Assembly (NCBI RefSeq): GCF_963921235.1
Contig: NC_086107.1
Coordinates: forward strand, 104,968,001 to 105,032,000
Origin: Mobula hypostoma
Lineage: Eukaryota
Direction of reading: 5' to 3'
DNA length: 64,000 nt
Shown: piece after piece, positions 1-64,000 of the stretch
How positions within the stretch are numbered: position 1 is the stretch's first letter
Layout of the letters: every line of letters starts with the position of its first letter
Notes under the pieces: model-generated
Told to the model about the DNA's origin: nothing
Database searches by the model: none
Seen by the model: the letters and a program-made list of their open reading frames with translations, nothing else
Program-made: the position numbers and the translations under genes

Positions 1-170
1 CAAATTTACGGCGGGTCTCACCAGTCGCATCGGGAGCACCGGGCACAACAGACGACCCCGGCAGATTCGCGGGTGAGGTGTTGCCTCGCCTGGAAGGATT
101 GTTAGGACCCTGAATGGAGGTGAGGGAGCAGGTGAATGGGCAATTGCAGCACTTTGGCCGCTTGGAGGGA
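1..170 (-). mobile_element. Penelope-like element, degenerate GIY-YIG-region fragment
   Basis: Minus strand reads CPFTCSLTSIQGP..., resembling the zinc-binding segment before the GIY-YIG endonuclease of vertebrate PLEs. Confidence 0.55.
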
Positions 171-539
171 GGTTAGTGTTAACGGTGTGAAGTCTGGGTT
201 TATTTGCCGACTCTGGTTTACTGGGGCATGATCAACAGGCCAGACTACACGAATGAAAGACATAAAGGGCAAAGGCAAGTAGACAACATCAAAGAGGTTA
301 GCACAGGAAGAGATGCTGTGAGGATGTAACCTCATTTACAAACACTGGTTACGGAAGGATATGATGGATACGGACCAAATGCGGGCGAATGGGACGAGTT
401 TAGATCGAAATGTTGTCGGCTGAGGGGAAAGGGCCCGTTTGTTCTGACTCTATCCGGAGGCGTTGTTGTTGACAGACCACCACCCCACGTTAGAGATGGG
501 CTTTCGCCGTGAGACAGCCGCAGAGAGAGGCTTCGGGCC

Positions 540-670
540 GCGAACACGAGAAAGTCTGCAGGCGCTGGAAATCCAAAGCAACACACACTCAAAACGCTGG
601 AGGAACTCAGCAGGCCGGGCAGCAGAGTAAACAGCGGACGTTTCGGGCCGAGACCCTTCTTCAGTCCGGG
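540..670 (-). mobile_element. Penelope-derived terminal repeat with hammerhead-like core (637-664)
   Basis: Same repeat family as 2800-2896, 21870-21995 and 33430-33530. Minus strand reads CTGAAGA-AGGGTCTCGGCCC-GAAA-CGTC. Confidence 0.7.
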
Positions 671-985
671 GTCGCTAAAGATGACCTCATCCGTGATCAC
701 TGATACATTCGTAAATAAACGTGAATATCACTTTGTATTTTTTTAAATTTGCAAATGCTGATTTGTATTTCTTTTAGACTGGTTTGACCTTTACCCTGGG
801 ACTAATTCGGGGTCAGCCTGAGACTCCTCCCATCCCATGCAATGAGCAGAATCGGTTTGTTTCCAGAAAGTTTGTGCAATCAATTCTGGAGCGAAGTGCT
901 CACACGCGCGCCGATAGTGGGCTCGAAGTTAATGTTTTTTTTTGTTCCGAGTTGAGTCGTGTTGCAAGTTTGAGGGAGTTCAGCT

Positions 986-1063
986 ATGTTTGGGATGATA
1001 AAAAACTCACTGCTCAGTCACACTGAACACAGACCGTGTCACACTGTCAGCTCAGACACCAAG
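986..1063 (+). CDS. HEBP1: Heme-binding protein 1 (SOUL family), coding exon 1
   Basis: ATG at 986 gives MFGMIKNSLLSHTEHRPCHTVSSDTK, matching the HEBP1 N-terminus (MLGMIKNSL...). Ends at AAG|GTAAGC donor; 78 nt, phase 0. Confidence 0.93.
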
Positions 1064-1292
1064 GTAAGCCACATTAACTGTCCTGGCAATGTCATTGACT
1101 TCCCCGCACAGCAGCCGCCGGAGAATACCGTGACACATTGTTGTGCAGGATTAATAACCTCCCCTCCCTCTTTCTCCAGTCTCTTTTGGCCTCCACCCCA
1201 TTGCTGACTTTGGGGGCTGGCGCGGTGACAAAGGGCCGAAGGGTCTTACCGGCCAGGAAGAGTGTGGGCATGAGATCGCTTCGTATTGCTGT

Positions 1293-1319
<27 letters not shown>
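1293..1319. repeat. (TG)n microsatellite
   Basis: Perfect TG run in HEBP1 intron 1. Confidence 0.95.
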
Positions 1320-1324
<5 letters not shown>

Positions 1325-1639
1325 CAGCCCCTCACACGGCGAGAGGCTGGAATCCGCTTCACCTTCACAGCCCTGTGCTGATCTCCTCTGGGAGCCAGGA
1401 ATAAGTTAGGTAAAGAGGAGGGGCGGGAGGACGGACAAACGCCCCCTCCCCTGTAATCCTAGCAAAAATAAAACGCTACATACTCCCAGCAGGTCCATGG
1501 GGAGAAACAGGGTTAAATTTTGCAGAGGTCCCCGACCTGAATCTTAGTTTTTCTCCCCCCCCACCCCGTAGAGGCTGTTTTTCTCCCCCCTGGCATTTCC
1601 TTGTTCTATTTCAGATTTATGGTATTTAAAAAATATTTC

Positions 1640-2719
1640 TCTCTATTGTCCAACCCATATTGCAAAATAACCCATATAAAAGGAACAGAAAACGTGATGG
1701 CTGACTGTCTGTCAGGTGTTGACAACTTCAAATTCGCTGTGTTAGCCAAATAGCTGATAAAGATGTATATTTGTGTGTATCAAATAATGTATTCATGTTT
1801 GTAATTTTCACCCCGGTAAAAATCCTTAAAGGGGGGAAGTGTGACGAGAATACACATAGATTAAGATGTTAGCTGTCCTGTGCTGGCACCAGTGAGATCA
1901 GCAGTTGGTCTGCCACCTGTCTTCAGGAGAGAGAGAGATAAGGAAAACAATGGAGCAGCATTTGGAGATGTGTAATGAAGGGACGGGAGAGAGAGCTGTC
2001 AAGATCGGCTCCCCCTTTGAACCCTGAACTGTTTGAAGTGATGGACAGGCGATACCCCAGCAGGGGGATAAAAAGGGACAGGTTTGCTAAGGCAGGACAC
2101 ACACGACACCTGAGGTAACGAGACCCTGGAAGCGGTGCGTCTCTCACACGTCGGTGGGAAGTTTTGGAAGGCCAGTTGCGGGACCAGGCCATAGACGCAC
2201 AGGGTGGAAAGGCACGATCGGCGGGAACCTGGTGTGTGTCCACCCTTGCCTGGGTGCCAGGTTCACCGCAGAGAAACGATCGTATCTGGAAATGGAGGGG
2301 TCACGGTCGGTGACCTCAGATGACATCACAAAGGACTCGCCCGAAAGCTGACTGCGAAGGTCTGTGTGGAAGCCGTTTTGAATATTCATTCGTTTTGCTC
2401 TCTCTCTCCTTCCCCCCACTATCCATCTCCCACGGCAGCAATTACTGTGAACTGAACTGAACTAAATTGAACTGAACTTTGCGTCACTTTGAAACTGGTC
2501 ATTTACCCCTAGACAACGATAGAGCTTGATTAATCCTGTTATCTTAATTCTGTGTACATGTGTGTTTATCATTGCTGAACTGTTGCATTCATTATCCTTT
2601 TGATTAGAGTACTGTGTTGCTTGTTTCTTTAATAAAACTTTCTTAGTTCTAGTAATCCGGACTCCAACTGAGTGATCCATTTCTGCTGGTTTGGCAACCC
2701 AGTTACGGGGTACGTAACA
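1640..2719 (+). mobile_element. Gmr1-like Gypsy element, 3' remnant (RNase H end, PPT, LTR 1840-2719)
   Basis: ITHIKGTENVMADCLS remnant, PPT AAAGGGGGGAAG, then TGTGA...TAACA LTR highly similar to the reverse complement of 11639-12502 and 15676-16620. Confidence 0.88.
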
Positions 2720-2862
2720 TAAGTAGCATTTTGTATGTGTTCCTTGTGGCTGTGGCGGGTTCCTGGCTGCGTGGTCCGTGATCCGACAATGTAACCCGCG
2801 CAACACACGCAAAATGCCGGAGGAACTCAGCAGGTCAGGCAGAATCTATGGAAAGGGGTACG

Positions 2863-2896
2863 GTCGACGTTTCGGGCCGAGACCCTTCATCAGGAC
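2863..2896 (-). ncRNA. Minimal type-I hammerhead ribozyme-like motif
   Basis: Minus strand gtc-CTGATGA-agggtctcggccc-GAAA-C-GTC-gac, with a 3-bp stem I. Confidence 0.6.
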
Positions 2897-3849
2897 TCTG
2901 CTGGAGAAGAATTCCCGTGTTGCGGAGCAGAGCCAGACTTGCCGATGGTGCGAGAATTGGGCTTCTCCCCCGTCCTGACCCTGACTGAACCACGGGAGGG
3001 GCAAAGGAATCGACAAGACTGTTTTCATTTGCCACTTAGTTCTGCAGCTTCCATTCACAGCTCTGAGGTGCAGTGCGTGCTGAAACGCCGCCTTGAAGTA
3101 AGTCCGGGCATAAGTTGCGGAAACTATTGATTACCATAATTGGCGGCAGTTGTGATCCCGGAAAGTGCCAGCAGGAGGCAGTAGCGCCACACAATGGCAG
3201 GGAAGTTTCTGCCCTGCCCCCTCGCTGGTTCTTTTCTTTGTCCCTCCATCGCATCCCTCCCAATCACGGGTCCCCCCCCTCGCCCTGTACCCCCTCCTCA
3301 ACCACAGGCCCTCAACTGTGTCCCCTCACCGGTCCGACCATCCCACTCCCGTCTCCGAGGTGACTCACTCCCTCGCCCCTTCCATTGGCAGTCTTGGCCG
3401 CTCACCCACCTGCTGGTTCTGACCCCTCTGTGACCTTCAGTCCCTTAGTCTTCGCTGACCGGTCATCCAATCTGCTGACCACCTCCTGACCCCTCCCTGT
3501 TTCCCCACTCCTCCTTGACCTGTCCCTGCTTCCCTTGTCCTGTTGCTGTCTCCTCCTGCCACCAAATCCTGTGGAATCCTTCTGTCCTCCAATAGCCCAT
3601 TCAATGTACCTCCACGACCAATGGTTCAACCACCAGGTTCAACAGCAGCCTATACACCACTCTCTTCACACCCTTGAACGGACCTCCAAAGGATGAGCTC
3701 TTGACCTCCCAATCTACCTAGGACTTTACTTGTCCACCTGCTCTGCACTCTCTGTAAGTACAACACTATGTCCTGTTTTCCTTGATGTGTTTACTTTGCC
3801 TTGGCCTCGATCACCAGCAGGCTTGCTTGCCGTGGTGTTTGACTGGCCA

Positions 3850-4240
3850 CTGAAAAGTTGATATTTTACAAGCAATTAAAGTTCCCCGACTTCATCGCAT
3901 CATCGAAACTGTGGCCTGACGTGTCTGTTTGGTCAGAAGCCTCGAAGCAGCTGGTCACGGTAACACTGGCAGTGCCTTGGGAAGGCCGGATTGAGGAGGC
4001 GTTTGAAGTCAAGTACCAGGAGCTGGTAGAGCAGCGTCAGAGACAGGGGTGGAGGGCACGATACCAGCCTGTAGAGGTGGGGTGTAGACGATTTGCTGGC
4101 TGCTCACTCTGCAGAACGTGCTCTCTCCTTGACAATTCAGAACGGTAAAGAGAAGAGCCGTCACCGAGCCTGCTGAGTGAGCCTCCAGGTGGCTGTGGAT
4201 GAAGAGCTGTGACCCATGGGCCAATGCTGCTGGGGAGATC
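3850..4240 (+). mobile_element. RLE-type non-LTR retrotransposon (HERO/NeSL-like) 3' fragment
   Basis: LWPDVSVWSEASKQLVTVTLAVPWEGRIEEAFE..KYQELVEQ..GWRARYQPVEVGCR resembles the restriction-like endonuclease PD...VPWE...KY motif set. Confidence 0.8.
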
Positions 4241-4869
4241 TGATAGAGCTGTAGCCCCCTGGTAAGCCTCAGGCTCACTCAGCTCGCTGTCGTCTAGGGG
4301 GAGCAGCCTTCGGCCCCGCCAGACTGGGTAACCAAGTTTGTGTGGATGCTGTGTGATGTACCCCACCCTGTCAAATAACAGACAATACACCATATGCGAT
4401 TAAATGATTACCCTTTATAGATCTTACTGGAACTATGTAATTAATAGAGATACAATATAAAAGGAAAGTAAAAGGTGCCAGATTTATTAAAGTTCAACCA
4501 CTTCGTGCACAACCGTTGGAGCTCGATTAATGGAGTCTTCTTTCCACCATTTGATCCCCTCCGACCTCCTTGACCTGCTGCCTGGGACCAACCACGGTAG
4601 TCGACCAGACGCTCCACGCAAGTCTGTCTTCGTCTCTTCTCCTCGCCGAAGATGGCGGTGGGCTGCCTTCTTGAACTGTTGCAGTCCTTGAGGGGTGGGT
4701 GTGGCCACGGTTCTGTTAGAACTTAGAACAGTACAGGAACAGGCCATTCGGCCCACAATGCTGTGCTGAACCAGCTCAAAAACAAATCAAAAACACCCAA
4801 ACACCCATCCCTCCTACCTGCACCATGTCCCTATCCCTCCATCTTCTTCACATCCTTGTGTCTATCCAG

Positions 4870-5470
4870 AACGTTGAGTGAAGTTATCCCCACTGGTTCA
4901 AGAGCCTGATGGTTGAGGGGTAATAACTGTTCCTGAACCTGGCGGTGTGAGCCCTGAGGCTCCTGTGCCTTCTTCCTGGTGGCAGCAGCAGGAAGAGAGC
5001 ATGGCCTGGGAGGTGGGGGTCCCTGATGATGGATGCTGCTTTCCTGCAACAGTGCTCCGTGTAGATGTGCTCAGTGGTGGGGGAGGGCTTTACCTGTGAT
5101 GGACTGAGCTGTATCCACTACTTTTTGTAGGATTTTCTGTTCAAGGGCATTGGTGTTTCCAAACCAGGCCATGATTCAGCTAGTTAATGTATTCTCACCG
5201 TACATCTATAGAAGTTTGTCAAAGTTATGGATGTCATGCCAAATCTTCGCAAACTTCTGAGGAAGTAGAGGAATTGCCGTGGTTTTTTAAATAATTTTGC
5301 ATAGACAGGTCTTCTAAATGATAACACCGAGGAACTTGAAGTTGCTGACTCTCTCCACCCTGGATCCTGCAATGAAGACTGGCTCGTGGACCTCCAGTTT
5401 CCTCCTCCTGAAGTCAGTAATCAATGACGTTGAGTGAGAGGTGGTTGTTGTGGCCCCAGTCAGCCAGATC
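4870..5470 (-). mobile_element. L2/Rex-like LINE 3' fragment
   Basis: Minus-strand remnants VERVSNFKFLGVII and LYFLRSLRRFGM...LTNFYRCTV. Confidence 0.75.
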
Positions 5471-5809
5471 TTCACTCTCCCTCCCCTGGGATGGGATTTG
5501 ATCCTATTGGCTCTTTTACTGAGGCAGAGGGAAGCGTAGACGGAGGGGAGACTGGCTTTCATGGTAGACACGTTGAAACAAAGAGCTTTCAGATGATTGT
5601 GCAAGGGTGAACTCTGATCTTAGAGGAGATGTAAGCCCGATATCCTTCCTAAGGAAAAGTTGACCAATAAAACAAATTATAGAGAGCAAAAGGCCTTTAC
5701 AGTCCAGGGGTGATAAAGAGCAATAGTAATTAGTAGTAATCAGAGCATGATTACTGACTTTATGGTTTTATTTGCTTTTTATCTTATATTTAGAGATACT
5801 GCTCCATCC

Positions 5810-6005
5810 AATTACTCCCACGTGACCAATTGGCCCCCTAACCCAAACATCTTAGGACTGTGGGAGGAAACCAGAGCACCTGGAGGAAACCCACGCGGTC
5901 ACAGGGAGAGCGTACAAACTCCTTACGGACAGCGGCGGGACTGAACGCGGTTCGCCGGCGCTGTAGTAGTGTTTTGTGCAGACCGCTATGCTACTGTGGC
6001 TGTGC
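5810..6005 (-). mobile_element. HE1-like (V-SINE) copy
   Basis: GACTGTGGGAGGAAACCAGAGCACCTGGAGGAAACCCACGCGGTCACAGGGAGA core. Related copies at about 9330-9510, 22970-23085, 27580-27700, 30840-31000, 31500-31777, 44380-44820 and 63375-63550. Confidence 0.8.
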
Positions 6006-6291
6006 CTAAGGTTAAATGGTGCAGTATGAACACCAAAGGACAATGTGTTTAAGTTTTGTTGAAATCCTGTGTGGTGTCAAATTCACAGGGGAATTACAAG
6101 TGTTCCGTTTTAATGAGTGGTTACATGCTGTGTGAGGGAGAGGGCGTGATGTAAAGATACGAGACAGACCAACGACGACGGCAGAGATCGCCAGGACTCT
6201 GCACTGTGTGTTGCTGTCTTCGAGTGAATGAATGTCTTGATCTGACCCTTTCCTCACCGAGTTTCATTCTGCCCTTCGACTTCCCCCACAG

Positions 6292-6430
6292 GGAGAGTTG
6301 GAGTACGAGGAGAGGAAGTACGAGCCTGGTAACTATGCCACTATAACCATCAGAGGAAAGCCGTTCGACGAGAGTTCGGGCGAAGGCGTGGTGAAGTTGC
6401 TCAAGTACCTGGGAGGGAACAACGGACAAG
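6292..6430 (+). CDS. HEBP1: HEBP1 coding exon 2
   Basis: Acceptor ttcccccacag|; encodes GELEYEERKYEPGNYATITIRGKPFDESSGEGVVKLLKYLGGNNGQ (SOUL YEER and KY.GG.N motifs); donor G|GTATTG; 139 nt. Confidence 0.95.
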
Positions 6431-6858
6431 GTATTGGGAGAGTGGAACTTTGCCCTGTGCGAGCCTCTCTGGATTCGCCACATCCCAATGACTACAACCA
6501 CAAAACAGCAACTTAGACCATCCCTTTGACCTGTCCACACACTCCACGATCAACCTAACCCTTCCCTCCTACTCAGCCCACAACCCACCGTTTTTCTTTT
6601 ATCCATGTGCCTACCTGAAGACCCCTTAAGTGTCCCTGATGTATCAGCCTCTAACCCCACCCCTAGCAGTGCGTTGGGGGATGGAGGGGAGAGGGGGTCC
6701 CGGTGGGAGGGAGGGTGGCCTGGTGGGGCTGGGGTTCGTTGGGAGCGCGGGCCAGTAGAGGGGTGTGGAGGTTAGGGTTAGCAATAGGGGCCTCTGACAT
6801 CTCTCCAAAACTTTCCTCCACTCAGAACGCACTGTACGCAGAGGCAGATACATTAGGG

Positions 6859-7611
6859 CAGCGGTCCCCAACCACTGGGCTGCGGACCGGTACCGGGCCG
6901 CGAGGAAACGATATGAGTCAGCTGCACCTTTCCTCATTCCCTGTCACGCACTGTTGAATTTGAAGATAGGGTTGCCAACTGTCCCATGTTTGCCGGAACA
7001 TCCCGTATATTGGGCTAAATTGGTTTGTCCCATACGGGACCGCCCTTGTCCCGTATTTCCCCCGCTAAGGTAGAGCGTACCTGTGAAACCTTTTGTGCTG
7101 AACTGGCGTGAAGCGAAGAAGCAATTACCATTAATTTATATGGGGAAAGTTTCTGAGCGTTCCCAGACCCAAAAAATAACCTAGCAAATCATACCAAATA
7201 ACACATGAAACCAAAAATAAATAGCACTAACATATAGTAAAAGCAGGAATGATATGATAAATACACAGCCTATATAAAGTAGAAATAATGTATGTATAGT
7301 GTAGTTGGGAAGATGAAGGCAAAACCGATTTGTGGGGGGAGGGGAAATCAGCACGTACGCGCATGCGCACACAGGTGCCCGCGCAAGGCTTCATGGTCAT
7401 GGTAGTCTTTCCTGGGGTAAAGTGTCCCGGGATTTGACTGCGACTTTTGTCCCTTATTTGGGAGTGAGAAAGTTGGCAACCCTAACTGTAAAAGACATGT
7501 TGAGGTGAGTTTAACCCTACTTGAACACCCCCTGCCCCCAGGTCGGCCGGTCCGCAAGAATATTGTCAATATTAAACCGGTCCGCGGCGCAAAAAAGGTT
7601 GGGGACCCCTG
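6859..7611. mobile_element. hAT-type MITE with 8-bp TSD, containing an internal TIR pair (6967-7484)
   Basis: Ends CAGCGGTCCCCAACC...GGTTGGGGACCCCTG flanked by CATTAGGG on both sides. Internal inverted repeat TAGGGTTGCCAACT/AGTTGGCAACCCTA. Confidence 0.88.
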
Positions 7612-9514
7612 CATTAGGGGCAGTTAAGAAACTCTTAGGCACGTGGATGATAGAAAAATGGAGGGTTATGTGAGAGGGAAGGGTTAAGATGATCTTAGGG
7701 TGGGTTAAAAGGTCGGCATAGCACTGTGCTGTAATATTCTATGTGCCCTGAGCCGTAGATATTGTGGCCAGTGGTAAAATAAAAGCAGGGGAATAGGGGC
7801 TCCTGATCAGAGACAAAGGGACACTTTGAATTGGAGACAAAGGAGGCCTCAGATGCTGGGATCTGCAGCAGGCAACCACAAGGCAGGCACGAGATGTTTT
7901 AGAAGCGTGGTTCCCTTCCCATAACTCTGTAAACAAACATATCAAAATTGACGCCATCTACGAACCCCTAAATGCCAAAGGTTAACTGAAGCGGTAGCCA
8001 GTCAGGACCGAGGCAGGTGCATGGGGGCTGTGTACACGCGAGCACTCCCAGAGGGAAGCACCAACAACTGCATAACGAGGGCGTCACCTCGACTGGCGAT
8101 GAGACGTCTACAAGCACAGCGACCACCCCAACGTCAAAATAAAAAGGTCTGCTGGAGGATCTCAGTGGGTCAGGCAGAGAGAAATGGACAGCTGATGTTT
8201 CAGGTCAGGATGTCTCTGTCGTTACACTCTGTGTGATATTTAAAGGTAGAAGATAGGACTGGGAAGGAGGTAGAGATTCCCCGACACTGCACTCTGTGTT
8301 ACTGCATTTAAACATACAAACTCCTTTCGGTCTTCCCCATTTCTGACCCTCTGATTTCCGCCAGCCCCTTGTTTTTTGACATCGGACGGTAGGACTGGAG
8401 CAGATCAGTAGATTAAGAGGGAATGAAACCATGACCTCCTACCCAAGAGGGGCTAGACTGTTTGAGTTTGTATTTCGCAGAGGCTGGTGATCTGATGAGA
8501 TCCTAATGGGAGGGGGGGAGCTGACAGGGTGAAGACTCCCCCTTGTCACAGGTCGGGGGGGGGCGTGGCTACAAAGTGAGACCTCGGTCATTTAAAATCA
8601 AGCTATGTAGAAGTCTCTTCTCCCAGACAGTGGTGAATCCCTGGATTTCTCTGCCTGCGAGATCTATTTAAGGTTGGAAGATCAAGGAACTGAGGACTAT
8701 AGGAAACCGCACAGAAGCAGAGTTCAAAGTAAAATTTATTATCACAGTACAGGAGTCTAAAGAGACACGCTCAGCGATTCAGGAACAGTTTCTCCCCCTC
8801 TGCCATCCAATTCCTAAATGGACATTGAACCCACGAATACCACCTCACTTTTTTCGCACTGTACTGCTGTGCAAACGCAGCAAATTTCACGACGCTTGTC
8901 GATGATATTTAACCTGAGCCATACACTGCTTGAGATCCCTTTTCCTGTGGGCAAACTTCCAGAATAGAGTGTATGGAAAAAGTCATACGTAAACCGGCAA
9001 ACAGCCAACGTGCAAAAGAAGGTAAACTGCAAATAAAGCACAACACTGAGAGCAAGAGTTGTAAAGAGTCTCTGAAAGTGGGTCTGTGGTTTTGTAGAAT
9101 CAGTTCAGAATTGTGGTGACTGAGGTTATCCTCTCTGATGGTTGTCGTTATGGAGTTGTGACCAGAATAGATCGGCCAAGACCAAATCAGAATGTAGCAC
9201 AGTCTTTAGGAGCCATACTCCTGCCTCGTTTTCTTGTGTCCTTGCAGCGGATTTGAAGATAAATAGGAGATTTTTGGCGCAGAGGTGGTGATTGAATGGG
9301 GTGGTGAGAGTCGGGACACCACTGGCATTGCGGTTAGGGTCTCACTGATCCAGTGATCCCGGTTCGATCCTTACCTCAGGTCCTGCCTCCGTGGAGTCTG
9401 CACGTTCGCCCCCGTGACCGCGTGGGTTTTCTTCCCTCCTGTGCCCCGGTTTCCTTCCCCGTCTCAAAGGTGAGCTGGTTAGCGGGTTAAGTGGTCACTG
9501 TAATTTTCCCCACC

Positions 9515-9915
9515 TCCAAGAGGACCACAACCTCACCGTAGGGTTTGGAGGCTTGTGTGCCTCAGTGACCCGGAGAGCAGTGTTGGCTGGAGTCAGGGCT
9601 TTATGCTTTGGCTCTTGGTAGGGTCACCCATGCCAAACAGGTCAAAGGTTAGAGGCCAGACTAAGAGAGGTCCACCAGTCCTCTAGGTTCAGGGATTCAG
9701 CTCAGGGCTAACAACCCTGACTGGTCAAACAGCAACGAAGAATCCTTCTACATCTGAGTGTGATTCCTGAGTCTCCACCGGAATTTGCATGACTGACAGT
9801 AGTGAAAACCGAGAGGAAGCTACTGACACGATGAAGGAAGCCCTGAACACTACCAGAGATGGAGGATCTTCATCGCTGCCCTAAACTCCGGTGGCGTACT
9901 GGGCATTAAGTAGGT
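9515..9915 (+). mobile_element. Short non-autonomous RTE-like retroelement
   Basis: GGTAGGGTCACCCATGCC-type RTE 5' region and a TAAGTAGGTA tail. A second copy lies on - at about 63553-63960. Confidence 0.6.
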
Positions 9916-10179
9916 AATTTTCCCAGGGTGGTAGGTAGGTAGGAGCATAAGGTGAGAGACAGTAGGTTACAGGTAGATGGTTAACCTGCCTCCGTAAATT
10001 ACCCCAGTGGTGAATGGAAAGAGGGGGAGAATATGTTCTGGGAGAATGGGGTTGATGGGAATGCTCTGGGAGCCTGCATGGAAGACGTCCTCCTTCTGAG
10101 CGGGAAGGGAAGGTGAGGACAAAGGCAGCCATCGAGCTGCCCGAGGTTAAGTGTCTAAACGTGCACTGCTGTTCCGTAG

Positions 10180-10360
10180 GCCTGCAGTTAGGAATGACCA
10201 CCCCAATCAGCATGAAGGTCCACCCAAGTGAGGACGGCGGCCTACAGCCCTCCAATGAGATCTATGTTCGCCTCCCCAGCAAATACCAGGAGAACGTTCC
10301 CAAGCCAACGGATGAGGGCATCGAGATCAAATGGCAGGAGGGGTTCACGGTCTACTCCAC
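10180..10360 (+). CDS. HEBP1: HEBP1 coding exon 3
   Basis: Acceptor gttccgtag|; encodes (G)LQLGMTTPISMKVHPSEDGGLQPSNEIYVRLPSKYQENVPKPTDEGIEIKWQEGFTVYS (MT.P motif); donor AC|GTGAGT; 181 nt, phases fit neighbouring exons. Confidence 0.95.
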
Positions 10361-10999
10361 GTGAGTCCACTGAAGGCTTGGTGGGTGGGGGGTTTGCATC
10401 TGACCGCGAACCGGCCCAGCCCCAGCTGAACTGGGTCGGTGCAGTGACCGCTGGACGCGACTTGGTCTCCAGTCCGACTGGCCTTGGGAGGGGGCAGGAG
10501 TTCAGCTGGGGAGGAAGGGGGCAGGGGTGCTGGGTGGAATTTCTCACTCAACCAAGGTCACCAGCATCTGTGGGTAGGTGGGAACATGTGAGGTGTCCCT
10601 CCCTCGGTGCCAGAAGGTGAGGGACACCTGCAGATCCTCTCCCGCCTCTGCCCCGCCCCCCACGCCGGACCACCAGGCGGTCCGACAGAGGCCTAGTCTC
10701 ACCCTCGTCGTACAGACCCTCTGAGCCCTGACCCGGCCTCCTGCTCGGCTGGAGGAGGTGGCTTTGGCCTACATCCAACCAGCCAGTGGCCGGTACCCTG
10801 AGGAGAAGGAGCTGAAGCTTGCCCAGAGCAGGGTGTGGAAGAGGCCTGCATTTCCGTAGCACCTTTCGCCACAGGATGTCACAGTGTACTTAACAACCAG
10901 TCAAGTACTCGAGTGATCACGTAGCATTAGAACCAGCAGCCAGTTAACCTCCTGAAAGATTCCACAAACACTAACAGGAAAGTGATGAGAATGGGCTGA

Positions 11000-11383
11000 G
11001 CGAACTTGACCTTTTCTCCTTGGGGTGACGGAAGATGAGAGGTGACCTGATAGAGGTGTATAAGATGATGAGAGGCATTGATTGTATGGGTAGCCAGAGG
11101 CTTTTTCCCCAGGGCCGAAATGGCTAGCACAAGGGGGCGTAGATTTAAGGTGCTTGGAAGCAGGTACAAGTTTTTCACACAGAGTGGTGGGTGCGTGGAA
11201 TGCACTGCCAGCGACGGTGGTGGGGGCGGATATAATAGGGTCTTTTAACAGACTCTTAGATAGGTAGATGGAGTTTGGAAAGACAGAAGGCTACATGGTA
11301 GGGAAATTCTAGGCAGTTTCAAGAGTAGGTTACAACATTGTGGGCCGAAGGGCCTGTAATGTGCTGTAGATTTCTATGTTCTT
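11000..11383 (+). mobile_element. CR1 LINE 3' fragment
   Basis: RRMRGDLIEVYKMMRG remnant and TTCTATGTTCT tail. Similar fragments at about 25610-26350(-), 27720-28110(+), 28680-29225(-), 39850-40440(-), 40870-41290(-) and 42440-42915(+). Confidence 0.8.
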
Positions 11384-12624
11384 AAGCTGAGGTGAGGTAG
11401 GTTGATGAGATGAAATTAGCCCAGCATCTCAGAGACCGTTTCCCTTTAGAATAGCGCCAGAGGATTTAACATCATCCTGGGTGAGGCGATGCGATGCCAG
11501 ATATTGTTAACGTGCAGACGTTCTAGTCCAGGGAAGAAACAAGTTATCTCTACAAAATGATCTAAATTAATTACAGATATAAAACACGAAATGATTGTTT
11601 GCATAATTATTCACCCCCTTTAAGTCAGTATTTGGTAGTGTTACGTACCCCGTAACTGGGTTGCCAAACCAGCAGAAATGGATCACTCAGTTGGAGTCTG
11701 GATTACTAGATCTAAGAAAGTTTTATTAAAGAAACAAGCAACACCGTAATCGAAAGGATAATAAATGCAACAGTTCAGCAATGATAAACACACATGTGCA
11801 CAGAATTAAGATAACAGGATCAATCAAGCTCTATCGTTGTCTAGGGGTAAATGACCAATTTCAAAGTGACACAAAGTCCAGTTCAATTTAGTTCGGTTTG
11901 CAGTAATCGTTGCCATGGCGATGGACAATGTGGGGGGAGAGAGAGAGAGAACAAGAACGAACGATCATTCGAAACGGCTTCCACACACAGACCTGCAATA
12001 TTGCTCACAAGCAGCTTTCGGGCGAGTCCTTGGTGATGTCACCTGAGATCACTGACTGTGACCCCTCCTCCAGATGCGGTCGATCCTCTGCAGTGAACCT
12101 GGCACCCCAGGCAAGGGCGGACACACACCGGGTTCCCGCTGATCGTACCTTTCCACCCTGTGCGTTTATGGTCCGGTACTTCCCACCGACTTGTGAGAGG
12201 CGCACCGCTTCCAGGGTCTCGTTACCTCGGGTGTCGTGTGTGTCTTGCCTTAGCGAACCTGTGCCTTTTTATCCCCCTGCTGGGGTATCGCCTGTCCATC
12301 ACTTCAAACAGTTCAGGGTTCAAAGGGGGAGCCGATCTTGACAATACCCAGACTGATGGCTCCTTCATTAACACCTCCAAATGCTGCTTCATTGTGTGCC
12401 TTATCTCTCCCTCCCCTGAGGACAGGTGGCAGACCAACTGCTGATGTCACTGATGCTAGCCCAGGCCAGCAAACATCTTAATTTATGTGTATTTTCGTCA
12501 CACTTCCCCCCTTTAAGGATTTTTACCGGGGTAAAAATTACAAACATGAGTACATTATTTGACACACACAAATATACATCTTTATCAGTTATTTGGCTAA
12601 TACAGAGAATTTGAAGTTGTCAAC

Positions 12625-14205
12625 ACCTTGACAGGCAGTCAGCAATCACATTTTCCGTGCCTTTTACATGTGTTATTAATAATCCCTTAGACCAGGCTCC
12701 AACTCAGCAAACTTCATAGTGGCCAAAAACACTGATGAATTGCGATCAGTGTAACCTCTCATTTGGTTTTGTCCCGGACCACAATAACAAGGGTTGTCCC
12801 ATTCCGACTTAGTTTTCTCTCGCAAGGGCTTAGTAGGAGGGGGAGGGGTAGTGACCGCAGAGTTATTGCAAAACTTCCTACAGTACCCCACCATCTCCAA
12901 GAGCCTTCTGAGGGCCCTCTTGTCTGTCGGGGTTGGGAGGTCAGCAATAGCCTGCACTGTAGCTTGCATCGCTGCCAGCTGCCCCTGTGTCACCACAATT
13001 CCCAGGTAAGTGACCTTCGTGTAGCTGAACTCATTTTTTTCACAGTTCACTATCAAGCTGGCTTCAGACAGCCGTATTAAATTGCCAATACGCACCTCTG
13101 TGTTCGTCAGCCCTTTAGTCACTGAATTACTCATTCTATATGGATGTTGTTTACTAGGCTAGGCTATTGTAACAGACACCACCCAACGTCCCAGTTCTTT
13201 GCATCGCCTCGGGACAATCAAACGCACGGGTGCGAGTCGTTTAATTACTTCTCCTAAAGAGTCGCTTTGTTTGGGGATTAAGGGAGAGACCTTATCAGTA
13301 GACCTGGCCAAAACAATAGCCTTCTCCCATCTGATCGATCCCATACTAATCTTTTCAAAATGGTTTTTTTCTCTTATCAGGGGGCCCCTAGCTTCATTGA
13401 TTTCCACGCTAACACCGACTAGGTTTGTTAGCATATCAAAAGCCTGTGACCGTCTCAGTTTGCGTCGGTCATGATCAATAACATCCTTCCCCCTGGGCAG
13501 CCGGTAAACCTCTTTCATGATTCCACTAACTGTTTCCTCCAGCACCGCAAAATGTCCACCGGGGGGTACCTCGTGGGCCATGTTAAAAACCTCATCCCCA
13601 TAACTCTTTTGCACCACCCCCCATTCCTCATCTGTGGGCACAGTACTTGGTCTCCCTTTCTTCCTTAGCACTTCCTCCTCCACACAATAGCCTACTAGTT
13701 CCCTTGTCAAGTCTGTGTCAGAGAGAGCTGTCTCTGCCAAAACCATCAGCCCCTCGTCTCGCTCCTGCGTCTGCACAAATTCTTTCCTGGCTACTGCTAT
13801 GTCTGTCCCAGCTCCCTCACTACCTCTTGTCTCACTACACTCCTTTTCATTTTCTACCCCCGTCTCGTACAAGACTGGCAGAAACGTTTCAGCTAAATTT
13901 ACCACTGCAGCTAAATTCACTACCGCAGCCCCATGATGAACCTGTGAGTCCATGGGCGGGGCCTCAATGCTGGCAGGCTGACCTGTCAATCTCACGACTG
14001 GGAACACGCTTCCCTCGGCGATGTCATTACCGAGCAAGACTTCCACGCCTTTCATCGGTAATTCGGACCTCACCCCGATCATGACTAGTCCAGAGACCAG
14101 GTTGCTTTGTAAGTCTACCTGGTGCAGAAGGACTGTCTCTGTCCCTTCTCCAATACCTTTGACCTTGACCTCCCCAGTCTGGGTCTCTGAGCTAAACTCA
14201 TACAC
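12625..14205 (-). pseudogene. pol: pol remnants in order protease, integrase zinc-binding, RT C-terminus, RNase H end
   Basis: LLGNDIA; AHEVPPGGHFAV (integrase HH); KVTYLGIVV..PTPTDKRALRRLLEMVGYCRKF; THVKGTENVIADCLSR just before the PPT. Confidence 0.8.
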
Positions 14206-15576
14206 TCTTCAGTATTAGTGACTGACATGCTCCCGTGTCTCTCCAGATCCGCACTGGAACTGGTTTTAACCCCTCCTTCACTGACACCAATCCAGCCGAG
14301 ATAAACCTCTCGCGCCCTTCCTGAACTTTGGCAGACCTGTCCTTCCCCAGTGGTTCGCTTAATAGCTCGATACAGCCAGTCAAAATCGCTGTCTTCCCTT
14401 TTCCCGTCTCCTTCTTTGGGGCAAAGCACCTGGACGCAAAGTGTCCGACTTTCCCGCAATTATAACAGACGACCCCAGGAGACTTCCTGCCAGACTGCTC
14501 CCGGTCTACCTTATCCTTCTCACTAGTCCCCGGCTTACTTTCTGACTTTTCCGGCGGACTCTCCCCGCCGTCCTGACTACCCTTCTGGTAGCCTTTACTC
14601 GGGGCAAACTTCATTTTATGCGTCAACGCATACTCATCCGCTAACTTAACAGTTGCGGCTAACGTGGCTGCCTCTTTCTCATCGAGGTAGGGTCTCATAC
14701 CCTCAGGGACACAACCTTTAAACTGCTCAATCAGGATCAGCTGCAGCAGTCTGTCATAATCCCCCTCTACCCCCTTTGAGGCGCGCCAGCGCTCACAATA
14801 TGTCTGCATCTCACGGGCAAACTCCAAATACATGCGGTCCCACTGCTTCCTCGCATTCCGGAACCTCTGCCGGTATGCCTCCGGGACTCATAAATCCTGA
14901 GGATGGCCTCTTTCACCACCTCATACCTCTGGGCATCTTCTGCAGACAAAGTGGAGTAAGCTTCTTGGGCTTTCCCTTTCAGTACACTCTGAAGTAAAAC
15001 AGCCCACTTATCCTTCGGCCAGTCCTGACTTATAGCCACTTTTTCGAAATGGAGGAAGTACTGATCCACGTCGGTATCGTCAAATTGGGGAACCAGCCTA
15101 ACCTCCTGGGTCGCCCAGAACCCTCCACCTTGGTTCTGCAGGAGCCCCTGCTCGGCCCTTATCTTTAACTTCTCCAACTCGAATTCCATTTCCCTCTGTT
15201 TCTCCTCTCGCTGCAACTGTCTCTCTCTCTCTTCTCTCTCCAACTGTCTCTCTCTCTCTTGCCTTTCTAACTCTCTCTCCTTCTCTTCTTGCTCCAACTG
15301 TCGTATCCGGAACTCGTGCTCGAGTTTCAGTTTTTCAAGCTGTACCTGTACCGCGTCTCCAGCAGATTTTTCAATAGACACCACCTCCAGCTCGCCTTGA
15401 GGAAACACACCTTTAGATACATAGTGCTCTACGATAGCTCTGTGTATCTCCTCTCTCCTCATTGTCGGCTTCCCCTTAGCAAGATTCAACCGTTTGGCCA
15501 CAGCTACCAATTCCGATTTCCTGGCATCTTCTAATGCCTCCAAGGTCGGCGCCTTTATAAATTCCTCAGCCTCCAT
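14198..15576 (-). pseudogene. gag: gag (SCAN-like capsid, CCHC knuckle) and start of protease, frameshifted near 14886 and 14200
   Basis: VRLVPQFDDTDVDQYFLHFEKVA, LILIEQFKGCVPEGMRPYLDEK, CYNCGKVGHFASRC, and protease active site WRDTGA. Confidence 0.9.
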
Positions 15577-17638
15577 TTCTGCTGTTCGTCTTTTCTTTCT
15601 TTCGGGAATTTTGACCCAATCAATTTACTCCGTCCCAAATTTAGTGTTCAAAATCGCGGACGAGAACCCCACTTATGTTATTTACCCCGTAACTGGGTTG
15701 CCAAACCAGCAGAAATGGATCACTCAGTTGGAGTCTGGATTACTAGATCTAAGAAAGTTTTATTAAAGAAACAAGCAACACAGTAATCGAAAGGATAATA
15801 AATGCAACAGTTCAGCAATGATAAACACACGTGCACAGAATTAAGGTAACAGGATCAATCAAGCTCTATCGTTGTCTAGGGGTAAATGACCAATTTCAAA
15901 GTGACACAAAATCCAGTTCAATTTAGTTCATTTGCAGTAATTGTTGCCATGGCGATGGACAATGTGGGGGGAAGGAGAGAGAACAAGAACGATCATTCGA
16001 AACGGCTTCCACTCACAGACTGGCGATATGGCTCACAAGCAGCTTTTGGGCGGGTCCTTGGTGATGTCACCTGAGATCACTGACTGTGACCCCTCCTCCA
16101 GATGCGGTCGATCCTCTGCAGTGAACCTGGCACCCCAGGCAAGGGTGGACACACACCGGGTTCCCGCTGATCGTACCTTTCCACCCTGTGCGTTTATGGC
16201 CCGGTACTTCCCACCGACTCGTGAGAGGCGCACCGCTTCCAGGGTCTCGTTACCTCGGGTGTTGTGTGTGTCCTGCCTTAGCGAACCTGTCCCTTTTTAT
16301 ACCCCTGCTGGGGTATCGCCTGTCCATCACTTCAAACAGTTCAGGGTTCAAAGGGGGAGCCGCTCTAGACAGCTCTCTCTCCCGTCCCTTCATTACACAT
16401 CTCCAGATCGCCTGTCCAGCACTTCAAACAGTTCAGGGTTCAAAGGGGGAGCCGATCTTGACAATACCCAGACTGATGGCTCCTTCATTAACACCTCCAA
16501 ATGCTGCTTCATTGTTCCTTATCTCTCCCTCCCCTGAGGACAGGTGGCAGACCAACTGCTGATGCCACTGGTGCTAGCCCAGGCCAGCAAACACCTTAAT
16601 TTATGTGTATTTTCATCACAGTAGATGCACCTTTGGCAGCAATTACAGCCTTGAGTCTGTGTGGATAGGTCTCTGTCAGCTTTGCACATCTGGACACTGC
16701 ATTTCTTCCCCATTCGTTACAGAACTGCTCAAGCTCTGTCAAATTGCACGGGGATCGGGAGTGAACAGGCCTTTTCAAGTCCAGCTACAAATTCTCAATT
16801 GGATTGAGGTCTGGGCTCTGATTTGGCCACTCCAAGGCATTAACTTTGTTGTTTTTAAGCCATTCCTGTGTAGCTTTGGCTTTATGCTTGGGGTCATTGT
16901 GTTGCTGGAAAACAAATCTTCTCTTGCTGACGGCATCAGGTTTTCCTCCAGGATTTCTCTGTATTTTGCTGCATTCATTTTACCCTCTACCTTCACAGGC
17001 CTTCCAGGGCCTGCTGCAATGAAGCATCCCTACAGCATGATACAGCCACCACCATGCTTCACGGTAGGGATGGTGTAATTGATGATGCGCGGTGTTTGGC
17101 TTATGCCAAACATAGCGTTTAGTCTGACGGCCAGAAAGCTGAATTTTGGCTTCACCAGACCAGAGAACCTTCTTCCAGCTGACTTCAAAGTCTGCCACAT
17201 CCCTTCTAGCAAACTCTAGCCGAGATTTCATGTGGGTTTTTTTCAACATTGGTTTTCTCTTTGCCACTCTCCCATAAAGCTGTGACTGGTGAAGTACCCG
17301 GGCAACAGTTGTTGTATGCCTAGTCTCTCCCATCTCAGCCACTGAAGCTTGTAACTCCTCCAGAGTTGTCATAGGTCTCTTGGTGGCCTCCCTCACTAGT
17401 CCTCCTCTTGCACAGTCACTCAGTTTTTGAGGACTGCCTGCTCTAGGCAGATTTACAGCTGTGCCGTATGCTTTCCATTTCTACTCCAACGGATATTCAG
17501 TGACTTGGAGATTTTCTTTAATCCATCTCCTGACTTTTCAATAACCTTTTCATGGAGTTGCTTGGAGTGTTCTTTTGTCTTCATGGTGTAATTTTTGTCA
17601 GGATACTGACTCACCAGCAGTCGGACCTTCCAGATACA

Positions 17639-18264
17639 GATTAGAGTAGATTATGAGGACACACAGTCCTCTTTTAATGTCATTTAGTAATGCACGTATA
17701 AATAAATGATACAATATTCCTCCGGTGTGATATCACAAAACACAGGATGGACCAAGACTGAAAAAGTAACAAAACCACATAATTATAACATATAGTTACA
17801 ACAGTGCAACAATACCATAACTTGATGAAGAACAGGCCATGGCACAGTAAAAAAGTTCAAAGTCTCTTGAAAGTCCCACATCTCACGCAGATGGGAGAAG
17901 GAAGAAAACTCTCCCTGCCATGCCCGACCACAGTCCGACTCTGAGGCGTTCAAAAACTTCGAGCTCTGATCAGCCCTCCGACACTGAGTACTGAGCACCA
18001 TCTCTGTCCGAACGATTTGACCTCAGCCTCGGTCGCCAGCAGCTGGCAAAGCTGGGGATTTTGAGGCCTTCCCTCCGGAGATTCTCGATCGCACAGTAAC
18101 AACAGCAGCGAACCTGCGTTTCAGAAATTTCTCCAGATGTTCGTCTGCTTCTCACGTCTGTCTTCATCAAATCAGAATTGTCCACGGCCCCTATTTAACA
18201 GACACTATCATTTTTCACCGGAGAGCTGCGCGAGCGTGTCACGCTGCCATCTTCTCCTCCCGCC
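17639..18264 (-). mobile_element. About 650-bp non-coding SINE-like/non-autonomous LINE-derived element
   Basis: Starts GGCGGGAGGAGAAGATGGC; ends with a GAGGAC..GTCCTC stem-loop and ATCTA tail. Other copies on + at 57384-58068 and about 60985-61590. Confidence 0.8.
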
Positions 18265-18827
18265 TTGTATTTTTACTACAATCAATTGAAACACCTTGAC
18301 TGCAGGCAGGTTTATATATAGCTAGTTAATACCTTAACTAATTATGTGACTTCTGAAAGCAATTGGCTGCACTAGTGATGATTTGGTGCGTCATATTAAA
18401 GGGGGGTGGGTGGTGAATACTTTTGCAATCAATTATTTTGTGTTTTACAATAGTTTAGATCACTTTGTAGAGATCGGTTTTCACTTTGACACGAAAGAGT
18501 CTTTTTCTGTTGAGCAGTGTCAAAGAAGCTGAACTAAGTTCACTGTGATTCAATGTTGTAAAACAATAAAACATGAAAACTTCCAGGGAGGTTGAATACT
18601 TTTTATAGGCGCTGTAATCTGTGCCAATGGAGAACTGTGACTGGCACTTGTGTGGTGGGTCTGGGAGCTTTTCGGTGGTAGACATCCGCCCCCGGCTGCC
18701 AAAGAAATGGTATTTCATGGGTCTTGGCCAGGAATGGCGACTGTTTATTCCCCTCCACAGATGCAGCCTGATCTGCTGAGTTCCTCGTGTGCGTGAGTGA
18801 CTTCTACCCTGTTGTTTGCCCCTGCAG

Positions 18828-19029
18828 GCAGTTTGGTGGCTACGCCAAAGAGGCCCAGTTCGTTGAGTACGCGACAAAGCTGCGTACCGCGCTGGGCGAT
18901 GCCGTGCCCTACCATCACGACCTCTTCTACTGCGTCGGCTATGACCCGCCCATGAAGCCTGTCGGCAGGAGGAATGAAGTGTGGTTTTTGAAGAAGGACG
19001 ACGGGGCATCGGGTGTGCAGTCGAATTGA
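18828..19029 (+). CDS. HEBP1: HEBP1 coding exon 4 (terminal)
   Basis: Acceptor tttgcccctgcag|; encodes (T)[66 protein letters not shown] with the SOUL GYDPP..RRNEVW motif. Joined CDS is 600 nt (199 aa plus stop). Confidence 0.96.
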
Positions 19030-19453
19030 CAGTGAATGGAGTTCCTGTGCCTTGAACTGTCTCTAGGGGGAGCTGAGACAGGTCATCAGTCGCAGGGTCA
19101 GGGGAGAGAAGCGTCTCACTGAATAGAGCTAAAACTCAGGGTTTGTTTAGTTCATCAAGATGGCTGAGTTTGTAATTGAAACGTCGGTTATAATCAATAT
19201 CTGTTATAATTGGTTATAATCGATACCCTTACCCGGCTGAAAGTCTAAGAAGAGTTTATTCTCTTCTCAGAAAGCACTAAATCCTTTATAATTATTATAA
19301 TTATAATTACTATGCACTAAATCTTTTATAATTATCTTTGTCATGGGTAGCAAGAACACTGAAATGCAAACTGCCTTTCAAGCAGTAGTTATGTGAAATA
19401 TACTCACACAAAGTTTTGTTGTGATCACTACTCCCTTTTGAACTAATCTACAG

Positions 19454-19459
19454 AATAAA
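19454..19459 (+). promoter_or_regulatory. Candidate HEBP1 polyadenylation signal
   Basis: AATAAA about 425 nt after the stop, at the end of an AT-rich 3'UTR-like stretch, followed by GT-rich sequence. Confidence 0.55.
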
Positions 19460-20029
19460 CTATTATCATAATCATGGATGTGTTGTGGCTTCAGTTTGTA
19501 TCGATTATGTTATCTTTGCGGTGTGTGAGGAGGTACATCTACCCCCTCTCCGGAACACAATGGAAACGGAGCAGGAAGAGGCGAAGGGGGTAAAGTTAAA
19601 GTCAAGTTTATTGTCACGTGCACAACTGTGTGTACGCACGGGTGCAATGGAAAACTTACCTGAGGCGGCGTCACGGGCTTGTCGCACCTCATCAGCACGA
19701 TTCACAAAACAAAAAACAAATTAAACAAGATGCTTCCAACACTACCTCTGTAAAGGTTTGCTAGGAGTGATTGATGCCAAGCCAGACCTCCTGGATCTCC
19801 TGAGAGAGTGATTGCGACCGTGTACACAGACCAACCAGACTCTTTCCCCTTCTAAAGAGTGTGATTATGCCCAACACCACATCGGGTGAGCAGAGCCAGT
19901 TAGACCGAGGGATACTCCCTCTTTACTCAATCACACCTGCACACTCCCTCACTCACCCACTTGTCAATGTTCCAGTCCGAACTATAACACACTGCTGTCC
20001 CTGGAGAGATTTCCTCAGGCTGTGGTGAG

Positions 20030-20310
20030 CTTTCTTTTTCTTTCTCTTCCCCTCCCCTTTCTCTCTCTACCTCTCTTCCCCTCCCGTTTTCTCTGATTCC
20101 CCTAATTCTTTCCCCCTCCCTCTGCCTTTCTCTCTCTCCCTCTCTCCCCTAAATCTCTCCTCTTCCCTCCCCCTCTCCTTCCCTCTCTCCCCCCTCTCTC
20201 TCCTCCCCTCTCTCTCCTTTTCTCTCGCCCACCCTCCACCCCCTTGCCCTCTCACCTTCCATGCTGCTCTCCCCCTCCTCTTCTCTCCTCGTCTCGTCTC
20301 TCCCCCCGGC
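20030..20310. repeat. CT-rich low-complexity tract
   Basis: Nearly pure pyrimidine tract; a similar tract lies at about 34600-35080. Confidence 0.85.
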
Positions 20311-20547
20311 CGTGAACCTTCATCACGTGCATCAGGCCACGATGATGACGTGCTTCGGCCAGTTAGAGTTCCAGTGCAAGTCTGGCTCGATGCCCACGGA
20401 ACCAAAGCTCTTTCTAAAGCTCGGTCCCCGGGGTTTTCCTGTCTTCATCTGCCAGTGACCCCGCTCACACTCCTGGGTTTAACTGTTCTCCTCCAAGACT
20501 GCAGAGAGCTTTGGAAGGACCTACAGACGGGCTGGTGGAAGAGTGGT

Positions 20548-21768
20548 TACCAGCCCCGACTAGGAGTTGAGGATGCCATTGTCTACCTGCTGAACCGTGT
20601 CTACACCCACCTGGACAAGCCAGCGAGCACTGTGAGGGTCATGTTTTTTGACTTCTCCAGTGCATTCAACACCATCCGCCCTGCTCTGCTGGGGGAGAAG
20701 CTGACAGCGATGCAGGTGGATGCTTTCCTGGTATCATGGATTATTGATTACCTGACTGGCAGACCACAGTATGTGTGCTTGCAACACTGTGTATCCGACA
20801 GAGTGATCAGCAGCATTGGGGCTCCACAGGGGACTGTCTTGTCTCCCTTCACTTCACTATTTACAACTCGGACTTCAACTACTGCACAGAGTCTTGTCCT
20901 CTTCAAAAGTTTTCTGATGACTCTGCCATAGTTGGATGCATCAGCAAGGGAGATGAGGCTGAGAACAGGGCTACGGTAGGAAACTTTGTCACATGGTGTG
21001 AGCAGAATTATCTGCAGCTTAATGTGAAAAAGACTAAGGAGCTGGTGATAGATCTGAGGAGAGCTAAGGTACCGTGACCCCTGTTTCCGTCCAGGGGGTC
21101 AGTATGGACATGGTGGAGGATTACAAATACCTGGGGATACGAATTGACAATAAACTGGACTGGTCAAAGAACACTGAGGCTGTCTACAAGAAGGGTCAGA
21201 GCCGTCTCTATTTCCTGAGGAGACTGAGGTCCTTTAACATCTGCTGGACAATACTGAGGATGTTCTATGAGTCTGTGGTGGCCAGTGCTATCATGTTTGC
21301 TGTTGTGTGCTGGGGCAGCAGGCTGAGGGTAGCAGACACCAGCAGAATCAACAAACTCATTCGTAAGGCCAGTGATGTTGTGGGGATGGAACTGGACTCT
21401 CTGACGGTGGTGTCTGAAAAGAGGATGCTGTCCAAGTTGCATGCCATCTTGGGCAATGTCTCCCATCCATTACATAATGTACTGGTTGGGCACAGGAGTA
21501 CATTCAGTCAGAGATTCATTCCATCGAGATGCAACACAGAGCGTCATAGGAAGTCATTCCTGCCTGTGGCCATCAAACTTTACAACTCCTCCCTTGGAGG
21601 GTCAGACACCCTGAGCCAATAGGCTGGTCCTGGACTGTTTTCCTGACATTATTTACATATTACTATTTAGCTATTTATGGTTTTATTACTATTTATTATT
21701 TGTGGTGCAACTGTAACGAAAACCAATTTCCCCCAGGATCAATAAAATATGACTATGACTATGACTAT
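20548..21768 (+). mobile_element. Rex1/Babar-like LINE, 5'-truncated, frameshifted RT
   Basis: VRVMFFDFSSAFNTI, GAPQGTVLSP, QKFSDDSAIVG; (GACTAT)n tail after AATAAA. Confidence 0.92.
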
Positions 21769-23254
21769 TCCACACGTCCTGCCAACCCTGTGAGTGCGTT
21801 GCTGACACTGTGGGATGAGCCCACAGCCGTGTAGCTGGGACAATCAGGATCCTCTTCCTTGAAAGCACGAGGGATTCTGCAGAAGCTGGAAATCCAGTAA
21901 CACACACAAAATGTTGGAGGAACTCAGCAGGCCAGGTAGCATCTGTGGAAAGGAATAAAGTGTCGATGTTTCAGGCCGAGACCCTTCATCAGGATGGGAA
22001 AGAAAGGGGGAAGAAGCCAGAATACGATGGGTGGGTTGGGAAAGAGAACGGGGTAGAAGGTGATAGGTGATATGGGGGGGGGAGAGAATGGGGTAGACGG
22101 TGAAAGGTGAAGTCACGTGAGGGGGAAGGTAGGTGGGTGGGGGGTATTGAAGTCAGGAGCAAGGTGGAAAGGATAAAAGGTTGAAGAAGGCATTTGGTAG
22201 GAGAGGAGAGTGGTTCATGAGAGACAGAGAGAGGAAGAACACAGGTAAGAAGAAAAGGAGAGGTGAAAGGAGGAGACAAAATGGGGAATGGAAGAAGAGC
22301 GAAGGGGGAGGGGGGAGAAATCACGGGAAGCTAGAGAAATTGATATTCACGTCAGGTTGGAGGCCACCCAGACGGAATATGGTGTTACTCCTCCAAGCTT
22401 TAACCAGGTCAGGAACACAGGTCCATTGTGAGTGCTGCTAGCCCGCAATATTCCTTTGCAACAAACCACAACCCAAAAGCAACTAATCTTTTTAATATAA
22501 AATGGCACATGCTAACATTTTTTGGACTGAGATGTACAACAATAGAACGAGCAGCCAGGGTTACATTTACAGTCATTAATACACTTCAGGAGACAGACAA
22601 GCTTTCACGGTCTGATTACAGAGCTGAGCGTCAAAAAGTACTGCAGATGCTGGGAATCTGAGGGAAATCCTGGAAACGCGCTGCTGGCCAGGCACGGAGA
22701 AGCAGAGTTGGAATTTCAGGATGCAGATCCTTCGTTAGAACGTTGACTGAACTCTTTGCCTGACGTGCTGAGTGCCTGCAGCATCGTCTGTCTCTTGGAG
22801 TTAGTGAATCCACATTTTACCGGGGTTTTGCAACACAGGATATTACGTCACAACAACAAATTGCATTTATGAGAGTATCATATTGTCAGCACTGAGTAAC
22901 TGAGTTCTGAAAACTTGCACTCGTTTGTTGATCACACTTTATTTTCTTGTGCTCAAGGAGAACAATACGAGCCCTGACAACCCATGTGGTCACGGGGAGA
23001 ATGTACAACCTCCTACAGGCAGTGGTGGGAATTGAACCCCGGGTCACCGGTACTGTAACGCATTGTGCTAACCACTACTCCACTGTGGCACTCTTCTTCT
23101 TGTGCACAAGGAGGACAACGCCCCTTCCCCATCAGCCAAGCTGTTCTGAAGTTTGAACACGGATATGACATTCTTATACAGAAATTGACTCGTTGGATAC
23201 CAGTACCAATTGTTAACCTTGTGGTCACATTCTCCATTTGCATAATCAATCACC

Positions 23255-23625
23255 TATCACTCTATGATCATTCATTACGTGCTGTGTCGTATGACCTGGG
23301 CGATCATGGTCTTTCCATGACCATGATTGTTCTTGGCAAATTTTTCTACAGTAGTGGTTTGCCATTGCCTTCCTCTGGGCAGTTACAAAACAGGTGACCC
23401 CAGCCATTATCAATACTCTTCAGAGATTGTCTGCCTGGCGTCAGTGGTCGCATAACCAGGACTTGTGATACGCACCAGTTACTCATGTGACCATCCACTA
23501 CCTGCGCCCATGGCTTCACGTGACCCTGATCGAGGGGCTAAGCAGATGCTACACCTTGCCCAAGGGTGACCTGCAGGCTAGTGGAGGGAAGGAGCACCTT
23601 ACACCTCCTTTGGTAGACACATACC
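23255..23625 (-). mobile_element. SINE with RTE/Bov-B-like tail
   Basis: Minus strand GAAGGCAATGGCAAACCAC...TTGCCAAGAA tail; second copy at about 46840-47215. Confidence 0.7.
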
Positions 23626-24512
23626 CTACTACAGTGGTACGGGTGTTAATAGCCAACAGAATCTGAATACTTCAGAGTTACTGACCAATAGTAAATGTAA
23701 TCCTGGAATCCTTGGTTTGCATCCTTAACTTGTCTGGGTTTCCCAAGTGGATTTAGATCCCTGCTGTTCAAAAGGAAGCTGTACTCTCCTTTGGTCCACT
23801 CTCCTGTCCTTCGAGGACCAGCAATCTCCTGTCCTTTACCTTTACCTCCCACCTGGCTTCACCTTATCACCTTCCAGCTCTCCTTTCCCAACTCCCCCTC
23901 CCCACCAAAATCTTTTTATTCTGACACCTTCCCCCTTCATTCCCAGTCCTGCAGAAGGATCTCGGCCCAGAACGTCGATTGTTTGTCCATTTCCATTGGC
24001 TCTCTCTGGCCTGCTGAGTTCCTCTGCAATTTTGTGTATGTTACCGTGCAAGAGTCTTGGACACAGATACATGATGCGTAAGACTGTAATACTTTCACGT
24101 ATTGCACCGTACTGCTGCTGCAAAATAAAAACAAATTTCATGACATATGCGAGCGATGATAAACCTGATTCTGATTTGGGTCTCTGTTGTGGACTGAGAG
24201 TGGAAAGGGGGCAGGAAGAGTTAGAAAAAGGGGAAAGGAGAGGTGAGGGAGTGGGAAGGTCCAGAGAGACGTTCTGTAATGATCAATAAACCGATTGTTT
24301 GGAATCAAATGATCTTGTCTGGTGTCTCAGGTCTGGGTGTGTTTACTCCGAAGCCACTCCTCAACCTGGGACTTGCCACTTGTCCCAAACCCCTCCTGCA
24401 GCACTCCACCCTCGCCATTCCCAACATCCTTTACTCTCGCCAAATTTAAAAACTCGCAAACTCACTCCACATTGACAAATACAGTACTGTACAAAAGTCT
24501 TGGCTATACATA

Positions 24513-25135
24513 CGAGGGGTGATTGATAAGTTCATGGCCCAAGGTAGAAGGAGTCAATTTTAGAAAACCTAGCGCATTTATTTTTCCTTCATCTACACAC
24601 GTAGTCCAGCCGCCGTGGAGCACACGGATCCCTTCTTTGTAGAAGTCGGCGTCTTGGACCTCCAGAAACTGGTCTACAGCAGGGGTGATTGATAAGTTCG
24701 TGGCCTAAAGTAGACGGAGTTGAGGAGAAACTTCAAACTTTCTGCAGGTTCACTCAAAGAGTTGAACTGCATGTGCTTGTAACGAGAGCTGTATAACTCA
24801 TCTCCGTCTACCTTAGGCCACAAATTTATCAATCGCCCCTGCTGTGGACCACCTGGAGGTCCAAGATGCTCTCGTTACAAGCACGTGCAGTTCAGCCCTT
24901 TGAGTGATAATGCAGAAAGTTTGACTTTAATAACTTATCTCCTTCTACCTTAGGCCACAAACTTATCAATCACCCCTGCTGTGGACCACTTCTACAAAGA
25001 AGGGATCCGTATGCTCCGCGACCGCTGGACTAAGTGTGTACACGTAGGAGGGGACTATGTTGAAAAATAAATGTGCTAGGTTTTCTAAAATTGACTCCTT
25101 CTACCTTAAGCCACAAACTTATCAATCACCTCTCA
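24513..25135. mobile_element. Mariner-like palindromic MITE, inserted in the end of another Tc1-like MITE (about 24043-25165)
   Basis: TA|CGAGGGGTGATTGATAAGTT...AACTTATCAATCACCTCTCA|TA with long inverted arms and internal copies of the TIR motif. The host family recurs at about 60690-61857. Confidence 0.85.
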
Positions 25136-28100
25136 TATGTGCCTAAGAGTTTTGCACAGTACCGCAGGTCACCTTTCTGCCTGGGTTGTCTGCACACACT
25201 GTCTGTAAACCATCCTTGCCTGGACATGATCTTCTCCCTTGTTTTGCTGCAGTGCCCACAATGTCACCTTGAACCATTAAGCAATGATTCACCATGAATT
25301 GTACTGATTATTGTAATGCAAATCATTGCTGACATATTAAGTATGCAAGATTGCAATTGCACAGATGATTGGTTAATCTGCTTTAGGTGTGATGATATTA
25401 AGAGTAGTGGTCAGGACACACTAAGAACTTCCTATTCTTCCAACTATGCTATGGGTCACCTTGTGTTTGACAGTACGGTCTTGGTTTAACTCCTTGTGAA
25501 TAACGTCATCTCAGACAAAGCAATACTCTATAAGTGGGTCTTGTAGATGAGCTCTTTCCCAAAAAGGTGCTATTGAAAAGTGACTGCCTTTCTAAACCTC
25601 AAGAAAATAGGTAATAGGAGCAGAATTAGGCCACTCGGCCCAGAGTCTGCTCCACCATTTCCCTCTCAACCCCAATCTCCCCGTAACCTTTCACATCCCG
25701 ATTAATCAAGAACTTATCAATCTCCTCCTTAAATACACCTAATGATCTGGCCTCTACAGCCACCTGTGGCAATGAACTCCATAAATTCTCCACCCTCTGG
25801 CTAAAGAAATTCCTCCTCATCTTGTTCAAATGGTCTTCCTTCTATTCCGAGGTTGTCCTTCTGGTCCTAGACTCCCCCACCAAATGAAACATCCACTCCA
25901 CAAACAGGTCCTCCCTCACTCTTCTAAATTCCAGCAAGTCAAGGCCCAAAGCCATCAATCGCACCTCATACAATAAGCCTTTCATTCCCAGAATCAATCA
26001 CTGAACCCACTCCAGTGTCAGCACATCCTTTCTTAAATAAGGGGCCCACAACTGCTCACAATCCTCCAAACGAGTCCTCACCAGTGCCCTATAAAGCCTC
26101 ACATTACATCCTTGCTTTTATGTTCTAACCCTCTCGAAATGAATGCCAACATTGCATTTGCCTTCCTCACCACCGACTCAGCCCGCAAATTAATCCTGTG
26201 TGAAGACTCACCAAGTCCCTTTGCACCTCGGATTAAAATTTTTCTCCCCGTTTAGAAAGTGATCTGTGTTTTTATTCCTTCTACCAAAAGCGCATGACCA
26301 CACACTTCCTGACATTGTATTCCATCTGCCACTTCTTTGCCCTTTCTCCAAGACGTGATTCTGCGTGCAATGCTTACCTGGGTGAGACTGGAGATGGTCT
26401 CACTGGGGCTCAGTGGAAGTGACCCACCAGTCCCAGGGACTTCCAGAGGTCCATCCCTGCACAACCAACGTTGTGGGCCCTCTGGGATTGGTTCCCTTCT
26501 TGATGTTGCTTCACAGCCTCTGGTGTCCCATCACGGATATATCCTCATCCTTTCCTGTCTCTTTGTCCCACACTACCATTGCCCAAGTTCAGGTCCATGA
26601 GTGCTGATGGTGGCTACTCCAGCAGCCCACCATTTTCTCTTCCTCCCCTACCTCTCCATTGTCAAGACCCAGTATTTCTGAGGAGGTTTTGTGGAAGTTG
26701 CAGCAAGGCAAGGAATAACAACGTCCAGGCAGGGATAGATAGCAGGAGTCAGCCCAGGCAATAAAGGTCCTTGAAGAGCAAAGCTTCCTTCCGTTCAGCA
26801 GGGGACTGGAGCTATTTGGCTTCCTGAGATGAGATAAGGACACAATGGAAAGATGGAAGGGGCAGACACACCAGCTGAGGGATAATGACTAACTTCGGAA
26901 TCTCATCGGCTGTTAGCTTGTAGTTTCTATTGACTTCTAGCAGCCGTATTGTGAAGAGTGATTGATCTTGCCAGTAAGGGAGTCGAACACACGCCGTTAG
27001 TTAATTTTGAATAAGAATGGAATTTCAGACTTCAGAATAGTATGGTTACGCGGGGGTAGGGGCACGAGCTGCTGTCCTTGTGCACAAGTAAATAAAACGT
27101 GATTGTGTAACGAGTGTGAGTCCAGTTCATTGGGAATGATGGTCTCCTCTAAACAATTACCAGAAAGAGAGAAACTATTGTCTTTGCTTCTTCGGCCATT
27201 GAATGCTTCTCCCTGTTTACCACAACCTGAGAGGGAACCAGAATGTTTGTGCCGTGTGTAGCATTTTATTAAACCCTCATCACAAATCCCCTCCGAGATT
27301 GCTTTTCTCATCCCTGTGGCATCGTCTACCTCAGCCCCTTACCGGTCAAATCCTCATCGGAGCCTATTTTATCTCTGCCCTGCGTCATCTCAACAGGCTC
27401 CACAGCTGCCCCCCACTCCCCAACTCTCTGTGCAATGCACGTGAAGTCATTGGAAAATATCCCATCCACATCTGACTTGCAGCGTTCGAGTCCCCAAGGA
27501 CCCTGTGCAGGCAGCCCACACGTAAACAACTCCCCAACTTCTGATAACTCCCCCTTTCACTTTACAACCTCGTCCTGCCCTGCAGCGGTTAGCACCGCGC
27601 TTTACAGCGGCAGCAATCACCGCTCCGGGTTCAATTCCCGCCAGTGTCCGTAAGCATTTTGGTTGTTCACCCTGTGACTGCATGGGTTTCCTCTGGGTGC
27701 TGGTGGAGGACCCTCTCCACGCTGGTGAGGCCTACTGTGAGCACCTTTGGGCCCCTTAGTCTTAAAAAGGATGTGCTGAAACTGGAGAGGGTTCAACGGA
27801 GGTTCACGAAATGATTCCAGGACTGAATGGCTTGTCATATGAAGAGCATTTGATGGCTCTGGGCCTGTTTACACAGGAGTTCAGAAGTATGAGGGGGGAC
27901 CTCATTGAAACCTATTCAATGGTGAGAGGCTTTGATAGAGTGGATGTGGAGAGGATGTTTCCTACGGTGGGAGAGTCTAGGCCTAGAGGACACAGTCTCA
28001 GAATAGAACAGAGGGGTGTCCTTTTAGGACGGAGATGAGGAGGAAATTCTTTAGCCAGAGAGTGGTGAATCTGTGGAATTCGTTGCCACAGGCGGCTGTG

Positions 28101-28147
28101 GAGGTTGTGTTGTAAATAAGGCTGTAAGACATAGAACATATTTCATA

Positions 28148-28671
28148 CACTCAGCGGCCACTTTATTAGGTGCCTCCTGTGGTCTTCTGCTGCTGTAGCC
28201 CATCCACTGCAAGGCTCAACGCGTTGCACGTTCTTCTGCACACCACTGCTGTAACGCCTGGTCATTTAAATTACTGTCACCTTGGACTAGTCTGGACATT
28301 CGCCTCTGACCTCTCTCATCAACGAGGGATTTCTGCCCACAGAACTGCTGCTCACCGGATGCTTTTTTGTTCTTTGCACCATTCTCTGTAAACTCTGGAG
28401 ACCATTGTGTGTGAAAATCTGCAGATTTCAGCAGCAGGACTGCAGTTTCTGAGATACTCAAACCACCCCCCGTGGCACCAACAATCATTCCCTGGTCAAA
28501 GTCACTTGGATCACATTTCTTCCTCATTCTCATGTTTGGCCTGAACAACAACTGAACCTCTTGACCATGTCTGCATGCTTTTATGCATTGAGTTGCTGCC
28601 ACTTGATTGGCTGATTAGATATTTGCATCAATGAGATGTACAGGTGTACCTAATAAAGTGGCCACTGAGTG
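28148..28671 (-). mobile_element. Tc1-derived non-autonomous element
   Basis: TIRs CACTCAGCGGCCACTTTATTAGG / CCTAATAAAGTGGCCACTGAGTG with TA flanks; remnant KKCDPSDFDQGMIVGA..GLSISETA. Confidence 0.88.
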
Positions 28672-30483
28672 TAGATCACTACAGCACATGACCCATGATG
28701 TTCTGCCGACCTTTTAATCTACGCTAAGATCAATCTAACCCTTCCCTCCCACATAGCTATCCATTTTTCTATCATCCATGTCCCTAACTAAGAATTTCTT
28801 ATATGCCCCTCTACCACCAACCCCAGCAGTTCCAAGCGCTCACCACTCTGTAAAAAAAAAACCTACCTTTGATATTCCCCCTATACTTTCCTCCAATCAC
28901 CTCAAAATTATATCCTTTTGTATTAGCCAATTCTGCCCAGAGAAAGAGTCTCTTGCTTTCGATCTATGCCTCTTATCATCTTGTACATCTCTATCAAATC
29001 GCCTCCTGAGACAAGCTGTAGCTCACTCAACCTATCCTGATAAGGCATGCTCCCTAAACCAGGCAGCTTCCTGGTAAATCTCTTCTGTACTCTCTCTACT
29101 ATCTGACAATGAGGCAACCAGAACCGAACACAATACTCTAAGTGTGGTCTAACCAGAGTTTTATAGAGCTGCAACTTTACGTTCAGACTCTCGAACCTGA
29201 TTCCCCCAACTAATGAAGGCCATCGCACCTCCGGTATCTTGGTGGTGTGAATGTCACTCACAAGTTGTTTGTTATGTCATCCCTCTCGCTGTGAAACAGA
29301 AACACCCCTTTCTCCCTTAATAGGGAGAGAGCCTGTGGTATGTCGAATACCAGGTGAAACATGAAGACTTTGGAGTACTGCAAGTCTGTGTCTTTGCTGT
29401 TGCTTTGCTCACGCTTGAGTGCTTGGTGGTAGATGCTGATGCTTTTTTTTTTGCCGGGAGGGGGATTGTTGCTTGTTGCCGCTTATGTGTGGGAGGGAGG
29501 GGAGATGAGGGGGGGCACTTTGGGGTTCTAACATTTAACTGTCATTCATTCTTTGGGGCACGCCTCTGTTTTTGTGGATGTTTGCAAAGAAAAAGCATTT
29601 CAAGGTGTATATTGTATACATTTCTCTGACATTAAATGTACCTTTGAAACCTTTGAAGCTATCAACCCATGTCTGGTTGTCATCCAGAACTTGCTGTATG
29701 GGGACATGTGCTGTTTCATTCACTGAACGGAACTGAATCTTGTACAGTCATCAGCAAACATCTCAAGTCCTGACTTTGAGATGAAGCAGCTGAAGATGGG
29801 TGGAGGACTGACTAGCCTTGAGAACCTCCTGTACGGATGTCACCCCCGGAGAAGGGAGGGTACTTGGCTGGTAGCCATCTGCTAACATTCATCCCCACCA
29901 CTACCACCAATGTACCTTGGCTGCAGTGTTCTCCACCCGCAAAACACACAGCAATTGTTTGCCCAGTTTCTACCAGCATGATAAAAAAAGTTCACCCCCA
30001 ATTCACACATGATCGTGAGCTGGTGATCCTGCACTGCACCCAGCAGCACTATGGAGGAATCATCAGAGGGACTACAGTGGAGGGGAGGGGGCAGCTCACC
30101 ACAATCTGGAGGGGCCACACATGCTGAGCTCACCTTGGTGGCCCTGTCTACAACGGTTTGCGTCTGACGCTTGGAATTCCCTCCCTAACCCTTTCCAAAT
30201 CTCCCCCCTCCTTGAAGATGCCCTGAAACGTCCCACTTTGGCTTGGTATTGGATTTTGTTGGCTGACTCTCCACTGAAGGGCAGGATATTACGCTTTGCA
30301 GTAACATGGAAGTTTCCTTGTCGATGATACCATTTAAATGAAGTTTGTTGTTACTTAAGATGCAGATCATTGTGTCAGGATTATAACAATAGTTTTCAAA
30401 TTCCCGCATGGGGTTGTGTTCTGGAATGGCACATTTCACAGTGCCAGGTTGCACTTGCAGTCCTGTGCTGAACGCTCAACTCT

Positions 30484-30781
30484 TCACTGACCCTTGACCC
30501 TCGAACTCCTCCTGTTGCTGCCAACGGGTTGCCTCCCTCCCGCCGGTCTCCTGCGGGCAACGGGCCGGGCCGAGGTCTGCGCTGAGGTGCGGTGGGAATT
30601 CTGGTGCTTCCCTGGCGCCACCTTCATCAACACGTGCTTGACCTTCACCGGTTTCCCGTATCCCACCTGGGCGACAGCCCTCTCCAAGCCCGACAGGGTC
30701 TCGGTCAGGACGCCAAGTCGCCTCTTCAGCAAGCGAGCTTCTCGGAACAGGTCTTCGAGAGCTTCGGAGAATGGCTGAATT
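30484..30781 (-). CDS. Uncharacterised secreted protein, coding exon 3 (terminal)
   Basis: Acceptor cctcctttcag|; encodes (R)IQPFSEALEDLFREARLLKRRLGVLTETLSGLERAVAQVGYGKPVKVKH...RRSSRVKGQ*. The three exons join in frame to 537 nt (178 aa plus stop). Confidence 0.82.
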
Positions 30782-31777
30782 CTGAAAGGAGGTGGCAGGA
30801 GACAGGATTAGTGAATGGGAAATGGGAAGTACGGTGCCCGGCCCAGTGGTTAGTTAACACTGTTACTGCACCAGCGATCTGGGTTCAGTTCTAACCACTG
30901 CCTGTAAGGAGTTTGTACATTCTTGGCGTGACCGCACCGGTTTCCTCTGGGTGATCCAGTTTCCGCCTACCTTCCAAAGGCGTACGAGTTAGTAAGGGTT
31001 ACTACATCGTGGGCATGGAAACACTTGCGGGCTGCCTCCAGCGCATCCTTGGACTGTGTTAACCGTTCATGCAACTGGCCCATTTCACTGTATGCTCACA
31101 GGTGCATGTAACAAATTACAATTGATCTTATCTCTTGAGATTGGAAGCAATGACCAGATAGAGCGAGGAGGCTGGTTTATTATCCCAGAACAGTTTCCCA
31201 GATACATGTTATCCTCAGAATAAAGGGGTCCCCCTTTAAAACTCAATGTCTTCAACCGGAGGTTGGTGAAATTGTTCCCACAGAGGGTTGAGTGGCCCAA
31301 GTCATTGGGTGTATTTAAGGCAGAGGTTGAAAGGCTCTGGAGTAGTCAGGGGGTAAGGGTTATGGGGAGAAGGTGGGAGAATGGGCTTTCCGTGGAATTT
31401 GTTGACACAGGCAGCTGTGGAGGCCAAGTCATTGGGTATATTTAAAGCAGAAGTTGATGGATTCTTGATTAGTAAGGACATCAAAGTTTAATTATTTATT
31501 GAGATACAGCCCAGTGTAGGCTCTTCTGGCCCTTCAAGTTGCACTGCCCAGAAACCCCCAATATAACCCTGGCCTAATCATGGGGCAATCTACAATGACC
31601 AATTAACCTACCGACCAGTAGGTCTTTGGACTGTGGGAGGAAACCAGAGCACCCGGAGGAAACCCATGCGGTCGCAGGGAGAAGAAACAAACTCCTCACA
31701 GACAGTGGTGGGAATTGAACCCGGGTCACTGGTACTGTGCAGTGTATTTCTAACCACAGTTATACTACTGTGCCGCC

Positions 31778-32813
31778 ATTATTGATTACCTGATTGGCAG
31801 ACCACAGAACGTGTGCTTGCAACACTGTGTGTCTGACAGAATGATCAGCAGCACTGGGGCTCCACAGGGGACTGTCTTGTCTCCCTTTCTCTTCACCATT
31901 TACACCTCGGACTTCAACTACTGCACAGATTCTTGTCCTCTTCAAAAGTTTTCTGATGACTCTGCCATAGTTGGATGCATCAGCAAGGGAGATGAGGCTG
32001 AGTACAGGGCTACGGTAGGAAACTTTGTCACATGGTATGAGCAGAATTATCTGCAGTTTAATGTGAAAAAGACTAAGGAGCTGGTGGTAGACGTGAGGAG
32101 AGCTAAGGCACCGGTGACCCCTGTTTCCATCCAGGGGGTCAGTATGGACATGGTGGAGGATTACAAATACCTGGGGATACGAACTGACAATAAACTGGAC
32201 TGGTCAAAGAACACTGAGGCTGTCTACAAGAAGGGTCAGAGCCGTCTCTATTTCCTGAGGAGACTGAGGTCCTTTAACATCTGCCGGACGATGCTGAGGA
32301 TGTTCTACGAGTCTGTGGTGGCCAGTGCTATCATGTTTGCTGTTGTGTGCTGGGGCAGCAGGCTGAGGGTAGCAGACACCAACAGAATCAACAAACTCAT
32401 TTGTAAGGCCAGTGATGTTGTGGGGATGGAACTGGACTCTCTGACGGTGGTGTCTGAAAAGAGGATGCTGTCCAAGTTGCATGCCATCTTGGACAATGTC
32501 TCCCATCCACTACATAATGTACTGAGTGGGCACAGGAGTACATTCAGCCAGAGACTCATTCCACCGAGATGCAACACAGAGCGTCATAGGAAGTCATTCC
32601 TGCCTGTGGCCATCAAACTTTACAACTCCTCCCTTGGAGGGTCAGACACCCTGAGCCAATAGGCTGGTCCTGGACTTATTTCCTGGCATAATTTACATAT
32701 TACTATTTAAATATTTATGGTTTTATGTGGCTATATTTATACTCTATTCTTGGTTGGGGCAACTGTAATGAAAATCAATTTCCCTCAGGATCAATAAAGT
32801 GTGACTATGACTA
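31778..32813 (+). mobile_element. Rex1/Babar-like LINE, 5'-truncated, open RT C-terminal ORF (31811-32662)
   Basis: Nearly identical to 20740-21768; FSDDS motif; GACTATGACTA tail. Confidence 0.93.
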
Positions 32814-32949
32814 GAATGGGGTTAAGATGGGTGATAAATCAGCCATGATGGAATGGCGGAGCAGACTCGATGGGCTGGATGTCCTTATTCAACTCATTTC
32901 TTATGGTGATGAGGGATTCTGCCCCTAGCACCCTCTCAGACAGAGTTTA

Positions 32950-33527
32950 ACCCCCAGAGAAATCAGGATCTCCCAGTGGCCACACATTTTAATTCCACAT
33001 CCCATTCCCATTCTGATATGTCTATCCACGGCCTCCTCTACTGTAAAGATGAAGCCACACTCAGGTTGGAGGAACAATACCTTATATTCCGTCTGGGTAG
33101 CCCCCAACCTGGTGGCATGAACAGGTTCTGCTAATGACCCACCTCCCCCTCGTACCCCATCCCTTATTTATTTATATACGCATTCTTTTTCTCTCTCTGC
33201 TTTTTCTCCCTCTGTCCCTCTCACTATACCCCTTGACCCCTTGCCCATCCTCTGGGCTTCCCCACTTTTCCTTCTCCCCGGGCCTCCTGTCCCATGATCC
33301 TCTCATATCCCTTTTGCCAATCACCTGTCCAGCTCTTGGCTCCATCCCTCCCCCTCCTGTCTTCTCCTATCATTTTGGATCTCCCCCTCCCCCTCCCACT
33401 TTCAGATCTCTTACTAGCTCTTCCTTCAGTTAGTCCTGACGAAGGGTCTCGGCCCGAAACGTCGACTGTACCTCTTCCTAGAGATGCTGCCTGGTCTGCT
33501 GCGTTCACCAGCAACTTTGATGTGTGC
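32950..33527 (+). mobile_element. Penelope-like element 3' end (GIY-YIG C-terminus plus terminal repeat)
   Basis: LPVATHFNSTSHSHSDMSIHGLLYCKDEATLRLEEQYLIFRLGSPQPGGMN, then a CT-rich linker and the repeat carrying the hammerhead motif. Confidence 0.85.
33431..33468 (+). ncRNA. Minimal type-I hammerhead ribozyme motif (best copy)
   Basis: agtc-CTGACGA-A-GGG(tctcgg)CCC-GAAA-C-GTC-gact: stem I AGUC/GACU, palindromic ACGU helix III, GUC cleavage triplet. Confidence 0.72.
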
Positions 33528-33906
33528 CCCTTCTCTAATCTTCAAGATGCTCTACATCTACACCACAGGGTGTCTGACCCCTTCACAAGAGAAACAGACC
33601 CTCACAGTAATTCCCAGGCCCCTTAATTCAATCTCCATTCAGTCTCCTATGTTCCAAAGAAAATAACCTCAGCCTGTCCAATCTTTCTTCGTAGCTCATA
33701 TTTTCCAGTTCTGGCTACATCCTTGTAAGTCTCCTGGGCTCTGGGAGATCTGCCCTTGAACCTGTGCCAGTTTATATCTGCTCCAAGCATGCAGTCCACA
33801 TCTGTAGAAGTGGAGGCGGGGGGGATTGGCTTCAAGTGAAAGGTACACTGATTGGTAGTTGCTGTTTGTTAAGATAGTTTCAGTGATGTGAACTGCGCGT
33901 TAATAT

Positions 33907-34080
33907 TAAAAAACGCAAACAACAGGAATTCTGCAGTTGCTGGAAATTCAAGCAACACACATCAAAGTTGTTGGTGAACGCAGCAGGCCTGACGAAGGGT
34001 CTCGGCCTGAAACGTCGACTGTACCTCTTCCTAGAGATGCTGCCTGGCCTGCTGCGTTCACCAGCAACTTTGATGTGTGT
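33907..34080. mobile_element. Fold-back Penelope-derived mini-element with hammerhead core (33989-34016)
   Basis: Inverted arms; flanked by TGCGCGTTAATAT (33894-33906) and TGCGTGTTAATAT (34081-34093). Confidence 0.8.
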
Positions 34081-35086
34081 TGCGTGTTAATATGTTGACG
34101 TGCCGAAAGCACAAAGAAAAGAGCACAAGTTTTAGTTGGTTAAAACTTTTTTGCTCATCCCCGACAGTTACTGAGTAGATGCAAATGTCAGAAACGCCTA
34201 CAAATGTTTGGTGTCCACAGGTGGTAAGGCGCAAGGTGAGGATGGTGTCAGTGGCAGGCCGAGTGGGGTTCGTGGATAGGCACCTCATTTGCTGTTGAAG
34301 ATGCTGTGCGAGTATTTTGGCCATCCATGTCTTGAGATTTATTTGTTTATATCACAACAGTCACAGGCTGGGCCATGTTCTATAGTTGAGATCAGAAGGT
34401 GCAGGGCTATAGAAGGCTTCCTTTGCAGCACAAATCATCCCGACTCCCAAATCTGTCACTGTGTCCTGGGTCTCCCCACTCAACCAGATCAACGGGAGTT
34501 AGGTTCACCCCATCTCCTCAAGGCAGTCCAACGGGGAATAGGTACTGGCCTTGTCATTAATGCCCACATCCCCCAACAAGTGAATAAAACACCGACTCCC
34601 TCTTTTCTTCTCACTCTCATCTCTCTCCCTCTGAATTGATTTCCCCTTTTGCTCTCTCCTTTTCTTAGCTCACAACTTTCTGTACCTATCCATCTCTCCA
34701 ACCTCTCTCCCCACTCTCTCCCATGTTTGCTCCGTCCATTTCCCCCTTGCACTCTCTTTCATCCTAACTCCTAAAGTTCCGTATCAATCTCCAACATTTC
34801 TTCCCTCTCGCGTCCCTGCTCTGTCTACCTGTCTCCCCTCTCTCTCCTCACTGTCTAATTTGCCTTTGTCTCCACACCATTACTTTCCCAATTTCTCTTG
34901 TGCCTGACTCTCTCCCCTCTCCTCCTCTCTCAATTTTTCTCTGACTTTCCCTCTATCCCCACTCTTTCCTCCGCCTTTATTTTACACTCTCCCCTCTCTC
35001 CCTTTAACCGCAATCTTGTCAGCTCCCCCAACCCCTCTCCCCACCCCCCCATCTCCCTGTCGCTCTCCCACTCTCCTCCTCCCTAC

Positions 35087-35216
35087 CTGGCGTAGTCCGG
35101 CAGCACCTCCTGTGGTTTGCTCAGCACCGTCTCCTTCACTTGCTTGAAGATGTGATTTCCCCAATGGTTCAGCAGGCGGGTTATGCTGTGGACCCCGTTA
35201 ATGTTCACCATGTCGG
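35087..35216 (-). CDS. Uncharacterised secreted protein, coding exon 2
   Basis: Acceptor gttacacccag|; encodes (A)DMVNINGVHSITRLLNHWGNHIFKQVKETVLSKPQEVLPDYA; donor AG|GTAGGG, phase 2. GC-rich third codon positions. Confidence 0.82.
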
Positions 35217-35594
35217 CTGGGTGTAACAGCACGTTATACAGTAAATGTAATGAGCTACAGCTTGGCAAAATTTCATCTGCACATTCTCCATGCCACATTA
35301 CACAACCCAAAATTCACCACACCCCATTACACCAACTCCCAAAACCCCATTAAACAACCAGTAATCTCCACATATATGACCATTTTGATCACTTTGTATT
35401 AAAATAGTCTGTTTTTTTTGTTTTTAATTTTAAAAGCGTGTATAATTTACTGTATGTTCCATTTGTATTTTATTTGTGGATGTTGCTTATCTGATGCTAT
35501 TTGCCTGTGACGTTACTTTGAGTTCATTGCACCTCTGCGGACATGTATTTGAGCAAATGGTATTATACTCAACTTTGATTTTGGCTTTAAGATT

Positions 35595-35915
35595 GACATC
35601 TCATTACACAACCCTACGTCCCCCCACCTCGTTACTCAACCCAACCTTCTCCACAGCTCATTACACAACCCTGCGTCCCCACACCTTGTTACACAGCCCA
35701 ACATTCTCCACACCTCATTACACAACCAGTCCCCACACCTCATTACACAACCAGTCTCCACATCTCATCACACAACCACCTTCCACATTTCATTACATAA
35801 CCAGTCTCCACATCTCATTACACTACCCAACATTCTCTATATCTCATGACACAACGTAACATTCTCCACACCACAGTACACTTCTCAACATATTCCACAT
35901 GTCACTATACATTCC
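35595..35915. repeat. Degenerate minisatellite (CTCATTACACAACC-based units)
   Basis: About ten imperfect copies, within an intron of the minus-strand gene. Confidence 0.75.
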
Positions 35916-36126
35916 AATGATCTTAGCTCCTCACTGTATAATCCAACATTTTGCAGATTAATTGATGCCAACAAACATTGCCCACATTCTATTATACAAC
36001 CAGTTCATGCACTTAGATGTCCTCCATACCCCATTATACATCCTGATGGTATCTGCACTTAGGGAGAGAGGGAGAGAGGGAGAGAGATAGATATGGGACC
36101 ACAGACTCACTGTCCAGACCTCCTAC

Positions 36127-36235
36127 CTCCTTCTCGGTAGTTCCATTTCCGGTGCTCGCTAGCCTGCTGCCCCTGGCTCTGAGCCAATGCAAAGAGCAGA
36201 ACGAGGAATACAAGCTGCATCGTCATCCTGGACAT
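36127..36235 (-). CDS. Uncharacterised secreted protein, coding exon 1 (signal peptide)
   Basis: Minus-strand acceptor ttctgcacttccag| (exon starts 36243) and ATG at 36235. Encodes MSRMTMQLVFLVLLFALAQSQGQQASEHRKWNYREG; donor GAG|GTAGGA, phase 1. Confidence 0.8.
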
Positions 36236-36984
36236 AGATCACCCTGGAAGTGCAGAAACAAGTGGGTGTTACGCCTGGTTCCACCGGTGAGAAGGAATAT
36301 TGTGACTTGACTTCAGTCTCATGGGGGAGGGGTTGAGTACACACCTTGGTGACATAATGAAGCCCAGCCATTCGGCCCATTGGGATCATGCTGGCCCTCA
36401 GAGGACCAATCCCATCAATCTTCAGAACGATTGTGAGTGTGCTCCGCTGTCTGTGGGGAAGGGGCCGGTGTGTCCCAATAAGAGTGAACTGGGGATCTGA
36501 GGGGGGCGGGGGTAAGTTTCAGGGGAAAGCCAATCCATGGGAAGAGTTCAGGATCAGTCCCACGGGACGGGAGTACGGGAAGTGGTGAGGGCCTGGCCCC
36601 TGGAGCAGGGATAACCTGCACCTTGGGAACAGTGTTCACTCTGGGAGGGGTAAAGAGACTTTCCTCGGGGAAAGCATCTGCCCTAGGAGTAGGGTGGACA
36701 GTGACAAAACCAGGCCAGTCTCGGGAGCACTATCAGCCACAGAGTGAACGATGAACGACTCCCCCGGGGTGACCATACCACCCTCAGATGCCAACTCTGA
36801 CAGGCCCCTTCACCCCAGCGAGTTCTGTTGCCCTCCCTAGGGGTGGGTTTGTGGCAGGAAAAGATACACCGCCAACCTGCGTGGAACACAAGACATTCGT
36901 ACGACAGAAAGCCTGCTGGAACACGGGGGGTTTCTGCGACTTCCCCCTTCACCTTCTCCTACAACATAGAACAGAGAACAGTAC

Positions 36985-39847
36985 TGTCACAATGGGGGCA
37001 CGGGTAGCGGACCCAAATGCAAGACACAGACACTGAAGTACAAGGAACAGGACTTGACTAGAGTAGGGACATGTCAGGATACAGGCAAGGAGCAGGGACA
37101 AGAACACAGACTTGGGCAAGGGAAAGCGGGACCAGGACTAGAAACCATGGACTAGGAAACAAGGCTTCGACTCCGAGCCTGAGGCTGGACAAGGACCCAG
37201 AACCTAGGTCTTTCCTAGGGCTTGGACCCCAGAACCAGGCAAGGGCATGACATAGCTTCAGGACAGGACGTGGCTGGGGTCCTGGCTCTTGAACTTGGAG
37301 ACAGGCTGGGGTCTTGGCTCTTGAACTTGGAGACAGGCTGGGGTCTTGGCTCTTGAGGCTTGCAGGCTGATAACTTGGAGGCTGGAGCTCAGAGACAGAC
37401 TGGGAACTGTACATCAACATAGAGCCGGGACCTATCCTTAGACAAGCCAGGACTCAATTTTATCTCCACACCACAGTGAGACAGGTCCCCCCACAGGGCA
37501 ATAGCAGAACAGCCTGACTTACCCCACAGAGGCGAGGACAAGAAGAGACAAACACCAAAGGACAACAGACAGTTCCATCACTGCATCGGGGTTGCTGCAA
37601 GTCACAGTTTCAGCCAGCATCCTCAGCTGACTACAGAAACAGCCGGATCCCTACCTAGCCCAGAGTGGCTGGCAGCCACTCAGCTGGCCCGGGAAACAGC
37701 CGAATCCATACTGCAAAGACAGCTCCAGCTACCGACAGCAAGGCTCCATGAAGCAGTGGCTCCCCAACACAGCAAGTGACCACTCTAGCCTTCCACCAGC
37801 AGATTGCTCCCAGAGAATCTTGATAAGACAAACCAGCAGCCCACACTGTCTGTCTGTATCTTGTTTTACGGCGGTTGGCATCCAGCTTAATGGTGCATTA
37901 CCGCCACCCTCTGCTCCAGAATGTGCACTAGACATACATTCTAAATCCCTTCACCCAATCACACACACACATATATATATACAAACGTACACTTCACCCT
38001 CCCATCTTTGACCATCCTAGTATCCTATTCCTGTTTATTCGTCATATTCTATAAAAAACCCCTGTACCCCTTAAAAACGCTAAAAATACCCGGACTTGTG
38101 CTCTCTCATCCATGCCCAGCAACCCTTTTAATGTGAATTTCTGCATCCCCAACTCCCTTAATTTATTTCTCATCATCTCTCTCTGTATCCCATACTTCCT
38201 GCAACTCAGAACTACATGTTCTACTGACTCCTCTTCCTGACATTCCTCACACAATCCTGTCTGGTGTTTCCCTATCATTTTCAATGTTTTGTGTAATGCA
38301 CAATGCCCCAGCCTTAACCTAGTCCACACAATTTCCTCTCTTCTGTTTCCATTACCTACCCTAGTAACTGCAACACTCTTTTGTATTTGATATAAATGCC
38401 TCCCTTTCCCCTCCCTGTCCCATCTTTCTTGCCACATTCGGTTGACTTTTTCCCAGATTACACACTTAACCTCTGCTTTACTGATACTAATGTGCATTTC
38501 CACATTTTCTTTCTTTAACGCCCTCTTTGCCAACTCATCCACCCTCTCATTCCCCTTCACCCCTACATGTGCTGGAACCCATAGAAATTTTACCTGACCT
38601 CCCTGATTTGCAATTCTTGTAACTAACTGAAGGACTTCATAAAGTACATCTTGCCGACTGTTTGTGTGAAAAGACCTTAAACTTGCTAGAACTGAGGATG
38701 AATCTGAACATATCAATGCTTTGGCTTGTCTGGCTTTCTGCACCCATTACAACGCAACCAACACTGCCAGCATCTCCACTGTAAACACCCCTAACTTATT
38801 AGATGTTCTTCTGCTGATTCCAATTTCTTTTGCTGGTATTACCACCCCAAACCCTGTCACTCCTGTTTCAGGTTCCTTCGCACCATCCGTATAAATGTGA
38901 GTATAATCACTATAATTTTCCATCACATGACAGTTAAATGCATTTACCAAATCTGTTTTATATCTTTCTTTCCTTTTTACCTCTAATAAATGCCAGTCTA
39001 TGTCAGGCCATACAAGCTTCCATGGAGCTACAACCGGATAAACTAAGATAAGACCGGATAAGACTTATCCTCAGATCAAACACTCCACATTCTTTCGCAA
39101 TATCATTCCCTACCCGACTAAAGGTATCCCTCTGAAACCTCCCATTTTCCCAGCACTCCTGCAACACTCCTTTAGTAGGGTGAGAATCATTGTGCCCCTG
39201 CAAGTTAGCCCAGTAGTTTGCCATCAGTTGCATCCTTCTTAGTTCCAAAGGCATTATTCCCATTTCTACCTGTAGTGCTGATACTGGTGACGTTTTAAAA
39301 GCCCCACTGCACACTCTCAAGGCCTGAGCCTGAATCACATCCAGTTTCCTTATAAGAGACCTAGCTGCTGATCCATATACTATATTTCCATAATCCAATA
39401 CAGATCTTACTAAAGCCACATACATTCTCTTCAAAGCTGAACAACTTGCTCCCCGTTCCCTACCAGTCAAACATCTCATCACATTTATTACTTTTTTACA
39501 TTTCTCCTCAACTTTCCTGATATGGTCTGCCCATGTTAATCGTGAAGCAAATATAACTCCCAGAAATTTAAATGATGCAACCCTTTCTAATTCAACCCCA
39601 TACATCCTTAACTTCTTCCCTACCTCAACCCTTTTCCTGGTAAAAAAAAATACAGTTTGAGTTTTATCTACTGAAAATAGCAGCCCACACTCAACCCCAA
39701 GGCTACTTATATTCCAAACCCCAAGATGGGAATCAGGTGCCTATGATTAACTCAATCAAAACAAGGGACAGCTGGAAGACCCGGAGTCCTGAGTCCACGG
39801 ACTGGACCGTGAACCGGAATGCGTACTTCACAGACCGGACCATGACA
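36985..39847. mobile_element. Solo LTR (about 1.0 kb) interrupted by a LINE
   Basis: TGTCA...TGACA termini with 5-bp TSD AGTAC (36980-36984, 39848-39852); internal 32-bp tandem repeats at about 37272-37355. Confidence 0.8.
37848..39678 (-). mobile_element. I-group (Nimb-like) LINE with RNase H, 5'-truncated
   Basis: RT thumb (FKFLGVIF..LTWADHI), RNase H (IYTDGAK, SDSSSVL, WVPAHVGVKGNERVDELAK), CCHC (CEEC..ESVEHVVLSC); (CAGA)n tail; 13-bp TSD AGCAGCCCACACT. Confidence 0.92.
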
Positions 39848-42800
39848 AGTACAGTCCCTTCAGCCCACAGTGTTGTGCCAAACTTTTAAACTACACCAAG
39901 ATTAACCTCACCCTTCTCTCCCAAATAGCCCTTCATTTTTCCTTCATCCATGTGCCTATCTAAGAGTCACTTAAATGCCCCTAATGTGTCTGTGTCTACC
40001 ACCCCCCATGGCAGAGCGCTCCACACATCTACCACTTGGTGTAAAAAAATACCTCTGGATTCCCTCCGATACTTTCCCTCCAATCATCTTAAAATTATTT
40101 CCTCTTATATTAGCCATTTCCGCCTTACAGAAAAGTCTCTGGCTGTCCACTCTATCTAAGCCTCTTAATCATTTTACGCACTTCTATCAAGTCTCCTCTC
40201 ATCCTCCTTCACTCCAAAGAGAAAAGCCCCAGCTCGCTCTATAAACCTTCCACATCCTCCCTGTAATGAGGCGACCAGAACTGAACACAATCCTCCAAGT
40301 GTGGTCTAAGCAGAACTGCAACATTTCCTCACGGCCTTTGAACTCAGGCCCCTACCTAACGTGGACCAGCACACCACAGGCCTTCTCAACCATCCTATCA
40401 ACTCGTGCAGCAACTTTGAGGGATCACTGGGCGTGGACCCGAAGAAACTGCCGTTCCTCCACACTGCGAAGGATCCTGCTGACGACCTCGGTAGCAAAGC
40501 ACGTTCATCGGTGTTAGCCGTTGCTTCCCCTCAGCCACGTCGAGAGGTGGCGTCCACTGTTGGCATTGGAAGTTATTCTTCGGGTAGACATCCGAAGGCA
40601 GTGAAATGAATGGATTGCAGAAACACAGCACTCCTCGGCCCACTGACTCCATGCTGACCATCTGCCACCCATTCACACTGACCCAACCCTAGCCCATCTT
40701 ATTCTCCCCAAGTTCCCATCACCTTGCCCCAGATGCCACCACCCACCTACACAAGGGGATAGCTACACTGTCCAACTAACCTGCCAACCCGCGTGTTTTT
40801 GGGAAGTGGAAGGAAGTCAGAGCACTTGGGATGAACCCACATGGTCACAAGATGACCAAAATACACAGCAGCACAATCAGGCCATTCAGCCCATCAAGTC
40901 TGCTCTGCCATTCCATTGTAGCTTTTTTATTATCCATCTTGATCCCATTCTCCTGCCTTCTCTCCATAACCTTTGACGCCCTTCATAATCAAGAACCTAT
41001 CAGCTTCCGCTTTAAATATACTCAGTGACTTGGCCCCCACAGCCATCTGTAGCAATGCATTCCACAGATTCACTACCCTCTGGCTAAAGAAATTCCTCCT
41101 CATCTCTGTTCTGAAAGGACATCTTTCTATATTCTGAGACTGTGCCCTCTGGTCCTGGACTATCCCACTATAGGAAACTTCCTCTCCACATCCACTCTAC
41201 CTACGCCTTTCATAATTCAATGGGAACGCCCCGTAAGCTTCTAAACTCCAGGGAGTGCAGGCCAGAGCTATCACATGCTCCTCATGCATTCTCATGAGCC
41301 TGCAAACTCCAAATAGACAGCAGCCAAGGTCAAGATTGAATATGGTTCTCGGGAGGTGTGAGGTAGCTGCAAGAAGCGATAATGAGAGGAGAGAACCAGC
41401 CTGCGTCTCCGCTGTTAACCGTGAAGACAAAGCAACCACATCAGCAATATATTGACACTGTTGCCCATACATGGAGAGGCTGTGGGTGTTGGGGCTTGTT
41501 GGGAGGTTCCACACTGGGAAACCAAGTCTTTCAGGGGGAGCGGAACAGTTTCCACACTGAGTGTGTGCGAGATTGAGGGTGAATGGTCAGGTGTGAGCGA
41601 TGGTAAATGTGAGAAGGTGTGTCAGATGTTTATAACTGAGATTGTGTCACACTGGATGAATGGCGCCACCGAGGTGCCGAGGCTGACTGGTGTCAGCAAG
41701 GCAGAGTGTGAATGGTGTCAGTCGGACACGGGGTGTGCGTGGTGTTGTAGAGACACTGAGTCTGGCGTCAGTCAGTCATTGAGCCAGAGTGGTGTCAGTC
41801 AGACACACGGGTGTGGAAGGCGTCAGTGAGAAATGCTTGTCGCAGAGACAGTTGTGAATGAGTGTGAGAGAGTGTGTTACACTGTCCGTGAGCGCGAGGT
41901 TGCTACCGAACTGCGCATCTTGGGATTTTCCACAGCACCGGTTAAAAGAAACAATCGAGCAAAAGTATTTTTTTAGAATAACAACTGCATCCGCAGATCT
42001 TACGTACTCTAAATCCAGGCAACAATTATTCAAAACTCTCATCTAAAGTCGCACTGTAACATTTCTCGATAAACCCTAACCCAAATACAAGCTCCGCGCC
42101 GCCGCCCAATTAAATTTTTTTGGCCAGGTCGATTTTACCTTCAGCCCTTTGCCTCTCCGATCTGTTGAATTCTAAGAAGGTGCCTTGAGCACGGACGGGT
42201 TCCAGGTTGTGTGCAGTCTCCCTCCTCTTCCTCGCTTCTGGACGCTGGTTCGATGTACCCCTTTGGTTTGTTCTGTTGCCAATGACGTGTCGGCAGCGGC
42301 TTCACTTTGAACTCCAGATGGTGGAAACGTGTGAGCTGAAAGATGCCGACTCCGGTGGGTGAGCCGTAACCTTTTGCAGTCTATCTGTCTGATGATGATG
42401 GCCTATTTGTGTTCGTTATATCCACAATCCAAAAGTACAGAGAAAATTTACGAGGATGTTGCTGGGACTGCAGGACCAGATTATAAGGGAAAAAAAATTC
42501 AATCGGTTAGGACTTTATTCCTTGGTACGGAGAAGATTGAGATTTGATGGTGTTATACACCGTTATGAGGGGTATAGGTAGAGTAAATGCAAGCAGGATT
42601 TTTCCACTGAGGTTGGGTGGGACAACAACCAGAGGTCATGGGTTAAGAGTCAAAGGTGAAAATTTGAAGAGACACACGAGGGGAGAATGCTTCTCTCAGG
42701 GGGTGGAGAAAGCGTGGAACGGGCTGGCGGCGCATGTGGTGCATGTGAGCCCGCTTCGAATGTTTAAAGGAAGTTTGGGTAGTAGGGTTTTTTATTGGGG

Positions 42801-43744
42801 GGGGTGTGGGAGGCTACGGTCCTGGTGCAGGTCCATGGGATTAGGTAGCTTAAGTGGTTCGGCGCGGACTAGATAGGCCGAAGGGCCTGTTTCTGTGTTG
42901 TATTTTTCTACGACCCTAATAGATATTTCATTTATCGCCGTGGATTAAGACCATAAGGTCATTCACAAGCCTCCGAATGAAGAAATTCCTCCTCACCTGT
43001 CCTTGTACTCTGAGGCTGTTCCCGCTGGTCCCCGCTATAGGAAACATCCTCTCCACATCCTCTCTTTCCAGGCCATTCTGCCGCGCGTGTTTCCTAGAGC
43101 CGTGGCTCTGGGAACGCCGAACCCGGCTTCGGGAGGTGTGGAGGCTTCCTGCGACCCCCGGACCAGCAGAGGAACCGCAGCGGCTTTTTTTTGTCCTGGT
43201 TGTGGCACGGGCCCGGATTCTGGCCATTTGTGAGTTTAGATTAACCAACAGCTGGACAGATGCATGGCTATCTCAGCGCAATGCTGTTTTGGTTGCCTGC
43301 ACGGGGTCGTGTTACTTTTACATTTTGGGCGCTTAATTTCAAATTAGAAATAGACAGTGTACGGAAAACAGGACCAAGTTACACCACTGTTGTAAACACC
43401 GCCCGTTCTGTCACAAAGTACTGGAAACACGCGGCAGGTCAGGCAGCATCTGTGGAAAGAGAAATTACTGACAATCCAGGCGGAAGATCCCTCATTGGGG
43501 CCGTTTATAAACAGTTCAATTGGAGATAATTTTGTCTGTCTCGGTTTCCACTTCAGAGAATCGATTTGCCCCGTGACGGGGGATCTATTTCACCGGGTGT
43601 AACATGGGCATCCGTCCGCAGTCAACTTCAGCGGCGGACAGGGCTCTGTCAGTGTGAAGTTCTCCGCGTTACATCATTGCCCCGCCAGCGAAGTGAGGGT
43701 CTACTCGCATTCGGCAAGGGACACTGAGTTATTTTTTTAAAAAA

Positions 43745-44280
43745 TATTTATTCATTTACGAGATGTGGGCGTCGCCAGCTAAACCAGCATTTATTGCCCG
43801 TCCCTAGTTGCTCACCCTTGAGAAGGTGGTGACGAACCGCCTTCTCGAACCGCTGCAGTCCCTGAGGTGTAGGTGCACCCACAGAGCTGTTAGGGAGGGA
43901 ATTGCTAAGTGATTTTGACCCAGCGACAATGAAGGAACGGCGATATCTTTCCAAGTCAGGATGGTGAGTGACTCGGAGGGGGATTTGCAAGTGGCGGTGT
44001 ACCCGGGTATCTGCTGCTCTCGTCCTTCTAGATGGTAGTGGTCGTGGGTCTGGGAGGTGCTGCCTTAGGAACGCTGGTGTGTTGTTGCAGTGCATCTTGT
44101 AGATAGCACACACTGCTGAAACTGTTCATTGACGGTGGAGGGATTGGATGCTTGTGGAAGGAGTACCAATCAAGTGAGCTGCCTTGTACTGGATGGTGTT
44201 GATAAAGCTGCGCTCATCCAGGCGGGTGGCGAGTATTCCATTACACTCCTGACCTGAGCCTTGTAGATGGTGGACAGGTT
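43745..44280 (-). mobile_element. CR1-group LINE 3' fragment (SINE3/DeuSINE partner-type tail)
   Basis: Minus strand CACCACCTTCTCAAGGG...GGGCAATAAATGCTGG...GACGCCCACATC tail, and remnant AIYKMHCNNTPAFLRQHLP. Confidence 0.7.
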
Positions 44281-47200
44281 TAATATCGGCAGTAATAGTT
44301 TTTCATTGGAACGCGGGATCAATTCTCCTCCTCCCCGTACATCCACGTTATTTAATTGTTTTATTTATTTAGCGCCACAGCAACAGGCAATTCCAGCCCT
44401 CGAGCCTTACACCATGTGACCAATCAACCTAATTATTTATTTACCTGTTTGTTTATCTATCTGCCTATTGAGGTGCGGCGTAGACCTCCCGGCCCTTGGA
44501 GCCACGATTTAATCCCAGCCTAATCACCGGACAATTATAATGACCTATTAATCCATCAAACGTCTTTGGGCTGTGGGAGGAAGCCGTCGCCATCACAGGG
44601 AGAACGTACAAACTCTTACAGGGAACGGCGGGAATTGAACCCGGGTCGCCTGTATTGTAAAGCGTTGTGCTAACCACTACGCTACCGTGCCGCACCCATA
44701 ACCTATTAACCTGTGGGAGGAAACCAGAGCACCCGGAGGAAACCCACGCGGCCACGGGGAGAACGTACAAAATTCTTACAGGCAGCGCCCGGGATTGAAG
44801 CCAAGTTGCTGGTGCTGTGCGTCTTTCTCCAATTTACCCAAAAGCCAATGACCTGGGGCTAGTTTCTCTGGATTGTATCGGGCTCCAGGGATTTAGCAAT
44901 TGCTCGCAGATGGGGATTCGACTCTGCCCGAATTGCTGGCTGCAGTGAGTCCTCTCCCGATGGGATATCACACCTCTCAGCGTTGTATGTGAAGCATTTG
45001 ACATGTGTTACACAGGTGTTGCACTGGTTGGGTCTATGGGCTGACATTGCTGCCTGCTGGGGTTGGGAGTGGGGGATATCTGTGTGGTGTGAAATCAGCT
45101 CTCGGAGCTCATCCAGAATTCCAGTGCTGGGTGATCTAGCCAGTGAGAGCCCACCTCTCAACAAGAACTGGGCACTACCTCTGCCATCAACTCCTTCCCC
45201 ACCAATCCCTCACCTACTGTCTCCCTCAGTGAGACTGCCTCACCCATATTCTCATCATCGTGACTCCCTCCCTCACCTGCACAGCACTGACCAACTCCCT
45301 CACCTACACAGCACTCACTCCCTCACCTCCTCCCACAAAGTGATTCCCTTGTGACTCCCTTACTAAATGACAAACCTTACCTACCAGCTCCCTCACTGTC
45401 TAACTTCCCACTGAGGAACTCCCTCACACACTAACTACCTCACTGAGAGACTCAGTGTAAACCTCTTCCATTATTAAGGCCCCCCTGCACCCAGGGCATG
45501 CCCTTTTCTCACTGTTACCATCAGGTAGGAGATACAGAAGCCTGAAGGCACACACTCAGTGATTCAGGAACAGCTTCTTCCCCTCTGCTATCCGGTTCCT
45601 AAATGGACATTGAACCCTTGGACACTACCTCATTTTTTATATTATTTCTGTTTTTGCATATTTTTAAAATAATCTATTCAATTTACTTAATTGATTTACT
45701 TGTTTATTTATTATGTCTTATTTTATTTATTATTTTTCTCTCTCTGTGCTAGGTTATGTATTGCATTGAACTGCTGCTGCCAAGTTAACAAATTTCATGT
45801 CATATGCTGGTGATAATAAACCTGATTCTGATTTTGATTCTGTCAGTGTTTTGCCTGTTAGATTCATATAGTTTGAAGTTGCTTTAGTTACAAGTAACCA
45901 TACTTTGAACAGATGCTGGTTTACATAACCCAGACTTGGCTCACTCACTGGCTTGCATTCGACTCTGGGGCGAGCAGGAACTTCAAACAGCTCCTTTATG
46001 TAACATGGGCTATCAACACCAGGAAAAACCCACTCCGAGCAATATGCACCCATTCAGAACTTTTGCAATCATAGTCTGCATGAACTGGCAGAAGCGTTCG
46101 ATTTTAAACCTTTAATGTCTCTCTTGTGGTGCATTGTTATTGGGATTCGTGTCTGGTTACTATTGTTTCTAGGAAACAGCTCTCAGGACTCGTCCGTCTC
46201 ACATAGAATGGAGAAAGTTAAACAGGGACTGGAACAAGATGTGAGCGTTGACAGAAGCTGGGATCTGGAGCAACACACAAAACAATGGAAGAACCCTGTG
46301 CATATTGGGCAGCATCTGCGGAAGGAAATGGGCAGTCAACGCTTCATGTCCAGATCCTTTGTCTGGACTGAAAGCTGGAGGGGGGAGGGCCAGTTTAAAG
46401 AGGTGGAGGGAAGGGGTGGGGGAGAAAGCTGGTGGGTAGTAGGAATATCCAAGTGATGGGGGGGGTGATATGGGTGATGGAAAAGGCTAAGTCAAAATCC
46501 GGTTTGTTCTAAACAAGGGAAAATCTGCAGATGCTGGAAATCCAAAGTATCAGACACACAAAGTGCTGGAGGAACTCAGCAAGCCAGGCAGCATCTATGG
46601 AAAAGAGTAAACAGCCAATATTTTGAGCCAAGACCCTTCATCGGGACTGGAAAGGAAGGGGAGAAGTCAGAGGAAGAAGGTGGGGGGAGGGGAGGAAGAA
46701 GTACGGGGTGGCAGATGATAGGTGAATCTGGGAGAGAGGAGGGAGTGAAATAAAGAACTGGGAAGTTAATTGCTGAAAGAGATAAAGGGCTGGAGAAGGG
46801 GAAATCTGATCGGAGAGGACTGAGGACCTGGTTTATTACCACTATTCATTTGTTCGTTATGTGCTGTGTTGTTTGGTGTGGGGGATCGTGGTCTTTCCAT
46901 GACCATGATTGTTGTTGGCAAATTTTTCTACAGAAGTGGTTTGCCATTGTCTTCTTCTGGGCAGTGTCTTTCCAAGATGGGTAACCCCAACCATTATCAA
47001 TGCTCTTCAGAGATTGTCTGCCTGGTGTCAGTGGTCGCATAACCAGGACTTGTGATCTGTATCAGCTGTTCACACGACCATCCACCACCTGGTCTCACGG
47101 CTTCACACGACCCTGATCGAGGGGCAAAGCAGGTGCTACACCTTGCCCAAGGGTGACCTGCAGGCTAGTGGAGGGAGGGAGTGCCTTACACCTCCTTTGG

Positions 47201-48445
47201 TGGAGATGTTCCTCCACCCCATCAGCCAATATTATCACTGACACATTGTGCTATTCATTGGTTTGCATCAACAGTACAGTGCAGAACATTAAAAATTACT
47301 ATAAGTTACAATAAGAAATTATATAAGGCCAGAGCGGGATCTGTCAGAGACGAGGAGCAGCTCGTGAGTCAGAATCAGAACCAGGTTTTATTATTATTAT
47401 CACTGACTTGTGCTGTAAAATTTGTTCTGTGCCTGCAGCACAAGACGTAAAAAGTTATAATAAAAAATATAAATCGTGCTAAAGAGGAACAGTGAGATTG
47501 TGTTCAGGAGTTCGTGGACCATTCAGAAATCTGACGGCTGACATTAGAAGCTGTTCCTAAAATGTTCAGTGTGTGTCTTCGGGCTCCTGTACCTCCTCCA
47601 TGATGGTAGCAATGAAACGAAGACATGCCCTGGGTCTTCTCCGAGGATTGTCCCCTTGTCGTGGTGGAGAGGCTTGTGCGTTCCGGAGATCCTGTGAGCT
47701 TAGCTCCTGGTAGGGTCACCCCATGTTGGTAAGGTCAAGGGGGAGGACCCAGACAAAGAGCGATCTGACCAAGACCTCGACGGTGGAGCTGGCGGGAGAT
47801 GATGACAGATCACAACGGCGGTGGGGGTGGAGAAAGGCCGTAGCAGTGAAGGGTCCCCAGCCGCGGGTTCCTGACCCCGATCTGTCAAAGACCATGTGGT
47901 GGGCTGCCCGTGCATCAGCCTCCCCACGTTAAACAAAGACACGCACAGGCATTCTCCATGAAGATAATCTGCCCTAACGTCCCGGTTTTGAGGTTCCCGG
48001 ATCGGCCTCTACACCTCCCTAGAGACCTAATAGACAATCTATTAGGAGAACATCATATTCACACCACTCCTATGTACGCGAGGGTCTTTAATGGTGGATG
48101 CTGCCTTATTGAGGCATTGCCTTTTGAAGATCTCCTCCGTGGTGTGTGCCTCGAGCCCGTGATGGAGCAGGCTGAGCTTTTACTGCTGCCTCCCTACCAG
48201 GCAGTGATGCAACCAGTCAGACTGCTCACCCCAGTACATCTATAGAGCCGTTGGCCACACATCAACTCTCCGAATGAAATATAACCACTGATGTGATGGG
48301 GTGAAGTTCAGAATCTGCCCTTTTGAAAGGTCATAAATGCATTTGAAGGCTCCTTGAACATTTGAAGAGAATACATTCTGATAGGCTAAACGGGAACTTG
48401 GCTTATTTTCAGTCACATCGCAACAACGTTCAGAAATTGAAAATA

Positions 48446-49704
48446 CCACGGATTCTAGTTAATTTGGCCATCAGTTAAACAGGGCAGCCGCTTATTTGGG
48501 ACAACTCTTAAAGAAAAAAAAAACAAATCAAGAGAAAAGCTGGGATCCCCTTCATTTATTTGGAACTCTATGCCATTTAATTGGGGTAGAAGACTGTGGC
48601 CAAACAGTTTCTAACTAGCAGCAGTCATGTGCATGTTGTGGGGCCATTATCCACTACACCGAGCTTAGAGCAAATCATTTTTAAATAGTGTGACCTGCGT
48701 GTGTTTGTGTTTAAAAAGCAGATTTTTGTCACTGATAGTTGGCAAGAAGTAAGCAGTTGGACAATTCAGAACTGTTTTGCTCACTGCAGTTTCAAGCATT
48801 CAGGCTTGGAAGATGCCAGAAACGGCTGGAAAAGAAAATGAAACAGCTTTACTACTTAAATAAGTGAGGGACTATGAAGAGTTTAAAGGTAGCAACCATC
48901 ATCTTGAATGTTACAATGAAAGGTGTAAACTCTGTCAGCTCTATCATGAGCACTAGCCTCCTGTGCATCCAGGATACATTCAAGAGGCGATGGCATGAAA
49001 AGGCAGCATCCATTATTAAGGACCCCCATCACCCAGGACAAGCCGTCTTCTCATTACTACCATCAAGGAAGAGATTCAGAAGCCTGAAGGCACACCCTCA
49101 GCATTTCAAGAACAGCTTCTTCCCCTCCACCATCTGGATGGACAATGAACCCATGTAGTTTTTTCTTTACTCTCTTTTTTGCCCATTTAATTTAATTTTC
49201 TTTTTTTATATATATATGGTGTTTATTGTAATTTATAGTTGTTATTAGTATGGCTTGTAGTGTACCGCTGCAGCAAAACAACAAATTTTACAAAATATCC
49301 CAATAATATTAAAAGATATGTATATCTGATTCCGATTTTGGAAGATTTGGAGGATGCAATCTTCAAAAGCATTGTTTTGAAGGCAGTCCATTATCTGAAT
49401 TAGGTGCCTGCACTGATTTCGTTCATTTACAATCAATCAAAAGAACACATGGTGTACACTGGATGAATTCCTCCGTTGATAACTATTAGGAACTAATACA
49501 AGTTTTATAGTATTGTAGCAGTTTGGTAGTATTCTAATATGTTCTATATTTGTTTAAATACGTCATTTGTTGCTCAGTTAAAAGGTAGTTTGTCTTTTTA
49601 TACCTTTCTAACTATTTCCATGAAACTTTGGCTAATTGGGGCAACCACTTAATTGGGCAAAAATGTACTGGTCCCAATATGTCCCAGTTAACTGGAATCC
49701 ACTG
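48446..49704. mobile_element. Tigger/pogo-like MITE, itself carrying a LINE 3' piece (about 48925-49340)
   Basis: TA|CCACGGATTCTAGTTAAT...TTAACTGGAATCCACTG|TA imperfect TIRs; the hAT reading frame resumes across it. Confidence 0.7.
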
Positions 49705-51154
49705 TACTTCAAAAGATGTTTGTCAGCACTTTACAACAAAGTAGTGATGGTTTGCATGCTTCATATAACATTTCATTGCAATTCATCCAACAGATGGGGC
49801 ACCTTCAAAGACGGCACTGCTGTGGGATTATTACCTTCTTGAAAAAAGCTGTACCTATCATATTTACCATTCACTGTGTAATTCACAGACAACGTCTTGT
49901 TGCAAAAAATCTAAGTGATCAGCTGCAGAAATCATTAAATACTGTCATCGCAGCAGTAAATAAATCGAGTCCCACGCTCTCAATTCTCGACTATTTTCGA
50001 GAGCTTTGTATTGAGAATGATGAACACTTGCTGTTGCACACAGAAGTCAGATGGTTCTCAAAAGGAAACTGTCTGAGACTCTTTTATGTGCTTTTTTGAA
50101 ACTGTGTTATAATTCTTTGAAGACTGAAATGCTTCATTCAGTAATCACCTCAAGAATATTAGGCATGACATTGCTTATTTGCCAGAATTATTCACAAAGT
50201 TTAATGAAATCATTGCAGGGAAATTATGTGAATCTTATCAAAGTTTAATCAGTCATCTCCACATTTCTGTCCAATTTGAAGCGCAACATTGATCTTTTCC
50301 AATTTCTCTTTGAGTTTGGAAGAGCTGTGTAACGACATGTCAAAGAGATTTCAGAATCTTCTCTTGATCCGAGTTCCAGATTGGGTAATAGATCTATTCC
50401 TGGACAGTTGTAATGAGGTAATGGATGGAGGACGAACTGATCTCACCACAAAATGACTTTGGGCTGAAGCCAACGTTCAGAAAGTCACAGCAAGACATTT
50501 GGTTGTAGAAAGAAGACTCTGAACGCTATCCTGCACTGTAGAAAAAGGTCAAGATGTTCTTTATTTTCTTTCCAACGCCATGTTTAGTGGATTGCGGTTT
50601 TAGTCACCCAACCTCAAAGACTCAAAGTACATTTATTATCAAAGTACCTCTACAGAATACAGCTCGGAGATTTGTCCTCCCGCAGGCAGCCATGAAATAA
50701 AGAAACACCGTGGAACCCGCTGAAGAAAACATCAAACACGCAGCGTGTGATAAAAGCACAAATTTTGCAATGGCAAAAAGCGAGTGAACAACACGCGGAA
50801 TGTCAAACGTTCAAAGATTCAAAGCGCATTTATTATCAAATAATGTATCAATCACACAGCTTGAGATTTGTCTGCTTACAGGCAGTCACAAAGCAAGAAG
50901 CTCGAATAACCCAATAAAAAAGACAAAAAAACCCCACAAAAACCACTGCGCAGAGAAAGAGAGAAACAACACACACACAAATTGTTCAAAGCCGACAGCA
51001 TTCTGGACCAGATGGAGTCCCAGATCCGCTCCCGGAGCAGCCGGAGTAGGCCGTAGCCAAGCCTCGGTTCCCGGTTTTCACACTAGCGGGGCAGAAATCC
51101 TGAACAGCCAGATCAGTTCACAGCCTCTTCGCCGCGGAGAAAAGACTGAACATT

Positions 51155-53590
51155 CATAGAAAATAGGTGCAGGAGTAGGCCATTCAGCCCTTCGAGCCTG
51201 CACCGCCATTTATTATGATCATGGCTGATCACCCAACTCAGAACCCCGCCCCAGCCTTCCCTCCACACCCCCTGATCCCTTTTGCCACAAGGGCCATATC
51301 TAACTCCCTCTTAAATATAGCCAATGAACTGGCCTCAACTGTTTCCTGTGGCAGAGAATTCCACAGATTCACCACTCTCTGTGTGAAGAAATTTTTCCTC
51401 ATCTTGGTCCTAAAAGGCTTCCCCTTTATCCTCAAACCGTGGCCCCTCGTTCTGGACTTCCCCAACATCGGGAACAATCTTCCTGCATCTAGCCTGTCCA
51501 ATCCCTTTAGGATCTTATACGTTTCAATCAGATCCCCCCTCAATCTTCTAAATTCCAACGAGTACAAGCCCAGTTCATCCAGTCTTTCTTCATATGAAAG
51601 TCCTGCCATCCCAGGAAATCAATCTGGTGAACCTTCTTTGTACTCCCTCTAAGGCAAGGATGTCTTTCCTCAGATTAGGGGACCAAAACTGCACACAATA
51701 CTCCAGGTGTGGTCTCACCAAGGTCTTGTACAACTGCAGTAGTACCTCCCTGCTCCTGTACTCCAATCCTCTTGCTATAAATGCCAGCATACCATTCGCC
51801 TTTTTCACCGCCTGCTGTACCTGCATGCCCACTTTCAATGACTGGCATATAATGACACCCAGGACTCGTTGCACCTCCCCTTTTCCTAATCGGCCACCAT
51901 TCAGATAATAATCTGTTTTCCTATTTTTGCCACCAAAGTGGATAACTTCACATTTATCCACATTAAATTGCATCTGCCATGAATTTGCCCACTCACCCAA
52001 CCTATCCAAGTCACCCTGCATCCTCTTAGCATCCTCCTCACCGCTAACACTGCCACCCAGCTTCGTGTCATCCGCAAACTTGGAGATGCCGCATTTAATT
52101 CCCTCATCCAAGTCATTAATATATATTGTAAACAACTGGGGTCCCAGCACTGAGCCTTGCGGTACCCCACTAGTCACCACCTGCCATTCTGAAAAGGTCC
52201 CGTTTATTCCCACTCTTTGCTTCCTGTCTGCTAACCAATTCTCCACCCACACCAATATCTTACCCCCAATACCGTGTGCTTTAAGTTTGCACACTAATCT
52301 CCTGTGTGGGACCTTGTCAAAAGCCTTTTGAAAATCCAAATATACCACATCCACTGGTTCTCCCCTATCCACTCTACTAGTTACATCCTCAAAAAATTCT
52401 ATGAGATTCGTCAGACATGATTTTCCTTTCACAAATCCATGCTGACTTTGTCCGATCATTTCACCGCTTTCCAAATGTGCTGTTATCACATCCTTGATAA
52501 CTGACTCCAGCAGTTTCCCCACCACCGACGTTAGGCTAACCGGTCTATAATTCCCCGGTTTCTCTCTTCCTCCTTTTTTAAAAAGTGGAGTTACATTAGC
52601 CACCCTCCAATCCTCAGGAACTAGTCCAGAATCTAACGAGTTTTGAAAAATTATCACTAATGCATCCACTATTTCTTGGGCTACTTCCTTAAGCACTCTA
52701 GGATGCAGACCATCTGGCCCTGGGGATTTATCTGCCTTCAATCCCTTCAATTTACCTAACACCACTTCCCTACTAACATGTATTTCGCTCAGTTCCTCCA
52801 TCTCACTGGACCCTCTGTCCCCTACTATTTCTGGAAGATTATTTATGTCCTCCTTAGTGAAGACAGAACCAAAGTAGTTATTCAATTGGTCTGCCATGTC
52901 CTTGCTCCCCATAATCAATTCACCTGTTTCTGTCTGCAGGGGACCTACATTTGTCTTTACCAGTCTTTTCCTTTTTATATATCTATGAAAGCTTTTACAG
53001 TCCGTTTTTATGTTCCCTGCCAGTTTTCTCTCATAATCTTTTTTCCCCTTCCTAATTAAGCCCTTTGTCCTCCTCTGCTGAACTCTGAATTTCTCCCAGT
53101 CCTCAGGTGAGCCACTTTCTCTGGCTAATTTGTATGCTTCTTCTTTGGAATTGATACTATCCCTAATTTCTCTTGTCAGCCACGGGTGCACTACCTTCCT
53201 TGATTTATTCTTTTGCCAAACTGGGATGAACAATTGTTGTAGTTCATCCATGCGATCTTTAAATGCTTGCCATTGCATATCCACCGTCAACCCTTTAAGT
53301 GTCATTTGCCAGTCTATCTTAGCTAATTCATGTCTCATACCTTCAAAGTTACCCCTCTTTAAGTTCAGAACCTTTGTTTCTGAAGTAACTATGTCACTCT
53401 CCATCTTAATGAAGAACTCCACCATATTATGGTCACTCTTACCCAAGGGGCTCTCATGACAAGATTGTTAATTAACCCTTCCTCATTGCTCAAAACCCAG
53501 TCCAGAATAGCCTGCTCTCTAGTTGGTTCCTCGACATGTTGGTTCAAAAACCAATCCCGCATACATTCCAAGAAATCCTCTTCCTCAGCA
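51155..53590 (-). mobile_element. CR1 LINE, young 5'-truncated ORF2 (end of APE endonuclease plus full RT)
   Basis: 618-aa ORF with PGNYRPVSLTS, YLDFQKAFDKVPH, GVPQGSVLGP and KFADDTK; single frameshifts near 53446 and 51610. Confidence 0.96.
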
Positions 53591-54972
53591 GGAGAGTGAG
53601 TGATATCGGCCTGACCCTCGCCTCCATACCCAACTCTCGGCTCTGTACCCGACATTTGGGCTTCCAGTCTGTCTGGGCCGACATTTAAATTGCCCAAGCA
53701 CCAAGTTCGCCACGTTCCAGGTGCCCAAAGCTGTTCTCGATCTCACCAAATCGAACATCAAACCAGGAGTCCAATAGGATGCAGTTTGGTTCAGTTCAGT
53801 GTCATGCCATTAGCTCACTGCAGGCCGCGGAGCGTTCTCTGCTGAAGTGCCCCAGTCTGTGTCTATTGCCCTGATCAAACTGCTCATAAACAGTAAAAAA
53901 AAATAACCAGAATCCAGAAATGGATGCAACATGAACCTCAAATTCCCCCAAAATGAGTCCATAGCCTCGCTGATCAATCCTTGCAAAGTGGATCCCGAAA
54001 CTCCTGTACTTTCCTCTGACAGCAGCTAGCCAGGGGGAGGGGAAGACCGGTCAAACCCAGCGCCAAACACCCGCCCGTCCTACGCACTTATCCACAGCAA
54101 CTTCAACCTCGCTCGGTACCTCAATCGGAGAGGAGCAATGGAGTTAATAATGGTCACGCACTCCGGCTCCAGACTCTGCTCTAACCCTTGCCAAAATTCC
54201 TCAAAGACAGCAAAGCACCATGTCGCTCAATTGGCCCAAAGAAACACACGAGCAAAATGTAAATCACAGGTTCCAGTTGCATGCAGCTTAGTAGCAGAAC
54301 CGTATTGGAAAGAAGAGGTGATTTTGTGAACTGTCTGCTGGACATCGCCGTTAGTCGCATTGTTCACTGGCGCCAACTTCTTTCAAAGCAACAAAACAGA
54401 TTGCAAATTACTGAACGTGGGGATCTGAGGCTCCAGAGTGACATTTGGCCTGATGTTGAGAAGCTGATATCACTGCACCGAGTACATCCATCTCACTGAA
54501 AGGTGAAAGAACACGAAGTAGTCAATAGTTGGACTGCTAATGTGCACTCTAAAATTGTTAATGGAAATTGTTTTTACTGTAATTAAATAAAGAAATAATT
54601 TTGTTTGTAGCTTTAAATAGATTTGAGTTCTGTTTGCAATTATTTGTCACTGCTTTTCATTTGTAGTTTCTAATTTTTTTCATTGTGCATCATAAATCTT
54701 TTTATAGTTTTTATGTAATGGCTGGAAAGAGAGAGGGAGGCACTGGGGATGTGGTCTGGAAGCTGTATTAAGAACATTTAAGAAACCCTTAAATAGATAG
54801 GACGTTAACCACATTTAAAGACACTTGGACAGCATCAGATAGGAAAGGTTTCTGGGATATAGATCAAACAATAGCAAGTGCGATGAGATTAGATTGCAGT
54901 CGTGGTTAGCATGGGCCAGTTGGGCTGAATGGCCTGTTTCTTTGCAGTATGACTCTATAACTCTATAACATG

Positions 54973-55772
54973 TGTAATACCCTGGTTAAGATTTTTACTG
55001 CTAATGTTGTAGGGTATTTCATGTGGTAGCTTTGTGTAAAGGCAGTGTGTCCTGCTGATAGAATGTTTGGGTTTTGGCTAAAGATGAGGGGCTGGGAGGT
55101 TCAACTTAGGAATGTTGTGTCAGCCAGTCAGGATGGTGGAACTGGGAGAAGGTTCTAGAGAGAGCTATGTGGAGCGAGATTTGTGAGGACACTGGTGGGG
55201 TTTGTGATCTTTTGGCGGGAGATGGAGAGAGAAGATCCGGAGGGATGGCTGTAGGATTCAATCCGACGGGAAGACACATTTGCAAGGAGTGCTTTGTGAG
55301 ATGAAGGAGTCCAAGGTGGGAAGTTCTACCAGTGATTGGTGATGAGAAATCAGCGCCATAAGTAACAGTCCTACCCAGATTTTGGACAATACAAGCTCCA
55401 ACACCTTTGCACCTTTAGACTGGTTTAATTGTAATGAGGCCTTTTATTTTGTTCATTTCTTTTTTTCTCTTAATAACTGTTTGATAAAGCTGAAATTAGT
55501 AAATACACTCTCTTTATAATTGTATGCAGTGAACGATCTGTTATTTCTTGCTGATGGATAGTTGTGTATGGGCAGGACTTTCACAGCATTCACACAAATC
55601 GCGGTTCCATTAATCGAAACCTCCCAACCTTCCTGTTTGGTTGAACCCAAATCATATCGACCCGAGACGTGTATCGTTTAAGGAGGGTCGCCTTCTCACC
55701 ATTGAGCCCCTGGTCGTTAGCAGAGCTGGCCAACGAGCCAAATTTGTATACGAACTCGGTGAGGGGGTTACA
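54973..55772 (+). mobile_element. Solo LTR (800 bp)
   Basis: TGTAA...TTACA termini with 4-bp TSD CATG on both sides. Confidence 0.82.
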
Positions 55773-56029
55773 CATGGATGACAGAACAATGAGGGGCTAT
55801 GTGGGAGGGAAGGGTTAGGTTGATCTTGGAGTAAATTAAAAAGGACATCACATCATGGGCCGAAGGGCCTGTACTGTGCTGGAATGTTCTATGTTCTATG
55901 CTCTAAGGGAGAGATCGTCTACCTGAAGATTACTGGGTGATTTAAGAGAAGAATTCAGAATAATGAAGGAAACGGATGATAGAATAGTTTCCTCTGATAA
56001 CTTGGGCATCAAGTTCCTTGCTGAGCGGA

Positions 56030-57040
56030 CACACAAAAGTCCGCAGATACTGGAAGCAAACACGAACTGCTGGAGGGATTTGGAGCATCAGGCAGCATCT
56101 GTGGAGGCAAAGGGGTTGTAGATGTCTCAGGTGTGAGAGTGTAGAAGGAATGTAACCAGAACAGAATGCGAGGGAAGGCTGAGATAGGTGATAGGTGGAA
56201 CCAGATGAGGGGGGAGAGAGGTGAAGGATAGATGGAGCTGATGGGAGGGGGGAGGGGGAAGGGTTCCATATTCGACTTCACCTTGGCGACAGGGAAGGCC
56301 AAAGACAGACTGGCCTGGGTTGGAATGGGAGGGGGAGTTTCAATGACAAGAATCTGGACTATCATTGCAGACAGGTTACAAAATGGCTGCCCAGTCCATG
56401 CTTGGTCTTGCTGATCTGGAGGAGGCCACGTTGTGAGCGCTGAACGTAGTAGACCGGGTTAGAGGAAAAGTATGTGAATGTCTGGCTCACCTGGAAGGGT
56501 CGCCTGGTGTCTGGGTATGTGCTGAGAAGCGACTGAACAGAGAAATGGCAAGCTCCCATGTAAAGACATAAATGAGAATTTATTCATAGGAGTTGATCTT
56601 ATGGTCTTATGGAATTCCAACAGAACATTGGTGGCTCCATTGAGTGACACCGTGAGCCAAATCATTCTCAAAACGCAAGGACCCCGCTTTAAATAATCAC
56701 AGTACGGGGAAAACCCCTGCCAGTCAAAATAAACGATGAGATTAAACAGAAAGCACAAAGGCCTAGCAATTACAGATAAGATGACAATTAACAAATACAG
56801 GTGCACAGGCCTGCAGGGCGCGTGGCAACCTGGTGGTGCTGGTGGAGGTGTCTGAAGAGATGTTGCACCTTCTGCAACTGCAGAAGAAAGAACCGGGGGG
56901 CAGGAAGGGGTGAGGGGACCAGGGAGTTCTGGACAGAGTGGTCCCTGTGGAAAGCAAAAAGGAAGGGGGAGGAGGTGGAGGGAAGATACGACTGGTGATG
57001 GTTTGTGCTGGAGCTGGCAGGGGAGGTGGAGGATGATCAT
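56030..57040 (-). mobile_element. Degraded Penelope-like fragments
   Basis: Terminal-repeat remnant at 56030-56130; FQVSQTFT..VYYVQRSQRGLLQISKT GIY-YIG-like remnant at about 56340-56520. Confidence 0.6.
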
Positions 57041-57383
57041 AAGACATAGAGGCAGAGTTCGACCATTTGGCCCGTCAAGTCCGCCGTGTCATTCCTTCTT
57101 GGCTGATTTATTTTCCTTCTCGACCCCACGTTGCTGCCTTCTCCCCATAACCTTTGTCCAATGGAAAGCATTTGGACTTTGCATTGTGGCTGAGTATGGA
57201 AACTCAAGTACAGGAACACAAGAGACGACAGAGACTACAAAAGGCAATGTCTCAGGGAGACAACACCCACCATGTGGCATATCCAGGCTGGGGTAGCACC
57301 CTTGGTCGGGGGGGGGCTGTTCATGTTGATTCTTATCTTTGGTCCCCACCGGAGACTTAACTCTCACCTGCGGCTCCAAGTAG

Positions 57384-58068
57384 GCGGGAGGAGAAGATGG
57401 CGGCGCGACGCAGCTCGCAGTAGCCACTCCGGTGGTGATGTCTGTTATCTGTCAAGTAGGGTGCCGTGCACAATCCTGATTTGATGGAGACGGACGTGAG
57501 AGCACGGAGGAACATCTGGTGAAACTTCTGAAATGCCTGCTTCACTGCTGCTGCTACTGTGTGGTCCAGAATCCCCAGAGGAGAAGGCCCCGAGTCCTCG
57601 GCTTTGCTTGTTGCTCAGCGTCCGGGCCGGGGTCGAAGCGCTCAGCAGAGGATGGTGCTCAGAGAGGCTGTGTCGGAGGGGCTGGTCGGAAGCTCAAAGT
57701 TTTCAGACGGACTCAGAGTCCACTGTGGTCGGGAGCTTCCAATGGTGCTGCATCGGCAAGTTTGCGGCGCTTGGAGGTTCGTGGCGGGTAGAGTTTCTCC
57801 CTTCTACCGTCTGCGTGAGATGGTGGGGCTATCGGGACTTTGAGAATTTTTTTTTACCATGCCCATGGTCTGCTCTTATCAAATTATGGTATTGCTTTGC
57901 ACTGTTGTAACTATATGTTATAATTACGTGGCTTTGTCAGTTTTAGTCTTGGTTTGTCTTGTGTTTCTTGTGATATCATTCTGTAGGAACATTGTATCAT
58001 TTTTTAATGCATGCATTTCTAAATGACAATAAACGAGGCCTGGAGTGTCCTCATAATCTAATCTAAAA
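57384..58068 (+). mobile_element. Full-length copy of the 650-bp SINE-like element
   Basis: AAGATGGCGGCG head, ATCTA/A tail, flanking AAGTAG duplication. Confidence 0.8.
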
Positions 58069-58199
58069 AAGTAGCAGTTTGCATGCGACAGCAGCCACTC
58101 CCCGATACACCTCTTCAACAGGTAGCCGGCAGCCTCAGACCCCAGTGAGATAGGGACATGCCTGTCCTGGCCTGAAAAGTCAATTCTGGCGGACTGGGC

Positions 58200-58610
58200 G
58201 GATAGATAGATACTCTATTGATCCCAGAGGAAATTACTGTGTCACAGTAGCATTACAAGTGCACAGATACAGATGTACAATTATTCAAAGAGAAGTAAGA
58301 AAGAATAAAAAATAAGTTACCTCAAACAGTCTAACAGGAGGGGGTTATCACCTCCCCGGCTGTAGGTTGACTCATTATAGAGCCTGATGGCTGAGGGCAA
58401 GAATGAATGCATATGGTTCTCTTTGGAGCAGCACTGTTGTCTCAGTCTATCACTGAAAGTGTTCCTCTGCTCAGCCAAGGTGGCAGGCAGAGGGTAAGAA
58501 ACATTGTCCAGGATTGCCAGGATTTTCCGTAGGGTCCTTTGCTCTGCCACAGGCTCCAGTATGTCCAGTTTGACTCCAATAACAGAGCCAGCCTTTCTAA
58601 TCAGTTTGTC
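58200..58610 (-). mobile_element. Rex1-like LINE 3' fragment (older subfamily)
   Basis: DKLIRKAGSVIGVKLD...SFLPSAIRLYN; GATA tail. Confidence 0.8.
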
Positions 58611-59829
58611 CAATCGGGATGTGATCTACAGTGAGATCCGACAGCCAGAGACGTAGTACTGCAACGCTCCACCGAGAGCGCAGGGCACGACAAGGCACAG
58701 AAGATGCCATGGTCATCCAGTGCAGCCAAGGTAGACCTCTGTTGTGATGCTTGTTCATACTGCTGGAGCTGAACTTCCGAGGTCAAGAGAGTGAACTGCC
58801 AGACAGTGCAATGGCTGTTCCACTTTGAAAACTCCCCCGCACAGATCTCCTGTCATTGTCGGACAGGATGGACATCCACTCCCATCCGTAATGCACTGCG
58901 TTGCCGCTACGAGGGGTGGCTTATCGCTCTTATCTCGGTGACCCTAACGCATTGCATGTGGAGGTTGGTGGTGTCCTGTCTGGGAAGGGGAATAGAGCCC
59001 TCACGTGCATTTACTCCATTTCCTGCACATCTGCTCTCACCCAGTTCAGCCGTCCTGAACTGTTGGTGGCATATCATTCCGATTTCCCGTCCCGATCTTT
59101 GATCCTCCGCTTCTTCCAGTGCCACATGAGGCATAGAAAAAAGTGAGAACAACTCTTCATATTCCACTTGGGTGGCCTACAACCCAGCGCAGTGCATCGC
59201 AGGAAAAGCCCTCCCCACCATTGAGTGCGTCTACAAGGAGCGTTGCCACAAGAAAGCAGCGCCCAGCAACAAGGACCCACCACCCAGGCCAGGCTCTCTT
59301 CTCACTGCTGGCATCGAGAAGGAGATACAGGAGCCTGTAACACCAGCAGCTATTACCCCTCAACCATCAGGCTCCTGAACCAGCCCGGATAACTTCACTC
59401 ACCTCAACACCGAACTGATTCCACAACCTATGGACTCGACAACTGATGTTCTCAATATTTATTTCTTTGCACAATTTGTCCTTGTTTCCACATTGGTTGT
59501 TTATCGGTCTTTGTTTATGTAAAGGCTTTCATAAATTCTACTGTATTATTTTCCTGTGAATGCCCACAAGAAAATGAATCTCCAGGTAGCATGTGGCTAC
59601 GTATATGTCCTGAACCAGAGTGGATTCTTCACTCACCCCAACTCTGAACTGTTTCTACGACCTATGGACTCACTTGCTCATTACTATCTATCTGTCTATT
59701 TATATATTTATCTGCTCATTTATTTATTAATTATTTATTGTATTTTCACAGTTTGTCTTTTTTTGCATGTTGGTTGTATGTCAATCTTTGTGTGTAGCTT
59801 TTCAATTATTCCATTGTATTTCTTTGCTC

Positions 59830-60138
59830 GACTGCACGTGGCCAAGTGGTTAAGGCATTCGACTAATGACCTGAAGGTCGTGAGTTCGAGCCCCAGCCGA
59901 GGCAGAGTGTTGTGTCCTTGAGCAAGGCACTTAACCACACAGTGCTCTGCGGTGACACTGGTGCCCAGCTGTATCGGCCCTTGCCCTTCCCTTGGACAAC
60001 ATTGGTCTCGTGGAGAGGGGAGACTGGCAGCATGGGCAACTGCCGGTCTTCCATACAACCTTGCCCAGGCCTGCGCCCTGGGGAGTGAAGACTTTCCAGG
60101 CGCAGATCCATGGTCTCGCAAGACTAAGGGATGCCTTT
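59830..60138 (+). mobile_element. tRNA-derived SINE
   Basis: A box TGGCCAAGTGG, B box GTTCGAGCC, central GTGTCCTTGAGCAAGGCACTTAACC conserved block, LINE-like tail; no clean cloverleaf. Confidence 0.8.
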
Positions 60139-63137
60139 AACCTGGTTCCACCCATCGCCTACCTGCCTCTCTCATCTCTCCCTCTCACTTCGATATACTG
60201 CCTCTCTATCGTCCCTGCACCCTCGTGGCCCTGAGGTAGGGTCTTGACTCGAAATGCCAACCCAACCCTCAGGCTCCCCAGATGCTGCTCGATCCACTGA
60301 GTTGGTCCAGCTGGTTGTCCCTGCTCCCTCCGTGAGTGGCTCACTCAGGCACCTACCTTCCACCGAGTGACTCCTTCAGCCACACAACTCCAGCTTTCAT
60401 GGAGTCCAGCACTTCAAAGAACGTAATGGAATTGAAATCGGTCTATTATTGTCACAGTGAAAGTCTTGTCTCGCCTACGGTTCATACAGATCAGATCATT
60501 ACCCAGTGCACTGAGTTAGAACAGGGTAAAACAACGACAATGCACAATAAAGGTAAAAACTACCGATAAAGAGCAGTCAGTAAATGAAGGTGTAAAATCA
60601 TAACACAGTAGATTGTGAGGCCAAGAGTCTATCTTATCATGCGAGAGTCTGATAACAGTGTTGTAGAAGCTGTCCTTGTGTCTGGTGGTACAGTACTGTG
60701 TGAAAGTCTTGGGCACATGTATATAGCGAGGGTGCCCGAGACTTTTGCATGGTACTGTATTTGTCAATGTGGAGCGGAGAGCAAGTTCATAGATCTGGCG
60801 GGAGCAAAGGATGTAGGGAATGGCGAGGGTGGAGCACCGCGGGAGGGGTGTGGGGCAAAGAAGGAGAACCAGGGGTGGGGGGGGGTGATGGTGGGGGTAC
60901 AGATACACCCAGCCCTGAGACACTAGGCATTTGATTCCAAACAACTGGTTTATTGATCCAGTGAAATGATATCGTATTTGTTAAATAGGGGGCCGTGCAC
61001 AATTCTTATTTGATGGAGACAGACGTGAGAGTACGGAGGAACATCTGGAGTAACTTCTGAAATGCCCGCTTCGCTGCCGCTGCTACTGTGTGATCGAGAA
61101 TCTCTGGAGGGAAGGCCCCAAAATCCCCGGCTTTTCCTGTTGCTGGCGGCCGGGGCTGGGGTCGAAGCACTCGGCAGAGATGGTGCTCGGTGCTCGGTGT
61201 TGGAGGGCTGGTCGGAGGCTCGAAGTTTTCGGACGACTCAGAGTCGGACTGTGGTCGGGTGCTTCCAGGATGCTGCATCGGCAAGTTTGCGACGCTGGAA
61301 GCTCATGGCAGGGAGAGTTTTCTTCCTTCTACCATCTGCGTGAGATGATGGGACTTTCGAGAGACTTTGTACTTTTTTTACTGTGCCCATGGCCTGTTCT
61401 TCATCAAGTTATGGTATTGCTTGCACAGTTGTAACTGTATGTTATAATTATGTGGTTTTTGTCAGTTTTTCAGTCTTGGTCTGTCTTGTGTTTCTGTGAT
61501 ATCACACTGGAGGAACATTGTATCATTTCTTAATGCATGCATTACTAAATGACAATAAAAGAGGACTGCGCGTCCTCATAATCTAAAAAAAAAGAATGTC
61601 TCTCTGGTGCTTCCCACTCCCTCCCCTCTCCCTTCCCCTTTTCCCAACCATGATTCCCCTCTCCCTGCCCCCTTCCCACTCTCAGCCCACAATAGAGACC
61701 CATATCAGAATCTGATTTATCATTACTCACGTATGTCATGAAGTTTGTTTTCACTTGTAGCAGTACACTGCAATACATAAACTTACTACAGTACTATGCA
61801 AAACTTTTAGGCACACTAGCTATAGATATGTGCCTGAGATGTTTGTACAGTACTGTACGTGCTTTCAAGCTTCTGTATCTTTTGCCTGATGGGAGAGGAG
61901 AGAGAATGTCTGGGGTGGGTGAATACGTCGGCTGCTTTACTGAGGCAGTGAGAAGTACAGACAGGGTCCGTAGAGGGGAGTCTGCTTCCTGTGATGTACT
62001 GAGCTCTGTCCACAACTCTCTGCAGTTCCCTGTGGTCACGTGCAGAGCCATTGCGACACCAAACCATAATGCATCCCGACAGGATGCTTTCTATGCTGCA
62101 TTGATTTTAAAAAAAGTGGTAAGAGTTGACAGGAACAGGGTGAATTTCTTCAGCTTCCTGAGGAAGGTGGGATTTCTCGGCCAAAAGTTTGCCGTCCTGA
62201 CACCATGTCATAAAATTCTCCATCACCTTCCCCTACTCTGACTCATCACTATTTGGGCATTACGGTGGTATCATCTGCAGACTTGTAGATGGAAGTCAGA
62301 GCAGAATGTGGCCGCACAGTCGTGAGCGTCTAGGGAGCAGAGTTGGGGGCTGGGGACGCAGCCTTGTGGAGCACCAGTGCTTAGAATTGTCTGAATACTG
62401 ACTGGGCAGAAATGATTTCTCACAAAGCTTTTAAAACCCTGGGTGTAAGGGTGGTGTCAGATAATCGTTCTGTATTGAACAGGGCATTGATAGATCTACA
62501 GCAGGAGGTCCCAATCTTTCTTCTGCCATGGACGAATTCCATTAAGCAAGGGACCCATGGACTCCAGGTTGGAAACCCCTGGTCTACAAAAGTCATGCTG
62601 GGGTGTCAGATCGAATAAGAAGGCTCTTTTCCAATTACTAGTTCACATCGGGCTCACATTTGCAATGTGGGATTCAATAATTACACTGGAATTAGAGATC
62701 GCTGCCATCGACCTCTGGTGCCAGAAGCAGCTCAGCGCAATCAATGGGGACTGTCCGTACTTCTCACTGTCAACATAATCAGAGATCCCTCCCACCCTGG
62801 GGCACTCTCTCTTCCCTTCTCCCTCTGCACAGACAATATAAAAGCCTGATAGCCCATGGTTCCAGGCTCAAAGGCGGCTTCTATCCCGCTGTTGTAAGAC
62901 TACTGAATGGAGCTCTGGTACAGTAAGATGGACTCGTGACCTCAGAATCTACCTTATCATGAGCTTGTGCCTTACTGCCTGTCAGCACTGCACTCTCTGT
63001 GTGACTGTCGCTCTGCTCTCTGCATTGTTGTTGTTTTCCCCTTGTACTGATGTGATGAAATTATCTCCCTGGATGGTATACAATACACTGTACCTCAGAA
63101 TATATGTGACAATAATAAGCCAATTACCTATTAAGGT

Positions 63138-63344
63138 TGCAAACACGAGGAATTCTGCAGATGCTGGAAATTCAAGCAACACACATCAAAGCTGCTGGTG
63201 AACACAGCAGGCCAGGCAGCATCTCTAGGAAGAGGTACAGTCGATGTTTCGGGCTGACTTTGGGTCTCAGCCCGAAACGTCGACTGTACCTTTTCCTAGA
63301 GATGCTGCCTGGCCTGCTGCGTTCACCAGCAACTTTGATGTGTG
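63138..63344. mobile_element. Fold-back Penelope-derived mini-element with 14-bp TSD
   Basis: About 80-bp near-perfect inverted arms around a short spacer; TTACCTATTAAGGT at 63124-63137 and 63345-63358. Confidence 0.85.
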
Positions 63345-64000
63345 TTACCTATTAAGGTCACTGGGGCCACTGTAGGTGGCACTGCGGTGCAGCAGGTAGT
63401 ACTGCTGCCTTACAGCGCTGGTGACCCAGTCTTGACCTTGGCCTCTGGTGCTGTCTGCGTGGAGCTTGCACGTTCTCCCCGTGACCACGCGGGTGCTTCA
63501 CTTTCCATCCGTATCCAAAGATGAATGAGCAGGTTGGTAGGTTAAACCTGCTTACTCACTTACTACCCGTTATGGCGCTGATGGGCAGCGATGAAGTTTC
63601 CTCCAGCTCTGGCGGTGTTCATCGTCTCAGGAGCTTTCTCTTGGCTTTCACTACTGTCGGTCATGAAAATCCCGGGTGGAGACTCAGGAATACTGTCACA
63701 CTCAGATGTAGGAGGATTCTTCATTGCTGTTTCCGTAACAGTTTTGTTTGACCAGTCAGGGTTGTTAGCCCTGAGCTGAACCCCCAAACCTGGAGGACCG
63801 GGGACCACTCTCAGTCTGGCCTCTACCCTTTGACCCGTTTGGCATGAATGACCCTACCAAAAGCCAAAGCACAAAGCCCCGACTCCAGCCAACATCGCTT
63901 TCCGGGTCACTGAAGCAGGCAAGCCTCCAAATCCCAACGACAAGTTTGTGGTCCTCTTGGCAAGGTACGTTAAACAGTCCCTGTAAATTGCTCTTTGTTC

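Follow-up and report, generated by a model that had tools for sequence, protein, structure and literature searches.

A spliced gene of Mobula hypostoma encodes a conserved, predicted secreted coiled-coil protein with a cationic tail

Introduction

Tetranectin and its CLEC3 relatives, the collectins, the angiopoietin-like proteins and the matrilins are secreted coiled-coil proteins that assemble as trimers and carry heads. ANGPTL8 (betatrophin), a mammalian protein, is also secreted but is small, helical and headless, and works via coiled-coil assembly, acting with ANGPTL3 by coiled-coil pairing. Sequence motifs can accompany such assembly, and the available text of PMC5940361 gives RhxxhE as a trimerization motif.

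Here we analyse a gene in a 64,000-nucleotide stretch of Mobula hypostoma DNA, referred to throughout as the window. The initial annotation described this gene as hidden and its product as an unrecognised secreted coiled-coil protein. These adjectives were overstated: the protein already has entries, labelled uncharacterized, for rays, sharks, lungfish, fishes, newts, lizards and birds, and zebrafish clone names exist. The literature that we searched contained no functional study of the gene or its orthologues, and the existing records are database predictions.

Results

Gene structure

Three minus-strand exons with GT-AG sites and phases 1 and 2 had been proposed to encode 178 residues, and our reconstruction reproduced this model exactly and gave the same protein. 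Coordinates are listed in Table 1. Coding segments of 109, 130 and 298 nt join into 537 nt, which specify 178 amino acids and a TGA stop with no internal stop in the joined frame. The splice donors read GTAGGA and GTAGGG, CAG closes each of the two acceptors, and the phases are 1 and then 2. Orthologous proteins from six named cartilaginous fishes have this joined sequence too and match it at 46-83 of the 85 core residues; frame-preserving conservation of this kind in other sharks and rays had been named beforehand as a test of the gene. Because the same joined sequence is present in these orthologues, the model is beyond chance, and the three coding exons form a genuine spliced gene. Among 80 phmmer hits, 12 are mis-spliced fragments whose best stretch runs from query residue 35-37 to 80-82. 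These limits are those of the 130-nt exon, which points to shared introns, and the nearest named relatives are from teleosts and birds.

Table 1. Positions of the exons and of the neighbouring gene within the window
Feature	Positions	Strand	Remarks
HEBP1 neighbour gene	6241..19029	+	SOUL domains in three identified exons; stop codon at 19027-19029
Exon 4, coding part	30484..30781	-	298 nt; 5.5-heptad leucine zipper, cationic tail, TGA
Exon 3	35087..35216	-	130 nt, phase 1 to 2; X1 contig on the same limits
Exon 2, first coding	36127..36243	-	8 nt of UTR with in-frame TGA, ATG at 36235; tblastn with family protein P0001
Exon 1, 5' UTR, non-coding	42139..42384	-	tblastn of M. birostris model; GT donor after 42139; 5' limit undefined

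An acceptor lies 8 nt 5' of the ATG, from which an upstream non-coding exon had been predicted, and this exon was found with its donor after base 42139. In tblastn the region matches residues 1-69 of the M. birostris model (XP_072129063.1) at 91% and residues 63-84 in a different frame. Within the window the exon has no ATG and a broken frame, and an in-frame TGA precedes the exon 2 ATG by 6 nt. The upstream exon is non-coding in this species because of the broken frame and this TGA. The M. birostris model exceeds the window protein by 85 N-terminal and 16 C-terminal residues, and both extensions were rejected for this species on account of in-frame stops in the window. The 3' UTR continues past the coding part of exon 4 and its end is undefined.

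RNA reads across the junctions had been proposed as a check, and the support obtained concerns the limits of exon 3. A 238-nt contig from sequencing run X1, which is presumed to be RNA, aligns exactly to 35087-35216 and leaves unaligned flanks of 70 and 38 letters. The flanks probably represent the junctions of exon 3 with its neighbours. X1 probably comes from a related species, because 3 of the 130 letters differ. A second X1 alignment falls within exon 4 (30492-30709). Intronic repeats crowded the 619 rows of alignment joints, and the 15 rows covered contained no splice joint; runs X2-X4 give almost no exon cover and say nothing for or against the gene.

HEBP1 and the coiled-coil gene stand tail-to-tail in the window, and HEBP1 serves as a synteny marker and is no part of the protein. 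Pfam SOUL matches lie at 6241-6513, 10056-10361 and 18772-19026. The final exon matches HEBP1 with an E-value of 9e-21 against 6e-5 for HEBP2, and the middle exon matches HEBP1 alone. In chicken, a link to HEBP1 is hinted at by the name of an older RefSeq record, in which the orthologue is called "heme-binding protein 1 isoform X2". Searching the window by tblastn with 83 family proteins matched the exons of this gene only and revealed no tandem paralogue; a weak cluster at 62320-62367 was dismissed as a chance match inside an RT-like remnant.

Conserved features of the protein

The coding part of exon 2 (36235-36127, 109 nt, ending in phase 1) encodes a likely signal peptide and an N-terminal W-N-Y-R motif. 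The hydrophobic N-terminus had been read as a secretion signal, and hydropathy, by which signal peptides were called here in place of SignalP, upholds that reading: the top 9-residue mean in exon 2 is 3.4, and in 182 of 196 family sequences the core is preceded by a signal-like run of hydrophobic residues. Directly behind the signal, W-N-Y-R-[ED]-G is conserved. Exon 3 encodes a conserved amphipathic helix (T-x-x-L-x-x-W) followed by an L-P-D-Y turn, and the region is helical in the predicted model of a shark orthologue.

The leucine heptads, first noticed at about residues 84-116, form a zipper that we place at residues 81-119 (5.5 heptads). At each of its 12 a and d positions, 94-100% of 199 sequences have a hydrophobic residue, a pattern spanning at least four heptad repeats. 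The tail (residues 117-178) contains 15 Lys and Arg and no Asp or Glu, with a pI of about 12, and the whole protein has no cysteine, as originally described. A net positive tail is kept in 192 of 199 family sequences while its sequence drifts: against lungfish, 5 of 38 aligned tail residues are identical, compared with 40 of 85 in the core. Tail length is highly variable, and some teleost orthologues (P0010, P0012) have acidic runs there.

Family, orthology and distribution

The family comprises three paralogue branches, all present in cartilaginous and bony fishes, with two extending to birds. In an IQ-TREE phylogeny the gene falls in a 100/100 clade of 22 of 71 rows (branch A), apart from its paralogues and together with Sebastes and Anoplopoma si:ch211-243a20.3, lungfish, newt, birds and chondrichthyans. 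By sequence and phylogeny, the gene is orthologous to teleost si:ch211-243a20.3 and chicken LOC417962 (ENSGALG00000011799). The junction residues of the window protein recur in these two proteins and in XP_072129063.1, and 34-83 core residues are identical. The gene is one of three ancient paralogues and no shark oddity. Among the named hits, none from tetrapods belonged to branch B.

The vertebrate distribution search that had been suggested returned members from sharks to birds and none in mammals among the family hits. A "Mustela putorius" alias on P0121, whose NCBI name is Oreochromis niloticus, was taken to be a mislabel and not counted as a mammalian member. The gene is not named in the available main text of PMC3296468, which deals with chicken genes lost in eutherians.

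The paralogues si:ch211-76l23.4 and si:ch73-127m5.3 / si:dkey-282h22.5 share with the window gene a plan of signal, helix, LP(D/E)Y, zipper and basic tail. They carry an N-L-T sequon, whereas the window gene has none; an N-x-T N-glycosylation sequon occurs in 150 of 152 sequences of branches B and C and in 0 of 47 of branch A, and its near-constant presence in B and C fits secretion. Branch C also has a single Cys directly before the sequon, unlike the window gene. A relaxed trimerization motif, [RK]-h-x-x-h-E, occupies positions 108-113 in 154 of 199 sequences, and 42 of the 199 have the R-form when Phe counts as h. The window protein has T-L-S-G-L-E at these positions and is without the motif, which is present in just 10 of 47 branch-A sequences.

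Structure models and remote homology

A homotrimer model was built from three copies of M. birostris residues 108-213. With three chains chosen by the analyst and a score calibrated on two-copy cases only, it reached 0.67 against 0.01 for the best control. The runs gave at least 70% contact agreement, partner pLDDT of at least 66 and in-register a/d contacts; leucine zippers may pass such models through resemblance to solved coiled coils. In the calibration, 21 of 30 solved microbial pairs but none of 23 single chains reached the mark, and in eukaryotes 17 of 29 pairs (7 of 16 in animals) but none of 30 single chains did so; it was reached by one of seven eukaryotic pairs without an older solved relative. 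In the monomer model of a shark orthologue (pTM 0.32), residues 73-111 form one long helix and the tail is unstructured. The early reading of a secreted helical oligomer is strengthened by the homotrimer model and the conserved heptads.

The protein had not been assignable to a named family, and our searches likewise found neither a Pfam family for it nor a solved protein specifically related to it. Family protein P0001 has no Pfam match at E<=1, and exon 2 gives only a weak signal-peptide match. Across 58 members the Pfam matches were weak and generic, the best with an E-value of 6e-4 among the 25 families listed of 28. A PDB profile search found generic coiled coils only (best E 9e-4, the CLEC4M neck repeat), Foldseek on PDB gave 0 matches, and nothing usable matched among named ESM Atlas clusters. 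The best VIA-align result (Z 5.2, rmsd 19.8 over 74 residues) and the others are all generic long helices and are no proof of a new fold.

Discussion

Our analysis shows that the gene is real, that it is orthologous to si:ch211-243a20.3 and LOC417962, that its heptads are conserved and that its tail is cationic. We regard it as an evenly balanced prospect that the product is a secreted, parallel three-chain coiled coil whose three cationic tails bind sulfated or acidic connective and skeletal matrix. The signal peptide is predicted to be cut near residues 18-22, and the predicted trimer spans both helices, at about residues 48-119. Such a trimer would be without a globular head, which would leave the conserved exon-3 helix (W55, LPDY) and the cluster of basic tails to serve as working surfaces. 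The tails would hold sulfated or acidic matrix, glycosaminoglycan binding being suggested by charge alone, and the protein might serve in tendon or bone matrix as a small cross-linker or as a tethered modulator.

Expression evidence comes from a single bulk-tissue study of teleost intermuscular bone. In the available text of PMC11689531, si:ch211-243a20.3 and si:dkey-282h22.5 are "up" in intermuscular bone relative to muscle, belong to a set of 79 candidates identified across species, and are altered with the same sign in runx2b-null zebrafish (log2FC +1.43 and +2.40); si:ch211-76l23.4 has the opposite sign (log2FC -1.65). The chicken orthologue is reported in the accessible part of PMC4625885 from the utero-vaginal junction of the oviduct, decreasing after mating, which suits a mucosal role just as well.

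Among the matrix, prohormone and antimicrobial options originally offered, the matrix oligomer is favoured and the other two are rated weaker. It is very unlikely that the product defends the host by attacking microbial membranes with its tail at mucosa or skin. Oviduct mucosal expression and the acid-free, high-pI tail would suit that role, but the tail is predicted to be unstructured, varies widely in length and has acidic runs in some teleosts, while the core is well conserved throughout jawed vertebrates and the fish data point to skeletal tissue. We also think it distinctly improbable that the product is a prohormone-like precursor from which cleavage at basic residues frees a conserved N-terminal or exon-3 peptide. 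Its small size, its likely signal, the conserved motif behind that signal and the polybasic runs in the tail would suit such a role, as would the KR or RR that 44 of 47 sequences of branch A have at positions 98-101. This dibasic site, however, sits mid-zipper at e-f-g positions and is found in 1 of 152 sequences of branches B and C, where K is kept at e and g is mostly R or H; moreover, an 85-residue helical block is conserved rather than a short peptide.

Unlikely, in our judgement, is a headless secreted regulator that zips with a partner chain, which could come from its own paralogues (in an A/B/C heterotrimer) or be a different coiled-coil protein. The three branches coexist in cartilaginous and bony fishes with an identical heptad register, and intermuscular bone is enriched for two of the paralogues, which respond alike in the runx2b comparison. 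Most of branch A is also without the trimer motif retained in B and C, and branch A has no sequon. Nevertheless, the homotrimer model already passes, si:ch211-76l23.4 changes in the opposite direction, and branch B is unseen in tetrapods among the named hits.

A broader version of the matrix-trimer reading, which we offer tentatively and consider doubtful, is that the three paralogues supply the chains of a headless extracellular trimer, so far undescribed, which may be a homotrimer or an A/B/C heterotrimer, occurs throughout gnathostomes and organises tendon, fin and bone matrix, and that the family was lost in the mammalian line. If true, the family would fill a place in the skeletal matrix of non-mammals that has so far been missed, and would be a candidate lever for influencing tendon ossification and the intermuscular bones of fish. 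A family kept from chimaeras to birds, for which our searches gave neither a Pfam entry nor a solved relative nor a functional paper, is a gap in vertebrate matrix or ligand biology; catalogues centred on human and mouse would have missed it if no mammal has it. Two members are among the cross-species intermuscular-bone candidates in the part of that study available, and zebrafish and chicken orthologues allow direct tests. What was already known is that the gene is predicted in public annotations, and that signal, zipper and basic tail form a familiar architecture.

No match in the profile, Pfam or ESM Atlas searches bore the name of ANGPTL8 or of the ANGPTL3 N-terminal coiled coil. ANGPTL8 shares with the window protein the plan, predicted for the latter, of a small, secreted, headless coiled coil; it is mammalian, whereas this family was unseen in mammals. 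Unlike the CLEC3, collectin, angiopoietin-like and matrilin trimers, the 178-residue protein has no C-type lectin, fibrinogen, C1q or vWA head by Pfam, and no Cys. With these headed trimers it has in common a likely signal peptide, a short zipper predicted to oligomerise and a basic, putatively matrix-binding segment.

A real gene with uncharacterised orthologues

The window gene has three coding exons with GT donors, CAG acceptors and phases of 1 then 2, which join into 178 codons plus TGA. The protein has no cysteine, and residues 117–178 carry 15 Lys and Arg with no Asp or Glu. On each of these points the initial annotation holds. It had also taken an acceptor 8 nt upstream of the ATG to imply a non-coding exon; the acceptor is present, and an upstream exon, whose donor comes just past 42139, aligns with the N-terminal part of the M. 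birostris model XP_072129063.1. In the window this exon has no ATG and a shifted reading frame, with an in-frame TGA after it, and is therefore 5′ UTR. The introns between coding exons (910 and 4305 nt) contain repeats and a LINE remnant; a degenerate tandem repeat with a 25–29 nt unit occupies 35284–35913 of the shorter one.

Features located in the window
Feature	Position	Strand	Description
Coding exon 1	36235–36127	minus	109 nt, starts at ATG
Coding exon 2	35216–35087	minus	130 nt
Coding exon 3	30781–30484	minus	298 nt including TGA
HEBP1 (SOUL family) gene	6241–19029	plus	three exons located; tail-to-tail with window gene
Gypsy-like LTR element remains	12679–15624	minus	SCAN and zinc-knuckle gag with pol-like frames, fragmented over several frames; in HEBP1 intron
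LINE remnants (RT, RNase H) and Tc1-type transposase fragment	38045–39740, 51241–53742, 31754–32659, 20029–21619, 16983–17480	minus, minus, plus, plus, minus

The 130-nt exon, used as sole query, matched XP_072129063.1 at 95%, and the junction residues of that protein are those of the window gene. The next matches were five chondrichthyan-type proteins at 70–76%; one is a cluster of seven Logan sequences, presumably spliced transcripts, with the whole 181–185 residue frame on contigs of 920–1159 nt. In X1, a sequencing run that is probably from a related species, a 238-nt contig aligned at exactly 35087–35216 with 70 and 38 unaligned letters on either side, and a second contig spans 30492–30709. 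X1 may be RNA, in which case the first contig would join this exon to its neighbours. Across the core (window residues 37–121), identity to the window protein is 83/85 in Mobula, 69/85 in Narcine, 65/85 in Rhinoraja, 58/85 in Scyliorhinus, 46/85 in Callorhinchus, 40/85 in lungfish, 39/85 in Sebastes and 34/81 in chicken, values that place the window in a ray near Mobula. The gene proposed as hidden and unrecognised is real but not hidden: it is already in databases, through XP_072129063.1, as an uncharacterised orthologue of zebrafish si:ch211-243a20.3. Several public models of the family, XP_072129063.1 included, are extended N-terminally ahead of the signal peptide, and secretion would therefore escape automatic annotation.

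The chicken orthologue LOC417962 has an old record named 'heme-binding protein 1 isoform X2', a hint that it too lies near HEBP1. The Gypsy-like remains sit between similar stretches near 11900–12440 and 15940–16560, and the LINE remnants include a 625-residue open RT frame at 51593–53467.

Three branches and a probable loss in mammals

A phmmer search of 1.84 billion representatives gave 80 matches (E ≤ 0.001), and a profile from 16 sequences gave 405, of which 120 were listed, among 8000 scored candidates. Twelve of the 80 are fragments whose ends coincide with those of the 130-nt exon, so introns are conserved in the family. A tree of 71 rows, picked for named or clean sequences, splits the family into three branches. 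The window gene falls in branch A (100/100), together with sequences from sharks, chimaera, lungfish, newt and birds and with teleost si:ch211-243a20.3; the nearest named relatives of a lizard fragment also belong to this branch. Branch B (si:ch211-76l23.4; ray-finned fishes and chimaera) is an open grade and no supported clade. Branch C (100/98; si:ch73-127m5.3 and si:dkey-282h22.5) spans chondrichthyans, coelacanth, amphibians, reptiles, birds and ray-finned fishes. ESM Atlas independently gave three of these zebrafish names. Branches are common to chondrichthyans and bony fishes, and the duplications are therefore older than their split; they may be tied to whole-genome duplication. In tables S8/S9 of PMC11689531, the grass carp accessions for si:ch211-243a20.3 and si:dkey-282h22.5 (XP_051744528, XP_051744543) are 15 numbers apart, a weak hint of linkage; the other three species show no such closeness.

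No mammalian member was named among the 120 matches listed of 405, where clustering at 50% may hide some, and none of 20 looked-up representatives (3 unnamed) had a mammalian name. The sole mammalian label, a Mustela alias, sits on a tilapia protein and was rejected. Members from lizards, snakes, turtles and frogs are numerous. The zebrafish genes still carry clone-type names, which usually mark genes with no recognised human orthologue. These searches point to likely loss in mammals, and loss in therians is quite probable. The eutherian gene-loss list of PMC3296468 may already include the chicken gene. No jawless or invertebrate member occurs among named matches.

A predicted headless trimer

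Sequence anatomy was compared in 199 of 227 distinct sequences with a core anchor and tail, a redundant set from which 28 fragments or anchorless sequences were dropped. A hydrophobic segment lies ahead of the core in 182/196, tail net charge is positive in 192/199, and the 12 a/d positions of residues 81–119 are hydrophobic in 94–100%. With branches assigned by a motif rule, an N-x-T sequon occurs in 33/34 B, 117/118 C and 0/47 A sequences. A relaxed form of the trimer motif defined in PMC5940361 is found in 154/199 members; the window protein lacks it. Where the first helix begins, branch C has a single conserved Cys immediately followed by the N-L-T sequon; the Cys could covalently link chains or trimers.

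AlphaFold2 placed helices at 40–61, 63–66 and 73–111 of the Chiloscyllium orthologue, with an unstructured tail (mean pLDDT 71.9, pTM 0.32). Three copies of M. birostris residues 108–213 were modelled as an in-register coiled coil, scoring 0.67 against 0.01 for the best of three controls (contact agreement at least 70%, pLDDT at least 66). The pass level of this test was calibrated on two copies, the model having three. In the microbial set it was reached by 21/30 pairs and 0/23 single chains; in the eukaryote set, 17/29 pairs reached it (7/16 for animals and 1/7 for those lacking an older relative), against 0/30 single chains. The coiled coil first read from the leucine heptads is thus borne out in prediction. 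Pfam, PDB sequence, Foldseek, VIA-align and named Atlas clusters returned generic coiled coils only, in keeping with the earlier failure to assign a named family.

Possible functions

The initial annotation offered a secreted oligomer, prohormone, matrix or antimicrobial protein. We favour a matrix trimer, at about even odds. The chain would be exported and its signal peptide removed; a trimer would form by way of the helix encoded in the 130-nt exon and the zipper encoded in the last exon, and display three disordered cationic tails. These might attach to sulfated proteoglycan or to acidic and mineral matrix, and the small headless trimer would then cross-link or modulate the matrix of tendon and bone. 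A regulator that zips with partners, or a heterotrimer of paralogues, is unlikely. Processing as a prohormone would fit the KR/RR found in 44/47 branch A sequences, but this dibasic site falls mid-zipper and is not a feature of paralogues; that reading is quite improbable, as is an antimicrobial protein.

Searches of freely accessible text turned up no study of the family as such, and two papers in which members appear in lists. In PMC11689531, si:ch211-243a20.3 and si:dkey-282h22.5 are scored 'up' in intermuscular bone relative to muscle. Both also belong to a set of four cross-species candidates that change in runx2b-null zebrafish, with log2FC of +1.43 and +2.40; si:ch211-76l23.4 has the opposite sign (−1.65). 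The direction of these changes depends on which genotype serves as the reference. PMC4625885 lists chicken LOC417962 as lower after mating, by 1.68, in the utero-vaginal junction. What appears undescribed is the family itself, with its three ancient branches, headless trimer plan and seeming absence from mammals.
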